This document shows, one piece after another, positions 1 through 64,000 of a stretch of DNA of 64,000 nt. A model generated the notes under the pieces. That model did no database searches and had not been told where the DNA came from. It worked only from the letters and a program-made list of their open reading frames with translations. Numbering within the stretch: position 1 is the first letter of the stretch; the number at the start of each line of letters is the position of its first letter. Source of the DNA: a virus. The translations under genes were made by a program, and so were the position numbers. The stretch covers positions 1 through 64,000 of IMG/VR virus record IMGVR_UViG_3300022723_000177; one strand, 5' to 3'.

Positions 1-180
1 CCCCCGCCCCTGCCCCGCCCCCGCCTCACCCTGGCCCTGGCCCCGCTCCTGCCTCACCCTGGCCCTGCCCCCGCCCCTGCCCTGCCCCGCCCCTGCCTCA
101 CCCTGCCTCACCCGGGCCCTGCACCGCCCTGGGCTCTGTGGGCCCCGCCCCTCTGGTAGCCGTGCGGGCCCTCGCGGGCG
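1..180. repeat. C-rich low-complexity repeat tract (units such as cccctgccccgcccc and ctcaccctggccctg); the complementary strand carries many G3-G5 runs with G-quadruplex potential
   Basis: Direct reading. cccctgccccgcccc recurs at about 1, 77 and again at 1025-1040. No convincing ORF. Confidence 0.6.
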
Positions 181-195
181 CGTGCAGGCGAAACT

Positions 196-220
196 TTTGT
201 TGGCACCCCCTGCCAACAAA
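196..220. promoter_or_regulatory. Perfect 10-bp inverted repeat with a 5-nt loop (tttgttggca ccccc tgccaacaaa); operator or terminator-like hairpin
   Basis: Reverse complement of tttgttggca equals tgccaacaaa. It sits in the non-coding left region. Confidence 0.5.
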
Positions 221-477
221 TGTTGCACCTCAGTGCCAAGTGTCGAACCCACAGGCATCCCGGCGGCAGCTACCACCCTAACCCCCTGATACATAAAGAC
301 TTTCTAGCGTTCCGCTGGCACTACACCCACCGAAACCGGACGGTTTTGGATCGGCAACTAGGCCGCACAAGCCCCTGAATTTACTAATCTTTTTCAACGC
401 ACAGCCCTAGGCTCTCTGCCCACGGGGGCTCGATCGTTCTGCGCACCCCCTGCCGCCGAACCCCACCCCCTTGGGGA

Positions 478-497
478 CCCGCGGGGTACCCCGCGGG
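478..497. promoter_or_regulatory. 20-bp perfect palindrome cccgcggggtaccccgcggg (candidate operator)
   Basis: Self-complementary 20-mer. A related cccgcgggg copy lies at about 555-565. Confidence 0.5.
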
Positions 498-518
498 GCA
501 TTAATTACCGACCCCTGT

Positions 519-535
519 GCACAATATTTGTGCAT
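519..535. promoter_or_regulatory. AT-rich palindrome TGCACAA-TAT-TTGTGCA (operator or promoter-like) inside the regulatory region
   Basis: 7-bp arms are exact reverse complements. Local AT-rich island in a 68% GC genome. Followed by three TGAAAT direct repeats at about 580-625 spaced about 19 bp apart. Confidence 0.45.
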
Positions 536-728
536 ATTTGAAAAACTCGGGATTCCCGCGGGGCCCCAATTCCAGAATCCTGAAATTCCTGCTCGAGTGA
601 AATTATCGATTTCGCTGAAATAGGCGACACAGAAGTGTGTAACTGGTCGGGCACCGCGCGGCGAGGTATGCTGCGCGCTCACTGCCGGCGCAGGGGCCGG
701 TCCAACTACCCTCGAGAGGAATACGCTC

Positions 729-1019
729 ATGGCAATTGTTCAGGCCGAGCTCGACACGCTCAACACCGCCATCGCCGCGGTCGACACCGCGATGGACACC
801 GTCATCGCTGGCTGGGAAACCGGCGACGATCTCACCTTCACCCCCGGCACCGCGTTCGAATCGCTGACCGTCGGCCCCCAGACGTTCAAGAACGAGAACG
901 ACGGTTCCACCTTCATCGGCTCCGACGAGGCCCGCGCGCTGGGCAACACGAACCAGGCCGTTCAGAACATCTACGCGCTCCTGAGCCTCGGCGTCTGGAG
1001 CTCCACGGTCGCTGCGTAG
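729..1019 (+). CDS. Hypothetical small protein (96 aa)
   Basis: First clean ATG ORF after the regulatory region. No recognisable domain. Confidence 0.45.
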   Translation: MAIVQAELDTLNTAIAAVDTAMDTVIAGWETGDDLTFTPGTAFESLTVGPQTFKNENDGSTFIGSDEARALGNTNQAVQNIYALLSLGVWSSTVAA

Positions 1020-1338
1020 GGCCTTACCCCTGCCCCGCCCCGCGTCGGACGCGCTACCCCGGCGCGGGGCACCCCCGTGATCAAACCGAGAGGAGTAGAA
1101 CATGCATATCCCATAGAAGGAGATAGCAGATGTTCTACTCGCGCTCGCGCTTCAATCATCCTCTCAGCAAGATCCAGGGCTTCGAAGACTGGTTCTACAC
1201 GGGCGGTAGTCGAAAGTTCGGCCACATGCCCTCGAAGAAGGGGAACCGCCGCTAGCCCAGTGCAAAGTGCCAAGGTGCCTCGTACCTCGGCCTCCTAGAG
1301 CCCTAGAGCCCCCACCACACCGAAGACGGAGAACACCC

Positions 1339-1635
1339 ATGCCGGATTCCGATGCCCCCATGCCGCGCGAACTCGCCGAAGCGATCGCGGATGCGATCGC
1401 GGATGCGAGCGCCCGCGAAGCAGAAGCCCAGACCGGCGTGGTCGAGCTCGATCGCGCACCCACCCACGAGGAGCTCGAGCGCCTCGCCAAAGCGGGCGTG
1501 ACCGAAATTCGCCTCACCGAACCACCGGCAGAGCCCTTCGGCACCCTCGAGTTCGTGCCCGAAGGAGACGGCGTTGAAGAGAGTCCAGGCGAGCTCAAGC
1601 CCAACCAACGCCCCTGCACCTTCACTCGCCGGTAG
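1339..1635 (+). CDS. Hypothetical acidic small protein (about 98 aa)
   Basis: ATG at 1339 preceded by gaagacggaga (RBS-like). Coding-like composition. Confidence 0.45.
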   Translation: MPDSDAPMPRELAEAIADAIADASAREAEAQTGVVELDRAPTHEELERLAKAGVTEIRLTEPPAEPFGTLEFVPEGDGVEESPGELKPNQRPCTFTRR

Positions 1636-1645
1636 GAGCGGGCGC

Positions 1646-2275
1646 TTGGCACTTGGCACTTCGCCCGCCAAGAAGAAGCAGACCCGCCGCAAGAAAGGCA
1701 CAGCCTCCGAGGTGTGCTCGAAGTGCGGCGAGCGGCCTCCGCAGCGCAAGCACAACTACTGCCAGCCGTGCAAGCGCGCGTACGACCGCGAGCGGTACCT
1801 ACGACAGCGCACGAAGATCATCGCTGGGACGAAAAAGCGCGTGGCGACCAACCGCGAGAAGCTGATGGAGTTGAAGGCCGGGCGCGTCTGCGTCGACTGC
1901 GACGTGCAGTACGGTCCGCACGTGCTGCAGTTCGACCACCGCGACCCATCGAAGAAGCACATGAACGTGTCCGACATGATCGGGCGTGGATACGCGTGGA
2001 AGAAGATCGTCATCGAGATCGAGAAGTGTGACGTGGTCTGCGCGAATTGCCACGCCGAGCGGACCTTCCGAACCCGCGGGCGGAAGAAGGCCAAAGCGCC
2101 GGGCGGGAACCGACCTGAGCCGTCGACCGAGAAAGAGCGCGATGAGCAGATCCTGCAGGAGACGCTCGAGGAGATGCGCTCGAGGCTGGGGCTTCCTGGG
2201 GACGAGGAGCTGACCGAGCTCAGGGAAACGCTGAATAGGGGGCTCCGCGCGCCAGAGCGGGATCACGAGTACTGA
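1646..2275 (+). CDS. HNH endonuclease
   Basis: Translation shows CxxC...VCVDCD...QFDHRDP...N...CANCH, the HNH/zinc-finger nuclease signature. Start assigned to the TTG at 1646 (AGGAG 7 nt upstream); the start is uncertain. Confidence 0.65.
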   Translation: MALGTSPAKKKQTRRKKGTASEVCSKCGERPPQRKHNYCQPCKRAYDRERYLRQRTKIIAGTKKRVATNREKLMELKAGRVCVDCDVQYGPHVLQFDHRDPSKKHMNVSDMIGRGYAWKKIVIEIEKCDVVCANCHAERTFRTRGRKKAKAPGGNRPEPSTEKERDEQILQETLEEMRSRLGLPGDEELTELRETLNRGLRAPERDHEY

Positions 2276-2315
2276 GGTAGAATAGCTCTCCCAGACGCTC
2301 ATCCAGGAGATCGCC

Positions 2316-2717
2316 ATGACCAAAGGCTTCAATCACTACGCCCGCGCGCTGGATGACCCTGCCGCGAATTCCTACGACATCATCACCCCGGCCGAGAGCG
2401 AGCTGCTGGTGGTCACGCACATCCGCTACACCTGCATTGCGACCGCCACGGTAGGGACTCGCACAGGCCGCATCCGCCTGACAGATCCGAACCCCGGGCC
2501 GACCACAGCCCTGGTGGTGGACCTGCAGGCCCCGAATGTCGCGGCGAGCGCGAACACCCGGATCAGCTTCGGCGTTGGGATGCCAGACGACGCGGGGGTG
2601 TCCGTACCCATCGCGCCCATCGAGGTCGCCCCAGGGTGGACGCTGTTCATCGGGAACACGGGCCTGATCGACGCCGACGATCGCGTCTACGTGGGGGTGT
2701 ACGGCTACACGATGTAG
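2316..2717 (+). CDS. Hypothetical protein (133 aa)
   Basis: Good RBS (caggagatcgccATG). No recognisable domain. Confidence 0.55.
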   Translation: MTKGFNHYARALDDPAANSYDIITPAESELLVVTHIRYTCIATATVGTRTGRIRLTDPNPGPTTALVVDLQAPNVAASANTRISFGVGMPDDAGVSVPIAPIEVAPGWTLFIGNTGLIDADDRVYVGVYGYTM

Positions 2718-2893
2718 TGCGTCACCTTTCCTGCGCGTCGGTCCACTCACGCCCAGCAGCTCCAAGCAGCGGCCCCGCAGGGATGGTTGCTCCCACCAAC
2801 CTCTCACCCCCCAGAGCCCTGCGGGGCCCATTTTGGCCTCAAGTTCCGGTGCGGACGGTCGATACGCATGAAGAGACTGACGGAGGACTCATC

Positions 2894-3475
2894 ATGAAGG
2901 TCGCGGTCTACGCGCGCGTGTCGAAGGCAGACGGCTCCCAGACCGTCGAGAATCAGCTCGGGCCCCTACGGGCGTACCTGGGCTCCAGGGGCGACGACGT
3001 CGCCGCGGAGTTCGTGGAACACGCCTCGGGAGCCGACGAGAACCGCAGCGAGCTCGGCGCGCTCCTCGAAAGGCTCGACGAGTTCGACGCGATCGCGATC
3101 GTGAAGCTCGACCGGCTCGCCCGCAGCGTCCACCACCTCACCTCTCTGGCCCGCGAGCTCGAGAGCCGTGGCGTCGACCTGATCGTGAAGGATCAGGGCA
3201 TCGATACCAGCACACCGGCCGGGAAACTGATGTTCCACGTCCTCGGCGCGGTCGCGGAGTTCGAGCGCGACCTGATCGTCGAGCGCACCAAGGCCGGCCT
3301 GGCCCGCGCCCGACGGGAAGGCAAGCAGGTCGGCCGCCCGCGCCTCCAGATCGACCTCGACCAGGCCCGCGCGGTGCTCCTGCGCGAGGGCAGCTACGCG
3401 AAGGCAGCGCGTGAGCTCGGGGTCCCCGCGACCACGCTCCGGCGCCACCTCCGCGAGGAAGGGGCTTCAGCGTGA
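2894..3475 (+). CDS. Small serine recombinase (resolvase/invertase family)
   Basis: MKVAVYARVSKADGSQ N-terminus with the catalytic Ser motif YxRVSxxxQ. C-terminal HTH (AKAARELGVPATTLRRHL). ggagga RBS 6 nt upstream of the ATG at 2894. Confidence 0.85.
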   Translation: MKVAVYARVSKADGSQTVENQLGPLRAYLGSRGDDVAAEFVEHASGADENRSELGALLERLDEFDAIAIVKLDRLARSVHHLTSLARELESRGVDLIVKDQGIDTSTPAGKLMFHVLGAVAEFERDLIVERTKAGLARARREGKQVGRPRLQIDLDQARAVLLREGSYAKAARELGVPATTLRRHLREEGASA

Positions 3476-3503
3476 GGTGGGCTCCGAAGGATCCGGGCGT
3501 TCG

Positions 3504-3647
3504 ATGAGCGCAGAAGCCGAGTCGATGCCGGAAACATTCCCGGTAGGATGCGCGTGGTGCAGGACCGTCTACACGTGGAGCCTGGTGTGCGGGTCGGACG
3601 GGATCTGTGACGCCTGTCTTGCGAAGGTCGGAGGAGAAGACGAATGA
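3504..3647 (+). CDS. Small zinc-ribbon protein (CxxC...CxxC)
   Basis: GCAWCRT...GICDAC in the translation. Stop overlaps the next start (ATGA). Confidence 0.4.
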   Translation: MSAEAESMPETFPVGCAWCRTVYTWSLVCGSDGICDACLAKVGGEDE

Positions 3648-3931
3648 GCGCCGAGGTTCCCGAAGAACAGACCCGCCCTGAGCTCGAGGAAGAGCTCCGC
3701 GAGATCGAGAAGCAGATCGAGCAGCTCATGGAGCTAGATCCACGCGAGCTCGCAGGCGGTGCGCTCGACCTGGTGATCCACGCGAACGCCGCGGCGGCAG
3801 CACCGGGCGTGACAGAGGAGCAGCTGAAGTTTCACGTCGCTGGCCTTTCTCGCTGTGTCTTCGTGCTCGCCCGCCGGGTTCAACGCGACCACCCGCGCCA
3901 GCGCGTGACCACACCGGAGAACGGATCATGA
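3644..3931 (+). CDS. Hypothetical acidic protein (95 aa)
   Basis: ATGA-coupled to the upstream ORF. Coding-like. Confidence 0.5.
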   Translation: MSAEVPEEQTRPELEEELREIEKQIEQLMELDPRELAGGALDLVIHANAAAAAPGVTEEQLKFHVAGLSRCVFVLARRVQRDHPRQRVTTPENGS

Positions 3932-4107
3932 GGATCCTCGTGCTTGCGCCCGCTCTCACGCTTCTGCTGCCCAGCATGGCTTGCGTCGCGCCGACCGGGC
4001 CGAAATCCCCGGAGTTCCGCGCCCAACAAGAGCGCGCCCGCCAAGGGTACTACGACTACCAGACTCGCCGGAGGCTGAGGCAGATCGAACAGAACACCGC
4101 CCACTAG
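3928..4107 (+). CDS. Small secreted protein or lipoprotein (59 aa) with N-terminal signal peptide
   Basis: MRILVLAPALTLLLPSMAC... Not in the supplied ORF track because it is shorter than 60 aa. ATG at 3928, TAG at 4105-4107. Confidence 0.4.
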   Translation: MRILVLAPALTLLLPSMACVAPTGPKSPEFRAQQERARQGYYDYQTRRRLRQIEQNTAH

Positions 4108-4171
4108 GAGGTGGCGCTCGGCTTCGGCTGGGCTACGCTGCGCCCACAACCCACCTGAATCGGAGGCTCCC

Positions 4172-4462
4172 ATGCAGAAGCGGTTCCTGGCTCTCGTGTT
4201 CTCCCTGTTCTTGGCGTTCGGCTGCGCCTACACCTCGGTCGACAAAGGCGGCGACGTCAAGCAGTACGCGTTCGGCCAGGCCGAGACCACGCACGGCGAG
4301 TGCGCGTACCCCGACGAGGGCACGCCCGAGGGTGAAGCGACCATCGATGGCGCCAACTGCACCCGCAGTTCCGGCGGTGCGTTGTCCGACACCATCGGTG
4401 GTGTCTTCGGGCAGCTGACCGACGTGCTCAAGGGGTTTCTTCCGGCTGGTTTTTCTAGCTAG
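4172..4462 (+). CDS. Secreted protein or lipoprotein (signal peptide ending LAFGC)
   Basis: MQKRFLALVFSLFLAFGCAYTS... with ggaggctccc RBS. Confidence 0.6.
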   Translation: MQKRFLALVFSLFLAFGCAYTSVDKGGDVKQYAFGQAETTHGECAYPDEGTPEGEATIDGANCTRSSGGALSDTIGGVFGQLTDVLKGFLPAGFSS

Positions 4463-4473
4463 TCCCTTCTGAC

Positions 4474-5280
4474 ATGCCCCGCATCCCCAGCTTCAGCTAT
4501 TCCAGGCTGACGTGCCTCGAGAAGTGCGAGCACCAGTATGTGACTCGCTACGTGAAGCGCGTCTACCTCAAGACCAACTCCGTCGAGAGCTTCGTCGGCG
4601 TCCTCATCCACGAGATCATCGAGAAGGCCGCCGAGCGTGGGCACCTCGAGCTTCTACCCGCGTGGGAGTACCTGTCCGAGCGATGGGAGAAGGAGTTCAA
4701 CCCTCGCGTTCATTACGACGTCCGCCAGCTAGGAGAAGACCACTGGAAGGACCACGCGATGAGGTGCGTGAAGAACTACCTGACCGGCTCCCTCGTGCCT
4801 CCAGACTGGGAGACCATCGGGCTCGAGTACCGCATGAGCTACGGCCTGCTCGATGATCCACCGGCGAAGTTTACCGGGATCGTGGATCGGCTCATCCGGC
4901 GCAACGGCGCGTACAAAGTCGAAGACTTCAAGACCGGGAAGCCCCAACCGCGCAAGTACTTCGAGCGCGACCAACAGCTTCCTCTCTACGCCTACCTCGT
5001 GGCCCGCGCATTCGCGGTGCCCGAGAACGAAACCATCGAGGTGAACAGGCACTACCTCTCGAGCGGAGAGATCCAGCCGCTCTTCGTGACCAGCGAGAGG
5101 CGAAATGCAGCGTGGCGGTGGGCCCAGGAGACCGCGCAGAAGGCGCGGAAGCTGGAAGCGGCGGCCAAGGCCGAACAGACCCGCGGAAAGCCGCACCGGA
5201 GCCCCCTGTGCGACTGGTGCGACTACAAGAAGGAGCACTGCGACGCATGGCGGAAGAGTACGAGCACGGACCCGCTGTAG
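4474..5280 (+). CDS. PD-(D/E)XK nuclease, Cas4/RecB-family exonuclease-like, with Fe-S Cys cluster
   Basis: N-terminal SFSYSRLTCLEKCEHQY. D...EDFKTGK nuclease core. C-terminal CDWCDYKKEHCDAW supplies three Cys plus the N-terminal Cys. Confidence 0.75.
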   Translation: MPRIPSFSYSRLTCLEKCEHQYVTRYVKRVYLKTNSVESFVGVLIHEIIEKAAERGHLELLPAWEYLSERWEKEFNPRVHYDVRQLGEDHWKDHAMRCVKNYLTGSLVPPDWETIGLEYRMSYGLLDDPPAKFTGIVDRLIRRNGAYKVEDFKTGKPQPRKYFERDQQLPLYAYLVARAFAVPENETIEVNRHYLSSGEIQPLFVTSERRNAAWRWAQETAQKARKLEAAAKAEQTRGKPHRSPLCDWCDYKKEHCDAWRKSTSTDPL

Positions 5281-5825
5281 ATCTCGACATCGTCGACCCG
5301 GAGGCCCGACGTGTCTACGTGGATGAGCTGCTATTCAAGGTAGGTCCACACGGGCAGTCGATCACCCACCGAGCGATCCTGTCGTTGGCGAAGACCCCCG
5401 AACCGATCGAGATCTGGGTCTCGAGCCTCGGCGGAGATGTAACCGTCGCGTTCGCGCTTTATGACTTGATCCGGGTGATCCCCAATCACGTGACGACCGT
5501 CTACTCAGGCATGGTCGCCAGCGCCGCCTGTGTGATCGCGGTGGCGGGGGATGAGCGGCTAGTCATGCCGAACGCGTCGATGCTCTGGCACCACTGTACG
5601 ACCGAGCTCGAGGGCTCTCCTGTGCAGCTACTCCACGATGCTGCGCAGGTAGAGGAGATCGCCAAGCGGTATGCGAAGATCATGGCGCGCCACTCGTCCA
5701 AGACGGCTAGGTTCTGGGAGAAGCTCTACGAGGACCACCAGGACCACATCTTCAACGCCGAAGAGATCGTGAGCCTTGGGTGCGGGGACCGGATTCTGAA
5801 GCCGCGAAGGAAGAAGAACGCGTGA
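5247..5825 (+). CDS. ClpP-like (S14 family) serine protease
   Basis: IWVSSLGGDV...YSGMVASAACVIA...MLWHH matches ClpP motifs (GxxAS nucleophile, His region). Start at the internal ATG at 5247, overlapping the upstream nuclease by 34 nt. Confidence 0.7.
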   Translation: MAEEYEHGPAVDLDIVDPEARRVYVDELLFKVGPHGQSITHRAILSLAKTPEPIEIWVSSLGGDVTVAFALYDLIRVIPNHVTTVYSGMVASAACVIAVAGDERLVMPNASMLWHHCTTELEGSPVQLLHDAAQVEEIAKRYAKIMARHSSKTARFWEKLYEDHQDHIFNAEEIVSLGCGDRILKPRRKKNA

Positions 5826-6391
5826 CCATCGCCGAGCTCGTCAAGGAGATCCTCGAGTGGATCTACCATCTCTGGCCGATCCGCCTCGTCAACGAGTGGG
5901 AGCAAGGGATTCTCGTGCGAAGCGGCACGATCGTGCGTACCTTGAACCATGACGACGGGATCCTCAAGAGCGGGTTCCACGCGTATCTACCCTTCCGCGA
6001 CTCGATCCTCACCGAGGACGCGAACATCGACATTCTCGATACAGATTACCAGGCGCTCACCACGAACGACGGCGTGCGAATCACTGTCTCGGCGATGATG
6101 CGCTTCCGAATTGTCGCGCTGGATCGCTTCTACCGGAAGATCCAAGACCCGACGAACACCCTCCAGAACGCAATGCAGGCCGCGGTCAGCCGCGCGGTTC
6201 CTCACCTGACCTGGTACGCAGAAGACGAGAGTGAAGATGTTCCGCGCCCCGAATTCGGCTTCGAGCTCTGTACGGAGCTCGAATCAGAGATCGCCGACGA
6301 CGCCGACGACTGGGGAATCCACGTGCTCGCGGTAGACATCGCGAACCTCACCGACGCACAGATTCTGCGGGTGCTCACTGACGGGGAGTAG
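5822..6391 (+). CDS. SPFH/band-7 (stomatin/prohibitin-like) domain protein
   Basis: VNEWEQGILVRSGTIVRTL...GFHAYLPF...EDANIDILD...LTTNDGVRITVSAMMRFRI is the band-7 core. GTG start at 5822 overlaps the ClpP-like stop (GTGA). Confidence 0.75.
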   Translation: MTIAELVKEILEWIYHLWPIRLVNEWEQGILVRSGTIVRTLNHDDGILKSGFHAYLPFRDSILTEDANIDILDTDYQALTTNDGVRITVSAMMRFRIVALDRFYRKIQDPTNTLQNAMQAAVSRAVPHLTWYAEDESEDVPRPEFGFELCTELESEIADDADDWGIHVLAVDIANLTDAQILRVLTDGE

Positions 6392-6418
6392 GCTAGGCTC
6401 CGGGAGAACGGAGGCCCA

Positions 6419-8029
6419 ATGAACCCTCAACAGCTCCCCGAGAAGTTTCTGGACTTCGAGTGGTTCGCGAACCGGTTCTTCTCCATTCGCGATCGGTCTG
6501 CGAATCTGATCCCGTTCGCGATGAACCCGCTCCAGAAAACTCTCTACCCAAACCTAAACGGCCACGACGACGTGCTGAAGGCGCGGAAGGGAGGGGTGTC
6601 GACGCTCATCGATCTGCTGGCACTCCACCGCGCGCTAACGCGCATGAATCAAAACTGCCTGATCGTGGCCCACCGGAAGGATTCCGCCCTGGAACTCTTC
6701 CGCATCGTGCGTACTGCGTACGACCATCTACCCGACCAGCTCCGCCCCCGCCTCAAGGTCGACACCAGGACCGAGCTCGAGTTCGCCGGCATCGGTAGCC
6801 GCATCTCAGTACAGACCGCGCGCACCAGCGACATCGGTCGTGCGTCTACCATCGACTTCCTTCATTGCTCTGAGATCGCGTTCTGGGACGAGCCCCAAAA
6901 GATCATGGCCGCAGCGGGCGCTGCACTCGGCGATGGCTCGGAGGTGTACCGAGAGTCGACGCCGAACGGCGCGGGTAACTACTGGCACACGGAGTGGATC
7001 AAGGGAAAGGCGCGCCAGTCCGGCTATCAACCGCACTTCTTTGATTGGCGCGTTGAACCGTCCTACCGAATCCGCGAGGCCAACGCGTTGCGGGACCCAG
7101 AGGAGTTCCATCCCGACGGGACCCCGAAGTTCCAGCGCGACGCAGACCGAGAGTTCGTGTTCAATGAGGAGGAGCGGGCTCTCGAGCTCGATCCGCACCA
7201 GGCTCGGTGGCGGCGGCGCAAGAAGAAGGAGCACGGTGACCTGTTCAAGCAGGAGTACCCCGAGGACGACATCACCTGCTTCATCACCTCAGGCGCGAAT
7301 TTCTTCGACATCGCGTTGGTGCAGAAGCAGTACGATGCGCTCGCGACCTTCATGCGTCAGGGCACGCTACTGAAGCGCGAGGAGCCTGCGCTCGGGATGA
7401 AGATCTGGCACAGCTTCAGTGACAAAGACTGGATGCATTGTGAGTTCGTGATCGGCGCAGACACCTCGGAGGGGCTGGTTGGCGACGGGGATGAGGACCA
7501 CGGCGATTTCTCGGCCGCGACGATTCTTGAGAAGCGGACCGGTCTGCAGGTGGCCACCATGCATGGTCTGTGGGAGCCCTACGAGTTCGCCCACGTTCTG
7601 GCCAAGGCGGGGACGCTCTTCGCTACGCCGGCGGGCGGAGCGGCCCTCCTCGGGGTAGAGCGCAACGAGTACGGCCACGCGGTATTGAACGAGCTCCTAC
7701 GTCACATCAAGTACCCGAATCTCTACTACCACACCGACTTCGACGAGCAGCGCGGGCGCCACATCCGCAAACTCGGTTGGCGGACGAATGCCGGGACCCG
7801 GCCGCTCATGCTCGGAGACCTCCAGAAGGCCCTTGGGAAGGGGTACTTCCGGCCGCGCGACCCAGAGTTCCTAGCTGAGTGCATGCAGTTCGTTCGAAAA
7901 CGGAACGGTCGTCCCGAAGCCCAGCAAGGATGTTTCGACGACCGAGTGATCAGCGCGGCGATCGCCTGGCAGATGCGCCAGACCTATTCAAGCGTCCCCC
8001 TCGTGGGCACGAACATAGACGTAGGGTAG
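6419..8029 (+). CDS. terL: Terminase large subunit
   Basis: ATPase motifs (LKARKGGVST Walker-A-like, HCSEIAFWDE Walker B, STPNG). C-terminal nuclease-like region. 536 aa. Position ahead of the portal gene. Confidence 0.9.
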   Translation: MNPQQLPEKFLDFEWFANRFFSIRDRSANLIPFAMNPLQKTLYPNLNGHDDVLKARKGGVSTLIDLLALHRALTRMNQNCLIVAHRKDSALELFRIVRTAYDHLPDQLRPRLKVDTRTELEFAGIGSRISVQTARTSDIGRASTIDFLHCSEIAFWDEPQKIMAAAGAALGDGSEVYRESTPNGAGNYWHTEWIKGKARQSGYQPHFFDWRVEPSYRIREANALRDPEEFHPDGTPKFQRDADREFVFNEEERALELDPHQARWRRRKKKEHGDLFKQEYPEDDITCFITSGANFFDIALVQKQYDALATFMRQGTLLKREEPALGMKIWHSFSDKDWMHCEFVIGADTSEGLVGDGDEDHGDFSAATILEKRTGLQVATMHGLWEPYEFAHVLAKAGTLFATPAGGAALLGVERNEYGHAVLNELLRHIKYPNLYYHTDFDEQRGRHIRKLGWRTNAGTRPLMLGDLQKALGKGYFRPRDPEFLAECMQFVRKRNGRPEAQQGCFDDRVISAAIAWQMRQTYSSVPLVGTNIDVG

Positions 8030-8053
8030 ACTCAGCCACCAGGAGGCCTGTTC

Positions 8054-9895
8054 ATGGCTCGCATGCCCACCCTTTCGCTCACCTCGGCCTCGCGCCGGCT
8101 CCGCCGGACGAAGGAAGGTCCCGGAGCGATCTTCGACATCACCGAGCGCCGCCACATGCGGTTCAATCTCTACGAGGAGCACTGGCGCTTCCTCTACGAG
8201 AGCTACATCGGTGGACCCGAGTACGTCTACAAGGGCTTCGAACAGGTTGGCGCCAACGCGCGCGGGATCTTCGATCTGAACCGCCGCAACCTCTTCCAGT
8301 TCCACCGCGAGAGCTCGAGCGAGTACCGCGAGCGCTTGCTCCGCGCACATCGGAACAACTACACCAAGAAGGTCGTGGACCAGATGCGCTCGTTCATCGC
8401 GCGCAAGCCGCCCGAACGGAAGACTGACGGCGTACCTACGCCCATCGCGGAGTTCTGGAAGAACAGCGATGGTCGACACCGAAACATCGACCGAACCATG
8501 ATGCTCGTGCTCCAGTGGATGCTGGTGTTCGGGGTGATCTGGATCCAGATCGACAAACCAGATCGCACCTTTCTCAATTTCGAGGACGAGCTTCGCGAAG
8601 GCGTACCCTTCATGAAGTTCCACATGCCGTTCGATGTACTAGACGGGGGTTTCGATGACCTAGGTGAGCCGCGCTGGGTCCTCACACGAGAGCTTGTGCG
8701 GCAGGACGAAGACCCGATGCAAGGGACTCCCGTCGAGACGATCTTCACTCTCTGGGAACCCAATCAGATGCGGAAGTTCGTGAAGCAGAACGTAACGCGC
8801 GAGGATCCGCGTCCGTTCGTGCAGGTAGGAGAGACCGTCTTTCACGACCTCGGCAGGGTGCCGTTTCGCGCCGTGCGCTTCACAGAGAGCGAGGACCCGT
8901 TCGTTACCGCCGGAATGGTGGATGACATCGCCTCGGTCGATCGCGACATCTTCAACAAGCAGTCTCAGCTGGACACGATCATCCTCGACCAGGTGTTCTC
9001 GCAGCTCGTGATCCCCGCAGACGCTGTACTCATGAACACGCCGGATCGCGCGGAGATGAACGGCGCCTCTGTCCGTGCGAACCGCGAGATCGCCCGTGAG
9101 CGTCTCATCGAGATGAGCACCAAGCGCGCGTTCTTGTTCAACGGGAATACCGCGCATCCGCCGCGCTTCATTTCGCCCGACGCAGAACAGGCGGGGACGC
9201 TGCGCGAGGAGATTTCCGGCCTCATCGACGAGGTCTACCGCATGGCCGGCCTGTCTGGAATGGTGGGGCGTGAGGTGAAGACGCAGAGCGGCGTGTCGAA
9301 GGCCTATGACTTCGATCGCATGAACAAGATCATGACGTTCGCCGCGCAGGAGCTGCAGAACGCAGATGAGTGGGCTGCCGAGGTAGTGCTCGAGTGGATG
9401 CGACCTGAAGAACAGCCCGCGTTCCAGCAACGCAAGCGCATCACGAACGACTTTGTCCAGTACCCGGACAACTTCGACATCATGGGGCTGCTCGAAAGCC
9501 TGGACATCGCGTTCCGCACAGATGAGTACAATCTGCATTCGCCGACCGCGTCTGCGCGGATCCGAAAGAAGCTGCTGGTGAAGATGTTCCCCGAGGCCAC
9601 CGAGGATGAACTCGAAGAGATGGTGGCGGAGATCGACCAGGTGCTCGAGCGCGAAAAGAAGATGCAAAAGGACGGACCGCTGGGAACGGCTGGCCTGCTC
9701 CAGCAGTCCGAAGAGGAGCTCGAGCGCATCGCGAACGGGGACTCTCAGGAACCGGCGGTGGGCAACGCCCGCCGAGGGCGAAACGTGAACCTCTCAGAGG
9801 TTCGCGGGCAGGGCGGAGGAGCGCGCGGCCCCGGCCGCGGCGAGCCGACTAGGCCGACCACCCAGCAGGCCCGGCAAGCCGGAGACTCTACCTAG
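8054..9895 (+). CDS. Portal protein (putative)
   Basis: 613-aa ORF directly after terL, with the size and acidic C-terminus typical of portal proteins. No motif-level confirmation is possible by eye. Confidence 0.65.
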   Translation: MARMPTLSLTSASRRLRRTKEGPGAIFDITERRHMRFNLYEEHWRFLYESYIGGPEYVYKGFEQVGANARGIFDLNRRNLFQFHRESSSEYRERLLRAHRNNYTKKVVDQMRSFIARKPPERKTDGVPTPIAEFWKNSDGRHRNIDRTMMLVLQWMLVFGVIWIQIDKPDRTFLNFEDELREGVPFMKFHMPFDVLDGGFDDLGEPRWVLTRELVRQDEDPMQGTPVETIFTLWEPNQMRKFVKQNVTREDPRPFVQVGETVFHDLGRVPFRAVRFTESEDPFVTAGMVDDIASVDRDIFNKQSQLDTIILDQVFSQLVIPADAVLMNTPDRAEMNGASVRANREIARERLIEMSTKRAFLFNGNTAHPPRFISPDAEQAGTLREEISGLIDEVYRMAGLSGMVGREVKTQSGVSKAYDFDRMNKIMTFAAQELQNADEWAAEVVLEWMRPEEQPAFQQRKRITNDFVQYPDNFDIMGLLESLDIAFRTDEYNLHSPTASARIRKKLLVKMFPEATEDELEEMVAEIDQVLEREKKMQKDGPLGTAGLLQQSEEELERIANGDSQEPAVGNARRGRNVNLSEVRGQGGGARGPGRGEPTRPTTQQARQAGDST

Positions 9896-9971
9896 GAGTT
9901 GCCGGCCGGGTTCCTCGGGGGTACACTGCGCACTACCAGCGCATGGCGTGCCGGGGAAACGGAGAAGACGG

Positions 9972-10838
9972 ATGTCCGAAGAGAACAAGAACAAGAACGG
10001 CGGCGAAGGTGATGAGAGCGGCGAGAACAAGCCCAGCCAGGTTCAGATGACCCAGGAGCAGATCGAAGAGCTGATCAACAAGGCCTACGCGCGCGGCGCG
10101 AAGAACTCCCGGGAGGGCAAGGAAGCCCGCGAGACCGCAGAGCGCCTCGAGAAGATGGAAGCCGACAAGGCCAAGGTCGAGGCAGAGCTCGAGGAGCTGA
10201 AGAAGCGCGCCGCCCAGGGCGGCGCAGGCGGCGGCGCAGGCGGCGGCGCAGGCGGCGGCGCAGGCGGCGGCGCAGGCGGCGGCGACGGAGCTGGTAGCCC
10301 CGAGGTCACTCAGCTCCAGGACCAGATCGAGACCCTCAAGAAGAACTACAACGACCGCATCGAGACCCTGACCGGAGAGATCGCGTCCGAGCGGAAGGAA
10401 AAGGAAGCCCGAGACCTGAGGCTGATCCTGAGTGACCTGAAGGGCTCGGCGATCGCAGCGGCAACAAAGGGCGGAGCTGCAGACCCCGAGGATGTGTTCA
10501 TCCTGATGAACTCCAGGGGGCTGTTCAAGATCGACGAGGACACAGGTCGGTGGCACGTTACGGGCCCCGACGGCAAGGTAGTCCTCGATGTCGAGGCGGG
10601 TGGCGACCCGATGGCCTTGGAGAAGGGCATCGAACGCTGGATGGACCAGAACCCGCGAGTGAAGCGGGGGACGGGGCGCACGGGCGGAGGCCCGGGTGGT
10701 GGTGAGGGAGGTTCCCACACCGAAGTGCCTATCGGAGGAGACAAGACCCTGAACCTGGACGGCGCATCGCCGTCTCAGATCTTCGCGAACAAGGATGCGA
10801 TCCTGGCGAAGATCAAGTCGGGCGGTCTCCAGCGCTAG
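9972..10838 (+). CDS. Scaffolding protein (coiled-coil, with a (GGAGGG)5 linker)
   Basis: Charged coiled-coil-type sequence between portal and capsid genes. ATG at 9972 with ggag RBS. Internal tandem DNA repeat at 10216-10277. Confidence 0.6.
   Translation: MSEENKNKNGGEGDESGENKPSQVQMTQEQIEELINKAYARGAKNSREGKEARETAERLEKMEADKAKVEAELEELKKRAAQGGAGGGAGGGAGGGAGGGAGGGDGAGSPEVTQLQDQIETLKKNYNDRIETLTGEIASERKEKEARDLRLILSDLKGSAIAAATKGGAADPEDVFILMNSRGLFKIDEDTGRWHVTGPDGKVVLDVEAGGDPMALEKGIERWMDQNPRVKRGTGRTGGGPGGGEGGSHTEVPIGGDKTLNLDGASPSQIFANKDAILAKIKSGGLQR
10216..10277 (+). repeat. Tandem 12-bp repeat (ggcggcgcaggc) x5 encoding a (GGAG)n flexible linker inside the scaffold gene
   Basis: Direct reading of the sequence. 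Confidence 0.8.
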
Positions 10839-10868
10839 GCTGAACCCTGATCCGAAAGGAACAAGGCA

Positions 10869-11780
10869 ATGGCCAACATCAGTCTTGGTGAAGTCGATGT
10901 CGCCATCCCGGAGTTCTGGTCCTCGGTCGCCCTCGGCGCCCTGAAGGCGAACACCGTAATGGCGCAGCTCGTCCGGCGCGACTTCGACGCAGAGGTCGCC
11001 ACGGTCGGCGACACGGTGAATGTGATCCGACGTGGCTCGCTTGTTGTCAACGACAAGTCGATCAACTCGGGCGTCACGCTCCAGAACCCCACGCAGACGA
11101 AGCTCCCGATCGTCCTTGACCAGCACAAGGAGGTGTCCTTTCTCATCGAAGACATCGCCAGTGCGAAGGCCATCGACGACGCTGTGAACTTCGTCGAGGA
11201 TGCCGCGATCGTCATCGCGGAGGATGTGGATCTCGCGCTACTCAACCTGTACGTGAACGCCGGCTCGTTCGTCGGCGCGTTCACGGACGACCTCGATGTC
11301 CCTGTCGTGGTGGCTGCTCGGCGCGCCCTGAACGACCAGAAGTGCCCGCAGCGCGGACGCGTGCTGGTTGTGGGGTCCGGTCCGGAGGCTTCGCTGCTGA
11401 ACAAGGTCGAGTTCACGAGCTCGGACTTCGGCGGCGACGTGAGTCGTATGGCCGTGATCGAGGCGAACCTCGGTCGCAAGTACGGCTTCGACTTCTTCAT
11501 GGACCAGCAGACGGTCGAGGCGAGCGCCAACCAGGTGAGCAACATCGCGTTCCACCGCGATGCGTTCGTCCTGATCACGCGGCTCCTGCCCATCCCGCCC
11601 CCGAGCACCGGCGCCCAGGCGTCAGCGGTGTCGGAGGATGGCGTCGCGATGCGCGCGATCCGGTCCTACAACATTCAGCAGCTCGGCATGCAGATGACGA
11701 TCGACATCCTCTACGGTGTCAAGGCTCTGCGCGCTGACACGCACGCTGTCGAGGTCCGGTCGAACAACGCGACCAGCTAG
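10869..11780 (+). CDS. Major capsid protein (putative)
   Basis: 303-aa ORF with strong RBS (gaaaggaacaaggcaATG) immediately after the scaffold gene. Canonical position. Confidence 0.7.
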   Translation: MANISLGEVDVAIPEFWSSVALGALKANTVMAQLVRRDFDAEVATVGDTVNVIRRGSLVVNDKSINSGVTLQNPTQTKLPIVLDQHKEVSFLIEDIASAKAIDDAVNFVEDAAIVIAEDVDLALLNLYVNAGSFVGAFTDDLDVPVVVAARRALNDQKCPQRGRVLVVGSGPEASLLNKVEFTSSDFGGDVSRMAVIEANLGRKYGFDFFMDQQTVEASANQVSNIAFHRDAFVLITRLLPIPPPSTGAQASAVSEDGVAMRAIRSYNIQQLGMQMTIDILYGVKALRADTHAVEVRSNNATS

Positions 11781-11915
11781 GACCACGACTCCTGGTGAAC
11801 GCGGGGCGTCCTTCGGGGCGTCCCGCCGACATCGCCGGGCAGGGCAGGCGACTTGGTGGGTCTCCTCCGTCCCCGTCTTGGCGTGCGCGCCCTGCCCGGC
11901 TTTGACGGAGGCCCC

Positions 11916-12251
11916 ATGGCAGAAGACGCTGCGGCCATCATCAATGAGGCCGCCACGAAGCGAGAGAAGAGTTCCGGCATCTCCGTGGGCGCGCCCAGCG
12001 CCGAGCGGAACCCCTTCCGCGAGATCCACGTCGTGGAGTTCGAGGCGCCCCCCTGCGAGCAATACCCTAAGGGCGCGATCCTCTACATCATGCCACACCA
12101 GGTGCAGAAGCACATGATGATGTACCCTGGTGGTCGTGTCCTCCGCGACATCAAGAAGGTCGTCCCCCGCGGCGCGCGGCCTTCAGGGCGTCGGGCGCGA
12201 GGCCACGTCGACCCGCAGACCTTCCTGCAGGGTGCGAAGGTGGAGCAGTAG
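11916..12251 (+). CDS. Hypothetical head-associated protein
   Basis: ggaggccccATG at 11916. The long inverted repeat 11834-11903 lies upstream. Confidence 0.45.
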   Translation: MAEDAAAIINEAATKREKSSGISVGAPSAERNPFREIHVVEFEAPPCEQYPKGAILYIMPHQVQKHMMMYPGGRVLRDIKKVVPRGARPSGRRARGHVDPQTFLQGAKVEQ

Positions 12252-12758
12252 ATGGCCCTTCCCGTTCTCGACCCTACGCCCGGAGGCGCGTCAGCCAACA
12301 CGTACGCCACCCTTGCCGAAGGCAACGCCTACTTCGAGGTGCGCCCCGGCAGCGAGGTGTGGCAGGATGCCGGAACCGATGAACGCACCAAGGGGTTGCT
12401 CTTCGCCGTTGTGTTGATCGACCGCGAGATCTACTACGACCGGAAGTTCTCCGCTGGCCAAGCGCTGAAATTCCCGCGCAGCAACCAGAGTGACTCCGAC
12501 GGTGACCCGATCATCTTCACCGACATCAAGCACGCCCAGTTCGAGCAAGCGCTCGATCTCATGAAGGGTGAGTACTTCGACCGTCTCGAGTTCCTCGAGC
12601 AGAAGCAAATGGGTGTCCGGCAGATCACGACTGACGAGACCCAAGTCCGTATGATTCCCTCATGGCCAGAGAACATGCCCGTTTACGCGCTCGCGCCCAC
12701 CGCTCGGCAGCTTCTGCTGCCCTACATCGAGAGTACGGTACGTCTCGGGAGGGCGTAA
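12252..12758 (+). CDS. Head-tail connector/adaptor-like protein (putative)
   Basis: Position and size only. ATG immediately after the upstream stop. Confidence 0.45.
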   Translation: MALPVLDPTPGGASANTYATLAEGNAYFEVRPGSEVWQDAGTDERTKGLLFAVVLIDREIYYDRKFSAGQALKFPRSNQSDSDGDPIIFTDIKHAQFEQALDLMKGEYFDRLEFLEQKQMGVRQITTDETQVRMIPSWPENMPVYALAPTARQLLLPYIESTVRLGRA

Positions 12759-13733
12759 ATGGCGAGCGACTTCCCGCCCATCAACCGAACGGAAGCCCAG
12801 ATCGTCGGACGAGTTTTCGAGGACGAGGTCCGCGATCTCATCGACATCTGGAACACCACCGAGCAGCGCCTGATCGAACTGGGGCGCGACCCGATCTTCT
12901 TCGCCTCGCTTGGCTCCGGCGCCAGTGGAGCCGCCGCGGCGCAGCAGCGCGCTACCGAGCTCATTCGCGAAGTGCGAAGCGCCCTACAATCGATGACCTC
13001 GGCCACCATCACCTGGTCCGACGCCCTGTTCGTTCAGGCCGGCGCCGCGGCTACGTTCACGGTGGAGAGTGCAGCGACACAGGGGCTGACTGCGGGGGCG
13101 TTGGGGGCACCGAACGCGGATTCGATCCGCCTCATCCTCGAGGATCTACTCACGGACACCGAGTTCGCCGAAAGCTCGGCACTTCGCACTATGCGTCGCT
13201 TCTACCGAAATACCCAGCAGACGGTGCTGCCGGAGGGAGTGATCAACGCGAACCTGGCGATCTCGGAGGCGAGGATGGAGAATGTGAGCCAGCGCTCGCG
13301 CCGCCTCGCGAACGAGTTCGACAAGGTCGTCGGCCAAGGCAAGTTCGTGCTGGTGAATGGCCAACGCTTCCAGCTCACCACCTACGCGGACCTGGTCGGT
13401 CGCACCCGCCTAGTAGAAGCGAATACCGTGGGATCGCTCCGAACCAACGTCGCGATGGGCAACGATCTGGTCCGGGTGTCCGACCACGGGAAGACAGACC
13501 CCAACTGCGACCGGTTCGCGGGGAAGGTGTTTTCGATCTCAGGGCAGAGCCGGCGATTTCCTCGCCTCCGCGAGGTTCCTCCCTTCCACCCCCGGTGCAA
13601 GCACATCCTGCTACCCTTCGTCACGGAGTTCAAGAGCCCCCGCGAGCTCGAGTTCGCGGAGGCCCGCAGCCGAGACCGTGTTGAGGCCGGCGTCAGCATC
13701 GAGGAGTTCTTCAGTGTCCGTGGCGCTTCCTAA
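12759..13733 (+). CDS. Phage head morphogenesis protein (Mu gpF / SPP1 gp7 family)
   Basis: C-terminal CDRFAGKVFS...PPFHPRCKHIL matches the Phage_Mu_F signature (PPxHxxCRC-type motif). Confidence 0.7.
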   Translation: MASDFPPINRTEAQIVGRVFEDEVRDLIDIWNTTEQRLIELGRDPIFFASLGSGASGAAAAQQRATELIREVRSALQSMTSATITWSDALFVQAGAAATFTVESAATQGLTAGALGAPNADSIRLILEDLLTDTEFAESSALRTMRRFYRNTQQTVLPEGVINANLAISEARMENVSQRSRRLANEFDKVVGQGKFVLVNGQRFQLTTYADLVGRTRLVEANTVGSLRTNVAMGNDLVRVSDHGKTDPNCDRFAGKVFSISGQSRRFPRLREVPPFHPRCKHILLPFVTEFKSPRELEFAEARSRDRVEAGVSIEEFFSVRGAS

Positions 13734-14073
13734 GACAGCGCTGAACGTGCGCGACCTGGACATCGTCCGTCCCGCCCGCGACCAGGAGGTCGGCGGCGAC
13801 GGGACCGAGCGGCTGATGCATCGGCGTCTCCGCGCCCGGTTCACGGAGCGCTCGGAGTTCTCGCGGGACGCCCAGGGGCGCTCGCGGATCATCATCGGGG
13901 TCATGCTCATCCCGAAGACGGACCCGAAGACCGGGAAGCTCGTGGACATCCAGGGCGGCGACAAGGTCCGGTTTTCGGACTACCGCGGGGTGCGGCAGGA
14001 GCGCGAGGTCGCTCTGGCGAAGCCTGTGACCCCGCTCGGGCGGATCGATCACCTCCGCGTGGAGCTGATCTGA
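13714..14073 (+). CDS. Hypothetical virion protein
   Basis: ORF track 13678-14073. GTG at 13714 chosen to avoid overlap with the upstream gene. Confidence 0.4.
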   Translation: MSVALPKTALNVRDLDIVRPARDQEVGGDGTERLMHRRLRARFTERSEFSRDAQGRSRIIIGVMLIPKTDPKTGKLVDIQGGDKVRFSDYRGVRQEREVALAKPVTPLGRIDHLRVELI

Positions 14074-14507
14074 TGGCGGAGTTCCGCGTCGAGCTCATCG
14101 GCGGCGATCAGGTGCTGCGGCGCCTCGAGCGCTACCGGAAGAAGGTGACCACCCAGACGGTGCCCGTCACGCTGAACGCGGGCGCTCTGGCGATCCTCGA
14201 GGCCTCGATCAACCTGGCTCCGGTGCTCACTGGCGACCTCATCCGGAGCGCCCGGATCGCACGACCGAAGCCCGCCCCCGGGGCGACAAGCCGAATCATC
14301 TCCTACGGCGTGGACTACGCCGAGAAGCAGCACGAGGACACCTCTCTCAACCCAGGGCCGGTCACCCGCGAGAAGCCGGCTACGGTCGACGGGCCGCCTG
14401 GGCCGAAGTACCTCGAGCGTCCGTTCCGTCGGCTAGCGCCGGAGATCCGGAAGCGCCTGGCCGCCGAGACCAAACGCGACGCCCGTGTAGCCGGGCAAGG
14501 GTCCTAG
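14073..14507 (+). CDS. HK97 gp10-like head-tail joining protein (putative)
   Basis: Size and position. ATGA coupling to the upstream ORF. Confidence 0.45.
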   Translation: MAEFRVELIGGDQVLRRLERYRKKVTTQTVPVTLNAGALAILEASINLAPVLTGDLIRSARIARPKPAPGATSRIISYGVDYAEKQHEDTSLNPGPVTREKPATVDGPPGPKYLERPFRRLAPEIRKRLAAETKRDARVAGQGS

Positions 14508-14948
14508 ATGGCCAGCATCCCCGACGAACCGCTGCTCGACGACGAGATCGCGAAGTACCTGGCCGCCCAAGGTCTCGGGAATCTGTTCAGCGCGGCGGTG
14601 AAGCCCCGGGACGAGTTCACGATCTTCGTCGGCGAGGAGCCGGAGCGCCAGAACAAGACCATCACGGTGAGCGAGATCGGGGGGAACCCGCCGATCAACA
14701 CGTTCGGAGAGAACCGATCCTTTTCGATCCGAACCAGGTCGCAGACCTACAAGGAAGCGAAAGCCACAGCGCAGCGAATCCATCGTGCGCTTCACTACGA
14801 GCAGGGTATACTGGAGCCTGCGATCCTTGTCGCTCTGATCACTGCTGACACGAACCCCGTGCCGCTGGGCAGGGACGACAACCGGCGGTATGTGTTCACC
14901 CAGACGTTCACGGCCATCGTGAAGACGCTACAGCCCCTCAGCCCGTAA
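14508..14948 (+). CDS. Tail completion/terminator-like protein (putative)
   Basis: Position between the connector genes and the major tail protein. Confidence 0.45.
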   Translation: MASIPDEPLLDDEIAKYLAAQGLGNLFSAAVKPRDEFTIFVGEEPERQNKTITVSEIGGNPPINTFGENRSFSIRTRSQTYKEAKATAQRIHRALHYEQGILEPAILVALITADTNPVPLGRDDNRRYVFTQTFTAIVKTLQPLSP

Positions 14949-14963
14949 GGAGGCACCACACCC

Positions 14964-16061
14964 ATGGGTTCCATCGAGACTCGTCCCAGCCAGAATGCGA
15001 TGACCTCGAACAATGTCCAGATCGGACAACCGTTCGTGGAGATCGGCCTGAAGACAGGCACCAACACCTTCGACGCGTACCGCACGCTCGGCATCCTCAG
15101 TTCATCGGCCATCGCCAAAGAGATCGAGACCGTTGCGCTGCGGAGTTCGCACAGCGGTACCAGCGTTCTGGTCCGCGAGCTCGTGCGCCAGTTCGAAGCT
15201 CGGCTCAACGTCGAGACCTTCGAGTGGTCTGCTGAGAACATGCAGCTTGCGTTTGCTTCTGCGACCAGCACGCCCATCAGTGCCGCGGTCACCCCGGTCG
15301 TGGACGAAGAGGTGTTCCTCTCCGGCGACACGGCGACGTGGGCGGACCTCGCGAACCCGAACGTGCTGGAGTCTCCCTCGTTCGTCGCCACCTGCGCGAC
15401 GATCACGGACGAAGAGGTCGGGACCGGTGACGGAACGAGCGGTAGCTCCCTGGGCGACTTCTCTCTGGACTTCAAGCCCCTCGACACCGTGACCGACGTA
15501 GCCAGCGTCTCCGTAGGGGGCGTAGCGTTCACGCCCATCGCGGTGGGCGCCGCGTCTTCGGGCAATGAGGTCGAGATCGAAGACTACGGGGACGACACCA
15601 CGAACGCCGGCCGGATGCAGTTCTTCGTCGCAGGCGTTGCTGCGGATGTGACTGGGGCGATTCTGGCAACCTACACCCCTGGCCACACGCTGACAGAGAA
15701 CACGACCTACGCCGTGGACTACCAGGATGGTCGGATTCGGGCGCTGCTCCTCGGTGCGACCGATGTGCTGAAGCCCAACCAGCCACTCTTCGTAGACTAC
15801 AGCTACAACGCGTTCGATGGCGTCGACCTCAGCCCGTACACCCAGTTCGTGTTCGAGGCCCGCGCCCGGGTGCGGCTGCTCACGGACGTCGGCATCAACA
15901 TCGTCTGGCCGATCCCTTCCGTGAACGTACGGCTGACGGACGACGACGTGGAGTTCGCGGACGACGACTTCGGGTCGCTCGCGCTCTCGGTAACACTGAT
16001 CGACGACGGCTCGGCCACGCCCTACGGCACCATGAGCGTCTACGAAGAGGACGCCGCGTAG
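14964..16061 (+). CDS. Major tail protein (putative, with Ig-like C-terminal region)
   Basis: 365 aa, Thr/Ser/Val-rich and beta-rich. Located just upstream of the G/GT chaperone and tape measure genes. Confidence 0.6.
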   Translation: MGSIETRPSQNAMTSNNVQIGQPFVEIGLKTGTNTFDAYRTLGILSSSAIAKEIETVALRSSHSGTSVLVRELVRQFEARLNVETFEWSAENMQLAFASATSTPISAAVTPVVDEEVFLSGDTATWADLANPNVLESPSFVATCATITDEEVGTGDGTSGSSLGDFSLDFKPLDTVTDVASVSVGGVAFTPIAVGAASSGNEVEIEDYGDDTTNAGRMQFFVAGVAADVTGAILATYTPGHTLTENTTYAVDYQDGRIRALLLGATDVLKPNQPLFVDYSYNAFDGVDLSPYTQFVFEARARVRLLTDVGINIVWPIPSVNVRLTDDDVEFADDDFGSLALSVTLIDDGSATPYGTMSVYEEDAA

Positions 16062-16146
16062 GCACCATACGCCGCAAACGTACGCCTAGCCCCACCAGGA
16101 AGCCAAGCCCGGTGGGGCACATTTTCATCTGACGGAGGAGGAGTGC

Positions 16147-16644
16147 ATGAGCGAGGAAAGCGCAGAGATCATCGGGAAGTCCGAAGAGATCATGCTCGGT
16201 ACCAAGGACGTGAGGCTGTCCACAGGAGACATTGTTCATCTCCGGCCGTGGGGCATTCGCACTTCGAGGAAGATCGTCTCGAATGTGAAGACGGTGCTCG
16301 CGATGTTCCGCGTGTCGCAGACCGGGCAGGGCCTCGGTGCTCTGGTGCAGGGTAGCTACGACACGATCATCAACATCGTGGCCGCGTCTTCCGGGATCGC
16401 GGTCGAGGAGCTCGACACCGACGACTTTCTCCTCGAGGATCTGCTGAGGCTGGCCGCCGGGGTTATCGAGGTGAACTTCCGCGAGCGCCCGGGAGGCGGC
16501 CTGGGAAAAGCGATCGAGGAGCTGATGGACCTGACCGACGAGCTGTTCGGGGCTCCGGAGACGGAGAGCGAGACGACGACGGCGACGGATACTCCTCCGA
16601 CGAAGCCGCAGCAGCCTTCGGAAGGTGTGTCGAGCTCCTCGTAG
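16147..16644 (+). CDS. Tail assembly chaperone (gpG-like)
   Basis: Acidic 165-aa ORF immediately upstream of the tape measure. The -1 frame is open across its stop codon (see 16560-17012). Confidence 0.6.
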   Translation: MSEESAEIIGKSEEIMLGTKDVRLSTGDIVHLRPWGIRTSRKIVSNVKTVLAMFRVSQTGQGLGALVQGSYDTIINIVAASSGIAVEELDTDDFLLEDLLRLAAGVIEVNFRERPGGGLGKAIEELMDLTDELFGAPETESETTTATDTPPTKPQQPSEGVSSSS

Positions 16645-17012
16645 CCAACGGGCACGACAAGCATCAGGTTCTAGACTACACTCCCGAGGAGATCGCTCTC
16701 TTCGTGTGCCTGATCCAAAAGAGGCGCTCCTACGAGCTCCTTGAAACCACCCAAGCCGGTGGTGTCAGCACTGCGTTCGGGTTCACGGGCGACGCCAAGA
16801 TCATGCAGACCTATGCCAAGAGCATCGGTCTCGGGAAGGACGCGTCGAATCTGAAGAGCGGCATTCCTGCTGAGTTCCGTCAACTCATGCGGGAGGTGAA
16901 CAAGGGCAAGCTAGAGAAGGCGAAACAGGGTGGCGACCGAAGTCGGAACACTACTGGTCAGGCTCGAAGCCCGCGTCGACCAACTCGAGCGCGGCCTCGC
17001 CAGGGGCAATAG
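16560..17012 (+). other. Probable -1 frameshift extension (gpT part of a G-T tail chaperone fusion)
   Basis: Frame 0 has no stop from before 16560 through 17012 and overlaps the 3' end of the G gene (frame 1), as in the conserved siphovirus G/GT arrangement. The slippery site was not pinpointed. Confidence 0.4.
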
Positions 17013-19374
17013 GAGCATCTCCGGGTTCGAGCGCCGCTCGCGGCGTTCGTTCTCCAACGTAGGGAGGAGCCTCTCCCGCCTCGGTCGGCGCTTCACAGGT
17101 ATCGGCGCGCTCATCGGCGCCGCGGCCGCGACTTTCGGCGCCGCCCAGTTCGTATCCGCCTCGATCGATGCCGCTTCTGCGGTAGACGAGTTCGAGATCC
17201 GTCTTGCTGCGCTCACCGGGTCACAACGCATTGCCGGCCAGGCCCTAGCCGAGCTCACACAGTTCGCGGCCGGAGTCGCGCCGAGCTTGCGCGATATCAT
17301 CGAGGCCGCGGCCACCCTCGGATCGGTCGCGCTGGGCTCCGCAGAACGCATCAACGTCCTCACCAGGACCGCGGTCAACGTGGCGGCGATCACCGGCCTG
17401 ACACTCGAGCAGGCCTCGCAGAATTTGCAGCGGACCCTATCGGCAGGCATCGGCGCCGCGGACCTCTTCCGCGAGCGTGGCGTCCGCGCGATCGTCGAGG
17501 CGATCTCCGAGATCCCGAATCTGATCGACGCGCCTCTCGCAACAGTGGAGACCGCACTCCAGAAGGTCTTCGGCCCCGACGGGGTCTTCGGCCAGGCGGG
17601 CCAGGCATTCGCTGACACCCTCCCCGGCGCGTTGTCGGTCACGGGCGACGCGCTGTTCCAGCTGCAGAGCGCATTCGGAGAGGCGCTCTCGCCGGTGATC
17701 ATCACCCTCCTACGCGACCGCATCATCCCACTCTTTGAGCGCCTGACCAAAGCAATCAGCAACAACGAGGCCAGGATCCGGGACGGACTGGTCGGCGCGT
17801 TCAACACGCTGCTGAGCGTCGTACGTACGGTCCTTCCTCTCATGACCGACGCACTCAGTATCACGGTGCTCGTATTTCGGACCGCCGACACCGTGGTGAA
17901 GAGCATCTTTAACTCCGTGAATCAGCTCGACGCGGGCATCGCGAGAGTGCTGAACAAGGTGTTCCTTCTCTCCGATGAGGGGCTCGCCGCCAACGAGGCC
18001 GCAGCGAGGGCCTCCCAGGAAGCGTCTAACCAGTCCGAGCGCGACCTACTCGCAGCCGAGCGTGCCTTCGACGATCTACGGACCACAGTAGATGCGATTG
18101 TTGAAGGACTCCAGGACATCAACCCCGACGGCGTTGAAGCGGCAGCCGACGCGGCTGAGCGCGCCGCCGCCCAGGAGGGAGCCCTCCGGGTGGTGCTCAC
18201 GACGCTGCAGGCAGCGGTCGACCCACGTGCCGCGCGTCAGGCGCTACAGGCCCAGACCTCGATCCAACGGACGCTGGACCAGCAGAACCAGGCGCTGATC
18301 CGGCGCCGGTCGACGCAGATCGCTGAGCTCTTCACGGTCGAGCGCCAGACGCGCCAGCTCGCGGAGCAGGTCGCCACGGTCACGCGCCTCGCTGAGGTGG
18401 AGGTGGAGCGTGCCCGGAACGCCCTCGCCACGGCGGAGGCCGCCGACGTGGGCCTCCTGACAGCCGAGCAGCAGGAGCAGCGCGATGCCGCGATCCTGGT
18501 CCTCCGGCGGAACATCCTCGCGGCCGAGGAGCGCCTACAACGAGTCCGCGCCACCGGCGCTCGTGCGAACCAAGTTGCGACCCAACGCGAGGCCGAGGCG
18601 GCCGACAGGGTTGAGACCACGCGGGTTCGAACCGGGGCGACCCTGCAGGCGCTGACGAACACCATCGACGCGGTTCGCGAGCTAGATGAGCGACGCGCCC
18701 AGGTGCTACAGACGCAGCTTGACATCTTGCAGGCACAGCCGGGTACGTTGGAGCAGTTCAGTGAACGGCTGACCCAGCAGCTGGATAAAGCCAATGACGA
18801 GCTGAACAAGCTATCTGCCAAAAGGGACGACACTTTCATCGCGCTCGGGTCCGTGCTGCAAACTTCGATCGCGGACGCGCTTTCGGGAGCTTTCGACGAA
18901 GGCGGCATCAACTTCGCAGAATCCTTGGCGGATCTGTCCGGTACCCTTCTACAGGAATCCTTGACCGAGGTCACGGAGGATCTAGCCGATTCCCTCGACT
19001 CGCTCTTCGAGAATATCGGGGGCGGCGTTGGGGCCGGCATCGCTGGAGCACTAGGCATCGCCACAGGGCTGATTGGCAGTCTGCTCAGGGACACCGAGCG
19101 GGATACCGGCGCCTCCCAGGTCGCGTCGATTGTGGACGATGCCACACCCCTCCGCGGGGTGGTGCGCGGAGACACGAACGTGCCGATTTTCCAGATCGGG
19201 CGGCAGATTCAAGAGGCGTTCGCTACTACTGAGAACCTGCTGCGGCAGGGCAACGAGACGCGGGATCAGATTCTGCGGGCTCTGATTGGGAGCGAGTCCA
19301 ACGCCGACACCACGGATCAGGTCGACGATGCATTCCAGCAGCTGCTGGGCGCTGAGTCGTCGAGCCTGGCATAG
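16930..19374 (+). CDS. Tail tape measure protein
   Basis: 814 aa, Ala/Leu-rich helical protein following the G/GT chaperones. GTG start at 16930. Confidence 0.85.
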   Translation: MATEVGTLLVRLEARVDQLERGLARGNRSISGFERRSRRSFSNVGRSLSRLGRRFTGIGALIGAAAATFGAAQFVSASIDAASAVDEFEIRLAALTGSQRIAGQALAELTQFAAGVAPSLRDIIEAAATLGSVALGSAERINVLTRTAVNVAAITGLTLEQASQNLQRTLSAGIGAADLFRERGVRAIVEAISEIPNLIDAPLATVETALQKVFGPDGVFGQAGQAFADTLPGALSVTGDALFQLQSAFGEALSPVIITLLRDRIIPLFERLTKAISNNEARIRDGLVGAFNTLLSVVRTVLPLMTDALSITVLVFRTADTVVKSIFNSVNQLDAGIARVLNKVFLLSDEGLAANEAAARASQEASNQSERDLLAAERAFDDLRTTVDAIVEGLQDINPDGVEAAADAAERAAAQEGALRVVLTTLQAAVDPRAARQALQAQTSIQRTLDQQNQALIRRRSTQIAELFTVERQTRQLAEQVATVTRLAEVEVERARNALATAEAADVGLLTAEQQEQRDAAILVLRRNILAAEERLQRVRATGARANQVATQREAEAADRVETTRVRTGATLQALTNTIDAVRELDERRAQVLQTQLDILQAQPGTLEQFSERLTQQLDKANDELNKLSAKRDDTFIALGSVLQTSIADALSGAFDEGGINFAESLADLSGTLLQESLTEVTEDLADSLDSLFENIGGGVGAGIAGALGIATGLIGSLLRDTERDTGASQVASIVDDATPLRGVVRGDTNVPIFQIGRQIQEAFATTENLLRQGNETRDQILRALIGSESNADTTDQVDDAFQQLLGAESSSLA

Positions 19375-19389
19375 ACGGAGGAGATAGAG

Positions 19390-19716
19390 ATGGAGCGGAT
19401 CCAGGAACCCGGCATCACCGTGAGCACCGAGGGCCTATCCTTTCGCCACGGCGACGGGAGCAAGACCGAGATCGCCCTGCTCGAGGACATCTGCGAAGCG
19501 CCCGAGCCGAACCTCAACGTGACGAACGCGCTGCTCTGGGCGGTCTTTGCGCAGCTGGTTCGCCTCAACGAGCAGATTTCCAAGGCCGCTTCTGCGACCG
19601 GGGATGCATCGCAGCGCGCAGACGACGCGATCAAGAAGACCATGAACGCCCTCAAGGGGCACGGTATCGATCTCGGGTCAGCCATGAGCGCTAGCGGCGT
19701 GGAGGCACAAGAGTAG
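19390..19716 (+). CDS. Hypothetical protein (108 aa)
   Basis: ggaggagatagagATG RBS. Confidence 0.5.
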   Translation: MERIQEPGITVSTEGLSFRHGDGSKTEIALLEDICEAPEPNLNVTNALLWAVFAQLVRLNEQISKAASATGDASQRADDAIKKTMNALKGHGIDLGSAMSASGVEAQE

Positions 19717-19719
19717 AAC

Positions 19720-21336
19720 ATGGCACTGCAGCTCCTGCAGAATCTGGATGCGGCTGACGACACCCCGTACTTCACCACAGGGAACTTCGCAGCGGCGGAC
19801 TGGCGCCCTCGAAACAATTGGCAAGGACTTACGATCCCAGGCGCAAGCAAGTACTACCCGCGCTTGGGAGTGTTCTACATGGGCGGCCTGCCGACTTCGG
19901 GCAACCGCTACGCGGTGGTAGACCCGAACCTACAGGACAACGCGTCCTCGATCTTCGGCACCTTCACCCACAACGCGGGCTTCCGCGCCGGGCCTGTGAT
20001 AGGTGAGTGGAACAAGGGCACCAACGAGCAGAAGGTGTATCTCGGGTCCTTCGGGTCTGGTGGAAAGCTGGCGGAGGTGGACCCCGCTGCGCTTTCGGTG
20101 CAGTTGGTTCCGAACCCCTACACCAACTTCGGGTCGGAGCAGTCGGTCAACGGCAACGGCACCCTCGACGAGGGCTTCTACAATATCTTCGGATCCGCAT
20201 CGACGTTTCTAGGATCGTGGATCATCTTCGAGACCCTGAACAAAGCCTATGCCTGCAACGCGCGAGTGCGCCAAGGAGGTACGACTCGAGACAACGCCTA
20301 CATCGAGGTAGACCTCACCACCGGGGATGCGATCGAGTACTTCCCGACCGGTGACCGTCTCATCTGTCGCTATGATGGCGGTGGCGGAGATCGCGAGGGT
20401 CCGCAGATCGATGGCGACTCGTTCTCGATGATCAACCAGCAGTTCTTCGAGGACGACGACAGCACGCTTTCTCAACCGAAGGGGTTCCTGTTCATGAACT
20501 CCGAGCGGCTGGTAAAGACCGGAAATCTCCGATACATCTACACCCAGGTGGTGGACTGGAACCCTTTCGAGGTCACTGCATCGCCGGGCAATCCGATTCG
20601 CGTTCACGCCCGCGTACGCGACATCTCGCGCATCGAGGTAGAGGAGAATCAGATCGGCTCCGCGACCAACGGCGTAGGGACCGTCGAGACCAACTCCGGA
20701 AGCCTCATCCTTGACCCCACCACCGAGAGGGTGTTCCTACCTTCCCGGGCGTCTTCGTTCTCCGGTTCGTTGACCACCGGTGAAGCAGCGATCACGATCT
20801 TCAGTCTAGGCGCGGAGCTCGAGGAGCTGACCCGACCGGCGGCAATCAACGAGGTAGAGACCAACAAGGTAGTGTCGTTTCAGACGCAGGCTCTCGGGTC
20901 ACTCAATGAGAAGATCTCCGGAGAGGAAGTGACGGCAACACTGCAGCGCGTGACCACTCTCGGCGAGACGCTCGACGTCTCCGGCGCGAGCCCCGGCGAC
21001 TCGATCGCTGTAGAGAACGGGCCGATCACCGAAGTGCTCGCTCCGCCCGTCGAAGTACGCAAGAACGGAACCCCTCTCGTCGAAGGTGGGGGCAACGACT
21101 ACACAGTGGATTTCGCGAACGGGGAGATCGACTTCATCTCCCCGGAGCCGGTGAGCACAGAGGCATACGACATCGACTATCCGCACTTCGAAACCCCGGC
21201 TGATCCGCCGCACGGCACCCTGCGCGGCACCACCACGCGCACGGATGAGAGCGGTGTTGCGCAGTTCCAGGCGGAGTATCCGGACGACGCGGACCTCGAG
21301 AACCAGGTGGACCAGCTGGTAGTGACGACTGACTGA
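19720..21336 (+). CDS. Tail protein (distal tail or baseplate candidate)
   Basis: First large ORF after the tape measure, 538 aa. Confidence 0.55.
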   Translation: MALQLLQNLDAADDTPYFTTGNFAAADWRPRNNWQGLTIPGASKYYPRLGVFYMGGLPTSGNRYAVVDPNLQDNASSIFGTFTHNAGFRAGPVIGEWNKGTNEQKVYLGSFGSGGKLAEVDPAALSVQLVPNPYTNFGSEQSVNGNGTLDEGFYNIFGSASTFLGSWIIFETLNKAYACNARVRQGGTTRDNAYIEVDLTTGDAIEYFPTGDRLICRYDGGGGDREGPQIDGDSFSMINQQFFEDDDSTLSQPKGFLFMNSERLVKTGNLRYIYTQVVDWNPFEVTASPGNPIRVHARVRDISRIEVEENQIGSATNGVGTVETNSGSLILDPTTERVFLPSRASSFSGSLTTGEAAITIFSLGAELEELTRPAAINEVETNKVVSFQTQALGSLNEKISGEEVTATLQRVTTLGETLDVSGASPGDSIAVENGPITEVLAPPVEVRKNGTPLVEGGGNDYTVDFANGEIDFISPEPVSTEAYDIDYPHFETPADPPHGTLRGTTTRTDESGVAQFQAEYPDDADLENQVDQLVVTTD

Positions 21337-22424
21337 TGGCGCTCGACGGCCTGGACATCGATTTCTTCCTGAGCGTGGATGGCACGACGGGAGACGCGCA
21401 GCCGGACCCGAACGATTCCCTCGGTGGGGCCCGAAGCTCTGCCCGCCTAGACGCCCGCGAAGATACGGTCTCGGCTTCTGCAAACGACGCGGAGCTTGAT
21501 GCACCTACGTTCAGCGCAGGCCCGGATCCTACTGGTAGCTACCTACTGTTCGTGAACGGCGGGCTCTTCCTCGAGTTTCGCAAGATCATCGGCTGGGACC
21601 AGGGCAACAGCCGGGTATTCTTCGAGCACCCCTTCTCTGGCACGCCCGCCGGCGGCTTCCGAACCTACCTTCCGAACAACCTCTTCAGCGACATGGACGC
21701 TACGGAGAGCTCTGGGGGCGGCACGCGGTACCGCGCGATCTTCGTGCAGAACAACACGGGGGTGTCGCTCGGAAGCTATAGGATGTACCTGCGCCCAGCG
21801 ATTCCTGGCCCGATCGATTTCAACCTCGCTGTGGGGAACCCGAACTTCCTGAACAAGAACCCGGTCATCAGCGTGATCGCCGACGAGTTCACGGCGCCTG
21901 ACCTCTCGAGCGACGCTCAGTTCACCACTACGGCCGTGGCCTTCGGCGATCCGCTAGGCCCCGACGGGAGCTTCCCACCCGGCACGAACTCGCTCGACAA
22001 CACCCCGATGTCGCGTGCGGTCTGGCTCCGCTCGGTGATCTCCGGTATCAACTACGGCATCGAGGACACGGTCCACCTGCTCGTCCTAGCCGCGAGCAAC
22101 ACCGGAGGTGACCCAGATCCGATCGGCTCTGCTGCCCTGATCGTCTTCGGCGCGGCGGGCTACACTCCGGACATCCAGGTGGCCCCGGACCGCAAGCCCA
22201 GGATCGCCGGAGGATCTCTCCTCGAGACCCGTATCACTGCACTGGAGACCGGGCTCGGGGTACCCGACCAGACGGTCACTCACTCCGTGACGTCTGGTCC
22301 AGGCTCGATTGAGCAGGGCGACCCCGGCCTCACGGACGAGGACGGCGACAACCGGGCGTCGTATATCTCATCGGCAGACCCGCTCGATGCGGGCGCGTCG
22401 GTGGAGATCACCACGGAAGCGTAG
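21336..22424 (+). CDS. Tail protein
   Basis: ATGA-coupled to the upstream ORF. 362 aa. Confidence 0.55.
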   Translation: MALDGLDIDFFLSVDGTTGDAQPDPNDSLGGARSSARLDAREDTVSASANDAELDAPTFSAGPDPTGSYLLFVNGGLFLEFRKIIGWDQGNSRVFFEHPFSGTPAGGFRTYLPNNLFSDMDATESSGGGTRYRAIFVQNNTGVSLGSYRMYLRPAIPGPIDFNLAVGNPNFLNKNPVISVIADEFTAPDLSSDAQFTTTAVAFGDPLGPDGSFPPGTNSLDNTPMSRAVWLRSVISGINYGIEDTVHLLVLAASNTGGDPDPIGSAALIVFGAAGYTPDIQVAPDRKPRIAGGSLLETRITALETGLGVPDQTVTHSVTSGPGSIEQGDPGLTDEDGDNRASYISSADPLDAGASVEITTEA

Positions 22425-22426
22425 GC

Positions 22427-23083
22427 ATGGCAACTGCATCAGCTCTCTTCACGATCAAGCTGGGAACCAGCACGACTGTCACGACCGACCTGATCCTTCT
22501 CGGGAGCGGATCGCAGGGGGACCCCTACGCGCAGCGAGTGCTCACACACCCAGACGGAGCAAACTTCTCGCCGATCGTTTACTGGAACAACCCCGATCGA
22601 AGTTTCAACATCGACAACGATGTGCTCCGCGCCCCCGTCAACCGGACGGTTCTGACCGAGACCGGAACACGCGTGATCAGCCTTGATCGCTTTGAAGAAG
22701 ACACGATCATCACGGAGATCTGGTCTGCGGCAGAGGGCCTGAAGTTCGCTATGCCGACGTTCTTGTTCCGGCAGCTCTACGAGTACTACGTGAATCGCCC
22801 CGCGCTTTCGATCACAAACCAAGAGTACATCCAGTGGCAGCCACGCGACAAGAATTCGAACACCTACAACGTGATCATCCTACGTCTCGCGGTTGGCGGC
22901 GGCGACCAGAACAACCAGCTCTTCGACATCGCCGACTTCCGTCCTGTCGGCGGCGTAAATGACCCGCGCGGAAACGCGGGGACCATCTTCGGTCCGCTAG
23001 ATGACCTTGACGTGACGCCCACCGGCGTGATCGATCGCTCGGTAGTGTTTCAATTCAAGATCGTGAACACGGTGACGCCGTAA
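22427..23083 (+). CDS. Tail protein
   Basis: 218 aa, tightly packed in the tail module. Confidence 0.5.
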   Translation: MATASALFTIKLGTSTTVTTDLILLGSGSQGDPYAQRVLTHPDGANFSPIVYWNNPDRSFNIDNDVLRAPVNRTVLTETGTRVISLDRFEEDTIITEIWSAAEGLKFAMPTFLFRQLYEYYVNRPALSITNQEYIQWQPRDKNSNTYNVIILRLAVGGGDQNNQLFDIADFRPVGGVNDPRGNAGTIFGPLDDLDVTPTGVIDRSVVFQFKIVNTVTP

Positions 23084-24738
23084 TGGGCCGCACACTCACC
23101 CCGTTGCTGAACGCCGCCATTCTGGACATGGTGCGAGAGCCCGGACACCAGCTGTTCATTTACGACGTCCGGAGCTCGTCTACCACCATCGGCGACATCG
23201 TGCGCGAGGCTTCGCTCGACCCGCTCTCGGAAGCGACGGACTTTTCCGGCGTGAACCCGTCCACCGTCGTCGAAGAGACGGCCGGGAACTACACGAATCA
23301 AGGGATCGCGAGCTCGAGCGTGACAGTCCGCATCGTGGACGAGAACGGGTTGCTCGACCCGCTGCTTGTGTTGGATGACCCACTCGCCGCAGGACGCTGG
23401 TTCCGTAAGGGGAACGTCGTACGTCTGGCTGAAGGTGACCTTAGGGTGCCGACCAGCGATTGGCCGATCACGTTCACCGGCGAGATCATCGGTCAACCCG
23501 GCTACGTGCGCGACCGCGAGGGGCAGTCTGTGCTGGAGTTTCGCGCGCTCTCGCGCGAGCGACACTTTCTGCAGTACAACAACACCTCCGAGAGCTTCCC
23601 GGCAGCGACCACGTATCGCGCCATGGCAGAATCCATCGCGGAGAATGACATGGGGCTCGATCCGGACGAGATCGAGTTTGCTCAGTTCGGCACCACCGCC
23701 AGCAGCTTGGCCGTCACGCAGTTTGTGGATGAGCCTCCGCTGGTGTCCATCGCGAAGCTGATGTTCGTGGACGGCTTCATGCCGCGCTTCAACGGCGAAG
23801 GCAAGCTGACCCAGACGACGGGCACGATCGGAGCCGCGGCCACGCGCGTCTACGACGACGCCGGCCTCATCCGCCGCATCGAGCGGCCGTTCTCGGACGT
23901 GGAGCCGGCGACCAGCGTATGTGTTGTCGGGCTCGAGGACACGCTCACCCGCATCGACCAACCGAAGCAGGATCTGCGGAACACGACGATCACCACCGGC
24001 TACTTCACTCAGGACGAGGAGATCGAGATCTACTGGAGCGACGACCGCTCGGTCGTCGCCGACAACGTGGAGTTCCGCGTGAACCGCTCAGTGAACGCCG
24101 GCATCACACTCCTCGGCGGAAACGAGGGCTTCACGTTGATCCCTGCACCGAGCGATCCGCTGAAGCCCGCGGTTGGATCGATCGGGGCGCGCATTGAGAT
24201 CACCACCGGCTTCACCGCCGGCCTGATCATCACGATCACCGGCGCATACATCGCCGCGTCATTCATCCCCGATACGGTGGTTTCGCTCATCGGTGGGAGC
24301 ACTATCTCGGTGGGCCGAGCGATTCAGGCTGCGCTACTCGCGTCGATTCTGATCATCATGACCAGGCTCGGTCGCGGCGACTACACCTTCGCGGGCAGCC
24401 CGCTCGAGTACGTCTACAGGGAGATCCGTGCGTGCGCTCGGGCCGAAGATGTAGGGGCCTTCGACCTGAACGAGATCGTGGTCGAGAACCACTTGGTCAG
24501 CACCCAGAGTCTCGCCGACGCGTTGGCCCGCGACGTGCTCCTGCGCGAGAATGCCGCCCAGAACCCCCGCCGCGTCTCCGCGATCTACGACCCCGCCCTA
24601 GAGGTGGACGACATCTTCGAGGTGTCGGGGCGCCGCTATCTGATCGAGCGCATTCGCCGAAACCTCGGACGGGGCGTCGGCGACGTCGGACTCGCTGAGT
24701 ACCAGTGTGTGGAAGTCACACCAGGGGTGGCGCCGTGA
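23083..24738 (+). CDS. Tail protein (551 aa)
   Basis: ATGG overlap with the upstream stop. Confidence 0.55.
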   Translation: MGRTLTPLLNAAILDMVREPGHQLFIYDVRSSSTTIGDIVREASLDPLSEATDFSGVNPSTVVEETAGNYTNQGIASSSVTVRIVDENGLLDPLLVLDDPLAAGRWFRKGNVVRLAEGDLRVPTSDWPITFTGEIIGQPGYVRDREGQSVLEFRALSRERHFLQYNNTSESFPAATTYRAMAESIAENDMGLDPDEIEFAQFGTTASSLAVTQFVDEPPLVSIAKLMFVDGFMPRFNGEGKLTQTTGTIGAAATRVYDDAGLIRRIERPFSDVEPATSVCVVGLEDTLTRIDQPKQDLRNTTITTGYFTQDEEIEIYWSDDRSVVADNVEFRVNRSVNAGITLLGGNEGFTLIPAPSDPLKPAVGSIGARIEITTGFTAGLIITITGAYIAASFIPDTVVSLIGGSTISVGRAIQAALLASILIIMTRLGRGDYTFAGSPLEYVYREIRACARAEDVGAFDLNEIVVENHLVSTQSLADALARDVLLRENAAQNPRRVSAIYDPALEVDDIFEVSGRRYLIERIRRNLGRGVGDVGLAEYQCVEVTPGVAP

Positions 24739-25457
24739 GGTCGATCAAGAACGTCATCCGCCGCGAGGTGCTCGCGCGCCAGCAGACCATCGTGGGTACG
24801 GTGATCCGCCAGCGCCAGATCTCGTCGTTCGACAGCTCCATCGACGGGGCCCCCGTCTGGAACTGCGACGTGGAAATCGGCAGCAACCGGATCCTGATGA
24901 GCGTGCCCATCAAGCTTAGTGGCACCGGGCGCGCGTTCTACGCGGACCGCGGCCAGACGGTGCTCCTGCGTCGCAATGCCCAGGGGCGCTTCGAGATCAT
25001 CGGGCCTGGTGATCGCATCACATCGCCGCTGGTGATCAAGACCTACAACGTCTCAGACGGTTCTGAGGTAACGAGCACGAGCCGAGGTACCACCTTCGAG
25101 GTCGTGCCGCTCGAGTTCTATCAGGGCACCTCGATGAAGGGGAACCCGGACGTGACCTTCGATCAGGTCCCGGCCGCGAACGACACCATCACCCGCTCGG
25201 CGGGGAGCTTTATCGATGACGGGTTCATCGTGGGCCAGACAATCGTGATCGGCAAGCAGAGCCAGGAGAATGCCGGTATCCTGGGGGCAACGATCGCCGC
25301 GGTGACCACTTCTCAGCTCGAGTTCGCCGGGGACCCGTTGGTTGACGAAGGCCCAATCGAATGTACGATTGGCGTATCCGGCACGAGCCTCTGGAACGAC
25401 GGCTCCACCCCATTCCCGCTCGTCCGCCTGGTGGACGCTGACGGCAACCCGGTCTAG
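24735..25457 (+). CDS. Tail protein
   Basis: GTG at 24735 overlapping the upstream TGA (GTGA). ORF track 24705-25457. Confidence 0.5.
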   Translation: MRSIKNVIRREVLARQQTIVGTVIRQRQISSFDSSIDGAPVWNCDVEIGSNRILMSVPIKLSGTGRAFYADRGQTVLLRRNAQGRFEIIGPGDRITSPLVIKTYNVSDGSEVTSTSRGTTFEVVPLEFYQGTSMKGNPDVTFDQVPAANDTITRSAGSFIDDGFIVGQTIVIGKQSQENAGILGATIAAVTTSQLEFAGDPLVDEGPIECTIGVSGTSLWNDGSTPFPLVRLVDADGNPV

Positions 25458-25466
25458 GAGAGGACC

Positions 25467-26558
25467 ATGGCCAACAAGATTGTCGTAGGCGCGAGCTATT
25501 TCGAAGGGTTCGACAACGGTCAAGGGATCGGCGCGAGCAACTACTTCGACTATGCGCCGGACTTCAACACCAACTTCGCGACGATCCGCACCACCATCAA
25601 CCAGATGATCGACGAGATCACCGCGACTCAAGGGCAGAACTCGGTACTCGGGCTGGACCTGATGAGGGTCGACGGGCCCGACTTTTCGAACGACACCGAC
25701 GGGGTCATCGGCTACCACAGCTACATCACGACGATCGGGGCTCCGACGAGCGAGGTGGACGTCACCGCTGGCCAGGCTGTGGTGAGCGGGCTGCGTGTAG
25801 CGAGCGGCTCGCCGGCCAGCCTCGTGGGCTTCGGGGGCGCAGCCACTCTCGAGGTGTTTGTCCAATCAGACGGCGTGCCCGACATCGCAGCGTCCACTCC
25901 GGTTGGGAGTCTGCACATTGCCGATGCTGTCTGGGACGGCGCGGCCTTCACGGATGTCACGCGCGTCGGATACATCTTCAACGATGGCGATGCTCACCAG
26001 CAGACGCTCGCGCGACCGGCGACAGGCGACTTCGCTCTCGCTCAGTTCGAGCACCCCGGCGAGCGGTTCGAGGCGCTCGAGGCTGTGGTCAAGGACCCCG
26101 CCGTGCAGCCGCGGTTCGAGGTGACTCGCGCCACGACCCAGTCGATCGGCGCCAGCACCAACGAGACCATCGACAACCCGGTGGCGATCAGCTGGACGGC
26201 GAATCCCACGGAGACTCCTTCAGGCACTCCGCCCACCGGGTGGATCACGCCGAGCTCCACCGACGTGGATGTCCCCACGGATCAGGACGGATGGTACGTG
26301 ATCACGGGAAGGGTAACCTTCGACGGTGTCGCTGCAGCAACCGACGTGATCAGTGTAGGGATCTACATCAATGGCTCCATGGTAGCTCGCGACGTTCGGA
26401 ACCGCATCGGAACGGCTACGCCAGACCCGGAGATCGCCGTGACATGGCAGGGACCGTTGGTCGCTACCGACACAATCACCCTCGAGGTGACTCAGGACAA
26501 CGCGGCGTCCCAGGACATCAACTCCGCGGAGATGTCAGGCATCCGGATCTGGGAGTAG
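25467..26558 (+). CDS. Tail fibre or baseplate-associated protein
   Basis: 363 aa with gagaggaccATG RBS. Confidence 0.55.
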   Translation: MANKIVVGASYFEGFDNGQGIGASNYFDYAPDFNTNFATIRTTINQMIDEITATQGQNSVLGLDLMRVDGPDFSNDTDGVIGYHSYITTIGAPTSEVDVTAGQAVVSGLRVASGSPASLVGFGGAATLEVFVQSDGVPDIAASTPVGSLHIADAVWDGAAFTDVTRVGYIFNDGDAHQQTLARPATGDFALAQFEHPGERFEALEAVVKDPAVQPRFEVTRATTQSIGASTNETIDNPVAISWTANPTETPSGTPPTGWITPSSTDVDVPTDQDGWYVITGRVTFDGVAAATDVISVGIYINGSMVARDVRNRIGTATPDPEIAVTWQGPLVATDTITLEVTQDNAASQDINSAEMSGIRIWE

Positions 26559-26609
26559 CCCGTAGATCGGTGATCGGGTAGAATGCCGGCTCACCCACGA
26601 GGACCAAAT

Positions 26610-27290
26610 ATGCCGATCACGCTCAGACTACTGCTTCTCGCCCTGGTACTGCTTTGCGGCTCCGCCTATACCTGCAACGACGGACCCCGCCGCGCGGCTC
26701 TAGTGGGCGATACCACGAACGCGTGGCAGACAGGGATCCAGTCGAACTTCGTGTGGACCTTCGACGACTTCACGGTAGATGGAGAGACGCTCTACGAGCA
26801 GTTCACGAGCGGACACCTGGACGCAGCGCTCGCTCCAGGAGCGCCCTATGACGTGATCCACATGCAGTTCGGTCACGCGTCACTCCCTCCCTTTGGCGCC
26901 CAGGCGACGCCGGCACAGTTTCAAACGCAGATGGTCGTTGTGTCTCAGCACTTGCTGCAGTACGCCGATCGGGTCGTGGTGACCGTGCCGCCGGAGCGTG
27001 CACCGATTTGCCCGGTGCCGCCCGACGTCAACCCTGATCCCGCAATCGGCCCGTGTTGGGAGGTGGCGGTGGACAGCCTCGACATCGCCGACTACCGACC
27101 CTCCTTGCTGCTCATCCCTACGCTGAGCCCTGAGATCCGCTTTGGCAAGGACCTACACAACCTGATCAACCGCAACGCCTGCTACGACGACAGCGCGGAC
27201 CGCAACCACTTCGATGCCACCTGCAACGATGAGGTCGAGCAGCACATGCGGGACCTGTTCACCGTCCTGTACGCGGAGGGCCTTGAGTGA
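26610..27290 (+). CDS. Secreted or lipoprotein with a degenerate SGNH/GDSL-hydrolase-like pattern
   Basis: MPITLRLLLLALVLLCGSAYTC signal sequence. GDTTNAW (block-I-like, Thr in place of Ser) and C-terminal DRNHFD (DxxH catalytic-dyad-like). Confidence 0.45.
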   Translation: MPITLRLLLLALVLLCGSAYTCNDGPRRAALVGDTTNAWQTGIQSNFVWTFDDFTVDGETLYEQFTSGHLDAALAPGAPYDVIHMQFGHASLPPFGAQATPAQFQTQMVVVSQHLLQYADRVVVTVPPERAPICPVPPDVNPDPAIGPCWEVAVDSLDIADYRPSLLLIPTLSPEIRFGKDLHNLINRNACYDDSADRNHFDATCNDEVEQHMRDLFTVLYAEGLE

Positions 27291-28516
27291 CTATCCTGCG
27301 TGGGGTGATCGTCCCCAGCCACAACGACCTGCCTGGGCTCACTACCGGTGATCCGCACACGCAGTACGCGTTCCTGGCGGGGCGCGCTAGTGGGCAGACG
27401 CTCATCGGCGGTACGGCTGTGGGCGAGGATCTGACCCTCCAGGCGTCCACCACGCAGAACGCCACCAACGCGGTTCGGCTCGATACGCGGTTGGCGATGG
27501 ATGAGACGTGGCACGCTACCGGCGCGCTGTACCCCTTCACCCTTGGTGGCACCTACACCGAGACGGCGCTGGCCGCGACCGGCACCTTCAATCTGAACGG
27601 TACGGTCAACGTTAACACCATCGGCTTTCTGTACGACATCGTGCTGGCCAACATGACGTTCAACCAACAGGTTGCGCCGCTGATCGCCGCGTTCCAGCTG
27701 TTTCGCGCCAACGTGACTATCCAGAACAACGGCGCCAACACGCTCATGACGGCGATCGTCTTGAACGGCACGGTCATCCACAAGACCAACGCCACGGGTG
27801 GGGTGTGCCTGATCTCGGGACGCTACGAGGGCTCGCGCTCTGCCCCGCGCTACAACGCAGACACTAGCGGAGACACCCTCACCCACACCCAAGGCTCGCT
27901 GGGCTTCAACTACCAGCCCGAATTCACGACCGTTGCCGGTGCCGCCGTGAACATGGGCCCGCTGATTGGGTTCCAGTCTCTCGGTCCCACCGTGCAGGGA
28001 TCTAGTCCAGGCACCGTTACGTACAGCGACTATTGGGGTTTCTCGATGAGCCACCCCTCGGCCCTGGCCACAACCGCGGGCACAGTGGCCGCGTTTCAGT
28101 CATTTCTGCAGCCGGGCACCAACCGATTCTTCCTACGCAACACTGGGGCCGCACGCTCCAATTTCGGCGGCGGCAACGTCTTCAACATCGGTGAGCTGGC
28201 AGGCGTTGTCTCGGTGGATCCTGCGCTTGGGTCCAGCCAGAACAACTACGCTGGGTGGGTTGGCTCGACCACGCTGCGCATCACTCCTTCGGCGGCCATT
28301 TCACTCACCGGCCTCAGCGCTACCACGGCCGAGGTTGGCACCATCCTCCACATCCTGAACATGTCGGCGGTCAATACCCTGACGCTTGTTCACGAGTCAG
28401 GGGCTAGCTCCGCAGCCAACCGTTTCTTCTTTTCAACTGGCGCGAACCTGGTGATCCAACCGCTCCAGATTGTTACCGTCATGTACACCAACACTCGATG
28501 GAGGCGAATCGAATGA
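27287..28516 (+). CDS. Tail fibre protein
   Basis: N-terminal SHNDLPGLTTGDPHTQY matches the conserved phage tail-fibre N-terminal motif (HxxL.GL..GD.H.QY). Gly/Thr/Asn-rich beta repeats follow. GTG start overlaps the upstream TGA. Confidence 0.7.
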   Translation: MTILRGVIVPSHNDLPGLTTGDPHTQYAFLAGRASGQTLIGGTAVGEDLTLQASTTQNATNAVRLDTRLAMDETWHATGALYPFTLGGTYTETALAATGTFNLNGTVNVNTIGFLYDIVLANMTFNQQVAPLIAAFQLFRANVTIQNNGANTLMTAIVLNGTVIHKTNATGGVCLISGRYEGSRSAPRYNADTSGDTLTHTQGSLGFNYQPEFTTVAGAAVNMGPLIGFQSLGPTVQGSSPGTVTYSDYWGFSMSHPSALATTAGTVAAFQSFLQPGTNRFFLRNTGAARSNFGGGNVFNIGELAGVVSVDPALGSSQNNYAGWVGSTTLRITPSAAISLTGLSATTAEVGTILHILNMSAVNTLTLVHESGASSAANRFFFSTGANLVIQPLQIVTVMYTNTRWRRIE

Positions 28517-28668
28517 GCGGACACCGCGCGGTACCCGAGGAGCTGTTCAAGGCAATCCACGACCTGCTGATGAGCGAGCTGCCGATGGCGAAGGCTGAGC
28601 CCTATGTTCAGGCTCTCCGCCAGTGCGACTCGGTCAAGATCACGGGCACCGCTGACCAGGAGGAGTAA
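28513..28668 (+). CDS. Small hypothetical protein (51 aa)
   Basis: ATG at 28513 and TAA at 28666-28668 abutting the next ATG. Below the ORF-track length cut-off. Confidence 0.3.
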   Translation: MSGHRAVPEELFKAIHDLLMSELPMAKAEPYVQALRQCDSVKITGTADQEE

Positions 28669-29195
28669 TGGCCTTCATCGTCGCCTTCTTTACGACCGAC
28701 GGCGCCCCCGCCACGGGCCTGAGTCCGACCGTCCGCATTCGCCGGACGGACACGGGTGCGCTCGTGGAGACGGACACGGCGATGACGGAGTTGGGCGACG
28801 GCGGCTACGCCCGCAGCTTTGTCCCGTCGCCCTCGCTCGAGTACGCCATCCGAGCCGACAAGGGCTCGGGCAATGACTTCGAGCGCTACGTCTACGGCTA
28901 CTTGAGCGGCGCGGAGGCTGACCCGTCGGCCATCGCGGACGCGGTCTGGGACGAGGCGCTCGCTGGGCACGGAACGCTCACGACTACCGGAGGAGCCATG
29001 ACGCTCCTGCTCGGCGCGCTACGCAATGCCCAGCTGGACACCTCGAACTCCGCGCAGTGGGTGATCTTGGTGAAAGATCCGGCGGATGACAACACGGTGT
29101 TGCTGACCATGAATCTCGACGACCAGGACGGGAACGCGATCAACGACGCGAACCCGATCCAAGGTACGTTCGTGGCGAACAAGGAGCCAGTTTAA
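28668..29195 (+). CDS. Hypothetical tail-associated protein
   Basis: 175 aa ORF with caggaggagtaATG RBS. Confidence 0.5.
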   Translation: MAFIVAFFTTDGAPATGLSPTVRIRRTDTGALVETDTAMTELGDGGYARSFVPSPSLEYAIRADKGSGNDFERYVYGYLSGAEADPSAIADAVWDEALAGHGTLTTTGGAMTLLLGALRNAQLDTSNSAQWVILVKDPADDNTVLLTMNLDDQDGNAINDANPIQGTFVANKEPV

Positions 29196-29281
29196 CGCCG
29201 CCGCCCCCGTAGGTGGGGTGGCGCCCACTATGATGATCTTCCCGCTAGCCCGATTCACCCGCGGACTCTAAGGAGTCGACA

Positions 29282-29818
29282 ATGCTGATGCCCGTACCCG
29301 ACGTGGGCTTCCCGATGGATGGGGGCAGCGGCGGGGACCTACCCAATTCAGGCGTGGTGAAACTCGCCCTACCCGCACCCCTGGTCCTCAAGGTCCCCGG
29401 GAGGGTGAAGCTTCGGGTCGTCTCTGATACACTGGGGGACATGGCCGGAGTATCCGTTCCGAACGCGCCTGAGACTTTCGAAATCAAGCGCAACGATCTG
29501 CTGCCCACGTACGACGTCGAGGTCTTCGACGCCGACGACCAGCCCGTGGATCTGTCCGCGGCGACGGACGTGTTCTTCACGATGCAGAGCGACGACGCGA
29601 CGCTGAAGATCAATCGTCAGCCGGGCTCCGTAGAGCTCGGTTCAGACAGCGTGACCCAGAGCGTGCTGCGTTACCCGTGGTCCGCCGGAGACACGGACGA
29701 GAGCGGCCGCTTCATCGCGGAGTTCGAGGTGGTCTTCGCCGCAGGCAAGCGAACCTTCCCCGCCTCTCGCCTCCAGGCCCTCGAGATCCAGATCATCGAC
29801 GACCTTGACGCGACCTAG
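29282..29818 (+). CDS. Hypothetical tail-associated protein (Ig-like?)
   Basis: 178 aa ORF with aaggagtcgacaATG RBS. Confidence 0.5.
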   Translation: MLMPVPDVGFPMDGGSGGDLPNSGVVKLALPAPLVLKVPGRVKLRVVSDTLGDMAGVSVPNAPETFEIKRNDLLPTYDVEVFDADDQPVDLSAATDVFFTMQSDDATLKINRQPGSVELGSDSVTQSVLRYPWSAGDTDESGRFIAEFEVVFAAGKRTFPASRLQALEIQIIDDLDAT

Positions 29819-29832
29819 AGAGGGGCCCGCCC

Positions 29833-30081
29833 GTGCCCGAGCAGACGACCGACCAGAAGATTGACCGGATGCTAGAGACGATCGCCCGGATCGACGAACG
29901 CACCAAGAACATCGCAGAGAACTCCAAGGAGAGACTCGCGGCCGCGCACGCGCGGATGGACGGCATCAGCGAGGACGTGCGCGAAGTACGCCGGGCGAGC
30001 GTCAAAGCCGGAACCGCGACCGGCGGAGGCACAGCCGCCATTCTCGCCCTGATCCAGTATCTGTTCCGGGGTGACCTGTGA
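29833..30081 (+). CDS. Holin-like small membrane protein (putative)
   Basis: 82 aa with a charged N-terminus and a single C-terminal hydrophobic segment (GTATGGGTAAILALIQYLF). It sits immediately upstream of the endolysin and overlaps its start. Confidence 0.45.
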   Translation: MPEQTTDQKIDRMLETIARIDERTKNIAENSKERLAAAHARMDGISEDVREVRRASVKAGTATGGGTAAILALIQYLFRGDL

Positions 30082-30617
30082 GCCACAGCTTCGCATTCCA
30101 CGCGGCGCTCGACTTCTCCCTGAAGTGGGAGGGCGGCTACGTGAATCACCCGAACGATCCGGGCGGCGAGACCAAGTACGGAATCTCCAAGCGCGCCCAT
30201 CCCGACGTCGACATCGCCGCGCTCACGAAGCAGCAGGCGGCCGACATCTACCACAAGAAGTACTGGACGAAGATCCGCGGCGACGAGCTCCCTCGAGGCG
30301 TTTCCATGGCGGTCTTCGACTACGCGATCCACGGCGGTGTGTCGCGCGCCATCCGAGGTCTCCAGCGGGCCGTCGGGGGCGTCGCGGTCGATGGGCAGCT
30401 CGGGCCCATCACGCTGGGGGCCGCCCGGCAGGCCGTACACGACCTAGGCAACGCGGAGCTTGCGTACCGGGTCGTCGACCGCCGGGTGGCCCACCTCGCC
30501 GGCCTCGTGCGCCGCGCACCCGAGCGCTACGGCGTGTTCCTGCACGGCTGGCTTCGCCGCACCCACGATCTCGTGCGCGAGCTCGCCAGCACCCCTGAAT
30601 TCAACACGGGGACCTAA
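30078..30617 (+). CDS. Endolysin: glycoside hydrolase family 108 lysozyme with C-terminal peptidoglycan-binding domain
   Basis: FSLKWEGGYVNHPNDPGGETKYGI is the GH108 N-terminal signature. The C-terminal region resembles PG_binding_3. Confidence 0.85.
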   Translation: MSHSFAFHAALDFSLKWEGGYVNHPNDPGGETKYGISKRAHPDVDIAALTKQQAADIYHKKYWTKIRGDELPRGVSMAVFDYAIHGGVSRAIRGLQRAVGGVAVDGQLGPITLGAARQAVHDLGNAELAYRVVDRRVAHLAGLVRRAPERYGVFLHGWLRRTHDLVRELASTPEFNTGT

Positions 30618-30621
30618 GAGG

Positions 30622-31524
30622 ATGCACGCCCTTGTACTCAGCGGCGGGGGAGCGCTGGGTGCCTGGAGCGCCGGCGCGGCCTCCGAGATCGTCCGCTTCT
30701 TCGCCACCACCCACGAACCGATCGCGCTCATCTCCGGGACCTCCGTCGGCGCGGCCAACGCGGCGAAGCTGGTCCAGGACGGGCCCGACCCGCTACTCGA
30801 GCTCTGGCGCAACGTCACCCGCAGGGACGTCTACGTGCGAGGTGCCGCGGGCCCACTGACCTCGGCCTACCGGCTCCTGCGGGGGCGCCCTCTCTACGAC
30901 ACCCGGCCCCTCGCCGCACTGCTCGGTCGCGAGCTCAGCGCGGCCAAGATCGCGGCCTCTCGCTGTGAGCTTCGCGTCCACGCAGCCGATCTAGGCTCCA
31001 GGGCTCTGGTGACCTGGACCGGGCGCTCTCCGGGCCTCCTGGAGGCAATCCGCGGATCCATGGCGATCCCTGGGTTGTTCCCGCCGGTGAGGGTGGGCGG
31101 CCTGGCCCTGGTCGACGGTGGGGTCGTGGCCAACGCCCCGATCGGTCCGGCGATCCGCGCGGGGGCGACGCGCGTGACAGTCCTGCACCCGGACAACGAG
31201 GTGGTGGTGCCCCCGAGGGAGGCCGAGGAGCTGCTGCGGCCGAAGAGCGTCACGCCGGCCTGGCTGTGGGATCGCTCGGCACTTCGCACTTTGAAGCGCT
31301 CGCTCGAGATCATGTTGACCGGCCACATGGAGCGGGACATCCGGATGACGCGCATGGCGAATCAGCTCGACAGCTACCGGACGGTGCGGCTCGACGTGAT
31401 CTCGCCCCCGACCGCACTCGACCCAGACGGCGGAGCACTACTGGACTTCCGGCGCGAGGTTCTCGACGCCCTGCTCGAGCGCGGGATCCGTGACGGCCGG
31501 CGATGGATCCGGAGGCGCGCCTAG
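30622..31524 (+). CDS. Patatin-like phospholipase
   Basis: LVLSGGGALGAWSAG (oxyanion hole), GTSVG (GxSxG nucleophile) and a later DGG (catalytic Asp). Start at the internal ATG at 30622, with a GAGG-type RBS upstream and a 1-nt overlap with the endolysin stop. Confidence 0.8.
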   Translation: MHALVLSGGGALGAWSAGAASEIVRFFATTHEPIALISGTSVGAANAAKLVQDGPDPLLELWRNVTRRDVYVRGAAGPLTSAYRLLRGRPLYDTRPLAALLGRELSAAKIAASRCELRVHAADLGSRALVTWTGRSPGLLEAIRGSMAIPGLFPPVRVGGLALVDGGVVANAPIGPAIRAGATRVTVLHPDNEVVVPPREAEELLRPKSVTPAWLWDRSALRTLKRSLEIMLTGHMERDIRMTRMANQLDSYRTVRLDVISPPTALDPDGGALLDFRREVLDALLERGIRDGRRWIRRRA

Positions 31525-31533
31525 TTTCTCTCT

Positions 31534-31615
31534 TGGCGCCGGCGGGGATCGAACCCGCGTTTCCCAGTGAGTAGCGACCTCACACAGGGTGTCCTAACCG
31601 CTAGACGACGGCGCC
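31534..31615 (-). tRNA. tRNA-like element with atypical anticodon arm
   Basis: The minus-strand sequence folds by eye into a 7-bp acceptor stem GGCGCCG/CGGCGCC, a D-arm GTCT-AGCGGTTA-GGAC, and a T-arm GCGGG-TTCGATC-CCCGC (GGTTCGATCC box). The anticodon region does not fold canonically, and no CCA is encoded. Confidence 0.5.
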
Positions 31616-31782
31616 ACAGGATCATTCGGCGGGGCAGGCTCGAGGTCGCTGCACGACTCGAAGAAATGGCAGCGGCTGCAGAGCAGCTTGCATTTCCTGG
31701 GCTCGAGTTCGGCCCCGCAGTTCGGGCAGATCACTTCACATAGGCAGAGCTGATGGTCGCGAAGCGTTCCGACCACGCCCAT
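31594..31782 (-). CDS. Small zinc-ribbon protein
   Basis: CPNCGAELEPRKCKLLCSRCHFFESC. ATG at 31782. Confidence 0.4.
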   Translation of the reverse strand: MGVVGTLRDHQLCLCEVICPNCGAELEPRKCKLLCSRCHFFESCSDLEPAPPNDPVAPSSSG

Positions 31783-32081
31783 TCGTTCATGACGTAGCAC
31801 TGAAACTCGTGGTCTTCGAGCTCGAGGTTGCACTCGGTGCAGAGTTCCAGCTGCCTGATCGCGCGCTCGTAGTCCTTGGAGTGGTCCTCGGGCTCAGGCA
31901 GGTCGAAGAAGAGGTTGACGTCTTCTCCGTGCTCGAGCGCCTCGAGGCGCGCCTTGAGCTGAATGCGGACTTCGTCGCGCCAGCCGTCCACGGCCTCTCC
32001 GTACTCGTGGTCGTGGTCGGCGGCGTTGGCGCGGAGGATCTCCAGGATCCCGGCCTTCTGGTAAGTGAGCTTGCTCTTCAT
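31731..32081 (-). CDS. Hypothetical acidic protein (116 aa)
   Basis: Coding-like composition. First gene of the leftward operon's distal end. Confidence 0.5.
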   Translation of the reverse strand: MKSKLTYQKAGILEILRANAADHDHEYGEAVDGWRDEVRIQLKARLEALEHGEDVNLFFDLPEPEDHSKDYERAIRQLELCTECNLELEDHEFQCYVMNEWAWSERFATISSAYVK

Positions 32082-32425
32082 TGTCGATTCCTCCGTGCAA
32101 TCTGTCTAGCGATCGCGTTGATGTGATCTGGGAACCCCCGGTGGTGGAAGCCGGTGCCGGCCTTCAGTGCCTCGAGGTCCATGATCTTTTCGAAGTGCCA
32201 GACCCCGGCATCCTTCGCCTCGTCGAAGCGCTCGATCAGCTCAAGGCAGAGAGCGTCGAACGGCGAGTCGGGGATCGCTGAGATCGCGTGTTCGTAGTAG
32301 AGCCGCGACAAAATCGCGTAGGCATTGACGAGGCGGCGGAGACTCCCTGGGAAAGGGGGACCAGAGACGAGGGACACGAAGTACTCCTCGTACGCCTCCG
32401 CCGCGTCGTCAAGCCAGTCGCTCAC
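32078..32425 (-). CDS. Hypothetical protein (115 aa)
   Basis: ATGA-coupled to the downstream gene. Confidence 0.5.
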   Translation of the reverse strand: MSDWLDDAAEAYEEYFVSLVSGPPFPGSLRRLVNAYAILSRLYYEHAISAIPDSPFDALCLELIERFDEAKDAGVWHFEKIMDLEALKAGTGFHHRGFPDHINAIARQIARRNRQ

Positions 32426-32516
32426 GGCGCCCAGTACATCCAGGTGCTAGTGAGTAGCGGAAGAACGTGTTCGGCGAAGTAGATACCGAACGCCGCTCCA
32501 ACGAGCATCTTCGTCA

Positions 32517-33038
32517 TCAGAAGATGCTCCGGCCCGCTTCTGCGAAGCAGGGGCCGACCGTGTCGAGATCCGTGCCGAACTCACCCGTGCCGGTGGTACA
32601 CTGCCCGCGTCCGGGGGTGAAGTTGCCCGACGCGTCCGTACCGAAGTAGCCCCACGACTGGACGATCCCGTCCCCATCGATGTCGGCCTGGGCGTCGATG
32701 GTGAACTGCTGTCCGACCACCGCGACGGCGTAGTTGAAGTACACGTTGCCCGTAGGCGCCCAACCGATCCTGTCGAAATCGACGCTGGGGGTCCACGGCT
32801 GCTTCTCCGAAGCGAGCGCGGTAGTGGGGTTCACCGCAGCCGCGACGTAGCGGCCGAACTCCGCCTCGTACGAGACCTCGGCCGTCCGGATCGCCGCGAT
32901 GTTCACCTTGCCTTCGGTGCTCTTCGCGGCCTTCTGGAACTTCAGAAAGTTCGGGATGGCGATGCTCGCCAGGATGCCCACGATTGCGACGCACACCATG
33001 AGCTCGATCAGAGTGAAACCGTTCTGTCGACGTACCAT
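32517..33038 (-). CDS. pilA: Type IV pilin (PilA-like major pilin with class III prepilin signal)
   Basis: MVRRQNG|FTLIELMVCVAIVGILASIAIPNFLKFQ gives the prepilin peptidase site G|F, Glu+5 and a hydrophobic alpha-1 helix, closely matching the Myxococcus xanthus PilA N-terminus. GGAGGA RBS 7 nt upstream of the ATG at 33038. C-terminal Cys pair. Confidence 0.85.
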   Translation of the reverse strand: MVRRQNGFTLIELMVCVAIVGILASIAIPNFLKFQKAAKSTEGKVNIAAIRTAEVSYEAEFGRYVAAAVNPTTALASEKQPWTPSVDFDRIGWAPTGNVYFNYAVAVVGQQFTIDAQADIDGDGIVQSWGYFGTDASGNFTPGRGQCTTGTGEFGTDLDTVGPCFAEAGRSIF

Positions 33039-33077
33039 TTTCGATCCTCCGTCTTCCGTCAATGTAGCCGTGTTCGG

Positions 33078-33317
33078 CTACTCGGGTTGCTGGCTTGAGT
33101 GCCAGGCCTCGTCCGCCTCTTCGATGAGGCGGTCAAGATTGTTGCTGAAGATCGCCGCGCGACGCGGCGCCGGGAAGTTTTTCCTGCCGAAGGTCACGAG
33201 CAGGACGAGTGCGTCGATGATCTCGCACACCGCGTAAGCCATGAGCTGGAACCGCTCGATCTTTCGGCCCTTCGGGCTCTCGGCCTCGAGTGAAGTGCTC
33301 TTGATCCATCCGTCCAT
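33078..33317 (-). CDS. Hypothetical small protein
   Basis: Only the C-terminal 79 codons of ORF 33078..33782 look protein-like; the upstream part is SR-rich out-of-frame-looking sequence. Confidence 0.35.
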   Translation of the reverse strand: MDGWIKSTSLEAESPKGRKIERFQLMAYAVCEIIDALVLLVTFGRKNFPAPRRAAIFSNNLDRLIEEADEAWHSSQQPE

Positions 33318-33352
33318 CTCGGCCTGTTTCTTCAGGTCGGCCCAGAATACGC

Positions 33353-33595
33353 TCAGCTTCGACACGATGCACCTTCCTTTCGCTGTCGTTGTAGGTGGAG
33401 CACCGCAGCGTAGGCCTTCTGATACTCCTCGTCGAGGATCTGCCGCAGTGCGAGCACTGTCTCGTTCGGGTGCCTCGGCGGCAGCCCGTCGTAGATGTCT
33501 TCCGCCGCGAGGCGGGTCACGAACTCTCGGAGCTCTTTCCCGAGCTCGGCCGTCCGCGGGCGCGGCGCACGCCGCTTCATTCGGTGGTCCTTCAT
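33353..33595 (-). CDS. Hypothetical basic protein (80 aa)
   Basis: ATG at 33595 overlaps the upstream stop (ATGA). Confidence 0.45.
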   Translation of the reverse strand: MKDHRMKRRAPRPRTAELGKELREFVTRLAAEDIYDGLPPRHPNETVLALRQILDEEYQKAYAAVLHLQRQRKEGASCRS

Positions 33596-33894
33596 GACAC
33601 GATACCTCCACAGACCGAGCACTCTCTGGACTGGTCCGGCTGATGTCCTTCCACCAGACAACGGCCGACCGCGACGCTGAGGTCGTCACACCCGTGCTCG
33701 GCGTGAAGCTCGAGCAGATCGTTCGGCCTGTGCAGCGTGCCCATCGCGAGAGGCTCCGACTGAATGTATTCCTCGTACTCATCGTAGAGCTCGCGGCTCA
33801 GATTGCGGGCACCGCCTCGCGGAGTGTTCCTGTGTTTCATCGCGCCAGCACGCCGGAAGTGGGCGTCAACGGCATTCCAGTCTCGGGCTTTCAT
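33592..33894 (-). CDS. Hypothetical protein (100 aa)
   Basis: Coding-like; part of the leftward operon. Confidence 0.45.
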   Translation of the reverse strand: MKARDWNAVDAHFRRAGAMKHRNTPRGGARNLSRELYDEYEEYIQSEPLAMGTLHRPNDLLELHAEHGCDDLSVAVGRCLVEGHQPDQSRECSVCGGIVS

Positions 33895-33898
33895 CTCG

Positions 33899-34141
33899 TT
33901 ACCTCCTGCAGACCTTGGCCGGCCGGAAAGACCTGATGGGCCCCTTCGGCGGGATCACCTTGACGATCGGTCCGTCCTTGTCTTCGGTGATCATGAAGAC
34001 CTTACCCACGAAGCCCGGGATGATGAACCCCCTGGACTGTCGCGGAGGGACGTGAACCTCGTCGCCATCCACCACTGTAGCACCGTCACCCACTTCTACG
34101 CTCTCGAGGCGCCGCGGCACGAACTCAGGCTCCGGAGAAAC
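33899..34141 (-). CDS. Hypothetical protein
   Basis: 3' part of ORF 33899..34249. Start placed at the internal GTG (34141 or 34120) to avoid the upstream gene's stop at 34125. Confidence 0.35.
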   Translation of the reverse strand, partial: VSPEPEFVPRRLESVEVGDGATVVDGDEVHVPPRQSRGFIIPGFVGKVFMITEDKDGPIVKVIPPKGPIRSFRPAKVCRR

Positions 34142-34550
34142 TGCTTCCTTCTTCGCCTCCTCCCGCTCCGGACGGCGGGCCCGCGCCTTGCGCTCCTTGC
34201 TCTTCCCGGGCGGCTTGCGCCGCGCCTTCTTCGAACCTCTTGCGGCCACTGTGTCCCCCTTTCAAGGATACGTTTCGGTGCGCGGCTTCAAAAACCTGAG
34301 AGATCTTTTCGTCGCCATCCAAGAAAAGTCTCTCCCGCTTCTCGCGCTGGATCTTCTCGTGGATCTCGACCGGGGTCGCCGCGAACGCGAACATGGTTCC
34401 GTATGGAGTGTAGAGATCCCATCCCGCGAGACTCCCGCCCGAGTAGATCGGCACCACCATGAACCTGTCCTCGAGCGTGACCGCGTTTGGTACCAGCGGC
34501 GGCCACTCCGCCTCCGCCAGCAGCTGCTCGAGACGCTCGTCGGGAGTCAT
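34125..34550 (-). CDS. Hypothetical protein
   Basis: MTPDERLEQLLAEAEW...; ATG at 34550 abuts the radical-SAM gene stop. Confidence 0.45.
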   Translation of the reverse strand: MTPDERLEQLLAEAEWPPLVPNAVTLEDRFMVVPIYSGGSLAGWDLYTPYGTMFAFAATPVEIHEKIQREKRERLFLDGDEKISQVFEAAHRNVSLKGGHSGRKRFEEGAAQAAREEQGAQGAGPPSGAGGGEEGSSFSGA

Positions 34551-35479
34551 GACACGAACATCCCACACGATGCGGCCACGTCTTCACCGACACGCTCGAT
34601 CACTTTGATCTTCGGCTTGTATCCAGCGAACATATGGAGCTCGCGCTCGATGGTCTGCCCGTAGTGTGTGCGTGCCACCCATGAGGACTCTTCGCTGTGC
34701 CCCTCGGCCGGCGGGTTATACCTGACGAAGGTGAAGTCAGCGCGGAGCCCCGCCTCGCGGACCGCTTTCGCGACGGCGACTGCGTCCGTCAGCGAATCGT
34801 TCTCGCCGCGGATCAGCGCGTAGTGGATCCGCACGATCTTCTTCGAGTGCTGCTGCCACTCCGCCAGGAGATCGAGCGCCATTGACGGATCCATCGCGCG
34901 CGGAAGCCAACGCCTTCGGAAGTCGGGGTCCACAGAGTAGAGTGAGTAGTAGATCTCCGGCTGCACGAACGGGAACATCTGCGGAAGCGTGATGTCCTCG
35001 AGCCCGAGCGCCTGGTCCTCGCGCTTCTTCGGCATGATCGTCGACACCAGGAACCGCGGCATCAGTCCGAGACCGCGGCCGGCGTCGTAGAGACCCTTGA
35101 AGATGTCCTGGCTCTTCTCGCGGAACACTTGGCTGTCGAGCGGCTCGCCGCGGGCCATGAAGTTGTAGTGGACCACGCGCGCACGAATGCCCCCGTCTAG
35201 GGCGCGGTCGCGCTCGATCGGGTCGAACACGTCGTAGAGCACGGCGCGTGCCTGCTCGAGGATCCGCGTGACCTCCAGATCCCGGTACCTGGTCTGCCCG
35301 GTCTGGGTCAGGTGACACATGCGGCAGGCCTGGGCGCAGCCCGTCTGAGTCGAGAGGTAGCAGGCGACGTAGTCGTCGTGGCGTCTGACGTAGCGAGCCT
35401 CGATCTTCCCGAGTGCCCTCTCCCACACCAGGTTCACGCTGTCATCAATCTCGCTGTCTTGCCGGATGTAGCCGCTCAT
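34547..35479 (-). CDS. Radical SAM enzyme, RlmN/Cfr-like (putative RNA C-methylating enzyme)
   Basis: ACYLSTQTGCAQACRMCH carries the CxxxCxxC 4Fe-4S/SAM motif in the RlmN/Cfr context (SSQxGCxxxCxFC). C-terminal ASCGMF resembles the conserved RlmN second-cysteine AACGQL motif. 310 aa, shorter than cellular RlmN. Confidence 0.7.
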   Translation of the reverse strand: MSGYIRQDSEIDDSVNLVWERALGKIEARYVRRHDDYVACYLSTQTGCAQACRMCHLTQTGQTRYRDLEVTRILEQARAVLYDVFDPIERDRALDGGIRARVVHYNFMARGEPLDSQVFREKSQDIFKGLYDAGRGLGLMPRFLVSTIMPKKREDQALGLEDITLPQMFPFVQPEIYYSLYSVDPDFRRRWLPRAMDPSMALDLLAEWQQHSKKIVRIHYALIRGENDSLTDAVAVAKAVREAGLRADFTFVRYNPPAEGHSEESSWVARTHYGQTIERELHMFAGYKPKIKVIERVGEDVAASCGMFVS

Positions 35480-35664
35480 GACGCGCGGCCCTTCAGCCAG
35501 CGCACGACGTGCGGCGAGAGGTCGAGCCCCGCGGCCTCGTAGTGGTCGAGGACTTCCTGCGCCGTGACTTGGCCGGTCTTCACGAGCTGGCGGATGCCCA
35601 TGCTCTTCGCGTGGCGGTGTGAGAGCAGCTTCACCACTTCTTTCTGTCCGCGCTCTTTCGTCAT
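35476..35664 (-). CDS. Small hypothetical HTH-like protein (62 aa)
   Basis: ATGA-coupled to the downstream gene. Confidence 0.45.
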   Translation of the reverse strand: MTKERGQKEVVKLLSHRHAKSMGIRQLVKTGQVTAQEVLDHYEAAGLDLSPHVVRWLKGRAS

Positions 35665-35861
35665 ACGTCTTCTCCCTTCGCCCGAGCGAGCTCGAGCGTC
35701 ACCGCATCCAGCTGAATCTGGAGCATCGTGTTCTTCCGGCGGAGCTCCTGCGCTTCCGCCACCGAGGTATCGCGCGCCCTGCCGAGTGTCTTCAGCTTAC
35801 CGACCGCTTCGGCTAGGCGCGCCTCGTAGTACTCGCGTTCGGCGTCAGCCGTGGTCTGCAT
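35661..35861 (-). CDS. Small coiled-coil protein
   Basis: MQTTADAEREYYEARLAEAVGKLK... Internal ATG start at 35861. Confidence 0.45.
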   Translation of the reverse strand: MQTTADAEREYYEARLAEAVGKLKTLGRARDTSVAEAQELRRKNTMLQIQLDAVTLELARAKGEDV

Positions 35862-35865
35862 GTCA

Positions 35866-36342
35866 TTAGCCACGCTTGGCCTCGCTTTCACCGAGCAGCT
35901 TACTGAGCGCGGTAAGCCGGCGGTCGAACTCCGAACGCGGAGCGTCGAGGTCGATGATGAACGCCGTGGAGCGCGGCACTTCATCGTGTTTCCACGAGCC
36001 GCTGTACTGGTTCAGATTCGCGAGCACCGCCTCCGCAATCTTCAGTGCGCGCTTCTCCGCCTTGATCAGCGGAGATCGTAGCCGGTAGGTGTTCCCCCCT
36101 GCGCGCGTCTCATCGCGCACAATCGCCATTTCGCGGTAGCGCCTCTCCTCGGCGGTGAAGTTGTACTCGACCATCACTTCGTAGAAGAACTGCTCCTCCC
36201 CGTCGTACGATCCGGACTCTTGCTCAATGTCGCGGTACCTGCCGCAGCGAGCGCACGGACTCGCGACATCCGCCATCGAGACCATCAGCTCGAACGCACT
36301 CACACACTCAGCGTTGGGGCAGTAGCAGACGCAGCGCCTCAT
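35866..36342 (-). CDS. Hypothetical Cys-rich protein (zinc-binding?)
   Basis: CVCYCPNAEC...CARCGRY in the translation. Confidence 0.5.
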   Translation of the reverse strand: MRRCVCYCPNAECVSAFELMVSMADVASPCARCGRYRDIEQESGSYDGEEQFFYEVMVEYNFTAEERRYREMAIVRDETRAGGNTYRLRSPLIKAEKRALKIAEAVLANLNQYSGSWKHDEVPRSTAFIIDLDAPRSEFDRRLTALSKLLGESEAKRG

Positions 36343-36538
36343 TTCCGCTCCTCGCTGCGGTCGAGTTTGCGGAGCTCGATCATCGCGCTGAGCGCAACCT
36401 TGTAGAACAGCACCTCGAGCTCGTGCCTGGTGAGGGAGCGTTTCGTAAGCTGGCCACCGCCGTGGCCGGGGCGTCCTTCGAACGCGTGCTGCATCTGTGC
36501 GCGAGCGATATAGCGTGCTAGGTCTTGAGCGGATGCCA
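36339..36538 (-). CDS. Hypothetical small protein (first gene of the leftward operon after the non-coding island)
   Basis: ATG at 36538. The motif copy at 36670-36686 lies about 130 bp upstream in the same orientation. Confidence 0.45.
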
Positions 36539-36988
36539 TGTTCTCTCCCCCTGGTGGGTTCAACGAGGCCTTCGGAGCGGAGCGGTGAGGGATGAACGAC
36601 GGTGCATACTGTATGCGGTGCGTTCGCCGCCTCTCTCCGAAGGCTGATGTATCACAATGCAAGCCGCGAGCCAAGTGCAAAGTGCCACGAGACCGCGCAC
36701 AGCGGCTTCCCAGTTCTGGCGCCACTGGAACCGGTGACGAGGCGTGTCACTAGGTGCCGCAAAATGCGGCTCTGCCACATTAGCTCCGTCCGAGGCCGGC
36801 CCCGGACGGTTCGGACCCGTCGAGTGATTCTGGTCCCTCAGGCTCCTGAGGGGTTGGGCTTTCCATGGCGCTGTAAGCCACCCACACCTCTCTGCGAGAA
36901 ACGCGCCCGGTCCAGTTGCAATCGGGACACCCTTGGGTGGTGGCTCCACAGCCCGCGCACGCTACTACCCGCCAACGGACGAGCCGCC

Positions 36989-37198
36989 TCACTCAGGTAT
37001 CCTCCAGTTCGTCGCGATCTCGCGCTCGCGGTGTTGACGCAGGTGCCTGTGAAGCCCGGATTTGGTACGGATCGGCACTTCGCACGTTGCACACCAGCAG
37101 TACCCCATGACGTGGAAGAACGCCTCGACGTCGCTGTCCAGACCGACGCGGCAGTAGCTCACGTCCCGAGCTCTACGACCCACCCGAAGCTCCGCCAA
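36989..37198 (-). CDS. Small zinc-finger-like protein (C..C...H..H)
   Basis: GYCWCATCEVPIRTKSGLHRHLRQH in the translation. Confidence 0.3.
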   Translation of the reverse strand: MAELRVGRRARDVSYCRVGLDSDVEAFFHVMGYCWCATCEVPIRTKSGLHRHLRQHREREIATNWRIPE

Positions 37199-37392
37199 CG
37201 CTCGAGAGTCGGGGCCATCGGGGCTCCGTGCGTCTGAGACCTGGACTCGAGCAAAAGCGTTCGCTGCTCACGGCCTTCGAGGTCCCGCGCATCCTCGGGG
37301 CGTACTGGGAAGCACGCGTCATACCGGAGCATGTCGAACGGGAAGTCACCCCTGCCGCTGACGGTAAATCGCACGATCTTCTTAGAAGCCAT
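37159..37392 (-). CDS. Hypothetical protein (77 aa)
   Basis: AAGGAG RBS on the minus strand 8 nt upstream of the ATG at 37392. Confidence 0.5.
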   Translation of the reverse strand: MASKKIVRFTVSGRGDFPFDMLRYDACFPVRPEDARDLEGREQRTLLLESRSQTHGAPMAPTLERWRSFGWVVELGT

Positions 37393-37942
37393 CTTGAGTC
37401 TCCTTCTTCGGGATCAGCGGGTGAAGCAGCACCGGCGCGTAGCCGATCGCCTCGGGACACACGTTCACGTAGCGCTTGTCAGGGAGCTTGTGGTAGTCGA
37501 TGCCACCGTATTCCCCCGTGACCCTCCAGGACGCTGAGATCGTCTTGCTGTGTACGTGCCCGTGGACGTTGATGCGCCCGCGGAGCTCGTCAGGATGGAT
37601 CGGCGCGTGCGAGAGCCACGCCTTCTGACCCTTCTTGCGTTTGTAGTAGACGAGCCCGAACACCTCTTCGAAGACCTTGAGATACTCCCAGGTCGGAAGG
37701 TGGTCGTGGTTCCCGCGCACCAGGAACTTCGTGCCGGGCAGCGAGCCGAGCTTCACGAGCGCCTCGCTAGAGAACGCCGAGTCCCCCAGGACCCAGACCT
37801 TGTCGCGCGGGTTCACCACCGAGCACCAGCCATCCATGAGGCACTGCTCGTGTTCCTCCATGGTCTCGAACGGGCGAAACTCCGTGATACGCTTGTGGCC
37901 GAAGTGGAGGTCGCTGATGGCCCACGTGTTGATCGGTTTCAT
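37382..37942 (-). CDS. Calcineurin-like metallophosphoesterase (Ser/Thr phosphatase family)
   Basis: ISDLHFGH, GNHD and GHVH motifs. ATG at 37942 with GGGAGGGGG upstream. Confidence 0.8.
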   Translation of the reverse strand: MKPINTWAISDLHFGHKRITEFRPFETMEEHEQCLMDGWCSVVNPRDKVWVLGDSAFSSEALVKLGSLPGTKFLVRGNHDHLPTWEYLKVFEEVFGLVYYKRKKGQKAWLSHAPIHPDELRGRINVHGHVHSKTISASWRVTGEYGGIDYHKLPDKRYVNVCPEAIGYAPVLLHPLIPKKETQDGF

Positions 37943-38238
37943 TCCCCCTCCCAAGCCTTCACCATCCGGCGCACGAACGAAAGCTCAGCGCCGGGCTGGG
38001 GCACTGCCGGGCCCGGGCGTACGCACCGCCGGCAGGTCTCCGGGTCGTTTCGGTCTTTGGTGTCTTCGCCGAACGCGGCACCCACAGCCTCTCCTAGCGC
38101 CTCGAGGTCGTCGAGCATTTTCGCGGCGCCATCACGCTCGCGCCCGCATACCTCGTCGACGGAGATCCGGGCGTCGAGGGCGTCGTAGGCACTGATCGCG
38201 GCGCGAGTCCGTGCGAGATCCGGGAGCTCGCGGCTCAT
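37939..38238 (-). CDS. Hypothetical protein (99 aa)
   Basis: ATGA-coupled to the downstream gene. Confidence 0.45.
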   Translation of the reverse strand: MSRELPDLARTRAAISAYDALDARISVDEVCGRERDGAAKMLDDLEALGEAVGAAFGEDTKDRNDPETCRRCVRPGPAVPQPGAELSFVRRMVKAWEGE

Positions 38239-38504
38239 CGAGGCCCCTCCGGAAGCACCGCCCAGTGAGTCACACGGTCAACCAAGTATCCGTCGCGACC
38301 CTGCAGTACCCACCCATTCGGAATGAAGTCGCGCTCCCATTCGGGGCAAGAGGCAGAAGGCATGCGCAGGCGTCCTATCATGGCGCCCTCGCGCTCGGCT
38401 ACCCAGATCAGCACCTCGATCGATTCGACCCAGTCACCGAAGTCTCCATCGACCGACGGCGGCGGAGACTGTTCGTTCGTGGGAATCCAGATTGTGGTTG
38501 TCAT
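38235..38504 (-). CDS. Hypothetical protein (89 aa), first gene of the leftward operon
   Basis: Start adjacent to the divergent intergenic region. Confidence 0.45.
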   Translation of the reverse strand: MTTTIWIPTNEQSPPPSVDGDFGDWVESIEVLIWVAEREGAMIGRLRMPSASCPEWERDFIPNGWVLQGRDGYLVDRVTHWAVLPEGPR

Positions 38505-38599
38505 CTGTTTCTCTCTTCAAAACTACGTATCGGTGAGTGCGCCGGAACCTTTAGGCGGTGTTGCGAAAATCTCACGGCGGACGAACTTTGTCAATCATG

Positions 38600-38614
38600 G
38601 ACGCAAATTGCGTC
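38600..38614. promoter_or_regulatory. Palindrome gacgcaa-a-ttgcgtc in the divergent promoter region
   Basis: Exact inverted repeat. A TTGACA hexamer (read on the minus strand) lies at about 38586-38591. Confidence 0.4.
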
Positions 38615-38675
38615 ACCTATTCCGCTCCAGATGTACTCACCCCCGAGGCGCCTCAGCCAGGCGCTCGTCGCGGCG

Positions 38676-38705
38676 TTGCTATTTTGGCACGAGGGTTGCT
38701 ATATC
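38676..38705 (+). promoter_or_regulatory. Sigma-70-like promoter candidate (TTGCTA - 18 nt - TATATC) for the rightward replication operon
   Basis: Hexamers read directly, about 50 bp upstream of the ATG at 38753. Confidence 0.35.
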
Positions 38706-38752
38706 GCCTGGCACAACAACACGGTCCACGGACCACGAAAGGGGTTTCGAAA

Positions 38753-39784
38753 ATGGCATTCTCTCCCTACATGAACGGCATGAGCGCAGAGCAGATCCGC
38801 AGCGGCATCCAGAGCATGGATCCGGGACGCCGCTCGTCGCTGATCTCCCGCGCCTTCCCCGGCACTCCGCTGCCGAAGGGCCTGACGGTCGCCGAGGCCC
38901 TGCACGAGGCCGGTGCGAACTTCAACGTCACGATGGCTCCTCAGCACACGAAGAATCCGGTGACGGGTGAGTGGCAGGAGAGTCGCAAGAGCGTCGGCCT
39001 GCTGCGGACGGACACGGGCGCCGAGGTCGGCTCGGCCACGGGCTCCTACGGAATCATCCAGTCGGTGGACTGCTTCGCGGCGGCCCAGGCGCTCGTCGAG
39101 CGCGGCACCCTCAGCCTGGACTTCTGCCAGGTAGTCGACGGAGGAGCGAAGGTTCGGCTCGGCGGCCTCATCGGGTCGAGCACAATCTACCAGGCGAGCC
39201 GCCCGGATGACGCGGACATCCTGGCCCACTTCGTGCTCTTCGAGGCGAATCACTCCGGTGCAGGCAAGAGCACGGGTCAGCTCTACACGCTGCGGCTGGC
39301 CTGCTTCAATGGCATGACTTCGAAGGAGCTCGCCGGCCAGTTCGGGATCGCCCACTACGCCAACGGCACGAAGAAGATGCTCGAGGCCTCGGCGGCGCTG
39401 CTGCATGTCCACGAAGCCGCGGTCGAGGAGGCCGCGATCTTCCAGCGCCTCGCGCTTCACGAGCTCTCGCTCACGCGCTTCCGCGAGTTCGCCGTTGACC
39501 TGCTCGACGACACGCGCGGGTTCTGCGACGTGGATGAGGACTCTAAGGCGCGCGTCACGCGTCGGGTGAACGACATCGAGGAGCTCGAGAACTACTTCCT
39601 GAAGGGCGCAGGCAACGCCGGCCGGACTCACTACGACGCGTACAACGCGGTCACGGACTGGCTCACGCCTCGGCGGGAGCGCCTGAAGGATGCGCAGGCC
39701 TTCGCCAAGCGGTTCGAGTCGACGACCAGCGGCAACGCAGCTACTGTCAGGAGCCGCGCGCTCAATCTGCTGAGCCGCTGGTAA
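38753..39784 (+). CDS. Phage/plasmid-related protein (possibly DUF932-like)
   Basis: 343 aa. Start at the internal ATG at 38753. Family assignment is from memory of DUF932 features only. Confidence 0.5.
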   Translation: MAFSPYMNGMSAEQIRSGIQSMDPGRRSSLISRAFPGTPLPKGLTVAEALHEAGANFNVTMAPQHTKNPVTGEWQESRKSVGLLRTDTGAEVGSATGSYGIIQSVDCFAAAQALVERGTLSLDFCQVVDGGAKVRLGGLIGSSTIYQASRPDDADILAHFVLFEANHSGAGKSTGQLYTLRLACFNGMTSKELAGQFGIAHYANGTKKMLEASAALLHVHEAAVEEAAIFQRLALHELSLTRFREFAVDLLDDTRGFCDVDEDSKARVTRRVNDIEELENYFLKGAGNAGRTHYDAYNAVTDWLTPRRERLKDAQAFAKRFESTTSGNAATVRSRALNLLSRW

Positions 39785-39823
39785 GATCTCGGTCCGGCAG
39801 CACACAAGGTGCGGCTGGAACGG

Positions 39824-39849
39824 GCCCGGGGGTAGCCAATCCCCCGGGC
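39824..39849 (+). terminator. GC-rich hairpin gcccggggg-tagccaat-cccccgggc (terminator or attenuator candidate)
   Basis: 9-bp perfect stem directly after the 39784 stop. No U-tract. Confidence 0.4.
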
Positions 39850-39861
39850 TCAGGAGGCACG

Positions 39862-40128
39862 ATGCCGACGAAGAGAAGAGTCGCTGGTGCGGGCGCCCAG
39901 AAAGGGCACTCCGCAAGAACAAACCCCCGGCGACTGCTGTGGGACACATTCAAGGAGCTCGGTCCAGGTCGACCGGCCACGGTCCGTGAGCTCGAGAAAG
40001 GCACAGGCCTAGGGCGTTCGTTCCTCGGCACGCTCTGCAGACAGCTCGAGAGGCGCGGCCGTATCCGCCGCATTCAGCTCCCGAAAGGAAAAGGCGACGC
40101 CTGGGTTCTGATCGCGTCACCTTCCTAG
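39862..40128 (+). CDS. Winged-helix DNA-binding protein (putative transcriptional regulator)
   Basis: RPATVRELEKGTGLGRSFLGTLCRQLERRGRIRRIQ is wHTH-like. 88 aa. Confidence 0.5.
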   Translation: MPTKRRVAGAGAQKGHSARTNPRRLLWDTFKELGPGRPATVRELEKGTGLGRSFLGTLCRQLERRGRIRRIQLPKGKGDAWVLIASPS

Positions 40129-40164
40129 CCCGTCGGGCACTCACCCGGTATCCTGTGTCGCAAC

Positions 40165-40205
40165 GGCCGCCTCGGAGGTAATAGCATTCTCCCTCCGGGG
40201 CGGCC
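40165..40205 (+). terminator. Strong stem-loop ggccgcctcggagg-(13 nt)-cctccggggcggcc
   Basis: 14-bp stem with one G-U pair, between the wHTH gene and the repeat-protein gene. Confidence 0.45.
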
Positions 40206-40234
40206 CACCTTCACACCCACACGAGGTACCTGAC

Positions 40235-40849
40235 ATGGCGAACCGAGACCCCGCCGCGCTGCGCGCTGTCGCAGCGGGCAAGCCCGCGGCCCTCGCGGCC
40301 CTCACTGCGAACGACGCCACGGCGCTCACCACCGGCGGGGCCGCGGTCCTGGCCACGGCCGACGCGGACGTGCTCGACAACATGCGTGTCAGGATCGGCG
40401 AAATTGCTGCTGTCCTGGACTCCTACGGCATGGTGACCGGGACCCCGGACTCGAACTCCCTCAAGGAGCTTGCGGCCGGACGCTCGCGACCACAGGCGGC
40501 GCTCACTACGGCAGATGCCACGGCGCTCACCACCGCGGGCGGCACCGACCTGCAGACCACGGACGCGGATGTCATCGACAACATGCGCGCTCGGGTCCTC
40601 GAGATCGAGGCCCGGCTCACCTCACACGGGGTGCTGGCCGGCTCGTCGGTACCCTCGAGCCTCCGCGCGACCGCGGCCGGCAAGCCTGGGCCGGGCGCAA
40701 CGCTCACGGCGGCAGACGCCACGGCAGTATCAACCGGCGGATCTGACGACCTACGCACGGCGGACTCGGATGTCATCGACGCAGTGCGTACGCGGATCGG
40801 AGATCTGGAGACCCGTCTCGAGGCGATGGGGATGCTGCCCGAGAGTTAG
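40235..40849 (+). CDS. Protein composed of three about 66-aa tandem repeats
   Basis: Repeats AALTANDATALTTGGAAVLATADADVLDNMRVRIGEIAAVLDSYGMV, AALTTADATALTTAGGTDLQTTDADVIDNMRARVLEIEARLTSHGVL and ATLTAADATAVSTGGSDDLRTADSDVIDAVRTRIGDLETRLEAMGML. Confidence 0.6.
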   Translation: MANRDPAALRAVAAGKPAALAALTANDATALTTGGAAVLATADADVLDNMRVRIGEIAAVLDSYGMVTGTPDSNSLKELAAGRSRPQAALTTADATALTTAGGTDLQTTDADVIDNMRARVLEIEARLTSHGVLAGSSVPSSLRATAAGKPGPGATLTAADATAVSTGGSDDLRTADSDVIDAVRTRIGDLETRLEAMGMLPES

Positions 40850-40952
40850 GTCCACAGATCGTCCTCCACCCCAGGCGCCCGTTTGCACCTTGCAGGCGGG
40901 CGCCCTCATTTGGTAGAGTGCGGACACTGACTGTAGGAGGAGGCAGCAGGGT

Positions 40953-42782
40953 TTGGCCAGCATCGGCTACGACGCAGAATCTGATTCACTCGAGCTGAAG
41001 TTCCCATACGATCTAGGCCTCGTCGAGAAGGCCAAGACGATCTTCGGGTACTCCTGGGTGAAGTCCCGGAAATGTTGGCGCTACCCCGCTTCGGTGGACG
41101 TGGCGCGGCAGATCGTGGATGTCTTCGACCCAGACGTAGGGCCGGGCTTCGCCGGCTGGTGGACGGAGGCTACGCGGGCGCGGCGTGCCGCGGACAACGC
41201 GCGGGCTTTGCTCAACGGCGGGGCGGAGCTCTCCGGCGACCTAGAGCTCGACTACCACAAGCCCTCCTACGATCACCAGCATCGCTACTGCGTCTGGGCC
41301 GCCACGCGTGACCTGGCCGGCGTGACCTACCGCGCACAGTTCAGCCAACAGGGCACCGGGAAGACGAAGTCCGAGATCGACATCACGGTCTGGGAGATCA
41401 AGAGGGGGATTTGCCCCGGTATGGTCCTGGTGTTCTGTCCTAACAGCGTGAAGCGGAACTGGAAGACCGAGTTCTACGAGTTCTCCCCTGGCGGTCTCTT
41501 CCACCCCGTCGCGATCGATGGTAGTGCTCCTCAGAAGGTCGGGCTCCTCGAGAACCTCCCAATCATCGCGAGCAGCACCGGCGAAATCCCCGTAGCCATC
41601 ATCAACTACGACGTACTCAGCCAGCCTTCGCAGAAGGGTGTGCTCGAGAGGCTTCGCACCATGGCAGCCAAAGGCCTCTTCGGGAAGGTGATCTTCGACG
41701 AGTCTCAGATGGTGAAGAACTCGAAGAGCGGGCGCGGGGCGAACGCGTTCCTGCTCGCGAAGGAGATCCCCGTCAAGGTCGTCATGACTGGGACTCCCTA
41801 CACGCAGAGCCCGCTCGACGCCTTCAACCAGATGCGGGTGCTCTCGACTGAGATCCTCGGCGCAAACTTCCACGCGTTCAAGCGCCACCACGTCGAGATG
41901 GGTGGGTGGCAGGGCCGCGAGGTCGTCGGCTACCGCCACGAGGACGAGCTCGAGGAGAAAGTGAATCGGCACGCGTACCGAGTTCTGCTCGAGGACTGCG
42001 TCGACATGCCCGAGGAGATCGACGTCACCCGCGTGTGCGACATGAGCCCAGAGCAGATCCGCGTGACCAAGGAGGTCCGCAGCCAGCTGCTGGCGGTGCT
42101 CGAGGGCGAAGACGCACAGGCGGTGATGCTTTCGGCGAGCAACGCGCTGTCGAAGCTCGTGCGATTCAACCAGATCACTTCTGGCTTCATCGAAGATGAC
42201 CGTGGGCGCCGCAAGCGCTTCGAACCGAACCCGAAGCTGGACTTGCTCATGGAGATCGTGAACGGCGAGGTTCCCGCAGACGAGAAGATCGTGGTCTGGT
42301 GTGCGTTCAAGGCCGACGTGCGCGCGATCTCTGACAAGCTCACCGAGCTGAAGATGGACCACGCTACCTACTTCGGGGACATGCCTGACGAGAAGCGCGC
42401 TCGAGAGGAAGATCGCTTCCGAACGAGTGACACCTGTCGGGTCATGGTGGCCACTCCTGATACGGGCGGGATCGGTCTGAACTGGCAGGCCGCCTGCTGG
42501 TGCATCTTCTACAGCTACGGCTTCAATTGGGGGCTCATCGACCAAGCTCGAGCACGGATCCGCCGCATCACTCAGAAGCAGCGGATGCAGTTCGTCTGGC
42601 TCGTCGCAGAGAACCCGGAGACCCGACGCGCGTCACACGGCGTGAGTTCGGGGATCAACAGCTGGACGCTGCAGAACCTGAAGGAGAAGTCGGACATCGC
42701 GGAGTTCATGACGGGGGACTTCAGGAAGAAGTCCGGGGTAGATCCGCGATCTATGTTGAAGCAGGCCCTGGAGGTAGTGTGA
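40953..42782 (+). CDS. SF2 helicase (SNF2/DEAD-like)
   Basis: GTGKT Walker A, VIFDESQ (DExQ box), and C-terminal motif VI-like QARARIRRITQ. TTG start at 40953. Confidence 0.8.
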   Translation: MASIGYDAESDSLELKFPYDLGLVEKAKTIFGYSWVKSRKCWRYPASVDVARQIVDVFDPDVGPGFAGWWTEATRARRAADNARALLNGGAELSGDLELDYHKPSYDHQHRYCVWAATRDLAGVTYRAQFSQQGTGKTKSEIDITVWEIKRGICPGMVLVFCPNSVKRNWKTEFYEFSPGGLFHPVAIDGSAPQKVGLLENLPIIASSTGEIPVAIINYDVLSQPSQKGVLERLRTMAAKGLFGKVIFDESQMVKNSKSGRGANAFLLAKEIPVKVVMTGTPYTQSPLDAFNQMRVLSTEILGANFHAFKRHHVEMGGWQGREVVGYRHEDELEEKVNRHAYRVLLEDCVDMPEEIDVTRVCDMSPEQIRVTKEVRSQLLAVLEGEDAQAVMLSASNALSKLVRFNQITSGFIEDDRGRRKRFEPNPKLDLLMEIVNGEVPADEKIVVWCAFKADVRAISDKLTELKMDHATYFGDMPDEKRAREEDRFRTSDTCRVMVATPDTGGIGLNWQAACWCIFYSYGFNWGLIDQARARIRRITQKQRMQFVWLVAENPETRRASHGVSSGINSWTLQNLKEKSDIAEFMTGDFRKKSGVDPRSMLKQALEVV

Positions 42783-43102
42783 GTGAAGCTGCTGTTCTGA
42801 TCCGAGGTGCGGGTGCTGTCATCTGGAACGATGGCGGGCAGGATCGCGTCGTGGACTCCCCCGACATCACCGTGTGTCCGAGCGGGCTCGTGGTCTGGCG
42901 ACACCCGGACAACGGTGCCTACCACATCAGCTACGGCATCGAGGCGGCGATCACAGAGGTGGAGTACTTCCTCCCGAGCGGCCTACCGAGCGCGGGCGAG
43001 GACGCGCCACCGAGCTGCGACAAGTGCCTGGACTCAAACGACATCGTCGCGGGCATGCGCCCGCCGCGTTGTCCGCAATGCAACCGTAAGGCATTCAACT
43101 AG
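42779..43102 (+). CDS. Hypothetical protein with C-terminal zinc ribbon (CDKC...CPQC)
   Basis: GTG at 42779 overlapping the helicase stop (GTGTGA). Confidence 0.45.
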   Translation: MSEAAVLIRGAGAVIWNDGGQDRVVDSPDITVCPSGLVVWRHPDNGAYHISYGIEAAITEVEYFLPSGLPSAGEDAPPSCDKCLDSNDIVAGMRPPRCPQCNRKAFN

Positions 43103-43113
43103 GAGGAGACCCC

Positions 43114-43566
43114 GTGGCCGAGGCACCGGAACCCCAGGACGAGGAGCTCTTCAGCGAGCTCATGCGTCAATACGACCAGATCGACGAGCAGCTCGCAGAG
43201 GTCGACATCCGCAAGAAGGAGCTCGACGAGGCGAAGAAACACGTCCGGGCTCTGCTCAAGGACTGCGTCGAGAACATGGGGCTCGGGCCTGGGGCCACGC
43301 TGCCCATCGATGGGCTCGGGAAGTTCAGCTTCACAACCCAACGCTACTACCACTGCCCAGCCGACCGCCGACAGGACTTCGTTGGTTACCTGATCGAACG
43401 CGGCGAAGAGGCCGTGCTCTCCGTCGGGAAGAGCGACCTGAACCAGTGGGCTGAAGACATGAAGCAGACCGAGCAGGCGGTCCCGCCCTACATCACGTTC
43501 CACGAGGATCGTTTCGTTCCTCGCATTTCGCTCGAGGCCTCCAAGGTCCGGCGACAGAAGAGCTAG
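43114..43566 (+). CDS. Hypothetical coiled-coil protein (150 aa)
   Basis: Clean ORF with gaggagaccccgtgg RBS region. Confidence 0.5.
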   Translation: MAEAPEPQDEELFSELMRQYDQIDEQLAEVDIRKKELDEAKKHVRALLKDCVENMGLGPGATLPIDGLGKFSFTTQRYYHCPADRRQDFVGYLIERGEEAVLSVGKSDLNQWAEDMKQTEQAVPPYITFHEDRFVPRISLEASKVRRQKS

Positions 43567-43575
43567 GAGGCTCAC

Positions 43576-44448
43576 ATGACCGAGACGAACGCACTGACTG
43601 TGTTCAGCGAGCTGGAGGTCCCGGCAGCTGTTGGCAACCGCATCCTGGACATGGTCCCGGACTTCACCGAACTCTCTCGCGACGAACAGCTGCAGTACGT
43701 CGAGTTCTTCCTCTCACAGGCGGAGAACACGACCGAGAATGTGAAGTCTCGGTTCCCACAGATCACCGTCAAGCACGCGGGGGCCAACGCGATCGAGCTC
43801 CCCGTCGCCCTTGGTCAGGACACCCCAGCGCTCGTGCGCGAGTTCGAGGGGATCCTTCTCTACCAGTATCTGACCAAGGCGTACTGGGCGCAGAAGTACG
43901 GACAAGGGCGAAGCGGGCCGCCGGACTGCGCGTCGCTCGATGCGCTCAAGCCCTACACCTCCGAGGACCGTCGGGTCAGCGAGTCGTGCATCAGTTGCCC
44001 GATGAATCGCTTCGGCACCGCGAAGCGGGACGACGGCACGAGCTCGCGGGGGAAGGCCTGTCGCGACCAGAAGCGGGTGATCCTCGCCCTTGATGACCAC
44101 GAACTGCCGTGCCGGCTGTCGTGCTCGGCCGCGAACATCAAGGCGCTCGACGGCTACCTGAACGATTTGCGCGACCAGGGTAGCCCGATCGGCACCGTGA
44201 TCACGAAGATCCGCGCCGTCGGCCAGACTAGCGCTGACGGCGCAGACTTCACAGGCCTCGAGTTCTCGACGGTCCGACCGGTCACTCCGGAAGAGCTCCG
44301 GAACGTGATGAAGATGAAGGCCGCCTACCAGGACGACTTCCGCATGGGCGCCATCGAAGCCGATGAGGGCCGAGATGACGGTCCGGAGCCGGATCCCGAA
44401 GAGCGGGCTCAGGCGGCGAGGTCCCAGAAGGCCGCAGACGTGATGTAG
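43576..44448 (+). CDS. Hypothetical Cys-containing protein (possible recombination or replication accessory)
   Basis: 290 aa with ggaggctcacATG RBS. CISCP...C cluster. No family recognised with confidence. Confidence 0.5.
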   Translation: MTETNALTVFSELEVPAAVGNRILDMVPDFTELSRDEQLQYVEFFLSQAENTTENVKSRFPQITVKHAGANAIELPVALGQDTPALVREFEGILLYQYLTKAYWAQKYGQGRSGPPDCASLDALKPYTSEDRRVSESCISCPMNRFGTAKRDDGTSSRGKACRDQKRVILALDDHELPCRLSCSAANIKALDGYLNDLRDQGSPIGTVITKIRAVGQTSADGADFTGLEFSTVRPVTPEELRNVMKMKAAYQDDFRMGAIEADEGRDDGPEPDPEERAQAARSQKAADVM

Positions 44449-44457
44449 GAGGGGCGT

Positions 44458-44697
44458 ATGTCCCAACAGATCGACGGGCGTAAGTGCCCGACGTGTCGGT
44501 CGACGAACATTTCGCCGATCGAGAACAGCGCCCGGATGCACCAGTGCGCGAACGGACACCAGCTCGTAGAGCAGCACCGCGAAGGGATCTTCGGAGACGA
44601 GGTCTACTTCGTCCACCCGCAACGTAGCGGTCGGCGCGTCTTCACGAGCACTGAGAACCTTCCCGTTGCCGGGAAGACTGAACCGAAGGAACTGTGA
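44458..44697 (+). CDS. Zinc-ribbon protein (CPTC...C..H)
   Basis: KCPTCRSTNISPIENSARMHQCANGH in the translation. Confidence 0.45.
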   Translation: MSQQIDGRKCPTCRSTNISPIENSARMHQCANGHQLVEQHREGIFGDEVYFVHPQRSGRRVFTSTENLPVAGKTEPKEL

Positions 44698-45152
44698 TGG
44701 CACACCAGAAGAATGACTCCAAGGTTTCCGGCTTCAAGCTCGTGAAGAGCGGCCAGCCGAGCGACTTCGAGAACAACGTCCGGCAGGCGTTCGAGAAGAT
44801 CGAAGCAGGCGGCTGCAACATCGTCACGGCGGTCTACTCCGTTGCTGGGCGAGGACTGCACTGCATGGCTGTCCACTTCGAGGGCAGCGCTCGTGCCGTC
44901 GCGAAGGTTCTGCCCGAGATCGAGAACGTACAGCAGCGGGCGGTGCCGGTCGGGAAGCGCACCCCGGAGGACCCGGATCTCCGGAAGGCCGTGGAGCAGC
45001 AGCAGGCGCCTCCGAGGGTGGTGAACGAGACGCCTCCGGCGCGCACGGGTACTGGTGCCGGCGGCGTCGAGCCCGAGGCGTCCGAGGACGGCGATTCCGC
45101 GGGACCGCTGATGCCCGAGCAGATCGCTCGTGAGCAGGGAGCAAGCGCGTGA
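44694..45152 (+). CDS. Hypothetical protein (152 aa)
   Basis: ATGA-coupled to the upstream ORF. Confidence 0.45.
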   Translation: MMAHQKNDSKVSGFKLVKSGQPSDFENNVRQAFEKIEAGGCNIVTAVYSVAGRGLHCMAVHFEGSARAVAKVLPEIENVQQRAVPVGKRTPEDPDLRKAVEQQQAPPRVVNETPPARTGTGAGGVEPEASEDGDSAGPLMPEQIAREQGASA

Positions 45153-45433
45153 ATCGCGTCTCCCGCTACCTGCTGCACGGACGTTCACCCCATTACGTGA
45201 ACCCCTTCGAGCTCGGGATCTACTGGGTAGGTCTACTCACAATGGTTTTCGGCGCGCTTCACGTCTGGTGGCCTCTCGGCGTCATCACCGCCGGCTACAT
45301 CGTGATGAAGGAAGCGCTGCCATCCCACCCCAAGATCACTCTCCGGCACTTCGATGCGAAGAAAGCGGAGGGCGGCGAAGAGGGGCCTACCGAGAGCCCC
45401 CTCAACACGCCGAGTCCCGGCCAGTACATGTGA
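45149..45433 (+). CDS. Small membrane protein (2 TM)
   Basis: GIYWVGLLTMVFGALHVWWPLGVITAGYIVM hydrophobic stretches. Confidence 0.45.
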   Translation: MNRVSRYLLHGRSPHYVNPFELGIYWVGLLTMVFGALHVWWPLGVITAGYIVMKEALPSHPKITLRHFDAKKAEGGEEGPTESPLNTPSPGQYM

Positions 45434-45539
45434 AAGGAGGCGCCTTGTGAGGTCTCCCTTGACGAGCGTCAGCAAGCCGAAGCCGCGCCCGAAGCCTCGG
45501 CCTAGTCGATGACAAGCAGCTGACCCAGAATGTGATGGA

Positions 45540-47732
45540 TTGGCGGCCCGTCTCGCCTCCGGTGGGGCGGGCCGCATTGCTGAAGGACACCAGGTGAATA
45601 GCACCTACCCGACACACGAAGACGTTCTCCGTGTCCTGCACGCCCAGGGCTCGAAGTGGATCACCCTTGAAGTACTCGAGGCACACACGCGGATCGAACG
45701 AGACTGGCTCACAGCGGAAGGGGGCGACGAGACCTACCCCCGTATCGGCTTCAACAACGGTGTCTCCTGGTTCTTCGACAAAGACCGCCGTCCCGACATG
45801 AAGCACGGCTCCGGCAAGCAGAAGACTCACTGCGCTGGGGGCGTGCGCCGCACGCTGCTCGGGGACCTGGAGAAGGACACGCTGATCCTGTTCGAAGGTG
45901 AGCGCGACTGGCTCACGGCGCTGTCGCTCGGGTTCGACAACGCGATCTGCGCAGGCGGGATCCTGAACCTCGACGAGCACCAGTTCCAGCAGCTGGCGCA
46001 GAAAGCCGAGGTCGTGGTGTTCTTCGACAACGATGAGGAGGGGGTGAACGGAGCAAAGATCGTAGCTGCCCGTCTTCAGGACCACGGCTGTCTCGCCGCG
46101 AAGTGGGTCGTGCCGCCGATCGACGGCGACTTCTCCGAGTGGGTCGAGGGCTTCGAGGATGATCCGCGTGGCACTGTGCTGCACCGCATGACGAGCCAGG
46201 CGGAGAGGCTGAAGAAGGCCGACGCGAAGAAGATACTGAACGCCGGGACCAAGGCCAAGAAGAAAGACGACATCGTCGAGCATCCTTCGGATGAGTTCAC
46301 TACCTCGAGCGGCGACCTCGTCACATCCGTCTGGAGGCCGACCGATCCCGAGCACCCTCACCACGTAGACCTCGGAGGCAAGGCGGTGTTCGTGCGCCAC
46401 GACCTGGCCGCGTCCGAGAAGGCCGGGAGCCTGATCGTCGACTACATCAGCCGCTACACCGAGGCCCCAACGGAGACTGATGAGTTCGACGAAGTACCGG
46501 AGATCTACGGAGGTGGTCAGCGCGCGAAGAGCCACGCCCCAGACCGTCCGCCTGTCGTGGTACCTCTTGGAGGCCAGACCGTCAGCGACCGGATCATGGT
46601 ACTGCCGTCCGGGGCTCGCGAGCATGGATCGAGCGAGAAGCTCTGGGATGACGTGGTTGAGCTCATCGAGAAGTACTTCGTCTGTGCCCCGGCATTTGTT
46701 CACGCCATGGCTGCTTACACGTTTCTGACCTACCGCTATCGCGATGCGCGCTTCGAGGTGATCCCGTACCTCAGGGTGATCGGCCAGGCGGGAAGCGGAA
46801 AGACTCGATTCGCCCGCATCATGAAGGAGCTCTGCTTTCGCAGCCTGTTCGTCACGGGTATGCGTTCGCACCACATCTACCGAATCATCACCGGTTTCAA
46901 CGCCGGGGCCACGCTCGTGTTCGAGGAGTTCGACATGGGGACGCGCGGCGAAGAAAAGATGGAGTGGACCCGTATCCTCAACGCCGGGAACCAGTACGGC
47001 GTGAAGATCCCGCGGATGGGCGGCAAGAACTTCAGCGACGTCGAGTACTTCGACATCTTCGGTCCGAAGGTGATCTCGATGCACGAGGAGTTCGATGACG
47101 AGGGCCTGGCGCGTCGCTGCTTCGGAGTCGTGCTCGGGAAGATGGAGGTTCCCAAAGAGAAGTACTTCGCCGCTCTGCCGAACATCTTCTACCAGGAGAC
47201 GGCGATCCTCCGCGAGCGTTTGCTCGGGTGGCGATTCGCCAAGCGTGGGTTGCCTACGCGCACGCTCGGTGAAGAGCTCCAAGCTGGGATCAAGGGCGAG
47301 GTCTGGCAGACGGTGTTCCCGATGCTGGCCATGGTCCCCGCGGCTCGCCCCGAGGCGACAGCCGCGATCCTCGGGCTGGCGCAAAAGAGCCAGGCGCAGA
47401 TGAAGCTGGTGCGCGCCACCTCGCCCGTCGCTCAGGTGCTCGAGTCCACGATCTATGCTCATGACGATGACCGGGGCTGGACCGAGCTCCAGAACGTGCT
47501 CACCGAATTGCAACTGCGGGACCCCAACGCTAGGTGGACCACCCAGAAGGTCAACAAGTGTCTGCGAGAAGCGGGCCTAACCCCGCGCCGCACCATGAAG
47601 AAGATCGGCGAGCACATCTGGGTCGTCGATATTGACGACACCTTTCGTGGCGCCGTGGCCACGTACAAGCTGGAGATCGAGCAGCTCGCTCAAGAGAATG
47701 CGCGGGAGACTGCGCCGCAGGAGATCATGTGA
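45540..47732 (+). CDS. DNA primase (Toprim domain) fused to a P-loop NTPase (D5/VirE-like primase-helicase)
   Basis: Toprim LILFEGERDWLT ... VVVFFDNDEEG (E and DxD). Downstream VIGQAGSGKT Walker A. TTG start at 45540; the start is uncertain. Confidence 0.75.
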   Translation: MAARLASGGAGRIAEGHQVNSTYPTHEDVLRVLHAQGSKWITLEVLEAHTRIERDWLTAEGGDETYPRIGFNNGVSWFFDKDRRPDMKHGSGKQKTHCAGGVRRTLLGDLEKDTLILFEGERDWLTALSLGFDNAICAGGILNLDEHQFQQLAQKAEVVVFFDNDEEGVNGAKIVAARLQDHGCLAAKWVVPPIDGDFSEWVEGFEDDPRGTVLHRMTSQAERLKKADAKKILNAGTKAKKKDDIVEHPSDEFTTSSGDLVTSVWRPTDPEHPHHVDLGGKAVFVRHDLAASEKAGSLIVDYISRYTEAPTETDEFDEVPEIYGGGQRAKSHAPDRPPVVVPLGGQTVSDRIMVLPSGAREHGSSEKLWDDVVELIEKYFVCAPAFVHAMAAYTFLTYRYRDARFEVIPYLRVIGQAGSGKTRFARIMKELCFRSLFVTGMRSHHIYRIITGFNAGATLVFEEFDMGTRGEEKMEWTRILNAGNQYGVKIPRMGGKNFSDVEYFDIFGPKVISMHEEFDDEGLARRCFGVVLGKMEVPKEKYFAALPNIFYQETAILRERLLGWRFAKRGLPTRTLGEELQAGIKGEVWQTVFPMLAMVPAARPEATAAILGLAQKSQAQMKLVRATSPVAQVLESTIYAHDDDRGWTELQNVLTELQLRDPNARWTTQKVNKCLREAGLTPRRTMKKIGEHIWVVDIDDTFRGAVATYKLEIEQLAQENARETAPQEIM

Positions 47733-48718
47733 GCTTCAGGCCCTACATGCATGTGGAGAGGCTTGGCCACCCCGAGGTTGATGGCATCGAGATCGGCACC
47801 GTTCACGTCTTCCCCAAGCTTGACGGCACCAACGCTAGCGTCTGGGTCGAGTACGGCGACGACTCACCAGAGCTCCACGCCGGCTCTAGGCGGCGGCACC
47901 TGACACTCGAGGCGGACAACCACGGGTTTTGTCGGTGGGTCCACGAACAGTCGGCGGATCCGAGCTCACCTCTGCAGAAGCTGGACCAGCGCCATAGTGG
48001 GCGTGACTGGATCCTCTACGGCGAGTGGCTCGTGCCCCACACGATCAAGAAGTACCGCGACGACGCGTGGCGCCAGTTCTATGTGTTCGATGTCTACGAC
48101 CGCCTCTACGATCAGTACATCCCGTTCGAAGAGTATGAGCCTGAGCTCACCTCGGCTGGGCTCAATGTAGTCTACCCTCTCGCGATCGTGACGAACCCCG
48201 ACGACGCTGCGCTTCAGCGCCTGGTCAACCAGAACACCTACCTCATGCTCGACGGGCAGGGCGCCGGCGAGGGCGTGGTGCTCAAGAACTACGACTTTAC
48301 CAACGCGCACGGCCGTCAAACGTGGGCGAAGATCGTTCGCAACGAGTTCAAGGAAGACGCGCGCAAGGCAATGGGTGTCTCCGAGATCGACGGCAAGGAG
48401 CGCATCGAGACCAAGATCGCTCAGACGCTTTGCACTTCGCACTTGATCGACAAGACGCGACTCATGGTAGAGAAGATGGCGTTTGCCCAAAACGTTGATG
48501 GCTACGCCGAGCAGGATCCTGAGGCCTACGAACAGTGGCTCGCCAAGAACCGCGGAACGATCATCCCTCGCCTGCTCCAGACCGTGTTCTACGAGCTCGT
48601 ACGCGAGGAGATCTGGCACATGCTTAAGCTCGAGAAACGGCTGCCCACCATCGACTTCAAGCGTCTCCAGCAGGAGACCACTCTGGCAGTGAAGCGTCAC
48701 TGCTCGGACTTGTTCTGA
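47729..48718 (+). CDS. ATP-dependent polynucleotide ligase, Rnl2-like (RNA ligase or nick-sealing ligase)
   Basis: Motif I FPKLDGTNASVW (KxDGTN, compare T4 Rnl2 KIHGTN). 329 aa, similar to Rnl2 length. Not a classical KxDGxR DNA ligase. Confidence 0.6.
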   Translation: MSFRPYMHVERLGHPEVDGIEIGTVHVFPKLDGTNASVWVEYGDDSPELHAGSRRRHLTLEADNHGFCRWVHEQSADPSSPLQKLDQRHSGRDWILYGEWLVPHTIKKYRDDAWRQFYVFDVYDRLYDQYIPFEEYEPELTSAGLNVVYPLAIVTNPDDAALQRLVNQNTYLMLDGQGAGEGVVLKNYDFTNAHGRQTWAKIVRNEFKEDARKAMGVSEIDGKERIETKIAQTLCTSHLIDKTRLMVEKMAFAQNVDGYAEQDPEAYEQWLAKNRGTIIPRLLQTVFYELVREEIWHMLKLEKRLPTIDFKRLQQETTLAVKRHCSDLF

Positions 48719-48966
48719 TGCTGGTCGTGAAGGTGGAGCTCTGGCCGTTCGGCAACGAGGAGTCCAAGCGCACGCTCGGCACGATGCGGATCTCCAACGA
48801 CGCTACCGGGACAACGACACGCGGGAACTACAACGTCCGCGTCTTCAGCAGGGACGGCCGCGAAACGCACAAGGTGCGGGTCGAAAACTATCCCCGAAAA
48901 GCGCTCAGCGTCTGGGCGCTAGTGTATCAAGCGCTCGTACACTGCAGTTTCAGGAAGAATCTGTGA
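48718..48966 (+). CDS. Hypothetical protein (82 aa)
   Basis: ATGCTG overlap coupling with the upstream ORF. Confidence 0.45.
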   Translation: MLVVKVELWPFGNEESKRTLGTMRISNDATGTTTRGNYNVRVFSRDGRETHKVRVENYPRKALSVWALVYQALVHCSFRKNL

Positions 48967-49346
48967 TGGCCTGGCCGCAGGACGTCACCCGCGCGGATCT
49001 TTCGATCACCTACTACAAGGGCAGCGGCCCGGGTGGGCAGAACAAGAACAAGCGTGACACCGCCTGCAGGATCGTCCACGCGCCTACAGGGTTGTGGGCG
49101 ACCAGCGAGACACACCGCACGCAACCCCAGAACAAGACCGAGGCGTTCCGCCGCCTGGCCAAGAAGCTCGTCCCGATCATGAAGGGCGACAAGAAGGGTC
49201 CGGGGCTTCCGACCGAACGCATCCGCACCTACCACGAGAAGCGGGGCGTGACTGACACCCGGGTTCCTGGGCGAACCTTCGAGTACAAGAGAGTGCTCGA
49301 CGGCGACCTGGACGAAATCCTGAACGAACTGATGGAGGCACGATGA
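48963..49346 (+). CDS. Peptidyl-tRNA hydrolase domain protein (GGQ motif), ArfB/ICT1-like ribosome rescue factor
   Basis: YKGSGPGGQNKNKRDTACRIVHAPTGL...ETHRTQPQNKTEAF matches the class-I release factor GGQ domain (SGPGGQxVNKTDSAVRITHIPTGI...SQHKNK). Stand-alone 127 aa with a basic C-terminal tail, as in ArfB. Confidence 0.75.
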   Translation: MMAWPQDVTRADLSITYYKGSGPGGQNKNKRDTACRIVHAPTGLWATSETHRTQPQNKTEAFRRLAKKLVPIMKGDKKGPGLPTERIRTYHEKRGVTDTRVPGRTFEYKRVLDGDLDEILNELMEAR

Positions 49347-49843
49347 ACCGCAACCCGACTCCCGACGAGATGCTCGCACTGCTCGAGGCTGAAGAGCAGC
49401 TCGAGCCGATCGGCCCCGAGCCTGGCGTGATCGCCGAGCGCGAAGCGCGCGAAGCCCGCGAGGAAGAGGACGCAGCCGGCGGCATGCGCCCGCACACGAA
49501 GGAGAGCGCGGCCGAGCTCGAAGGCGTGGACCAGTTCCTGCCGCAGTTCCATCGCGGCGAGATCCTCAATTGGCGAGGCTGGTTCTTCCAGGTGCTCCAC
49601 CCGTCGAACGCGAATGGGCACATGGTGCTCCAGCCTGTAGGCCCCTCTAAGAAGCTCGTGAAGAGGATCCGACACAAGATCGAGAACCAGACGAAGGGCT
49701 TGGCCAAGGTCGAGACTCGCGATCGCAAGCGCGCCACCCGCAAGATGGCTCGTCAGAAGCGCGCCCTGCGTCGGCATACCAAGCGCGTGGCCGCCCGCCG
49801 CGCGGCGGAGAAGGCCCAAGCAGGCGAGAAGGTGTCGGCGTGA
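49343..49843 (+). CDS. Hypothetical basic protein (166 aa)
   Basis: ATGA-coupled to the ArfB-like gene. Confidence 0.45.
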   Translation: MNRNPTPDEMLALLEAEEQLEPIGPEPGVIAEREAREAREEEDAAGGMRPHTKESAAELEGVDQFLPQFHRGEILNWRGWFFQVLHPSNANGHMVLQPVGPSKKLVKRIRHKIENQTKGLAKVETRDRKRATRKMARQKRALRRHTKRVAARRAAEKAQAGEKVSA

Positions 49844-50544
49844 TGGCGTCGTCTTCGTTGGCAGTGCAGTACCCCGCTGAGTACCGCGTAAAAGGCACGC
49901 TCCAGTCAGTGCAGATCCCTGAGGACGGGCACGGAACCGGGAACATCTGGGACCTCCTCGCGCTCGGCGGTCTGCTGACCAGACACCACCACCAAAAGGC
50001 GGTGCTTGGGTGGGGTGGTGGAACCGTCGCTGCGCTGATTCGCTCGTTCCAGCCGTACTCGGTTTTCGACGCTGTGGAGGTCAACCGAGACGCTATCGAC
50101 GTCGCCTACTCGTGGGGTGTAGACTACCAGCCCCCTGGCCTTTGCCCTACGGACGTCACCGAATGGATCTTCGAGGAGTTCAAAGCGCACCTCCAAAGTG
50201 GCACCAGTCCGAGCTCCAGGCCCTACTCGTTGATCATCGAGGACACGTTCAAAGGCTACGAGAAGCCGGAGGGTTTCCCGGTGCCGAACTACCGAATGCT
50301 TAGCACTTTGACCGACACGCTCGTCGTGAACACGGTCGGTCGCGCGGCGCCGCGGACGCGGGCTATTCTGAAGGATCTCTATCCACGCGTGGTGAAGGTT
50401 GAGCTCGGTGGCCTGCTGAACCGCGTGTTCATCGCATCCACCCTCCGTGAAGAATGTACTGGGAAGGCGCTGCGGGCAGCGGCCTCAAAGCATGGGTGCT
50501 TCCAGCGAATTCTCGCCAACAACGTAAGGATCTCTCTGACATGA
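49840..50544 (+). CDS. Rossmann-fold protein, possibly SAM-dependent methyltransferase or spermidine-synthase-like
   Basis: KAVLGWGGGTVAALI ... DAVEVNRDAIDVA resembles motif I and the post-I acidic residue of class-I methyltransferases. Confidence 0.4.
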   Translation: MMASSSLAVQYPAEYRVKGTLQSVQIPEDGHGTGNIWDLLALGGLLTRHHHQKAVLGWGGGTVAALIRSFQPYSVFDAVEVNRDAIDVAYSWGVDYQPPGLCPTDVTEWIFEEFKAHLQSGTSPSSRPYSLIIEDTFKGYEKPEGFPVPNYRMLSTLTDTLVVNTVGRAAPRTRAILKDLYPRVVKVELGGLLNRVFIASTLREECTGKALRAAASKHGCFQRILANNVRISLT

Positions 50545-50963
50545 AGTGGTTTGATTGGGTCTTCGTCTGCATCATCATCGCCGGTTTTCTGGTGTTCTCG
50601 AGCCGCGGGGAGGCGTCTTGTCCTGCCGAGGTAGCTACGAACGTCGCGGCCCGCGCCGTAGGCGTGAACGATTGGGCGTGTGGTATCTGTACCTTGCCGC
50701 TCGGCCCAGGCGAGCTCGAGATCCAGTCGGTCGAGCTCTTCTTCGTCGACACTGGCGAACGCATCGATTGTTTCTCGATCACCAACGACGCCATGATCGT
50801 GGCGGGTTTTTCTCTGCCAACCTCGTCGAAGATCCGGTACATCAAAGCGAAGACCTACAGTGGGGCTAACTGCAGCGGACGGCCCAGCGTGGTGCCTAGC
50901 CCGAACCAGTGTTCCATTCGGCTCGAAGCGCCGTCGCCGCCGATGTTGACCGAGGTTCCCTAA
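50541..50963 (+). CDS. Membrane-anchored or secreted Cys-rich protein
   Basis: MKWFDWVFVCIIIAGFLVFSS N-terminal transmembrane/signal segment. Start at the internal ATG at 50541. Confidence 0.45.
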   Translation: MKWFDWVFVCIIIAGFLVFSSRGEASCPAEVATNVAARAVGVNDWACGICTLPLGPGELEIQSVELFFVDTGERIDCFSITNDAMIVAGFSLPTSSKIRYIKAKTYSGANCSGRPSVVPSPNQCSIRLEAPSPPMLTEVP

Positions 50964-51583
50964 TGGCCATCATCGACCTCGAGGACATCGTACCCAAGCC
51001 TCCGCCGAACTTCGTACCTCCCGACCACCAGGATAGTGAGAAGTGGGTGCGGGACGTGATCGCCTTCCACGAGCACATGCTCCAGAATTCCCCGAGCGAG
51101 CCGACCATCCAAAACGCTGGGGTGCGGAACCTTCGGCTCGACCTCATGGACGAAGAGTACGGCGAGTACCGTGGGGCTCTTGAGGACGACGATCTCGTCG
51201 AAATCGCGGATGCCTGCGTAGACATGATCTACGTCGCGATCGGGACCATGGTCGCGTACGGCATCCGGCCCGAGCCCATCTGGGACGAGGTCCACCAGAC
51301 GAACATGCAGAAAGAGCCGAAGGGCGCCAAACGCAAGGCGACGAAACCCAAGGGCTTCCGCAAGCCCAACGTCGCACGGCTGCTCCGGCTCCAGGGCTTC
51401 CGCTGCCCGATGAGTCACGCCAACACGCGGTGTGAACGTGTCCGCTCCCACCCCGGTGACTGTTTCTCGTGGGCGTGGATCAAGGTCGATGGACCCGCCG
51501 TGAAACGCGGGTTCTGGTTCGGATACCGCGGCTCCCTGCTGCTCGAGCCCGGCGACACCAACATCCCGGAGGACATCCCGTGA
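50963..51583 (+). CDS. MazG-like nucleoside triphosphate pyrophosphohydrolase
   Basis: EEYGEYRGALEDDDLVEIADACVDMIYVAIGTMVAYGIRPEPIWDEVHQTNMQK matches the MazG all-alpha NTP-PPase core (E..E...E..D metal ligands). ATG at 50963. Confidence 0.7.
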   Translation: MAIIDLEDIVPKPPPNFVPPDHQDSEKWVRDVIAFHEHMLQNSPSEPTIQNAGVRNLRLDLMDEEYGEYRGALEDDDLVEIADACVDMIYVAIGTMVAYGIRPEPIWDEVHQTNMQKEPKGAKRKATKPKGFRKPNVARLLRLQGFRCPMSHANTRCERVRSHPGDCFSWAWIKVDGPAVKRGFWFGYRGSLLLEPGDTNIPEDIP

Positions 51584-51608
51584 AGCTTCAAGTCGCCTTC
51601 GTCGAGAG

Positions 51609-52010
51609 GTGGACCCCTTGACCCACGTCGCCCACTTCCGGAAGGGCCGGACGCACCACGTTCTGCTTCTCGATGAGATCCACCCAGCGGTATGGGTCTT
51701 GGAGGGTGGCCACCTCGAGCACTTCAGGCTCGTACTCGGGCACGCCGGCATCCTCGGCTACCGCCAGACTGACACCAAACCAATCGAGGTGGCCACCCTC
51801 CAAGAGACGCTGCTGAAGCTGGGCAACCACGAAGACGTGAGGAAAGGCGAGCCCCTCACCTACTGCACCTACATGCATCTGACAGCTGAGCTCAAGGAGC
51901 TCTTCGAGGTCGGGTGGATACGAACAAGCTCGGTCATCTCGACCCTACAGATCCGTGACCGGCTGAAGCTCCTGGAGGAAACATGTCCGTCGAAGTCATT
52001 GGATTCGTAG
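51609..52010 (+). CDS. Hypothetical protein (133 aa)
   Basis: ORF-track call. Overlaps the kinase start. Confidence 0.4.
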   Translation: MDPLTHVAHFRKGRTHHVLLLDEIHPAVWVLEGGHLEHFRLVLGHAGILGYRQTDTKPIEVATLQETLLKLGNHEDVRKGEPLTYCTYMHLTAELKELFEVGWIRTSSVISTLQIRDRLKLLEETCPSKSLDS

Positions 52011-52669
52011 GCCGCCCTGGTTGCGGCAAGAGCACGTTGGCCGAATACCTCCTCGATGAGTACGGCTACATCGAGATCAACCTGCCCGCGAAGCTGCGCG
52101 AGGTCGTAGCGGTCGCCTTCGACTGGGATGTTGGGCGCCTGAACGACCTCGAGTACAAGGAGGCCCACGACAAGAGGTGGGCCCGGGCGAATGGGGACTA
52201 CCTGGTGCGGCGCGAGGCCATGATCGAGCTCTCGCAGGCGCTGCGTAGGTGCGACCCGAACTTCCTCACCAAGCACGCCGAGCGGGAGATCAACGACTGC
52301 TGCGCCCTGGGCCACGATCTGTTCGTGCTCCCCGAGATCCGAAGCGCCGCGGATGTAGCGCTTGTGCGCGCGCTCGGCGGAGAGTTCTGGAAGATCGAGA
52401 AGATCGGCGGCCCGCACGGCGCAACTGACCTCGACGAGCTCCCGGGCGACCTGATCCCCGACAACATCCTGCGCGCTCGTCATGGGCACGCGCGCGACCT
52501 GTTCGACCAGGCCGACATCATCCTCGAGAATCCACCCTCGCGGTCGGGCGTTGTGCGTTCCCCGGCGGATGGTGACTGCGGGGTGGTGCAGGTCGGCGGC
52601 GAGTGTGAACACCACTCTATCGATTGCGCCACGCCGGAAGCGTGGGATCGGGCGAGCAAGAACTCATGA
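51983..52669 (+). CDS. P-loop kinase (dNMP-kinase or polynucleotide-kinase-like)
   Basis: VIGFVGRPGCGKSTLAEYL Walker A at the N-terminus. 228 aa. Confidence 0.6.
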   Translation: MSVEVIGFVGRPGCGKSTLAEYLLDEYGYIEINLPAKLREVVAVAFDWDVGRLNDLEYKEAHDKRWARANGDYLVRREAMIELSQALRRCDPNFLTKHAEREINDCCALGHDLFVLPEIRSAADVALVRALGGEFWKIEKIGGPHGATDLDELPGDLIPDNILRARHGHARDLFDQADIILENPPSRSGVVRSPADGDCGVVQVGGECEHHSIDCATPEAWDRASKNS

Positions 52670-53127
52670 CGTGTTCTGAGTGCGAGCGGGTGGCCAGCTA
52701 CATGGCTGCTGATCCAGAACTCTATCGCGGTGATGAGCGGGCCTGCTCCGCGCACCGCGCACGAACCCGAGACGTGCCAGCTAACCCACTCTCTCAGTCG
52801 ACAAGGGCCAACCTAGTGGGTACATCGGGTAGGAGCGCCGCTGGCACCCGAACGTCGGGGTCATCAGACGTGACGGCGGGAGAGACCGCACCTGTTTCCG
52901 GGGGTGAGTGGGACGACGTCTTTTGGCGGCGCTGTTCACGGGCGCTCGGCGCACCGACGGAGAATCCGAGCGGTACGCCCCACCACCCTCTTCTGGTTCT
53001 GAAGTCTCTCCGCACCAAGTGGTGGAGTGAGGGAAGGCAAGCAACACTGAATGATCTCAAGAAGATCAAGGAGAAGCGAGATGCTGAGCAAGACAAACAT
53101 CAAGACGAAGATCGACCGAGGACGTGA
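52666..53127 (+). CDS. Hypothetical protein with N-terminal CxxC
   Basis: MTCSECERV... ATGA-coupled. Overlaps the next gene by 47 nt, so one of the two starts may be wrong. Confidence 0.35.
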   Translation: MTCSECERVASYMAADPELYRGDERACSAHRARTRDVPANPLSQSTRANLVGTSGRSAAGTRTSGSSDVTAGETAPVSGGEWDDVFWRRCSRALGAPTENPSGTPHHPLLVLKSLRTKWWSEGRQATLNDLKKIKEKRDAEQDKHQDEDRPRT

Positions 53128-53410
53128 CGGAAAGGGGCGGGGTAGCAAGGGCGTCCACTCCATCACCTTCGAGTTCGCTCGCCCCGACAACCGGGTGACG
53201 TCTACCCCGCTGCCGGTGCCGAGCTTCCGCGTCTTCAAGCGCAACGCGGAGTTCGCCTACTGCGAGCTACTCATGAACCTCGCGGAAGGCAAGGTGGCGA
53301 AGGCCGCCGAGCTCGCCGGCACGGACCGCTCCAGCTTCTACGCGCTGATGTATCGCTGCGGCTTCCGCAGGAAGAGCGGCAGGGCGTTGTCGCTTGGGGC
53401 GCGGCTGTAG
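53081..53410 (+). CDS. Small DNA-binding protein with Fis-type C-terminal HTH
   Basis: KVAKAAELAGTDRSSFYALMYRCG is Fis/NtrC-like HTH_8. gagaagcgagATG RBS. Confidence 0.5.
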   Translation: MLSKTNIKTKIDRGRDGKGRGSKGVHSITFEFARPDNRVTSTPLPVPSFRVFKRNAEFAYCELLMNLAEGKVAKAAELAGTDRSSFYALMYRCGFRRKSGRALSLGARL

Positions 53411-53778
53411 TGGAGCGGGATCCCACCGAAGAAGAGGTGTACCTGGCCTTGCGGGCCAGCAGTAGGGTCATGCGGGACTTCTCCTATACCGCGGCCTGCG
53501 TGGCCATCGGCGTCGGACTCATCGTCGGCTTCATCGCCTACGAGCTCGGGGTCAAGCGCGGCTACGCCCTTTGCGCGATGGAGGCCATCGAAACCGCCTC
53601 AACGCCCCCGCTCGCTGGGGACGAGGTGGTCGTGGAAGCCTCATGGCCTGGCACTTTGCACGTTGACACCAACGAGGACGAGCCGGCCACTCCCCACTGT
53701 ATCACTGCTCTGATCTGCTTCACCCCGTACGATCGGGCGCCGAAGATGGAGGCCAAGCACCATGCGGATCGCGATTGA
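53410..53778 (+). CDS. Small membrane protein
   Basis: AACVAIGVGLIVGFIAY transmembrane segment. GTG start. Confidence 0.4.
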   Translation: MERDPTEEEVYLALRASSRVMRDFSYTAACVAIGVGLIVGFIAYELGVKRGYALCAMEAIETASTPPLAGDEVVVEASWPGTLHVDTNEDEPATPHCITALICFTPYDRAPKMEAKHHADRD

Positions 53779-54196
53779 CTTCGATGGAGTGCTCCACAGC
53801 TACACGAGCGGCTGGACGGGGCAGGTCCCCTACGATCCTCCTGTCGACGGAGCGCAGCAAGCGATGGCGAAGTTGCTCGAGCAGGACCACAAGCTAGTGG
53901 TCTTCACCTGTCGAATTAACGCGACGGAAAAAGACGACCTGAATTCGTGGCAGGTACACAATGTGCTCCGCCAGTGGTTTCGGGCCAACGGCTTCCCTTC
54001 GGAGTTCTGGGATGATGACAAGCACGGGAGTGCTGTATTCACGACAAGCGACCTCGTCGAGATCACCGGGACCAAGCCCCACGCCGACATCTACATCGAC
54101 GACCGGGGTATGCGCTTCGAAGGTCACTGGAACGACGTCCTGCACGACCTTCAGGTCGAGACCGAGACGACCCCGTGGCACAAGCAGCCGGCCTGA
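53762..54196 (+). CDS. HAD-superfamily phosphatase (polynucleotide 3'-phosphatase / 5'-nucleotidase-like)
   Basis: MRIAIDFDGVL (DxDGV motif I), LVVFTCR (motif II Thr), K...ADIYIDDR (motifs III/IV). Confidence 0.6.
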   Translation: MRIAIDFDGVLHSYTSGWTGQVPYDPPVDGAQQAMAKLLEQDHKLVVFTCRINATEKDDLNSWQVHNVLRQWFRANGFPSEFWDDDKHGSAVFTTSDLVEITGTKPHADIYIDDRGMRFEGHWNDVLHDLQVETETTPWHKQPA

Positions 54197-54356
54197 TCAT
54201 CCTGGGGGCGCTGATGCTCGCGTGCGCTCACCCGCCGTGCCCTGCCTCACTGGACGGGGTTGAGGTCAGGGTAGACGGGGGACACACCAACAGCCCCGTC
54301 CCCGATTTCCGGGGCCAGTACGTGAGCGTCGGCGCCTCCTTCTACTTCAACACAGC

Positions 54357-54638
54357 ATGCATCGAGGAGACACAGGAATGACCGGTCTGCACGCTCCGGC
54401 CAAACAGGCAATCCGCCTGTGGCGGTGGCAAGACGCCCCGCCTCTGGTGCGAGACTTCTGCGAGTATCGGGGAGGCTACAACGATGTGCTCTGGGTGATG
54501 CTACTGCCCGAAGGCATGAAGCCCGCCGACGTGCCTCTCTCCCCGATCAATTTTTGCAGCGTGGGGATCCAAGAGCTCCACACGAAGCAGTACCTGATCA
54601 CCGGTTACAACCCCGGTGAGGACGAGGAAACCGAATGA
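54357..54638 (+). CDS. Hypothetical protein (93 aa)
   Basis: Coding-like ORF with ggagacacaggaATG RBS. Confidence 0.45.
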   Translation: MHRGDTGMTGLHAPAKQAIRLWRWQDAPPLVRDFCEYRGGYNDVLWVMLLPEGMKPADVPLSPINFCSVGIQELHTKQYLITGYNPGEDEETE

Positions 54639-55087
54639 AGATCTGGAACGTCCACTACCGGAAAACGGACGGGCTCCGCGTGCTCGAGCGCGGAGGCGTC
54701 ACGCTTTCATGCGGGTATGACCCGGAGACAGAGAAGCTTCACATCGGCGTCGCTGTCTGCTGCAGCAAGGACCACTACCACAAGCGGCGTGGCGCGTCGA
54801 TCGCGAGCGGTCGGCGAGACTTGGGTATGTTGTGCGATCGCCCTGACCTCGAGCCCGACCTCTACTACCGCGTGAACTGCCCGGCCGGCACCCCCATCAG
54901 CCGCATCTGGGCGGCACTCGATGGTACAGCTGCTGTGGCCAGGGCGCTCTACTCGAGGAGGGGCGAGGATCTCGACATGTTTTTCCTGCGAAAGGGTCCA
55001 CTGCCGGACACCGAGTTGCTGCAGACCGCGCTCAGCGGATACTTCGGCGAGGAAGAGAACGTCGAAGTCTCGGTGCATCGGGCGTGA
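54635..55087 (+). CDS. Hypothetical protein (150 aa)
   Basis: ATGA-coupled. Confidence 0.45.
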   Translation: MKIWNVHYRKTDGLRVLERGGVTLSCGYDPETEKLHIGVAVCCSKDHYHKRRGASIASGRRDLGMLCDRPDLEPDLYYRVNCPAGTPISRIWAALDGTAAVARALYSRRGEDLDMFFLRKGPLPDTELLQTALSGYFGEEENVEVSVHRA

Positions 55088-55380
55088 GTTCGCCGCAAGA
55101 GGACTATTGCCCCACGCGTGTCGTTTCCTACCCGCTCATGCTCGGGTATGGGTATCAGACCGCGCTCATCCCGCAGGGCTCCGAGATCCTGCACTTCGCG
55201 GGACACTACGGCTGCCCTATGATCTGGGTCAAGGCAAAAGTGATGGCGGAGAGCGTGGACCTGGGAGTCACGCTTTTCATCTGTCCAGACAACGCCGATC
55301 TACCTGAAGAGAAGCTCGACCACATTGGAACCTCTCACATCAACGGCATCGTGATGCACCTTTTCCGGAGGCCCGAATGA
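55084..55380 (+). CDS. Hypothetical protein (98 aa)
   Basis: Overlap-coupled. Confidence 0.45.
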   Translation: MSSPQEDYCPTRVVSYPLMLGYGYQTALIPQGSEILHFAGHYGCPMIWVKAKVMAESVDLGVTLFICPDNADLPEEKLDHIGTSHINGIVMHLFRRPE

Positions 55381-56033
55381 TCACCTGTGTCTCGGGCTCG
55401 CGCACCGTCAGGGATCGCGAGCTCGTGTATGATCTGCTCGACCGCACTCCCTGGGTGCCTACGCGTGTGAACCACGGGGCCGCAGGAGGGGTCGATCGCC
55501 TCGCACGTTCGTGGGCGCGGCTCAACGGCATCCCCGAGAGCCCCTGGCTCCCGCGCTGGATGGCGAGCGGGGGCGATGCAGGCAAGAGCGTCGACAAGGC
55601 CGCTGGTCTCAAACGCAACGCGCTGATGGTGCGGGCCAGCCAAGCGTTTGTAGCGATCTGGCATATGCCCTCCCGCGGCACCAAGCACGCCATCGGTTGC
55701 GCGAAGCACGGCGGGATCGTTCGCATGGTCTGGCAAAAGGCGCCACAGCGAGATTGGATGTTCCAGCTTTCGCTGCCTTGTCACACCGGCGAGCACTGGG
55801 TCGTAGGAAAGCCGGGCAAGAGCGAAGGACTGAATATCGTCACCGAAGTGTACGAGGAGCACCCCTACTCTCCGAAGGCCTGGGGATGGGACGGTGAGAA
55901 GAAGGTGTTCTTCCGCGTGACCGGCAAGGGCAGCGCCTACGAGAAGCGGATCGAGATCAACCCCGACGCTAGCGCCTGGCTGGCTGCAGACACTCCCCCC
56001 TACAACGAGATCGGAGACCCCAATGGGCGATGA
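55377..56033 (+). CDS. SLOG-fold protein (DUF2493 / DprA-Smf-like Rossmann domain) with C-terminal extension
   Basis: ITCVSGSRTVRD...HGAAGGVDRLARSWARLNGIP...RNALMVRASQAFVAIW...GTKHAIGCAKHGG matches the DUF2493/SLOG pattern. Confidence 0.55.
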   Translation: MITCVSGSRTVRDRELVYDLLDRTPWVPTRVNHGAAGGVDRLARSWARLNGIPESPWLPRWMASGGDAGKSVDKAAGLKRNALMVRASQAFVAIWHMPSRGTKHAIGCAKHGGIVRMVWQKAPQRDWMFQLSLPCHTGEHWVVGKPGKSEGLNIVTEVYEEHPYSPKAWGWDGEKKVFFRVTGKGSAYEKRIEINPDASAWLAADTPPYNEIGDPNGR

Positions 56034-56151
56034 GACCACGACGAGAACCTCGATGCGTTCATCGTCGCCCACCTGACCTCCGCCATCGAATTCACCACCA
56101 CGCAGGCCGAGCTCGAGGAGCAGGCCGAGCAGTCCAAGGAGACCAACTAAC

Positions 56152-56442
56152 ATGGACAGCACTTCCATCTATCTTGTCGGCGGGTTCGTTCTGCTCGGCA
56201 TCATACTCCTCGCGATCGGGTGCCTCTCCGGCCCAATCATCCGGGTCGAGACCTCCAAGGACCAGCGCAAGCTGGACGCTCAGAACGCGGCCCTGGAAAC
56301 CCAGCGGCGGAAGGAGAAGATCCTCGAAGAGCTCAAGCGTCAGGCGCAGGAGCCTGACAGCGGTTCCGAGATGCGTGGCCGCCCGACACGTCGCACTTCG
56401 CAGCGCGGTGCCCGCAACCCCAACCGCCGGCCGCGGGGCTAA
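56152..56442 (+). CDS. Small membrane protein (1 TM) with basic tail
   Basis: IYLVGGFVLLGIILLAIGCL transmembrane segment. Confidence 0.4.
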   Translation: MDSTSIYLVGGFVLLGIILLAIGCLSGPIIRVETSKDQRKLDAQNAALETQRRKEKILEELKRQAQEPDSGSEMRGRPTRRTSQRGARNPNRRPRG

Positions 56443-56459
56443 CCGCGGAGGGGACTGAC

Positions 56460-57284
56460 ATGACACACAGACACGAAGACTTCAAGGTGGAGCTCAAGGC
56501 CCTCGGCAAGACGCTCCTCGAGCAACGGCGCGCCAACCTGCACTCAGGCCAGAGCCTCGAGAGCGCGTGGAATCGTGGCTTCAACGCGGCGATTGAACAA
56601 GCAGCGGGGTGGCTCATGGGTGACCGCGTTCTAACGTCGATCTGTATCTCTCCCGAGAACCAGCTCCCCCCGAGCACCTACGAAAACCCAGAGGTCAAGA
56701 TCCCCGGATCCATCGGCGACGCGCGCGAGCAGAACGAGCTCAAGCTCGACGACCTGTCGCGGCGTCTGCTCGACGTTGTCGGAGAGTTCGAGGACCAGAT
56801 TTGCGAGGTGATCCTGGACCACCCCAAGATCAACGACGCACTCTCGCAGGTGGCGAAGGTCGAGGCGCTCCGGGCAGGCAGGATCCACTGCACAGATGAG
56901 GAGGTCCGTGAGATCGCCAGGCGTGTGTTCGCACAGGAAGCAGTGTCAACGGCGTTGCGAGAACAGTGGTCGCAGCTGGTGCGGGAGGAATGCGAGGCGT
57001 TCCTCTACAACCACCGCCACAGCGCTCGACCCCATGTCATGCCCGAGGGCGAGGACGAGCCGAATCGCTCTGGTGCGCGCCCTTTTCCCGAGCTGCCGGT
57101 GAAGACCCTGCGCGAAGCCCTCCATCCTGAGGGGTTCGGTATGGAGCGCCGCGAGGCCAAGAGCGAGGCCATCAAGGACGCAAAGCGCGTTGCCACAGAG
57201 CCGGGTGGACGCTTCACTCCGTTCAAGGCTGGGCGCCGCGACCAAGGCTTCAACACCACCCGGACCGAGAGTAGTGACAACTAG
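56460..57284 (+). CDS. Hypothetical protein (274 aa)
   Basis: Clean ORF with ggaggggactgacATG RBS. Confidence 0.5.
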   Translation: MTHRHEDFKVELKALGKTLLEQRRANLHSGQSLESAWNRGFNAAIEQAAGWLMGDRVLTSICISPENQLPPSTYENPEVKIPGSIGDAREQNELKLDDLSRRLLDVVGEFEDQICEVILDHPKINDALSQVAKVEALRAGRIHCTDEEVREIARRVFAQEAVSTALREQWSQLVREECEAFLYNHRHSARPHVMPEGEDEPNRSGARPFPELPVKTLREALHPEGFGMERREAKSEAIKDAKRVATEPGGRFTPFKAGRRDQGFNTTRTESSDN

Positions 57285-57313
57285 GCACTTCGCACTTCGA
57301 AAGGAACAATCGA

Positions 57314-57642
57314 TGGTGACCGAGATCCCTATGACCCCTACGGCGGAGACGTCGCTCGAGGACGAGGCCGAACAGCTCGCGTTCGAGAACTGGAGGGAGC
57401 TCCCGGAGACCGTGCGCGACGCCGCACGCGACCTCGGGCTCTTTCTGCGCCACGGCCAGACGTTCAACCGCCGCGGTGAGGTGCTCGAGCGCTTCCGCGT
57501 TCTGGTCCGCTTTCTCCAGCTCGAAGGAGACCGCCGGCACTTGGGCGACCGATTTCGCGCGGAGGCGCGCCGCATCGCCGTCGACCAGGTGCTGTGTGAG
57601 CCTCCTGTGCCGCCGCGGGACGGCTCGGAGACTCCTCGATGA
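57314..57642 (+). CDS. Hypothetical protein (109 aa)
   Basis: ATG at 57314, preceded 30 bp upstream by motif copy GGCACTTCGCACTTCG and aaaggaacaatcg RBS. Confidence 0.5.
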
Positions 57643-57863
57643 TGGCGTTTCTTCTCGACGTCTACCTGGTGGGCGCGGCCTTCACCGCGTTCGCGATCTG
57701 CTGGGGCCTGGGGAGCGACTCGGTCGACTCGGAGGACATCGTCGAACGGTGTGGGTACCCCCTCCTGGGGGCGGTCGCGGCCGTCATGGTCCTAATCTGG
57801 CCCGTGCCCTTCGTGATCGGGGTGGTTCAGCGATGGAAGTCGGGAAAGGACGTAGGGGGCTAG
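57639..57863 (+). CDS. Small membrane protein (2 TM)
   Basis: Two hydrophobic segments. ATGA-coupled. Confidence 0.45.
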   Translation: MMAFLLDVYLVGAAFTAFAICWGLGSDSVDSEDIVERCGYPLLGAVAAVMVLIWPVPFVIGVVQRWKSGKDVGG

Positions 57864-57917
57864 GATCGAGCGAGAACCGCGGGCCAGGCCGGCGCGCTGG
57901 CGCTCTCAGGAGGCTTC

Positions 57918-57955
57918 GAGGCTCCGCCCCATCGGTGGAGCCTCTTTTCGTTTCG
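57918..57955 (+). terminator. Rho-independent terminator (gaggctcc-12 nt-ggagcctc followed by ttttcgtttcg)
   Basis: 8-bp perfect stem plus T-rich tail, directly downstream of the 57863 stop. Confidence 0.6.
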
Positions 57956-58027
57956 GGCCCTCAGAGGGGATTCTGGGCTCCCGGACGAGACACCCCCGGG
58001 GTTCGGCACCGCCTTCGTCGCCGGGGT

Positions 58028-58043
58028 CGTTCCACGTGGAACG
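58028..58043. promoter_or_regulatory. 16-bp perfect palindrome cgttccacgtggaacg (operator candidate)
   Basis: Self-complementary. Located in the 760-bp non-coding region 57864-58626. Confidence 0.45.
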
Positions 58044-58626
58044 GAATCGTGCGTTGCGAGCACAACGAGCTGACGATGAGATCTCATTTTTGCGGCAGCC
58101 CGTGGCGAAGTGACGCACAGTCACCCTAGATGCCCAGTGCCAAGTGCCTAAGAAATAGGCACCGTGGCCAGTGTGCGCGGCCGGCGCGGACGGGCGAGGT
58201 GGGGGTGCCAACTTTGGCTGCACCCCTGAGCGCCCCGCGGGCGGCGCATACATTAGATCTGAGCCATCCACTCGGGGCTTGAAAGAGGAGAGCAAAATCA
58301 CCCGTGGGGGGTACCTCAGGGGAGGTATTGCACCTGCGGGGGCAGTTGGGGTGAGGTCAGTGATGCGTGGGGGCTTGGCACGGGGCCGGCGAGGGCCCTC
58401 ACTATCCAGCTAACCATATCCAGTACGCAACAGGAGACCCCTAGGTAGCGCGAGCTCCCCGTAGTTATATTCCTCTTTTCTTCTTCTTCAAGAGACAGAG
58501 GTACTCTATGGACGGACGGCGCTCGCTCTAGGTCGCTCTCTTGGCAAGGTGGATTGTGGATATCTGGAGAGCCTTGTGAAGAGCTCCCACCCTAGGTTAA
58601 TCTAGGCCGCGACCAGAGGAGACCCG

Positions 58627-59004
58627 ATGCTGAAGCTCGAGATTTACTTCGACGACGAGGCAGAGCTCGAGGCCTGGTGGAAGATCCGCGGGCGCGATCC
58701 AGCGGTCTGCCAGGATCCGCGGTTCCGGTGGGGGAGCGACGGGCGGCCGGGAGACTGTCTTCTGTGGAGCGGCCCGATGATGCGCTCAGCAGCACCCACC
58801 GCATTCATCGGGGACACCCAGGTCCATCTTCGACGCGCCGCGTGGATGGCCAAATACGGCGCACCGCGCTACACCGGGTTCGAGAACACGTGCGGGACTC
58901 CGCGTTGCGTCGCGCCAGAGCACACCCGGAACACCTCGCGCAGAGGGCCCAACGGTCTCGCGATGTACAAGCAGGTTCGGACTACGGAGGACGCGACGGG
59001 GTGA
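58627..59004 (+). CDS. HNH endonuclease (AP2/HNH homing-endonuclease-like)
   Basis: CLLWSGP...HLRRAAWMAKYG...NTCGTPRCVAPEHT matches C..W.G...HR...H.CdN..C.NP.HL. Confidence 0.55.
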   Translation: MLKLEIYFDDEAELEAWWKIRGRDPAVCQDPRFRWGSDGRPGDCLLWSGPMMRSAAPTAFIGDTQVHLRRAAWMAKYGAPRYTGFENTCGTPRCVAPEHTRNTSRRGPNGLAMYKQVRTTEDATG

Positions 59005-59387
59005 CAAAGACGATCGAGTCAGTTGAGGGGTTCGAAGAGCTCCACGAGATCCTGGCGGAGGCCTACAAACAAGCGACCCACGGGAAGGGGCAGCAGCGTC
59101 ACGGCCAGACCCGACCCTTCAATGAGCAGACGATCATGCGGGAGACCGAGCTCACTGGCTCTACCGGATTTGTGTCCGGGCAGGCGCGCAAGAAGATTCT
59201 CGAGGCCATGCGCCTGCGGCCCAGGCAGGCCAGACACGAGGTTCTCGGGGCGATCATCTACGCGGCCGCCGCGGGAATCTGGTACCGGAGGCTCGAAGAC
59301 GTCGAGAACGACAGCTTCGTGGGTGGCCACACGGTTCAGAACACGTTCTCACCCGCACAGCTTGCCCTATTCACGGACGAGGAGTAG
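59001..59387 (+). CDS. Hypothetical protein, possibly DUF550 (dATP/dGTP diphosphohydrolase N-domain-like)
   Basis: AYKQATHGKGQQRHGQTRPFNEQTIM. GTG start overlapping the upstream stop. Family assignment is tentative. Confidence 0.4.
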   Translation: MTKTIESVEGFEELHEILAEAYKQATHGKGQQRHGQTRPFNEQTIMRETELTGSTGFVSGQARKKILEAMRLRPRQARHEVLGAIIYAAAAGIWYRRLEDVENDSFVGGHTVQNTFSPAQLALFTDEE

Positions 59388-59390
59388 CAC

Positions 59391-61562
59391 TTGGGTAGCG
59401 CCGTTCAGATCAACGCACAGATTCCCACCACCGAAGACGAGTTCGATCAGATGGTCTTCGAGCCGCTGTACAAGCTTTCGAAGCGCGGCACCGTCCTGGT
59501 AGGCAACGACACTGAGACGACTAAGATCACACCTGCCCGCGGGTTCAACCCGTTCTATGGCCCGCGTATTGCGATGATCCAGTACTCGTGGAACGACGGA
59601 CCGGTCCCCTACGACGCCGCAGTGTGTCTACGCATGAAGCCCGGACTTGTGCGACTTCCCGAGCGCCCCGACACGAAGGCGAAGAACAAGCAGCTCCGTG
59701 CAGAGTGGCGAGAGGCCCACAAACAGTGGGTCGAGACCGGCGATGTCTCTGTGTGGCCGGAGTGGTGCGACCTCGAGGTCGAGCGCCCGTCCAACGTAGA
59801 CCCCGAGCATGTGATCCGGCGCATGAACGAGCTCACCGACGAGGGGCTCGTCTACGTCTACAAGAACATGATGTTCGACCTGCAGTTTCTCTGGATCGAC
59901 GGGTTCGTGATCCCGAAGATCGAGCAGCTGGAAGAGGTCGAGATTCAGAGCCACCTAACCGAGGACAAGCCCTGGCACAAAGGCAGGCGCGTGTCCCACC
60001 ACTTGGCGAGCCTTGCCGAGCGGCACCTGAACCGGGAAGCGGTGGGGGAAGGAAGGCTGGATCAATGGTTCAGCGACATGAAGGTCAAGAACGACTCCAA
60101 GGACTATTCCGCGGTTCCGTACGCTTCAATCCTTGGGCCATACGGATGCCACGACACCCGTGACACGCTCGACCTCTTTCACTTCTTCCAAGGCAAGCTC
60201 GACAAGCACGATGAGCAGAGCGCGCCGGGCCGCACGCTGCGCTGGCTTTACGAGGACGAGAAGCTCATCGCTCGCAACCTGGTCGAGAAGACGATGATCC
60301 CCGGGTTCGGTGTAGACCAAGGGACGGCCGACGAGCTCCTGGTGAAGCACGAGACCTCTCGAGACGAGATGGCCAGCACGCTCTACCAGATGACCGGCCG
60401 ACAGATCGACTGGAGTGGCGGTACCAACGAGCTCGCGAGCTACCTGTTCGACCCACCGGCAGAGGGGGGCCTCGGACTGGCTGTGCCGGAGTTCGGATGG
60501 ACGGATTCCGGAGAGCGCTCGGTGTCTCACAAGGTGCTCGAGGAGCTCGACACGCCGCTGACAGCGAAGATTCTTGAGTGGCGGACGTCGAACACGTTCA
60601 TCAACTCGTTCCTGGAGCCGATCGCGCGCTTCAACATCGAAGGCTTCATCCACCCGAACTTCCGTCTGGTGGCCGTGCGCACGGGGCGCCTGTCGTGCTC
60701 ACACCCGAACATGCAGAACCGACCCAAGGACAAGGATGTACGGTCGATGTTCGTGCCGCGCAAGGGCTACGTGCTGCTCGACGCGGACTACGACCAAGTA
60801 GAGATGCGGATCGCCGCCCACTACGCCTACCAAGTCTGCACGAAGGTGCCGACGGTTTGGTACAAGGCATGGGGGCGGAACCGGAAGAGCGTGGCGCCGG
60901 ATCGCAACGGGCTGTGGGAGGGCTTCGTCAACGACCCGGACTTCGACCCGCACCAGATCATGGCCGACCTCAGCGGGCTACCTCGCTCGAGGGAGCACGC
61001 CGGCCAGACGACATGCAAGGAAGTGAACTTCGGGATCCTCTATGGATCTGGCATTCGCGGAATGTGCAAGAACTATGGGTGGGAGCAGCGCAAGGCCAAG
61101 GACGTTCGCTCGTGGTTCTATAAGGCGTACCCCGAGATCGCACACCTGAAGGCGTTCATCGAGAAGCAGCTCGCGGACCGCGGGTGGATCGCGAACGAGT
61201 TCGGCCGCCGCTACTACATCGACAAGATGTACTTGGCGCTGAACTACCTGATCCAAGGCTGCGCCGGTGACCTCATCAAGCGCGCCAAGAACAAGCTATA
61301 CCTACTCGAGGACCAGCTCCGGGAGGAGTATGAGGGAGCCCACCCATTCCGGATCATCAACACCGTCCACGATGAGGTCGTGACGGAGGTCCGCGAGGAT
61401 CTGCTCGACGCGAAGTTTGTGAGTCGTGTAGACGCCGAGATGACCACATGGAAGAGGTATGACGGCTCGGACCTGTTCTGCGTTCCGATCACAGCCGGCT
61501 ACGCTGTGAGTGCCAGCAACTGGGGCGACCTCGAAGACTACGAGTGGAAGGAAGCGGCATGA
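59391..61562 (+). CDS. polA: DNA polymerase I family (family A) with 3'-5' exonuclease domain
   Basis: Motif A RLSCSHPNMQNRP, motif B KEVNFGILYGSG, motif C NTVHDEVV. An N-terminal exonuclease-like region is present. TTG start at 59391. Confidence 0.9.
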   Translation: MGSAVQINAQIPTTEDEFDQMVFEPLYKLSKRGTVLVGNDTETTKITPARGFNPFYGPRIAMIQYSWNDGPVPYDAAVCLRMKPGLVRLPERPDTKAKNKQLRAEWREAHKQWVETGDVSVWPEWCDLEVERPSNVDPEHVIRRMNELTDEGLVYVYKNMMFDLQFLWIDGFVIPKIEQLEEVEIQSHLTEDKPWHKGRRVSHHLASLAERHLNREAVGEGRLDQWFSDMKVKNDSKDYSAVPYASILGPYGCHDTRDTLDLFHFFQGKLDKHDEQSAPGRTLRWLYEDEKLIARNLVEKTMIPGFGVDQGTADELLVKHETSRDEMASTLYQMTGRQIDWSGGTNELASYLFDPPAEGGLGLAVPEFGWTDSGERSVSHKVLEELDTPLTAKILEWRTSNTFINSFLEPIARFNIEGFIHPNFRLVAVRTGRLSCSHPNMQNRPKDKDVRSMFVPRKGYVLLDADYDQVEMRIAAHYAYQVCTKVPTVWYKAWGRNRKSVAPDRNGLWEGFVNDPDFDPHQIMADLSGLPRSREHAGQTTCKEVNFGILYGSGIRGMCKNYGWEQRKAKDVRSWFYKAYPEIAHLKAFIEKQLADRGWIANEFGRRYYIDKMYLALNYLIQGCAGDLIKRAKNKLYLLEDQLREEYEGAHPFRIINTVHDEVVTEVREDLLDAKFVSRVDAEMTTWKRYDGSDLFCVPITAGYAVSASNWGDLEDYEWKEAA

Positions 61563-61741
61563 GCGCACGGCTGATGGTGAAGGTGTCTGCGATCGAGGTG
61601 GATCGGGCGATGAGGCGCACGGGCTCCCATGACTACGACATGGAGATCGACCTGAGCGACTGGCCGACCTTCGACGTTCCGGCCGACCTACTCAGACTCA
61701 AGGAGCACATCGAGGAGTACCTGGAGACAAGCTACTCGTGA
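61544..61741 (+). CDS. Small hypothetical protein (65 aa)
   Basis: Overlap-coupled to the polymerase gene. Confidence 0.4.
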   Translation: MEGSGMSARLMVKVSAIEVDRAMRRTGSHDYDMEIDLSDWPTFDVPADLLRLKEHIEEYLETSYS

Positions 61742-62244
61742 ACGAGGACACGCTCAAGAGCAAGTGGTGCCGCTACGCCAAGCGGGAGGGGTTCGCAACA
61801 AAGCGACTCGGTCCGCACCAAATCCCCGGACTCCCCGATCTTATTGCCATGGACCGGGGTCTCGAGCTCGAGACCAAATCGAAGCGTCGCGGGAGGTGCC
61901 ACTGGGTCGAGGCCAAGGTGGCGAAGCCGGTGAAGCGCTCGGGCTCGAATGTGTTCTCGGCGGATCGAGATGCTACCACGAAGCAGATCGAGTGGTTGGC
62001 GTTGTTCGCTGCTCTGGGTATCCCTTCGTGGTGGCTCGTTCTGTCAGAGGACTGCTGGGCCTTGGTGCCGGGTACGCAGATGACCCTCACCAAGGCAAAG
62101 TGGGATCAGCTGAAGCGTCCCTACAAGGGTGATGTCTACGAGCTCATGGACTCGACGACGCAGAACGCGGAGCAGCGCAAGCTCGCAGTCGCTGAGACCG
62201 ACGCTACGATGGAGGCTTGGGAACAGGAGCGCCTCAATGCCTAG
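61738..62244 (+). CDS. VRR-NUC domain nuclease (PD-(D/E)XK)
   Basis: GLPDLIAMDRG...ELETKSK matches D...E.K. 168 aa. Confidence 0.7.
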   Translation: MNEDTLKSKWCRYAKREGFATKRLGPHQIPGLPDLIAMDRGLELETKSKRRGRCHWVEAKVAKPVKRSGSNVFSADRDATTKQIEWLALFAALGIPSWWLVLSEDCWALVPGTQMTLTKAKWDQLKRPYKGDVYELMDSTTQNAEQRKLAVAETDATMEAWEQERLNA

Positions 62245-62956
62245 AGACACAGAGATCTACGGTGATGCGCAGTTCGCTACCGCTCACCCCGTGAAGGGTC
62301 CGAACGAGCTCTCGATTTCCACGCATGAATACCAGCTCGTGGTGCGCCTACTCGCCGAAAACTGGAAGATGCCGCAGGTGGTAGACGAAGTCGCCCGACA
62401 GTTCCCCGCTTCGGCGTGCTCTTACGGGGTGGTGCGCCGCATTAAGTCCACGCGACAACCCGAGATCAAGGCGCTCCGCGAGAAGATCAACAAACAGCTC
62501 GACGATCTATGGATCGCCAACAAACGCCAACGAGTGATCACGTTGCAGCGGATGTTCGAGGACGCGAACCGCTGGACCCCCGTGAAAGCGATTGAGACCA
62601 TCGAGAACGACGAAGCGGGGGACCCTGCGCGCCGTACGAGCCTTGTCTACAAGAAGGACTTCGGCGCGATGATCTCTGTGATCAAGGCTGTGCGGGAGGA
62701 GCTCGGAGAAGATGCAGGAGCCCGCGCAGCGACGTCGCTCGAGGATCTGGTGCGCCTAGCAGAGCAGAGCCGAGGTCTCGAGACCACCCACGAGAAGGGT
62801 GACAACCTCGAGGGCGCTGTGCCTGTGCAGGAAGACGCCATGCTGATCGACGTCCCTGCCCAGTACCGTACGCGCGGCAGTGATGATACCCGCGGCTTCA
62901 TCGATGGTGCAGAGGTGATCGACCAAGAAGACGAGGCCGGCGCCGACGTCGTCTAG
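62237..62956 (+). CDS. Hypothetical acidic protein with N-terminal HTH-like region
   Basis: ATG at 62237. HEYQLVVRLLAENWKMPQVVDEVARQF is helix-turn-helix-like. Confidence 0.5.
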   Translation: MPRDTEIYGDAQFATAHPVKGPNELSISTHEYQLVVRLLAENWKMPQVVDEVARQFPASACSYGVVRRIKSTRQPEIKALREKINKQLDDLWIANKRQRVITLQRMFEDANRWTPVKAIETIENDEAGDPARRTSLVYKKDFGAMISVIKAVREELGEDAGARAATSLEDLVRLAEQSRGLETTHEKGDNLEGAVPVQEDAMLIDVPAQYRTRGSDDTRGFIDGAEVIDQEDEAGADVV

Positions 62957-63035
62957 AGAAGCACCCCCACCCCCCAAGAAAAAGCACCCCCACCTTCCAG
63001 AGCACCCCCTGCTCTACCGCGGCTCACCTCACATT

Positions 63036-63165
63036 TTCGAGCTAACGATGAACTTTCGTTTTCGCTAACGATGAGTTTTCGTTTTTGTGGCACCCCGCGC
63101 GGTCGTGGTGTTTCAGTATTCCTGGAACGATCGATTTCAGTATTCCTGCAACGATCAACCGGCAA
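63036..63165. repeat. Two pairs of about 24-bp tandem direct repeats (gctaacgatgaNNtttcgtttt x2; tttcagtattcctgNaacgatcNa x2); iteron-like
   Basis: Direct reading. Preceded by three agcaccccc copies at 62961-63010. The non-coding block spans 62957-63352. Confidence 0.6.
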
Positions 63166-63352
63166 CTCGTGCGCATGTGCAACTCCACGGAAGTGGACCG
63201 GCAGGTCGGCACTGGTGACGCCGTAGGTTGTCACTCTGCGCGCTAGTTACGCGCCGAAACACCCCTAGACCGCGTCTGCGTGCTTGGCACGTGGTTCGCA
63301 TTGCTTCCGGAGCATGCGCCGAAATTCAATCGGCCGAAAGGGGATATACGAA

Positions 63353-63847
63353 ATGAGTACCCGATGCAGCATTTTTGTTTACGACCGGAATGGGCAACCT
63401 ACCGCGCAGCTGTACCACCACTGCGATGGGTACCCCGCGAATATGCTGGATCTGATAGGTACGGCCTACCGGAAGGCGCGCAAGGCGGGCCGCGCCGGCC
63501 ATGAGTGGGCCGCAAGCTTTCTCTGCGCGACCGACCCCGCGCAATTCTGCGTTGAGCCGATCGACGCGCGGTACGGGGACCTAGCGTACACCTATCACGT
63601 CCACCCCTACACACACGATACTGGCTCCGAGGTCTGGCGCGTGGAAGTGAAGGACGGAACCGGCGGGACCGGAGGGGAGCCCATGGTCGCCCTGTACTAT
63701 CACCCGAAAGCGGTAGGGATTGAGGGTCTCGGAGAAGGGGTACTGGACACTGACGCTATTCCCAACGCCCGCGGCGCCACACCCTTCGGGGTTCGACAGC
63801 GGCGCATCGCGAGATACGGTGTGGAAGTGGCCGACCGAAAAATCTGA
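63353..63847 (+). CDS. Hypothetical protein (164 aa)
   Basis: ATG at 63353 with atacgaaATG context. First gene after the repeat block. Confidence 0.45.
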   Translation: MSTRCSIFVYDRNGQPTAQLYHHCDGYPANMLDLIGTAYRKARKAGRAGHEWAASFLCATDPAQFCVEPIDARYGDLAYTYHVHPYTHDTGSEVWRVEVKDGTGGTGGEPMVALYYHPKAVGIEGLGEGVLDTDAIPNARGATPFGVRQRRIARYGVEVADRKI

Positions 63848-63925
63848 TTCAGGATGCGATTTTCCTCTCAAGGGTTTCGGCGCACCTACCGATAAGTAGA
63901 TCATATCAGCAAGGGGGAGCGACAA

Positions 63926-64000
63926 TGGTTCGAGCAGCTTTCATGATCGGCGCAGCGAGCGTGTTTCTCTACAGCCTTCTGCAGGTTGCTAACGCAGCGG
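63926..64000 (+). CDS. Partial ORF (5' end only) encoding a hydrophobic N-terminus
   Basis: agcaagggggagcgacaATG RBS, then MVRAAFMIGAASVFLYSLLQVANAA. Runs off the window. Confidence 0.35.

Follow-up and report, generated by a model that had tools for sequence, protein, structure and literature searches.

Does the radical-SAM gene in the leftward-transcribed block of this phage encode another RlmN/Cfr-type RNA methylase, and if not, what might its product do? RlmN is a dual-specificity radical-SAM methylase that produces m2A2503 in 23S rRNA and m2A37 in tRNA, and Cfr is a 23S rRNA m8A2503 methylase that gives multidrug resistance. To our knowledge, class A radical-SAM methylases possess two catalytic cysteines, and RlmN and Cfr represent their only known activities. 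The original prediction, made from the letters of the window (64,000 nucleotides, positions 1 to 64,000 of the IMG/VR virus record IMGVR_UViG_3300022723_000177), described the gene product as an RlmN/Cfr-like enzyme for A2503 and A37. Judged from sequence and predicted structure, the phage protein is a true relative of RlmN and Cfr but not their orthologue, and it probably performs a related chemistry on a different target, because the RNA-binding domain is missing and a Tyr occupies the column of one of the catalytic cysteines.

The gene is carried by a siphovirus-like genome of ~66 kb, where it overlaps an ORF on either side:

34547..35479, minus strand: radical-SAM gene, 310 aa, ATG start, a member of PHROG 27142
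35476..35664, minus strand: upstream orphan ORF of 62 aa, whose stop overlaps the radical-SAM start (ATGA)
34125..34550, minus strand: downstream orphan ORF of 141 aa, whose ATG overlaps the radical-SAM stop (ATGA)

As originally described, the gene is placed leftward, inside a block of ~31.7-38.2 kb transcribed in that direction, with structural and lysis genes on one side and replication genes on the other. The overlap between the stop of the 62-aa ORF and the radical-SAM start indicates an apparent translational coupling of this pair. Neither flanking orphan gave any Pfam, PHROG or PADLOC match; no homologue of the 62-aa ORF was found beside the radical-SAM gene at any other locus, and the 141-aa ORF had neither a family match nor a homologue in the other loci. 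The codon-position GC of the radical-SAM ORF (0.64/0.41/0.85) matched the coding signature of the remaining window, and when genes were called independently on a second assembly of this phage, the identical 310-aa product resulted. Scanning the leftward block for promoters and terminators yielded counts no higher than expected by chance, and megablast of the 30-40 kb part of the window against 50,697 phage records found no near-identical phage genome. The gene had also been said to fit other translation-directed genes in this genome, but the genes in question amount to one RNA ligase gene plus one for a metallophosphoesterase, and a search of the window for tRNA genes and Rfam RNAs found none.

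The RlmN model TIGR00048 matched the phage protein with an E value of 2.4e-13 and 49.8 bits (curated cutoff 290), aligning residues 24-307 to positions 92-341 of 355, and the Cfr models TIGR04432/NF000424 scored 34.1 bits vs 550 and 34.6 vs 530. The protein is therefore below the curated cutoffs by ~6-fold (RlmN) to 16-fold (Cfr). Likewise, all 57 of the 57 aligned family members matched the RlmN/Cfr models first, and weakly (best E 3e-21). The Pfam Radical_SAM model PF04055 gave 24.5 bits on the query alone (GA 29.5); many of its close homologues carry a precomputed PF04055 match, and the CX3CX2C motif, the (near-)invariant G111-E112 and the partial TIM-barrel fold place the protein in the radical SAM superfamily. 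The AF2 model (pLDDT 90.4, pTM 0.90) consists of three β-prime extension strands, a partial TIM barrel and a flexible C-terminal tail, and all its significant PDB fold matches are radical-SAM enzymes. RlmN ranked at the top in Foldseek (3rfa/5hr7/6fz6; E 7e-14 to 1e-11, TMq 0.63-0.70), Cfr was also matched (9p0p; E 5.5e-9), and the next fold class was that of PFL-activase (E 5.6e-8, TMq 0.50). QueE, viperin, NrdG/PFL activases, MiaB and lipoyl synthase were rejected as candidates, since their sequence or fold matches were much weaker. A best match to a different radical-SAM subfamily and loss of the second Cys had been named as signs against the RlmN/Cfr assignment; neither occurred, with RlmN/Cfr being the best match and C305 being present. 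The RlmN/Cfr-like label thus stands in the sense of nearest known relatives by sequence and fold (Foldseek E 7e-14, TM 0.67-0.70), but not in the sense of orthology, the scores lying far under the cutoffs.

RlmN (E. coli YfgB; TIGR00048; PDB 3RFA, 5HR7), the best HMM and structural match, has the β-prime extension, partial TIM-barrel core and flexible C-terminal tail in common with the query at ~20% identity, and Cfr (S. aureus; PDB 9P0P), which shares the same lineage and fold, was matched by phmmer with an E value of 6e-4. The original observation that the protein is shorter than cellular RlmN and has no N-terminal extension proved correct: the TIGR00048 alignment begins at model position 92/355, and the median length of the family is 296 aa vs 384 for E. 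coli RlmN. What is absent is the HhH2 N-terminal domain, described as crucial to rRNA binding (PMC13001441), and the AF2 model opens directly with the β-prime strands.

The active-site positions are encoded as follows:

35360..35362, minus strand: Cys40 codon, aligned to RlmN L117, one residue upstream of the C118 column
35357..35359, minus strand: Tyr41 codon, at the column of the crosslink-resolving Cys (RlmN C118, Cfr C105)
35315..35338, minus strand: cluster-ligand codons C48-x3-C52-x2-C55 for the [4Fe-4S] cluster, equivalent to RlmN C125/C129/C132
35141..35149, minus strand: G111-E112-P113 codons, the GEP SAM-binding motif, equivalent to RlmN G179-E180-P181
34565..34567, minus strand: Cys305 codon, the methyl-carrier Cys, equivalent to RlmN C355 / Cfr C338

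The CxxxCxxC motif was indeed found in its RlmN/Cfr-reminiscent context, LSTQTGCAQACRMCH, which spans residues 42-56 of the phage protein and contains C48, C52 and C55. The C-terminal ASCGMF (residues 303-308, in the tail motif G-x-D-V-x-A-S-C-G-M-F), taken in the original prediction for an RlmN-type second-Cys motif, aligns with RlmN C355 through its C305. We scored residue conservation over 148 family representatives, each from a different 50% cluster. The cluster cysteines were invariant (148/148), the methyl-carrier column was Cys in 147/148, and the columns of RlmN C355, E105 and M176 together with the cluster cysteines were kept in 146-148 of the 148, M108 just before the GEP motif being the equivalent of M176. 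Further RlmN motifs present in the family are the S-x-Q-x-G-C cluster context, GEP, N-D, Y/W-N-P and the methyl-carrier Cys in A-[AS]-C-G. Of the Cfr features, the family keeps the adenine-holding tail loop G-x-D-[IV]-x-A-[AS]-C-G, whose backbone in Cfr reads adenine N1/N6 (PMC13001441), and the phosphate-contacting Asn column, which is N in 139/148 members and Thr in the query.

Unlike Cfr, the query lacks the N-terminal domain and has a Tyr for C105. The resolving-Cys column was Tyr in 148/148 diverse representatives (Y41 in the query), with the register set by the ungapped S-x-Q-x-G-C anchor, where S43/Q45/G47/C48 correspond to S120/Q122/G124/C125 in both HMMER and MAFFT alignments. Among the wider set of ~3,900 profile matches, rare outliers have Cys at position 41. 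RlmN C118 and Cfr C105 are reported to be "indispensable in resolving the crosslink" (PMC9692996), and the Cfr C105A and C105S variants cannot resolve it (PMC13001441). Cys40 was considered as a shifted stand-in for C118 and rejected: it is one residue out of register on a β strand, its column composition is V50/C39/I29/A18/L5 with Cys in only 39/148 representatives, and the AbiEii-linked cellular clade described below never has Cys there. Several residues that replace those of RlmN are also invariant in the family, namely H219 for E278, Y177/Y178 for A231/I232, Y181 for H235, W191 for I245 and R110 for M178. In the AF2 model, these family-specific invariants are mostly situated at or just past the C-terminal ends of the β strands, which is where radical-SAM active sites are located. 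More than 60 family positions are conserved at ≥85%, and the query keeps 62 of these 63, by which measure of conservation it is under selection. A conserved Tyr with co-conserved neighbours suggests a working alternative to the Cys rather than a loss.

The query is covered almost entirely by PHROG 27142 (E 8.9e-90, 302.5 bits; residues 4-309 aligned to profile positions 6-299 of 300), which includes Pseudomonas phage 201phi2-1 gp434 and Caulobacter phage CcrColossus gp283. The database contained 1820 homologues of the query, and the family comprises at least 430 clusters at 50% identity (E ≤ 1e-30) with a uniform length of ~296 aa. In 23 of the 26 GenBank records, the annotated carriers are jumbo phages of >200 kb, in contrast to the ~66-kb carrier here. 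The query shares 41-45% identity with the Pseudomonas and Caulobacter jumbo-phage proteins of PHROG 27142 and 36-41% with the Brevundimonas phage proteins, and its model superposes on that of 201phi2-1 gp434 (UniProt B3FJU2) with a TM of 0.90. Its closest relatives are found on other metagenomic phage-like contigs and in a Myxococcota cellular clade; identity is 51-53% to the AbiEii-linked cellular clade vs 44-46% to most viral copies. Our literature search found no paper on the phage family, on 201phi2-1 gp434 or on a module of AbiEii, leucine-rich-repeat (LRR) and radical-SAM genes, and Kaminska 2010 refers only in passing to members in viruses and to a small third subfamily whose function is unknown.

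The family is found in phages and in islands of a conflict type, whereas RlmN is a housekeeping gene. When 8,330 ORFs from 162 loci were clustered without bias, no neighbour of the radical-SAM gene proved to be shared by the phage lineages. A metallophosphoesterase recurs loosely near the gene in ~4 viral loci, and the flanking ORFs of the window have no homologues among the neighbours of the gene in 201phi2-1 and CcrColossus. An AbiEii gene is divergent and adjacent in 33 of the 61 species-representative loci with enough flank. All 33 carry the label of Myxococcota or Planctomycetota, an older delta-/Proteobacteria name, or that of an unclassified MAG. The order in this Myxococcota/Planctomycetota module is the radical-SAM gene, the divergent AbiEii gene and then an LRR protein gene, beyond which the flanks vary between loci. 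At the megaplasmid loci (pMPPla107, Miltoncostaea), the neighbours are hypothetical or unrelated.

The AbiEii protein of the module is a clear PADLOC match (E 5e-37), and no canonical AbiEi antitoxin gene was found beside it; canonical AbiE pairs AbiEii with AbiEi, whereas the cellular module has the LRR protein instead. Comparing the LRR protein and a ~285-aa protein of the module with PDB, Pfam and PADLOC identified LRR repeats only. The radical-SAM protein of the module is not represented among the PADLOC models, and the query matched no family of PADLOC-DB v2 at E ≤ 0.001. The 'Ophion' radical-SAM defence system was rejected as a match, since its architecture differs. The toxins of AbiE and MenAT systems (AbiEii, DUF1814) target tRNA, a class of RNA on which RlmN also works, and AbiEii/MenT toxins are reported to modify tRNA acceptor stems (PMC7450476, PMC10435456). 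The fixed pairing with AbiEii in the two bacterial phyla points to an undescribed conflict module, possibly a tRNA-centred one. AbiEii or LRR partner genes were found in 0 of 74 viral loci, and none of the ORFs at 26.5-43.5 kb of the window clusters with them; the gene in the window is homologous to the module enzyme but stands outside any AbiEii-LRR module. Since the linkage to AbiEii is confined to two phyla, with no case in the window or in any viral locus, it bears on the phage copy only indirectly.

What was established directly is the homology and fold of the protein, its conserved motifs, the exchange of Cys for Tyr, the missing domain and the pattern of neighbouring genes. Our preferred interpretation, which we hold tentatively, is that the gene encodes an intact member of a large uncharacterised offshoot of the class A radical-SAM C-methylases, a stand-alone catalytic core whose rewired active site would act on a purine of some non-canonical nucleic-acid target in the course of phage-host conflict. 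A genuine methylase for A2503 of 23S rRNA and/or A37 of tRNA, re-tuning host translation or protecting ribosomes, appears distinctly unlikely, although HMM and fold comparisons both place RlmN and Cfr nearest, the family keeps the carrier Cys, the counterparts of the Glu and Met residues and the tail loop that reads adenine, the three β-prime extension strands of the model help to hold the target adenine in Cfr (PMC13001441), and the phage also encodes an RNA ligase and a metallophosphoesterase. The scores (49.8 bits vs 290 for RlmN, 34 bits vs 530-550 for Cfr), the absence of the HhH2 domain that anchors rRNA H91/H92 and recognises L-shaped RNA, and the invariant Tyr at a column where Cys loss abolishes methylation in RlmN and Cfr (PMC9692996, PMC2836569) speak against it, and the original A2503/A37 assignment is left unsupported by the same three points. 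Moreover, such an activity in a phage would be largely redundant because RlmN is present in most bacterial taxa (PMC2836569), and PGAP labels the megaplasmid copies 'hypothetical protein'. A substrate other than RNA seems rather unlikely; it could be DNA, a free nucleotide or a protein, for example a host factor or the AbiEii toxin. Having lost the RNA-docking domain, the enzyme could equally well act on a protein or a small molecule, and in the protein variant the enzyme would be an enzymatic antitoxin in cells that phages have copied as an anti-defence gene. Consistent with this, the divergent AbiEii pairing occurs where the canonical AbiEi antitoxin gene is missing, known systems neutralise AbiEii/MenT toxins by modifying them after translation (PMC11375011; 10.64898/2026.01.19.700257), AbiE is a common type of defence against phages, and the phage copies are solitary, as is typical for anti-defence genes. 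However, the tail loop and the Asn gripping the adenine nucleotide in Cfr are conserved in the family, none of the class A relatives is known to act on a protein or free nucleotide, and Pseudomonas, Caulobacter and Brevundimonas, to which most of the phage hosts belong, are without the AbiEii-LRR-radical-SAM module.

The replaced Cys also raises the reading that the protein attaches itself irreversibly to RNA through Cys305-CH2-purine, as a single-turnover toxin or tag against host tRNA or pre-ribosomal RNA that would serve host shut-off in phages and, in cells, complement AbiEii as a second effector. The only experimental models of an active site without the proton-abstracting Cys are the engineered RlmN C118A and Cfr C105A/C105S, which, like the natural family, keep the carrier Cys, and these variants form stable covalent protein-RNA adducts (PMC9692996, PMC13001441). 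In vivo, Cfr C105A causes a reverse-transcription stop at A2503 and an enlarged 50S peak, and the affected rRNA is kept out of 70S ribosomes (PMC2836569). The resolving Cys is missing in 148/148 members with the carrier Cys retained, and the cellular copies are linked to a toxin gene. Nevertheless, we regard this reading as quite improbable. Stoichiometric action would be costly against abundant RNAs, cellular genomes also carry the gene without an obvious immunity partner, and the engineered variants are dead-end adduct traps, whereas the natural family has a conserved Tyr with the co-conserved His, Tyr and Trp. Any residue would serve if the role of the Cys had been lost, and the invariance of specifically Tyr argues that the replacement is likely catalytic. 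It is hardly credible that the gene is a leftover of RlmN that is decaying or has no function, with no activity under selection. The protein has fewer residues than RlmN, is missing one catalytic Cys and falls just short of the Pfam Radical_SAM gathering threshold (24.5 vs 29.5 bits), but this reading is effectively refuted by the conservation data: the at least 430 clusters of uniform length, the 62/63 conserved positions kept by the query, and the (near-)invariant cluster cysteines, SAM motif and carrier Cys, along with a normal GC3 signature and a confident compact fold.

For the preferred interpretation of a class A offshoot with a non-canonical target, we infer the chemistry, substrate and role of the phage enzyme from homology, motifs and context. 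One SAM would methylate Cys305 on the flexible C-terminal tail, and a second SAM would be cleaved at the [4Fe-4S] cluster held by C48/C52/C55 to yield a 5'-deoxyadenosyl radical. This radical would take a hydrogen from methyl-Cys305, and the thiomethylene radical so formed would add to an sp2 carbon of a purine base, adenine being the likeliest, within a nucleic acid or nucleotide gripped by the conserved C-terminal loop. The covalent intermediate would then be resolved otherwise than in RlmN/Cfr, perhaps with Tyr41 as the base, because the usual proton-abstracting Cys is replaced by this invariant Tyr. The bulkier side chain of Tyr41 may impose a different substrate pose and thus a target or regiochemistry unlike that of RlmN/Cfr, and an enzyme with Tyr for Cys might even carry out a different chemistry altogether. 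With regard to its role in phage-host conflict, a lone phage gene would be compatible with counter-defence or host takeover aimed at tRNA or other RNA. That the resolving Cys has been dispensed with, either through a Tyr-based cleavage of the intermediate or with the enzyme-RNA adduct itself as the end product, is a proposal that we consider rather unlikely. If true, the Tyr-based route would constitute a new mechanistic subclass yielding a new modified base or site. With the adduct as product, the enzyme would be a self-sacrificing RNA-crosslinking effector for phage takeover or counter-defence, which Myxococcota and Planctomycetota would use together with a tRNA-directed AbiEii toxin.

The family represents a third clade beside RlmN and Cfr, comprising hundreds of sequence clusters that combine the carrier Cys with a Tyr and are without the RNA-docking domain, and it poses the mechanistic question of whether the crosslink can be resolved without a second Cys or is itself the product. 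No evidence of a link to antibiotic resistance, as known for Cfr, was found for the query family. Existing labels on PHROG 27142 proteins are 'Fe-S-cluster redox domain-containing', which goes back to an old description of COG0820, and 'rRNA large subunit methyltransferase N', a name given to some members in GenBank that the present evidence does not bear out. The family is a recurrent, unexplained accessory gene of jumbo phages, including the nucleus-forming Pseudomonas phages.

The window belongs to a tailed-phage genome of ~66 kb with genes for terminase, portal, major head protein, tape measure, helicase, primase, RNA ligase and DNA polymerase. Lysis genes on the plus strand extend to ~31.5 kb, and the radical-SAM gene lies in a leftward block (~31.7-38.2 kb) that also contains a pilin-like gene and a metallophosphoesterase gene. 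Its coordinates, strand, product length and motifs (LSTQTGCAQACRMCH at residues 42-56, ASCGMF at residues 303-308) agreed with those originally predicted.

The radical-SAM gene and its immediate neighbours
34547..35479, minus strand: radical-SAM gene, ATG start, 310 aa
35476-35664: 62-aa orphan ORF, ATGA overlap with the radical-SAM gene
34125-34550: 141-aa orphan ORF, ATGA overlap with the radical-SAM gene

The GC content of the gene by codon position (0.64/0.41/0.85) agrees with that of the window's other genes, and the 310-aa product was also called independently in another assembly of this phage. The stop/start overlaps at both ends, read directly from the DNA, suggest that the three ORFs form a translationally coupled array.

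The original prediction read the product as RlmN/Cfr-like, RlmN/Cfr enzymes being methylases of 23S rRNA A2503 and tRNA A37, and was checked by HMM searches and a structural comparison. In the NCBIfam search, RlmN ranked first (TIGR00048, E 2.4e-13; query residues 24-307 aligned to model positions 92-341 of 355), with Cfr second, both under their cutoffs (49.8 bits vs 290 for RlmN; ~34 bits vs 530-550 for Cfr), and the match to Pfam Radical_SAM was also below threshold (24.5 vs 29.5 bits). The same RlmN/Cfr ranking was obtained for 57/57 aligned relatives (best E 3e-21). An AlphaFold2 model generated with the family alignment as input was of high confidence (pLDDT 90.4, pTM 0.90) and matched RlmN best among solved structures (3rfa, 5hr7 and 6fz6; E 7e-14 to 1e-11, TMq 0.63-0.70), followed by the Cfr structure 9p0p (E 5.5e-9) and PFL-activase (E 5.6e-8, TMq 0.50). 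Therefore, of the known kinds the protein is closest to the RlmN/Cfr lineage, and other radical-SAM subfamilies are clearly further off.

The active site was analyzed in an alignment of the query, 147 representatives (one per 50% cluster) and E. coli RlmN.

RlmN features retained and their conservation in the family
Cluster cysteines C125/C129/C132: query C48/C52/C55, 148/148
GEP motif: query G111-E112-P113; G in 148, E in 137 and P in 113 of 148
E105: query E27, 148/148
M176: query M108, 146/148
Methyl-carrier C355: query C305, 147/148

The C-terminal ASCGMF thus corresponds, as predicted, to the second-cysteine motif of RlmN, and the tail-loop motif G-x-D-[IV]-x-A-[AS]-C-G is retained in the family. 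The column of the cysteine resolving the protein-RNA crosslink (RlmN C118, Cfr C105), however, is occupied by Tyr in 148/148 members (Y41 in the query). This register is firm, with zero gaps to the first cluster cysteine and S43/Q45/G47 falling on RlmN S120/Q122/G124, and HMMER alignments to RlmN and Cfr chains gave the same one. C40, one residue upstream and aligned with RlmN L117, was considered as a conserved stand-in and rejected, because its column is variable (V50/C39/I29/A18/L5) and never Cys in the cellular clade linked to AbiEii genes (see below). In addition, the query is shorter than cellular RlmN and has no N-terminal HhH2 domain, in line with the N-terminal extension noted earlier as missing; the three beta-prime strands joining that domain to the barrel are present in the model. 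In the literature the resolving cysteine is described as indispensable (PMC9692996, PMC13001441) and the HhH2 domain as key to binding rRNA (PMC13001441); the query therefore lacks two defining features of RlmN/Cfr and should not be filed as either, so that only the likeness in the original prediction stands.

The family also has invariants of its own relative to RlmN (H219 for E278, Y177/Y178 for A231/I232, Y181 for H235, W191 for I245 and R110 for M178), which in the model and alignment lie mostly at the barrel strands' C-terminal ends or just past them, the usual position of a radical-SAM active site. The query retains 62/63 positions conserved at ≥85%, the exception being N250T in the column of Cfr's phosphate-contacting Asn, and it is an intact, selected family member. 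These conservation data contradict the view of the query as a dead remnant, which is scarcely credible.

Two sequences in the alignment of radical-SAM proteins from individual loci (one cellular, one viral) have Cys and no Tyr at column 41. They appear to be those of L092 and L165, the most distant loci (27-29% identity to the query), and could represent the point where the Tyr clade and canonical RlmN/Cfr part. In gene_104 of Klebsiella phage 05F01 (locus L004:4851-5780), a more remote homologue (~25% identity) with an ADP-ribosylation gene on one side and the gene for anaerobic ribonucleotide reductase, NrdD, on the other, the Tyr41/C118 column holds Val and a Cys stands three residues further on. 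This points to a broader radiation of short RlmN-like phage enzymes with yet other active-site arrangements.

Along its whole length the query matches PHROG 27142 (E 9e-90), and the label of this family, 'Fe-S-cluster redox domain-containing', echoes old wording for COG0820, the RlmN COG. A family profile searched against 1.84 billion representatives recovered 430 clusters (50% identity) at E ≤ 1e-30 and 1352 at E ≤ 1e-10, with a median family length of 296 aa. Among GenBank phages, 26 records carry the family and 23/26 exceed 200 kb, including Pseudomonas phages 201phi2-1, Phabio, Psa21, D6, RVTF4 and Viktualia, Caulobacter phages CcrColossus and CcrPW, and Brevundimonas jumbo phages; in IMG/VR, 29/74 loci are on contigs ≥200 kb. 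Members also occur in long hypothetical-gene runs on Pseudomonas megaplasmids of ~0.9-1.2 Mb (pMPPla107, L168:6974-7855; also L039, L074 and L089; plasmid hits H28, H30, H31 and H34). Annotation is inconsistent: PGAP gives 'hypothetical protein' on the megaplasmids, whereas some phage records give 'rRNA large subunit methyltransferase N'. The two nearest relatives of the window protein are phage-like and metagenomic (59% identity); the AbiEii-linked cellular clade comes next (51-53%), and the bulk of viral copies is further off (44-46%). The family is thus a divergent, intact and widespread class-A-derived radical-SAM family that has lost a domain and fixed a Cys-to-Tyr change at the resolving position.

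Clustering of 8,330 ORFs from 162 loci revealed zero neighbour clusters common to different phage lineages. In bacteria, a gene for an AbiEii-family nucleotidyltransferase (PADLOC AbiEii match E 5e-37) divergently adjoins the radical-SAM gene in 33/61 loci, the denominator being species-representative bacterial loci within L016-L092 with ≥2.5 kb of upstream flank; the intergenic gap is 40-105 bp in four gene-called examples. AbiEii is followed by an LRR protein (~520-600 aa) in 32 loci, then by an unannotated ~285-aa gene in 19, with a sulfatase beyond it in some Myxococcota (module also at L005:3524-8897, L006:3281-8993, L007:2746-8900 and L008:5604-8912). Each of the 33 AbiEii-positive loci carries one of these labels: Myxococcota, Planctomycetota, an older delta-/Proteobacteria name or unclassified MAG. 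Their outer flanks vary. The radical-SAM-AbiEii pair occurs in none of the viral loci, and the canonical AbiEi antitoxin gene is absent from the AbiEii-LRR-radical-SAM loci. The radical-SAM gene is therefore solitary in phages and AbiEii/LRR-linked in two bacterial phyla. No publication devoted to the family or the module came to light, and PADLOC does not describe the module; the association is previously undescribed. Kaminska et al. briefly mention viral members and a third, small subfamily with no assigned function.

On a Polyangiales chromosome (L005:8897-16897), the family member has another small radical-SAM protein (193 aa, Fer4_12) immediately after it, and next comes an fvm-type (FtsH/vWA/MoxR) conflict system comprising fvmX6, fvmX5, an FtsH-like AAA+/M41 protease, an fvmX3-analog, fvmX7 and bpMoxR.

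The query is thus a variant of the RlmN/Cfr kind, itself neither RlmN nor Cfr, and its interest lies in its unusual active site and in the AbiEii-LRR association of its family. Because the family retains the carrier cysteine, the counterparts of E105 and M176 and the loop that reads adenine, methyl-Cys305 would still be formed, and the derived radical would add to a purine sp2 carbon. The adduct would be resolved without a second cysteine, with Tyr41 as the obvious candidate base. The Tyr side chain would reach several angstroms beyond that of Cys, which is ~3 Å from the attacked carbon in Cfr, and this longer reach would probably change how the substrate is held and, with it, the target or the regiochemistry. 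The missing HhH2 domain would argue against RlmN/Cfr-style recognition of an L-shaped tRNA/rRNA fold. A true A2503/A37 methylase is improbable.

AbiEii/MenT toxins are nucleotidyltransferases acting on tRNA acceptor stems (PMC7450476, PMC10435456; AbiEii in 10.64898/2026.01.19.700257). Our preferred but tentative reading is that the family may combine class-A-type chemistry at an altered site with a conflict function aimed at RNA, probably tRNA. A substrate other than RNA is rather unlikely; it could be, for example, a nucleotide or the AbiEii toxin, and the phage copy would then serve as an anti-defence mimic. A natural, self-sacrificing RNA crosslinker is also improbable. It has support from how the C118A and C105A mutants behave, among them Cfr C105A with its 50S defect in vivo (PMC2836569).

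In CcrColossus, gp289 (L003:7601-8755), 1.7 kb downstream of the family member, is a CCA-adding tRNA nucleotidyltransferase, a single observation of interest because AbiEii/MenT toxins target tRNA 3' ends.

Other genes of the window
47729-48718, plus strand: RNA ligase (PF09414, PHROG 548)
37382-37954, minus strand: calcineurin-like metallophosphoesterase (PHROG 547)
32517-33062, minus strand: type IV pilin-like protein with N-terminal prepilin motif GFTLIELMV (PHROG 3433, 'pilin')
30078-30617, plus strand: GH108-like endolysin, motif EGGYVNHPNDPGGETKYGI
~30620-31524, plus strand: patatin-like phospholipase, GGGALG ... GTSVG
2636-3475, plus strand: serine recombinase/DNA invertase
1574-2275, plus strand: HNH endonuclease
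50909-51583, plus strand: MazG-like nucleotide pyrophosphohydrolase
55377-56033, plus strand: GTP-binding-domain protein
38558-39784, plus strand: DUF932 protein

Scanning the window for tRNA genes and Rfam RNAs gave zero of either. The RNA ligase and metallophosphoesterase could form an RNA end-healing/sealing pair in this phage without tRNA genes, and in ~4 further viral loci (L139, L155, L159 and L166) a metallophosphoesterase homologue is located 2-3 kb upstream of the radical-SAM gene. The pilin-like gene, which shares the leftward block, is unusual phage cargo. The endolysin and phospholipase, both recognized by eye in ORF translations, occupy a GC-rich stretch (0.68) and may be a lysis cassette that includes an enzyme acting on lipids. 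The serine recombinase/DNA invertase may mean that the phage is temperate or has an invertible segment.

Follow-up and report, generated by a model that had tools for sequence, protein, structure and literature searches.

The window analyzed here, a 64,000-nucleotide stretch of the IMG/VR virus record IMGVR_UViG_3300022723_000177, comes from an uncultivated, novel high-GC tailed phage, and the interval of interest is a stretch of an early or replication operon in which the following features were annotated:

45540..47732, + strand, Toprim primase with the P-loop GQAGSGKT (Toprim_2, 3.5e-11, and PHROG primase matches), context
47729..48718, + strand, ATP-dependent RNA ligase of the Rnl2/Rnl5 clade, 329 aa (PF09414 and phrog_548)
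48718..48966, + strand, ORF82, a small protein of 82 aa (phrog_8231, 1.9e-10)
48966..49346, + strand, predicted stand-alone GGQ peptidyl-tRNA hydrolase, 126 aa (RF-1 domain)
49343..49843, + strand, ORF166 (no Pfam or PHROG match)
49843..50544, + strand, ORF233, with a Rossmann-like G-rich motif (no Pfam, PHROG or NCBIfam match)
50963..51583, + strand, MazG-like all-alpha NTP pyrophosphohydrolase with a C-terminal extension of ~65 aa (PRA-PH and phrog_671)
51983..52669, + strand, divergent T4 gp1-type dNMP kinase (phrog_139; family profile against 1DEK)
53762..54196, + strand, small capless HAD phosphatase of an unclassified family (phrog_1238; HAD motifs)
55377..56033, + strand, YAcAr/SLOG-domain protein (PF10686, 8.7e-08), same operon, context
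57918..57944, + strand, strong intrinsic-terminator-like hairpin (11-bp stem with 8 G-C pairs, T-rich tail)

A first-pass annotation had proposed that the ligase, GGQ, MazG, kinase and HAD genes constitute a counter-defense module. All five were found on the + strand where it had placed them, with their KLDGTN, GGQ, Walker A and DFDGV motifs, and they do fall within 6.5 kb. However, they are not a discrete cluster, as they account for only five of the 14 ORFs in the interval, with nine unrelated ORFs between them. The interval is itself part of a ~20-kb run of roughly 30 overlapping genes, which begins by ~43.1 kb at the latest in a + strand block from 38.5 kb and probably ends at the hairpin at 57918-57944; the operon structure by itself accounts for how close together the five genes lie. 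Inspection of the junctions revealed 4-nt overlaps between the primase stop and the ligase start and between the GGQ stop and the ORF166 start, and 1-nt overlaps on either side of ORF82. Since every join from the primase to the MazG gene is a 1- or 4-nt overlap, such coupling is not peculiar to the ligase/GGQ pair. Within the proposed module only the ligase, ORF82 and the GGQ gene are immediate neighbors, and no ORF82 homolog was identified beside other GGQ or ligase genes among the relatives' loci. ORF166 is acidic at its N-terminus and strongly basic over its last 61 residues (23 K/R, net +18), from which binding to ribosomes or RNA is no more than speculation, and the methyltransferase likeness of ORF233 is weak and non-significant (METTL13 at best, E=0.15, PDB phmmer). 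In another locus (L005), a YAcAr gene is also located 2 kb away from the GGQ gene, and in L018 a homolog is 9 kb off.

The GGQ protein most likely starts at ATG 48966 rather than at GTG 48963, because both the family N-terminus 'MAWP' and an independent gene call fit the former. Its match to the RF-1 domain (70.2 bits, cut-off 35, 1.8e-19), with GPGGQ at residues 22-26, bears out the earlier description of a stand-alone GGQ domain, but not the ArfB/ICT1-like label given to it. Judged by its sequence and predicted fold, the protein is a class-I release factor in truncated form: domain 3 is kept, together with a reduced switch-loop region and, from domain 4, the C-terminal beta-hairpin and helix, and domain 1, the codon-reading domain 2 and a basic tail are missing (net charge of its last 40 residues, -1). 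An ArfB/ICT1-like identity was rejected because RF1, or RF1, RF2 and mitochondrial release factors together, came first in each of three comparisons. The protein aligns with RF1 residues 194-322 at E=3e-18, versus 1e-6 for PrfH and ~2e-3 for ICT1, and its NCBIfam scores, all under cut-off, were 78.5 bits for RF1, 48.4 for PrfH and 33.9 for ArfB. Foldseek matches to its AF2 model (pLDDT 84) comprised RF1, RF2 or mitochondrial release factors at ranks 1-43 and PrfH at ranks 44 and 49, with ArfB absent. The possibility that the protein is an inactive relic was also rejected, as the GGQ, along with 13 further alignment columns, shows no variation among 28 family members. The family looks virus-associated, with identities of 45-60% to short proteins on phage-like contigs versus 31-42% for the best matches in bacterial genomes (any gene length).

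Assignment of the ligase to the RNA ligases was upheld, its place being in the Rnl2/Rnl5 clade. The protein matches Pfam RNA_ligase PF09414 (69.1 bits, cut-off 27, 6.7e-19) and phrog_548 'RNA ligase' (5.7e-39), and is 43% identical over its full length to gp003 of Cellulophaga phage phi19:3. Its KLDGTN motif is at residue 30 in a nucleotidyltransferase domain (residues 25-203), and its C-terminal domain of ~125 aa is kept across the subfamily. In the subfamily alignment A5, K30, D32, G33, N35, R54, E99, F120, D121, E181, K186 and K201 are invariant, as assessed over four phage homologs. The subfamily profile matched the Naegleria RNA ligase (NgrRnl, Rnl5; 2e-6) and T4 Rnl2 (8e-5) in the PDB; placement among DNA ligases only had been preset as a refutation test, and no DNA ligase in the PDB was matched significantly (best E=0.19). 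Among 20 distinct contexts of ligase relatives, RtcB lies within 1 kb in four (L099, L105, L130 and L160), which favors a role in RNA repair over one in replication; in two of the 20, the relatives adjoin a separate ATP-dependent DNA ligase.

The MazG pyrophosphohydrolase was confirmed (PRA-PH/MazG-like, 62.1 bits, cut-off 21.3, 7e-17; phrog_671, 6.9e-27), its nearest solved structure being the MazG-like DR2231 of D. radiodurans (2.7e-9). The kinase has the expected Walker A motif (GRPGCGKS at residue 10), as well as a Cys/His-containing C-terminal extension of 45 aa, but the Pnkp role proposed for it did not stand. Its own Pfam matches are to P-loop families only, all sub-threshold, although it matches phrog_139 'dNMP kinase' at 2e-21, and Pfam DNMK was matched by 49 of 50 of its relatives, of which an exhaustive phmmer search identified 546. 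The family profile matched the T4 dNMP kinase 1DEK (2e-26), and Pnkp was absent from the 60 best of its 219 matches (E<=1); hhalign to a true Pnkp gave a probability of 4.7%, confined to the P-loop. A polynucleotide kinase identity was rejected on the basis of these dNMP kinase matches and the lack of any Pnkp feature beyond the P-loop. No polynucleotide 5'-kinase is encoded within the window; therefore, the ligase, kinase and phosphatase are not the T4 repair set that had been suggested, and the complete heal-and-seal pathway, which in T4 has that kinase, is absent. From their sequences, the MazG-like protein and the kinase appear to be ordinary DNA-precursor enzymes that fit deoxynucleotide metabolism, and thus the five-gene RNA-repair module is absent in the form proposed.

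The remaining member of the proposed set is indeed a HAD phosphatase, with DFDGV at residue 6, a match to phrog_1238 (2.5e-19), and D6, F7, D8, G9, V10, K105, D113 and D114, spanning all four motifs, invariant across 53 sequences. The protein itself has no Pfam match, including to HAD_PNKP and HAD_SAK_2; the latter, an RNA-repair family, is its nearest and is weakly matched by 28 of the 53 relatives. In the PDB its profile matched 1XPJ (3e-9), BT0820 (3e-7) and 5'(3')-deoxyribonucleotidases (~1e-3), with Pnkp absent from the matches. Foldseek matches to its AF2 model (pLDDT 90) were BT0820, phage AfhF, GmhB and HisB-N, with the T4 Pnkp phosphatase only at rank 24 (TM 0.38). The model appears structurally nearest to sugar-phosphate phosphatases, and the substrate is ambiguous between a small phosphomonoester and an RNA 3'-phosphate.

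The annotated genes of the interval thus represent separate functional groups and no single module, and the five-gene interpretation is partly supported, the observation behind it being partly confirmed. On balance, we slightly favor an arrangement in which the ligase, ORF82 and the GGQ gene are a rescue-and-repair group, beside a dNTP group and an unassigned HAD. A PF09414 ligase was found within 5 kb of a short GGQ gene in 4 of 30 distinct contexts, and the four ligases (this window, L004, L058 and the L049 cluster) differ in architecture. In L058, the GGQ gene is followed by an RNA ligase, a 103-aa ORF and a genuine Pnkp (AAA_33 plus HAD_PNKP, 1e-41), in that order and joined by stop/start overlaps. 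This cassette and the adjacency in our window lend support to one part of the counter-defense proposal, the coupling of a release-factor-type hydrolase to RNA repair. In addition, Ro60/TROVE is within 10 kb of the GGQ gene in L004, L006/L008 and L009, and RlaP and cREC are near it in L012 and L010, respectively.

A less probable, though still credible, alternative is that the ligase and GGQ protein are coincidental neighbors that act separately, brought together by the dense packing of accessory genes that is evident in the overlaps throughout the block. The GGQ protein would then be a general non-stop rescue factor upholding translation capacity during host mRNA degradation, and the ligase would seal replication-linked RNA or RNA–DNA nicks or have an unrelated RNA task. 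Consistent with this, an RNA ligase is absent near the GGQ gene in 26 of the 30 contexts, most GGQ-gene neighbors are DNA polymerases, helicases, RNR, Thy1 and dUTPase, and the Bixzunavirus RF-1 gene is flanked by a DnaE polymerase and a UvsX-like recombinase. Furthermore, the ligase subfamily occurs in replication modules with primase, exonuclease, DnaB and Pol III alpha, and no GGQ gene was found within 10 kb at any of the 80 closest ligase-relative loci, which counts against conserved linkage. Against coincidence are the RtcB genes beside ligase relatives, the L058 cassette, the recurrence of TROVE, RlaP and cREC, and the four co-locations themselves, where ~0.2 would be expected by chance among 29 contexts (an order-of-magnitude estimate on an assumed ligase density).

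It is unlikely that the codon-blind GGQ protein instead manipulates translation, whether by making host ribosomes release their peptides too early or, as another example, by titration of host proteins that interact with RFs, such as PrmC or RF3. The protein has no stalled-ribosome sensor of a known type (neither the ArfB tail nor domain 2 of PrfH or the RFs), its gene is in an early operon, and its family's apparent association with viruses would suit such a factor. However, strict conservation of GGQ and the RF C-terminal motif suggests that the protein is a working catalyst on ribosomes, phage translation too would suffer from indiscriminate release, and the recurrent RNA-repair neighbors suit rescue better. 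The original five-product proposal, in which the kinase and HAD would heal RNA ends like T4 Pnkp for the ligase to seal, is about as improbable, since, despite the shared operon, the HAD_SAK_2 likeness, the true Pnkp cassette of L058, and HAD (L006-L008) and MazG (L005) homologs directly downstream of GGQ genes, the identities of the kinase, MazG and HAD proteins and the intervening ORFs are against it and the combination was found in none of 29 GGQ contexts and none of the 80 ligase loci.

In the favored rescue-and-repair group, the GGQ protein would hydrolyze peptidyl-tRNA, independently of codons, on ribosomes stuck without a stop codon as a result of mRNA, tRNA or rRNA being cut during infection, and the ligase would rejoin broken RNA with 3'-OH and 5'-phosphate ends. 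What is directly observed is which domains are present, that their catalytic motifs are intact, and how the genes are ordered here and placed in relatives; from these we infer this cooperation and the biochemical activity of each protein. Most anticodon nucleases produce 2',3'-cyclic-phosphate and 5'-OH ends, which are beyond an Rnl2-type ligase until a kinase has acted on them. No such kinase is present, which counts against the favored reading. Beside this group, the MazG-like pyrophosphohydrolase and T4 gp1-like dNMP kinase would control the supply of deoxynucleotides during phage DNA synthesis, and the HAD protein may act on nucleotides, on sugar phosphates or, as a stand-alone enzyme, on RNA 3'-phosphates. 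Precedents exist in the bacterial PrfH–RtcB system, in which rescue is coupled to repair (PMC9304027, PMC6514570), and in phage RNA-repair toolkits (PMC7824862). What remains of the module is plausibly a PrfH–RtcB-like rescue-and-reseal pair, which shares the idea of rescue then repair but differs in hydrolase architecture and ligase chemistry, and in which an RNA ligase beside a cut-down release factor may serve to free and mend ribosomes or tRNAs that have been damaged.

Our analysis of the replication block of this phage revealed that all five genes previously proposed in a first-pass annotation to constitute a single counter-defence RNA-repair module are present with the motifs quoted for them, but that they represent only 5 of the 14 ORFs in the corresponding interval of a tightly packed operon. 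The window is phage-like, with a G+C content of ~63%, and is arranged as follows:

1–31.5 kb, + strand: structural block
between the structural and replication blocks, − strand: short block
from 38.5 kb, + strand: replication block
47729–48718, + strand: RNA ligase
48718–48966: ORF82, between the ligase and GGQ genes
48966–49346, + strand: GGQ protein
49343–49843: ORF166
49843–50544: ORF233
50963–51583, + strand: MazG protein
51983–52669, + strand: predicted dNMP kinase
53762–54196, + strand: HAD phosphatase

Every junction from the primase gene through those of the ligase, ORF82, GGQ protein, ORF166, ORF233 and ORF140 to MazG is formed by an overlap of 1 or 4 nt, the block from ORF109 to the YAcAr gene is packed equally tightly, and a single convincing terminator was identified (57918–57944). 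Because short overlaps join the whole block and it has one terminator, clustering by itself carries little information. Apart from the 411 nt that follow the kinase gene (52670–53080), the operon contains no long gap; this stretch had no Rfam match at E ≤ 1. A possible, uncalled ORF of uncertain coding status (52666–53127) has an ATG that overlaps the kinase stop codon (ATGA) and would encode a protein with a Cys-rich start (MTCSECERV...C..H). Neither tRNA or tmRNA genes nor Rfam matches were found in the window.

The portal and Pol A proteins of the phage do not point to any one host, as they match those of known phages at only 24–30% identity across many host groups, the portal being ~30% identical to Pseudomonas and Rhizobium phage portals and Pol A ~24–26% identical to its counterparts in many phages. 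No close DNA relative was found among deposited phages, the sole DNA match being 139 bp of the GGQ gene (72–73% identity) in cluster C mycobacteriophages, and two contigs, one from Logan (53.6 kb) and one from JGI (65.8 kb), carry the same genes as the window. A 181-residue ORF on the − strand (32517–33062) has a prokaryotic N-terminal methylation, type IV pilin-like motif (PF07963, 2.3e-10) that may hint at the host envelope. The short − strand block also encodes a radical-SAM/Fe-S protein (34547–35479; phrog_27142, 9.4e-90) with a weak match to Pfam Radical_SAM.

The GGQ protein (126 aa) has an RF-1 domain match and had been labelled ArfB-like. We consider it instead to be, by sequence and predicted fold, a truncated class-I release factor and not of the ArfB type, since its alignment and fold are RF1-like, it has no PCRF domain, its switch loop is short and its C-terminus has a net charge of −1. 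The alignment covers RF1/RF2 domain 3 through the C-terminal "ERIRTY...VTDHR...LDG.LD" segment (residues 194–322 of T. maritima RF1), with E-values of 3e-18 for T. maritima RF1, 1e-6 for PrfH and ~2e-3 for ICT1. NCBIfam models ranked RF1 > RF2 > PrfH > ArfB, all far under cut-off: the full-length RF1 and RF2 equivalogs scored 78.5 versus 400 and 75.5 versus 370, respectively, PrfH (TIGR03072) 48.4 versus 166.65 bits, and ArfB (NF006718) 33.9 versus 100 bits with only residues 8–37 aligned. In a Foldseek search with the AF2 model (pLDDT 84), ranks 1–43 were all RF1, RF2 or mitochondrial release factors and PrfH appeared at ranks 44 and 49; ArfB/ICT1 was absent from the top 50 matches. The protein begins 21 residues before the GGQ and has no PCRF/PF03462 match; it lacks domain 1 as well as domain 2, which reads the codon. 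Its switch-loop region is ~11 residues shorter than that of RF1, and its last 40 residues, whose net charge is −1, align to the RF1 C-terminus. The ArfB-like label was therefore abandoned in view of the low ArfB score, the lack of a basic tail and the RF1/RF2 fold matches.

Short proteins of this kind form a family of ~65 members (118–163 aa, 40–60% identity), encoded on phage-like contigs as long as 128 kb, with the GGQ and 13 other columns invariant across the family alignment. At least 374 relatives were found in IMG/VR, some being full-length release factors, and ~60 of 80 fetched loci, representing 29 distinct clusters, carry a short stand-alone GGQ gene. The best matches in bacterial genomes, among those listed, were 31–42% identical, and none of the bacterial matches listed was a close relative. 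Short GGQ proteins are annotated as "RF-1 domain peptide chain release factor" in the Bixzunavirus/cluster C mycobacteriophages, and our literature searches found no functional study of phage RF-1-domain proteins. The window protein resembles these short phage proteins (phrog_3122/phrog_20323) at 52–57% identity over the N-terminal 60 residues. However, the mycobacteriophage RF-1 proteins match the GGQ half only and are encoded between a DnaE polymerase and a UvsX-like recombinase, whereas the window's family retains the release factor C-terminal segment and the window gene abuts that of an RNA ligase.

The ligase was assigned by sequence to the RNA-ligase type. It scores 69.1 bits on Pfam RNA_ligase PF09414 (cut-off 27), with residues 25–203 aligned to profile positions 3–171 of 171, matches phrog_548 "RNA ligase" at 5.7e-39, and has the motif I KLDGTN with K30 as its lysine nucleophile. 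A profile of its subfamily built from four phage homologues has invariant residues K30, D32, G33, N35, R54, E99, F120, D121, E181, K186 and K201, which we take to correspond to the essential residues of T4 Rnl2. Against solved structures, this four-sequence profile matched the Naegleria RNA ligase NgrRnl (2e-6) and T4 Rnl2 (8e-5), while the best DNA ligase match, 8UCF, was not significant (E = 0.19). The N-terminal nucleotidyltransferase domain is followed by a conserved C-terminal region of ~125 residues. This domain order matches that of the T4 Rnl2 family proper, in which a helical C-terminal domain is needed for nick sealing and to which the enzyme may belong. The closest relative from a characterised genome is gp003 of Cellulophaga phage phi19:3 (43% identity, full length), followed by the ligases of Clostridium phage Amboise and the Herelleviridae (phage K ORF21). 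At least 440 relatives of the subfamily were detected in IMG/VR with an alignment as query; the single-sequence query had no match there.

Four of 20 distinct contexts of ligase relatives have RtcB within 1 kb, at these positions:

L099, 7744–8976: RtcB
L105, 11600–12793: RtcB
L130, 7860–9059: RtcB
L160, 11796–13016: RtcB

In those phages, two RNA ligases with opposite requirements for RNA ends are thus encoded side by side. In 2 of the 20 contexts the ligase relatives have a distinct ATP-dependent DNA ligase nearby, and the other neighbours include ribonucleotide reductase, helicases, DnaB, 5'-3' exonuclease, dGTP diphosphohydrolase, MazG and PhoH. These data suggest that the enzyme is an RNA ligase of replication and nucleotide-metabolism regions that recurrently accompanies RtcB, the other kind of RNA-repair ligase. 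The alternative that it serves solely as the phage's DNA ligase was rejected: genuine ATP-dependent DNA ligases and RtcB are encoded next to relatives, and RNA ligases score better than DNA ligases with the profile. A KTDGLR sequence in a 150-residue ORF (54635–55087) was dismissed as a second ligase motif, the protein being too short and the match taken as chance. One ORF adjoining a ligase relative (in the set of loci L096–L173) has a domain similar to that of the Thoeris anti-defence protein Tad2 (2e-27).

The pairing of a short GGQ gene with an RNA ligase was surveyed in 29 distinct GGQ contexts in addition to the window. The four ORFs on either side of the GGQ genes mostly encode DNA polymerases, helicases, RecA, RNR, Thy1 and dUTPase. 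A PF09414 ligase was nevertheless present within 5 kb in 4 of the 30 contexts, in four non-orthologous ligase architectures. In the window, the ligase, ORF82 and GGQ genes are joined by 1-nt overlaps in one operon; on contig L004 a PF09414 ligase and Ro60/TROVE are near the GGQ gene, with TROVE adjoining the ligase; and in the L049 cluster an Rnl5-type ligase (OB fold plus PF09414) is 4 kb away. The fourth is an L058 cassette with overlapping stops and starts:

9923–12868 of IMGVR_UViG_3300027914_001163 (a 191-kb contig): GGQ protein (137 aa), RNA ligase (439 aa, PF09414), a 103-aa ORF and Pnkp (AAA_33 plus HAD_PNKP, 1e-41), in that order

Of the contexts surveyed, this cassette shows most clearly a GGQ factor placed within a heal-and-seal set of the T4 type. 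On an assumed density of ~2x10^4 PF09414 genes in ~7x10^10 bases of IMG/VR, ~0.2 ligases would be expected among 29 contexts; by this rough estimate, which rests on an assumed and not a measured ligase density, 4 of 30 exceeds chance expectation. From the ligase side, none of the 80 closest ligase-relative loci (1.2 Mb) has a GGQ gene within 10 kb, and these loci contain the HAD family once, MazG twice and DNMK at most once. The five-gene combination was not found elsewhere in the 29 GGQ contexts and 80 ligase loci. The GGQ–ligase linkage is thus sporadic and not a conserved two-gene operon.

Other RNA-repair genes also recur near the short GGQ genes. Ro60/TROVE is 1–10 kb from them in three contexts (L004:13148–14521, L009:7510–8931, and L006:1–170 and L008:1–170), RlaP is nearby in L012 and cREC in L010, and AAA_33/KTI12-like kinases are nearby in L011, L013, L014 and L043. 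A YAcAr/SLOG-domain protein is encoded in the window operon (55377–56033), 6 kb from the GGQ gene, and YAcAr relatives are near GGQ genes on two other contigs, at 2 kb (L005:12307–12696) and 9 kb (L018:19107–19976). An ORF directly upstream of the GGQ gene of L004 (9290–9781) was YAcAr-like by eye and had no Pfam match.

The kinase and MazG genes, in comparison, point to nucleotide metabolism. By itself, the window kinase had only sub-threshold P-loop matches in Pfam (DNMK PF21448, 16.8 versus 27.1 bits) and a word-indexed homologue search returned only itself, but it matched phrog_139 "dNMP kinase" (2e-21) and exhaustive phmmer identified 546 relatives. A 50-sequence profile of the family matched the T4 dNMP kinase 1DEK at 2e-26, with Pnkp not among the best 60 of 219 PDB matches (E ≤ 1), and 49 of the 50 relatives matched Pfam DNMK. 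The family invariants, G10, G15, K16, R77 and R120, represent the P-loop and substrate arginines. Alignment by hhalign of the same profile with the bona fide Pnkp of L058 gave a probability of 4.7% over 30 P-loop columns only. The protein is divergent in having GKS in its P-loop where the family has GKD/GKT, in a swap of E118 and D124, and in a 45-residue C-terminal extension (residues 184–228) with five Cys/His that is absent in relatives. No second kinase candidate was found in the window, where the only other P-loop is that of the primase-helicase. The protein is accordingly predicted from its sequence to be a T4 gp1-type dNMP kinase and not a polynucleotide kinase, the role first proposed for it, as it has no polynucleotide kinase features beyond the P-loop. 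The MazG protein (PRA-PH, 62.1 versus 21.3 bits; phrog_671, 6.9e-27) has as its closest solved structure the Deinococcus MazG-like NTP pyrophosphohydrolase DR2231 (2.7e-9). Its inclusion in an RNA-repair module was not upheld, since it resembles DR2231 and fits DNA-precursor supply with the dNMP kinase. Together the two are an ordinary deoxynucleotide-pool pair, similar to the known pool enzymes (T4 gp1 dNMP kinase and phage MazG/dNTP pyrophosphatases) in the kinase (1DEK) and DR2231-like MazG and differing in the divergence of the kinase (GKS, swap, Cys/His tail).

The HAD phosphatase is a more ambiguous case. The window protein had no Pfam match; 511 homologues were identified, and a set of 53 sequences shows no variation at D6, D8, K105, D113 and D114 or in any of the four HAD motifs. 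The HAD profile matched the capless hypothetical HADs 1XPJ (3e-9) and BT0820 (3e-7) in the PDB, and 5'(3')-deoxyribonucleotidases at ~1e-3; Pnkp was absent up to E = 10. The fold of its AF2 model (pLDDT 90) is that of a capless, Rossmann-like HAD, with matches to BT0820, the phage arabinose-1,5-diphosphate phosphatase AfhF, GmhB and HisB-N, the T4 Pnkp phosphatase being at rank 24 (E = 0.2, TM 0.38). HAD_PNKP PF25109 weakly matched only 3 of the 53 relatives, and hhalign against the Pnkp phosphatase gave 64% probability over motifs I–II only. Both sequence and model thus suggest a protein that is not a detectable member of HAD_PNKP and whose substrate is ambiguous. More relatives matched HAD_SAK_2 PF18143 than any other HAD family (28 of 53, weakly, best E = 1.4e-5), the window protein itself having no match to it at E ≤ 0.01. 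The "Swiss Army Knife" HAD was described as a stand-alone RNA-repair phosphatase in a survey of jumbo phages (PMC7824862). A HAD homologue (41% identical) is directly downstream of the GGQ gene in L006–L008. Separately, L131 has a HAD homologue (1338–1787, E = 4e-12) directly upstream of its ligase gene, the sole ligase–HAD adjacency among the 80 loci. The window also encodes, 10 kb away on the − strand, a calcineurin-like phosphoesterase (37382–37954; Metallophos; phrog_547, 2.6e-52). Calcineurin-fold enzymes such as lambda phosphatase and the phosphatase domain of C. thermocellum Pnkp can open 2',3'-cyclic phosphates. This protein could be a source of an RNA end-healing activity that has no counterpart in the operon.

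The small ORFs flanking the GGQ gene were less informative. The idea that ORF82 encodes a conserved partner of the GGQ protein, or a domain that this protein lacks, was rejected because no homologue lies beside any other GGQ or ligase gene. ORF166, which overlaps the GGQ stop codon by 4 nt, encodes a protein that is acidic at its N-terminus and whose last 61 residues include 23 K/R (net charge +18). This basic tail recalls the ribosome-binding tails of rescue factors, and one might speculate that it helps the GGQ protein to find ribosomes; ORF166 had no homologue next to other GGQ genes, and in the 29 contexts these genes were not followed by any conserved protein with a basic tail. In ORF233, the glycine-rich sequence "VLGWGGGT" precedes the acidic end of a strand, as in the folds of class-I methyltransferases or spermidine synthases. 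Its identification as a methyltransferase, PrmC-like or otherwise, was rejected, METTL13 being the only match and insignificant (E = 0.15).

Comparison with known systems places the ligase–GGQ pair closest in concept to PrfH–RtcB2, a bacterial system of sequential ribosome rescue and rRNA repair (PMC9304027, PMC6514570). Both have a release factor-derived GGQ hydrolase that is not a normal terminator and is encoded beside an RNA ligase, and both would embody rescue plus repair in biological conflict. They differ in that PrfH has a domain 2/4-like sensor whereas the window protein begins ~20 residues before the GGQ, and in that the window ligase would be ATP-dependent and join 3'-OH to 5'-phosphate ends, whereas RtcB uses GTP and acts on 5'-OH ends together with 3'-phosphate or cyclic-phosphate ends. 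In addition, the window pair is phage-encoded and its linkage sporadic (4 of 30 and 0 of 80). Similarity to the tRNA heal-and-seal pathway of T4 Pnkp with Rnl1/Rnl2, which acts against PrrC, lies in the HAD gene of the operon and in a phage RNA ligase that is ATP-dependent and matches T4 Rnl2 in its nucleotidyltransferase domain. Unlike the T4 pathway, however, the window has no polynucleotide kinase and its HAD is not detectably HAD_PNKP; a GGQ protein, ligase and true Pnkp were found together only in L058. As in ArfB/ICT1, the GGQ protein is small, stand-alone and without codon recognition, but its C-terminus is RF1/RF2-type with no basic mRNA-channel tail.

The initial observation is thus confirmed in part and its interpretation supported in part. 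The single module originally envisaged is reduced to the ligase–GGQ pairing; the five genes fall into two or three unrelated groups, and the kinase, MazG and "ArfB" components were not upheld. The core that can be defended consists of the ligase, ORF82 and the GGQ protein. By analogy with PrfH–RtcB (PMC9304027, PMC6514570), the GGQ protein, being blind to codons, would free peptides from ribosomes that have jammed because RNA was cut, and resealing of the RNA would fall to the ligase. The MazG protein and dNMP kinase would separately supply DNA precursors. An Rnl2-type enzyme requires 3'-OH and 5'-phosphate ends. Given that requirement and the lack of a polynucleotide kinase, the natural substrates would therefore be breaks made by metal-dependent RNases such as PIN/VapC toxins, whose cuts can be ligated directly, or else ends that another enzyme has healed, the HAD protein and the calcineurin-type phosphoesterase being candidates for such an enzyme. 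More broadly, it is possible, but in our assessment rather unlikely, that short codon-blind GGQ hydrolases derived from release factors are a widespread phage family that forms the rescue arm of phage RNA-repair toolkits, here together with an Rnl2-like ligase and perhaps a SAK-like HAD 3'-phosphatase and the basic-tailed ORF166 product, to clear and repair ribosomes or tRNAs that RNase-based host defences have damaged, as an ATP-ligase-based phage analogue of PrfH–RtcB.

By this analogy, the pairing would be a form of the known rescue-plus-repair idea in which cooperation is what we infer. Without such cooperation, the region would be no more than an ordinary collection of accessory genes in a replication block. 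With it, phages would own a rescue-then-repair route for translation machinery damaged by RNA-cleaving defences. The PrfH–RtcB principle would then hold for viruses too, through a ligase of different chemistry, and many annotated phage "RF-1 domain" proteins would gain a first function. A release factor reduced to domain 3 and a C-terminal hairpin would also represent a minimal system for GGQ delivery to the peptidyl-transferase centre without decoding.

Follow-up and report, generated by a model that had tools for sequence, protein, structure and literature searches.

Among the small proteins that carry the GGQ motif of class-I release factors, C12orf65 (mtRF-R) is eukaryotic and mitochondrial, and works together with MTRES1 on the split large ribosomal subunit. 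Another, ArfB, has an insertion within its GGQ domain (termed alpha-i), which is followed by a linker and by a basic C-terminal helix that inserts into the mRNA channel; the conserved residues of this tail are R118, L119, K122, K129 and R132, and on its own the GGQ domain of ArfB fails to bind ribosomes (PMC3950681). A third, PrfH, is a codon-independent GGQ factor derived from RF1/RF2 and linked to the RNA ligase RtcB2; its residues 2-98 (about 100 residues, derived from domain 2) read the colicin-E3-type cut in 16S rRNA (PMC9304027). Phage toolkits for RNA repair and ribosome rescue have been described (PMC7824862), and the presence of RF-1-domain genes within phage tRNA arrays has already been remarked upon in print (PMC5966550); a search of the literature found no experimental study of any phage RF-1-domain protein.

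Here a gene for a stand-alone GGQ protein (termed here the mini release factor) is analyzed within 64,000 nucleotides of viral DNA, namely positions 1 to 64,000 of IMG/VR virus record IMGVR_UViG_3300022723_000177, which as a whole are termed the window. The original prediction, made from the letters of the DNA, had assigned the protein to the ArfB type. Genes of this general kind are already labelled in databases, and the finding is mainly a correction of annotation nuance: the protein is of the RF1 type, not of the ArfB type.

The gene and its surroundings in the window

The window is of phage origin, as had been assumed: genes for a terminase, a primase, a helicase and Pol A are all present. 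The 127-residue open reading frame originally proposed (48963-49346, plus strand, GTG start) is real and its quoted peptide correct. The ATG at 48966 is nevertheless the more likely start on sequence grounds, because it fits the family's N-terminal signature 'M-x-W-P' and because a public gene call, P0001, is the identical 126-residue protein (Table 1). This start overlaps the TGA stop codon of ORF82 (48964-48966) as TGATG, an arrangement that suggests translational coupling; at the other end, the gene's own stop overlaps the start of ORF166 as ATGA.

Table 1. Coordinates of the mini release factor gene, its parts and its neighbours
Feature	Position	Strand	Description
PF09414 'RNA ligase' family ATP-dependent ligase	47729..48718	+	329 aa; motif I KLDGTN; one gene upstream
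ORF82	48718..48966	+	small, basic, beta-rich; phrog_8231 (function unknown); between ligase and GGQ gene
Shine-Dalgarno-like AGGAAG	48952..48957	+	8 nt before ATG 48966; read from the sequence, putative function
Alternative GTG start of mini release factor gene	48963	+	gives 127 aa
Mini release factor CDS	48966..49346	+	ATG start, 126 aa; stop TGA 49344-49346
GGQ catalytic domain (RF1/RF2 domain 3)	48981..49121	+	aa 7-53; Pfam match, RF1 alignment, AF2
GGQ tripeptide (GGT GGG CAG)	49032..49040	+	G24 G25 Q26
Helix alpha7 and linker	49122..49223	+	aa 54-75 (alpha7) and 76-87 (linker); RF1 and family alignments, AF2, charge calculation
Domain-4 remnant	49224..49343	+	aa 88-127, RIRTYHEKRGVTDTRVPGRTFEYKRVLDGDLDEILNELMEAR; acidic end
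ORF166	49343..49843	+	acidic N-terminus, very basic C-terminal region of about 60 aa

The gene lies within a replication module, one gene downstream of the ligase gene, whose own start overlaps the stop of the primase gene. The ligase is recognized by Pfam (E=6.7e-19) and, over its full length, by the RNA ligase family phrog_548 (E=5.7e-39); a sequence search of the PDB found no match to it. Annotations of its homologues are split about evenly between DNA ligase and RNA ligase, the genes sit in replication modules, and the adjacent ligase may itself be a replication enzyme. ORF82, which appears to be translationally coupled both to the ligase gene and to the GGQ gene, is not conserved as a partner of GGQ family members: its sole homologue is encoded near Thg1 and a PNKP-type phosphatase, and does not adjoin a GGQ gene. 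The idea that ORF82 is a look-alike of release factor domain 2 was rejected, its structural model showing neither a significant fold match nor any resemblance. A search of 5.8 billion proteins with ORF166 retrieved only ORF166 itself.

Permissive Pfam searches with ORF82, ORF166, ORF234 and ORF140 gave nothing meaningful, PADLOC found no matches among the operon proteins, megablast of the region against phage genomes found none, and a scan for promoters and terminators did no better than on shuffled sequence. Searches of the window, including Rfam and tRNA scans that gave no matches at all, revealed no tRNA, tmRNA, Pnkp, RtcB, Ro60 or Pth gene.

Descent from RF1/RF2

The Pfam search that had been proposed as a check finds the RF-1 domain (PF00472) at residues 7-86 far beyond chance (E=1.8e-19; 70.2 bits vs a cut-off of 35 bits), and the codon-reading PCRF domain (PF03462) has no Pfam match in the protein. 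The expected stand-alone GGQ release-factor domain, free of a codon-reading domain, is therefore what the gene encodes. In an AF2 model (pLDDT 85, low at residues 71-80) the GGQ domain consists of three strands (13-18, 34-39 and 45-48), a short helix (25-30) and the GGQ loop; the tripeptide lies in the loop between the first of these strands and the helix, and superposes on domain 3 of RF1/RF2, which places it within a conserved fold. GGQ is invariant in all 44 aligned family members (40-61% identity), as are N29, N57, R88, Y90, V96 and G114, and it was found in each of 48 de-replicated cluster representatives. Ribosome-dependent peptidyl-tRNA hydrolase activity is predicted.

The similarity to RF1 and RF2 extends well past the catalytic domain. 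As a single sequence, the protein aligns over residues 9-125 with residues 194-322 of Thermotoga maritima RF1 in the PDB (E=3e-18); the family profile matches RF1 in the PDB from end to end (E=6e-39), with profile positions 6-129 on residues 216-347 of E. coli RF1. The NCBIfam models prfA and prfB both match residues 7-125, the former at 78.5 bits (cut-off 400; model positions 210-340) and the latter at 75.5 bits (cut-off 370; model positions 223-352). Domain 3, alpha7 and domain 4 are homologous to, and collinear with, those of RF1/RF2, and the position-for-position match to the GGQ domain of class-I release factors claimed earlier holds for these two factors. RF1, and to a slightly lesser degree RF2, share with the protein the same domain 3, the same alpha7 and the same domain-4 strands and helix (IRTYN..VTDHR..LDGDLD). 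In contrast to RF1, the protein is without the roughly 210 N-terminal residues that make up domain 1 and domain 2 (the latter with the PxT/SPF motif), and on this basis it is predicted to be unable to read stop codons. That it is a canonical RF1 or RF2 can be ruled out: it has 127 residues, domains 1 and 2 are absent, and both NCBIfam cut-offs are missed.

The domain-4 remnant aligns to RF1 'KIRTYNFPQNRVTDHRI...ILDGDLDEIISKLIE' and carries the motif IRTYH..VTD.R..LDGDLDEI; its elements in the AF2 model are two strands (88-91 and 95-98) and two helices (108-112 and 117-126). The segment that joins it to the GGQ domain has its equivalent in the terminal part of alpha7 and in the switch loop (about residues 293-305 of E. 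coli RF1), and no other part of the family is so poorly conserved or so variable in length; judging from alignment gaps, this connector is 8-12 residues shorter than that of RF1. The model superposes on ribosome-bound, open RF1/RF2 (TM 0.72) with TMq 0.65-0.73 and an rmsd of 4-5 Å, and on the closed crystal forms with an rmsd of 13-16 Å; the predicted extended shape thus appears to resemble that of the ribosome-bound factors.

Ranked by family-profile scores, RF1 (136 bits) and RF2 (113 bits) are followed by PrfH (72 bits), C12orf65 (54 bits), ArfB (47 bits, over the GGQ loop only) and ICT1 (35 bits). It is over ArfB that the original prediction fails. The NCBIfam ArfB model (NF006718) reaches 33.9 bits against a cut-off of 100 bits, its best stretch being residues 8-37, and alignments to ArfB chains in the PDB give E=0.27-0.3 for the single sequence and cover positions 10-36 only of the family profile. 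Nor is there a basic C-terminal tail of the ArfB type: the last 20 residues (108-127) have a net charge of -3 and residues 93-127 of -1, and the basic stretch (residues 61-92, net +6, in a protein of pI 9.8) is internal and aligned to helix alpha7 and the switch loop of RF1. No counterparts of the five conserved ArfB tail residues are present in the protein. The alpha-i insertion common to ArfB and ICT1 is absent from the AF2 model, in which strands 34-39 and 45-48 form a direct hairpin, and the disordered linker and channel-entering basic helix of these proteins are likewise missing. Shared by all three proteins are a similar size, a stand-alone GGQ domain, and an action, known or presumed, that needs no stop codon. 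Sequence and profile searches of NCBIfam and the PDB, structure prediction and charge analysis together rule out membership in the ArfB/ICT1 family. Because the GGQ domain of ArfB does not by itself bind ribosomes, activity of the mini release factor would depend on its alpha7/domain-4 part or on a partner.

PrfH, the third-best family by score, is also without domain 1 and likewise retains a portion of domain 4; it differs in that the window protein starts a mere 6 residues before the GGQ domain, and in that the neighbouring ligase is of the PF09414 family and not RtcB, no RtcB gene being found in the window. Membership in PrfH (TIGR03072) was ruled out, the model scoring 48.4 bits against a cut-off of 166.65 over positions 100-166 of its 200, with no recognition domain. 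C12orf65 resembles the window protein in being a small GGQ protein without a codon reader, and the similarity runs through alpha7.

A family of short proteins on phage contigs

Searches retrieved 375 homologues, of which about 60 are close; all of these have 118-163 residues and PF00472 as their sole domain. In IMG/VR there are 378 relatives; of the 80 best, the majority are open reading frames of 115-145 residues. The protein thus belongs to a large family of stand-alone proteins of 115-145 residues, found mainly on phage contigs. Among the best 80 matches listed from cellular genomes identities do not exceed 42% and 78 are ordinary RF1/RF2 of 226-393 residues; the close short-form family does not occur among these 80.

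The original prediction had also held that phage genes for ribosome rescue are rarely annotated. This is true only in part: the label "RF-1 domain peptide chain release factor" (from SEA-PHAGES) occurs in 206 mycobacteriophage records, two PHROGs match the window protein (phrog_3122, E=1.2e-15, at residues 8-67 only; phrog_20323, E=1.9e-9), and the genes have been commented upon (PMC5966550). Like the stand-alone RF-1 proteins of other phages, the window protein is phage-encoded, falls within about 100-145 residues and has RF-1 as its only recognizable domain. The mycobacteriophage proteins (about 100-135 residues) are 47-57% identical to it over residues 7-67. Two of them, gp203 of the Cluster C mycobacteriophage Cali and the product of prophiT49-2 gene 135, are also stand-alone phage GGQ proteins of a sort whose genes frequently accompany tRNA arrays, tmRNA, Pth or RtcB, but they diverge after alpha7, where an unrelated short C-terminus takes the place of the IRTYH..V.D.R motif. 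Proteins that keep the RF1/RF2 domain-4 remnant are termed here type A, and those with the unrelated short C-terminus of the mycobacteriophage style type B; by alignment, the window protein and most of its metagenomic phage relatives are of type A.

Within 10 kb of the gene, tRNA genes occur in 52 of 91 loci, with up to 45 at a single locus, and a tmRNA lies near the RF-1-domain gene in 6 of the 91. Among 44 de-replicated short-form clusters, at least 5 tRNAs are nearby in 12, and a tRNA lies less than 1 kb away in 12; all the tRNA figures are raw counts. In the Mycobacterium phage prophiT49-2 the RF-1 gene sits in a tRNA/tmRNA array beside RtcB and Pth. Genes for Ro60/TROVE or for PF09414 ligases occur near close relatives at three loci (L002, L084 and L088), the first of which has both a PF09414 ligase and Ro60 at 2-4 kb from the gene. 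Linkage to RNA ligases is not a conserved feature, however: iterative HMMs for Rnl, RtcB, Ro60 and Pth gave only sporadic matches over the 91 loci, and Pfam scans of two ligase candidates picked by motif (L024 and L086) were negative. No protein family recurs as a conserved partner in a Pfam survey of 300 ORFs that lie up to 4 kb from the gene at 38 de-replicated loci, in which RNA_ligase was seen twice and RtcB once, and the immediate neighbours at 7 close-family loci show no mutual similarity.

A probable role in ribosome rescue, and competing explanations

The mini release factor is a derivative of RF1/RF2 that has lost domains 1 and 2 and that probably hydrolyzes peptidyl-tRNA on stalled ribosomes independently of stop codons. 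In outline, the protein would enter a vacant ribosomal A site, would place its GGQ motif in the peptidyl-transferase center much as RF1 and RF2 do, and would hydrolyze the peptidyl-tRNA there without reading a stop codon; ribosomes stalled during infection--for instance through truncated mRNA, depletion of tRNA or tRNA cleavage by host defences--would in this way be recycled. Ribosome binding or sensing near the decoding center, h44 and H69, would fall to the domain-4 remnant and the basic alpha7 connector, in lieu of a tail like that of ArfB, and the gene would be expressed together with the replication and nucleotide-metabolism genes of this phage. A role in coping with ribosome stalling, which the original prediction had put forward, is made plausible by the placement of relatives in tRNA arrays that include tmRNA, RtcB and Pth genes.

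Several observations count against this rescue reading, however. The connector is short and variable in length, so that the domain-4 remnant may fail to reach the decoding center in the manner of RF1. A codon-independent release factor that is not regulated risks being toxic, and hence some specificity must exist, yet the protein has no visible source of it. Moreover, the window is devoid of the RNA-repair and translation genes searched for there, and no protein-coding neighbour recurs across the 38 loci.

A more ambitious version, which is tentative at best, holds that the type-A proteins form a mechanistically new class of rescue factor. These would sense the state of the ribosome via the domain-4 remnant and switch loop at the decoding center, H69 and h44, and would act in counter-defence, along with tRNA arrays, tmRNA and RNA ligases, against immune systems that cleave tRNA, mRNA or rRNA; in this phage the protein and the upstream ligase would make up a pair analogous to PrfH-RtcB. 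Such a class would contrast with the mRNA-channel tail of ArfB, with the ArfA/BrfA adaptor and with the domain-2-derived rRNA reader of PrfH.

Two narrower alternatives are both improbable, and to much the same degree. The first is a two-step repair of the PrfH/RtcB kind, in which the protein releases peptides from ribosomes cut by a ribotoxin (in rRNA, or in tRNA within the ribosome) and the neighbouring ligase then reseals the RNA. For this, PrfH-RtcB2 provides a precedent (PMC9304027), and the PF09414 ligase gene, separated from the GGQ gene by ORF82 alone, belongs to the same string of translationally coupled genes; the co-occurrence of such a ligase with Ro60 near the L002 relative, the surroundings of ORF82's sole homologue, and RtcB--a non-homologous RNA ligase--adjoining the RF-1 gene of prophiT49-2 point the same way. 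The linkage is nevertheless sporadic, iterative HMMs finding such a ligase at only 2 loci; the N-terminal rRNA-recognition domain from which PrfH derives its specificity is missing; the PF09414 family is about equally often annotated as DNA ligase and is found in replication modules; and an end-healing enzyme (Pnkp) is absent from the window. Repair of this kind would amount to rescue narrowed to one defined substrate.

The second of these alternatives is action after the ribosomal subunits have split, on 50S-peptidyl-tRNA as in the case of mtRF-R, which would dispense with a sensor at the decoding center. The lack of a codon-reading or mRNA-channel module fits such a role, as does the score of C12orf65, which exceeds those of ArfB and ICT1 over a longer alignment (residues 8-85), and the length variability of the connector argues against a fixed distance from peptidyl-transferase to decoding center. 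The conserved domain-4 remnant, on the other hand, is specific to RF1/RF2 and has no known counterpart in C12orf65; the model resembles RF1/RF2 as bound to the 70S ribosome; and no partner like MTRES1 or RqcP was seen among the operon proteins and neighbouring ORFs.

Still less likely is that the protein manipulates translation, either by terminating synthesis prematurely on host ribosomes (shut-off) or by competing with host RF1/RF2 for the A site and thereby modulating termination or read-through. Loss of domain 2 does predict codon-independent binding to the A site, a regulatory or sensing module is absent, and the gene is likely, from the module it occupies, to be co-expressed with early or middle genes. 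But an invariant GGQ speaks against a purely inhibitory decoy, the company of tRNA arrays, tmRNA and Pth suggests that translation is supported and not blocked, and the ORFs of the window read normally in the standard code and give no hint that stop codons are recoded.

That the protein is an ArfB-type factor, with a basic C-terminal tail probing an empty mRNA channel, is very unlikely: it does stand alone as a GGQ protein, comes close to ArfB in size (127 vs 140 residues), and has a high pI and a basic internal stretch, but its C-terminus is acidic, predicted to be folded, and homologous to domain 4 of RF1/RF2. Least credible of all is a decaying, functionless fragment of a captured host prfA, which the protein's equivalence to the C-terminal third of RF1 might suggest, given dozens of homologues at 40-61% identity with the same length, MxWP start, GGQ and domain-4 motifs, a ribosome-binding site of its own, the coupling to its neighbours, and relatives widespread in viral contigs.

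If the mini release factor proves active in the rescue role favoured here, no smaller rescue factor derived from RF1 would be known, and it would be a viral addition to the repertoire of ArfA, ArfB, PrfH and tmRNA. Loss of domain 2 and of the switch loop would then be seen to yield a constitutively open release factor, which bears on the way in which codon reading is coupled to catalysis in class-I factors. Phage tRNA arrays, for their part, would gain a functional partner against those host defences that attack translation.

An RF1-derived GGQ protein within a coupled gene string

The more likely start of the GGQ gene is the ATG at 48966 rather than the GTG at 48963, because the ATG yields the family-typical N-terminus M-A-W-P and coincides with the start of a public gene call (P0001; 126 aa, 100% identity to the window protein from this ATG); an AGGAAG site lies 8 nt before it. 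The stop codon of ORF82 overlaps the start of the GGQ gene as TGATG, and the stop of the GGQ gene overlaps the start of ORF166 as ATGA, which places the gene within a translationally coupled string whose order is Toprim primase, PF09414 ligase, ORF82, GGQ protein, ORF166 and ORF234, with a MazG-like pyrophosphatase farther along. An antisense ORF of 150 aa (window 48927-49379, minus strand) spans the entire gene; antisense ORFs of such length occur commonly across the window (63% G+C) and are most likely composition artefacts.

Features of the GGQ gene and its neighbours in the window
Feature	Coordinates	Strand	Remarks
PF09414 ligase	47729-48718	+	directly after primase
ORF82	48718-48966	+	phrog_8231, function unknown
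GGQ-protein ORF	48963..49346	+	127 aa from GTG
GGQ tripeptide codons	49032-49040	+	
ORF166	49343-49843	+	immediately downstream, ATGA-coupled to GGQ gene
ORF234	49840-50544	+	

The original prediction, which quoted the GGQ-containing peptide correctly, had proposed a stand-alone GGQ domain, and this is borne out: the protein has an RF-1 domain without domains 1 and 2, and the Pfam RF-1 search called for at that time gave a significant match (PF00472; E=1.8e-19, 70.2 bits against a cut-off of 35 bits). Judged by sequence, the similarity to release factors is not due to chance. The NCBIfam prfA and prfB models cover aa 7-125 (model positions 210-340 and 223-352, respectively), and residues 194-322 of T. 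maritima RF1 align with aa 9-125, the C-terminal motif block KIRTYNFPQNRVTDHRI...ILDGDLDEIISKLIE of the former lying opposite RIRTYHEKRGVTDTRV...VLDGDLDEILNELME of the phage protein. Because these alignments run past the GGQ domain, the protein is identified as RF1/RF2 domain 3 followed by helix alpha7 and what remains of domain 4; it lacks domain 1 as well as domain 2, the codon reader, and is by descent a truncated RF1.

When a family profile built from 44 members was scored against solved structures, RF1 obtained 123-136 bits (profile positions 6-129), RF2 113 bits (8-126), PrfH 72 bits (8-95), C12orf65 54 bits (8-85), ArfB 47 bits (best stretch, 10-36) and ICT1 35 bits (11-43). The sole indel relative to RF1 is a segment with 8-12 residues fewer at the end of alpha7 and in the switch loop (E. 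coli RF1 ~293-305), where the family is also least conserved and varies most in length. An AlphaFold2 model (mean pLDDT 85.2, pTM 0.53) comprises a three-stranded GGQ domain, a long helix (residues 54-75), a linker, two short strands and two helices; its best Foldseek matches are ribosome-bound, open RF1/RF2 (9d7r, TMq 0.72, rmsd 4.7 A; 4v5e, TMq 0.67), and the closed free forms 2ihr, 1gqe and 1rq0 fit it poorly (rmsd 14-16 A). In the same ranking PrfH is 46th and ICT1 49th, with ArfB outside the top 50.

Family distribution and genomic setting

The window belongs to a phage that lacks close relatives among sequenced genomes; compared with Caudoviricetes terminases, its own shows 29% identity, and megablast of the region returned zero matches. 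Its helicase, primase, ligase and MazG genes match PHROG families, and Pol A is also present. A search of 5.8 billion proteins yielded 375 homologues of the GGQ protein, the closest ~60 of which are 45-61% identical, are 118-163 aa long, have PF00472 as their only domain and sit on metagenomic contigs of at most 128 kb with terminase, portal and replication genes. Two peptide patterns were enough to retrieve 378 relatives from IMG/VR, the best 80 of which are mostly ORFs of 115-145 aa. Among the matches listed for bacteria and archaea (one genome per species), the best 80 are at most 42% identical, with 78 of them being ordinary RF1/RF2 of 226-393 aa; the short form appears, among the matches listed, to be phage-specific. 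An alignment of representatives splits the family into two architectures: type A, which keeps an IRTYH..V.DH domain-4 remnant and to which most viral relatives belong, as does the window protein; and type B, which ends in an unrelated short C-terminus and covers Cluster C mycobacteriophages (such as Cali gp203) and prophiT49-2 gp135.

In one respect the gene is ordinary: hundreds of phages have one. Matching by tblastn found 263 GenBank phage records (206 of them from Mycobacterium phages), sampled rows of which are labelled "RF-1 (domain) peptide chain release factor", and PHROGs 3122 and 20323 bear the same name. The view that such genes are rarely annotated holds only in part. A review of release-factor evolution (PMC6514570) and one of jumbo phages (PMC7824862) make no mention of phage GGQ proteins. 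Morgado and Vicente noted an RF-1-domain gene as the core gene of one mycobacterial tRNA array type and tied it to ribosome rescue (PMC5966550); no experimental study of phage RF-1-domain proteins was found in the literature.

Genes for tRNA occur within 10 kb in 52 of 91 fetched loci (maximum 45 per locus) and a tmRNA in 6. Clustering of the GGQ proteins at 70% identity gave 48 clusters, 44 of them short-form; at least five tRNA genes are nearby in 12 of these 44, and a tRNA is <1 kb away in 12. In Mycobacterium phage prophiT49-2 (OQ417962; L091 1-7200) the locus is a compact translation-maintenance island: the RF-1-domain gene lies inside an array of >20 tRNA genes plus a tmRNA, with a peptidyl-tRNA hydrolase gene and one for an RtcB-like RNA ligase next to it. 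On phage contigs, genes for homologues of Ro60/TROVE, which acts in RNA quality control, occur no more than 10 kb from the mini release factor gene in L002 (9148-10521), L084 (7510-8931), L088 (1-170) and L014; the GGQ proteins of L002, L084 and L088 are close relatives of the window protein, and L002 also has a PF09414 ligase. In contrast to many relatives bearing the same gene, the whole 64 kb window has no tRNA and no tmRNA; it has no Rfam family at gathering threshold and lacks Pnkp, RtcB, Ro60 and Pth.

The immediate protein neighbours compared among GGQ loci share no similarity, and no protein-coding neighbour proved to be conserved when 300 ORFs lying within 4 kb at 38 de-replicated loci were surveyed with Pfam: RNA_ligase and TROVE had two members each; RtcB, HAD_PNKP, Peptide deformylase, PhoH, PIN, QueC and SpoU had one each; and the remaining matches were mostly replication and nucleotide-metabolism genes. 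The same survey counted four pentapeptide ORFs. In a close relative (L085 10881-12097), the GGQ gene is followed directly by three tandem proteins annotated as pentapeptide-repeat proteins, which might serve in DNA mimicry or anti-defence.

Within the window itself, ORF82 has a single homologue (P0122; 52% identity, L174 8001-8315 on another phage contig), located away from any GGQ gene and close to two genes of tRNA and RNA end repair, Thg1 and a PNKP-type phosphatase. No known fold matches the AlphaFold2 model of ORF82 (pLDDT 72) significantly, the best-ranked hit being the T7 Gp1.2 dGTPase inhibitor (E=0.22, non-significant). ORF166 is a complete orphan that matched nothing but itself among 5.8 billion proteins. 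Its N-terminus is acidic and its C-terminal ~60 aa are extremely basic (KKLVKRIRHK...RKRATRKMARQKRALRRHTKRVAARRAAEK); this basic region is closer to the tails with which SmpB, ArfA and ArfB bind RNA or the ribosome than is any part of the GGQ protein. ORF234 matches no Pfam, PHROG or PADLOC model; judged by eye, its glycine-rich stretch LGWGGGTVAALI and the DAVEVN after it look like motifs I and II of SAM-dependent methyltransferases with a Rossmann fold, or of enzymes akin to spermidine synthase. The family of the PF09414 ligase is labelled 'RNA ligase' or 'DNA ligase' in 319 phage records, including Herelleviridae of Staphylococcus, Listeria and Bacillus, and Cellulophaga phi19:3; the window ligase has no solved-structure relative by sequence. 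In L086, a 204-aa ORF (7662-8273) that lies upstream of a close family member, at a distance of 1.7 kb, has ligase/nucleotidyltransferase-like motifs, KLDGSN and EGVVGK (compare KLDGTN of the window ligase); a Pfam search at E<=0.001 assigned it to no family.

Proposed codon-independent release and its alternatives

Taken as a whole, a model in which the GGQ protein performs codon-independent release or rescue is reasonably probable. It builds on a class-I release factor motif and fold in which the codon reader has been lost and the domain-4 remnant kept, on a predicted extended shape like that of release factors on the ribosome, on the apparent confinement of the short form to phages, and on frequent placement in translation-support islands. 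The protein would enter a vacant A site and place its GGQ into the peptidyl-transferase centre, where peptidyl-tRNA would be hydrolysed without a stop codon; ribosomes that stall during infection, whether on truncated mRNA or because tRNAs are depleted or cut, would thus be recycled. Its basic alpha7 connector and domain-4 remnant would bind near h44, H69 and S12, the sites occupied by the corresponding segments of RF1/RF2 and PrfH (PMC9304027).

That the protein instead forms a damage-specific pair with the upstream ligase, in the manner of PrfH-RtcB, is unlikely. Adjacency to the ligase is suggestive but weak: in Cellulophaga phage phi19:3 the ligase homologue (43% identity) belongs to a replication module that has no GGQ gene. 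It is likewise of little probability that the protein acts, as mtRF-R does, on 50S-peptidyl-tRNA complexes after splitting rather than in a vacant A site, and more doubtful still that it manipulates translation or competes with the release factors of the host.

A true ArfB-type mechanism is very improbable. Three features define ArfB, namely the alpha-i insertion within its GGQ domain, a linker that is disordered and, at the C-terminus, a basic helix that sits in the empty mRNA channel; its tail residues R118, L119, K122, K129 and R132 are required, and its GGQ domain alone does not bind the ribosome (PMC3950681). The original prediction had called the GGQ protein ArfB-like, with a basic C-terminal tail, yet none of these three features is present: an alpha-i-type inserted helix was looked for and not found in the AlphaFold2 model, and the final 20 residues have a net charge of -3, the basic stretch (aa 61-92, net +6) being internal and corresponding to alpha7 and the switch loop. 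As a candidate identity ArfB was rejected, its model scoring 33.9 bits against a 100-bit cut-off over aa 8-37 only. Least credible of all is a dead gene fragment; G22, G24, G25, Q26, N29, N57, A61, L65, R88, Y90, V96 and G114 are invariant in the family alignment (44 members).

Because the GGQ protein lacks the tested defining features of ArfB/ICT1, of PrfH and of canonical release factors, it is by architecture none of these; it is instead a member of a class of phage stand-alone RF-1-domain proteins that databases already annotate, of the subtype that keeps a domain-4 remnant. This class is biochemically untouched and easy to test, and it may use a mode of ribosome recognition that has yet to be described.
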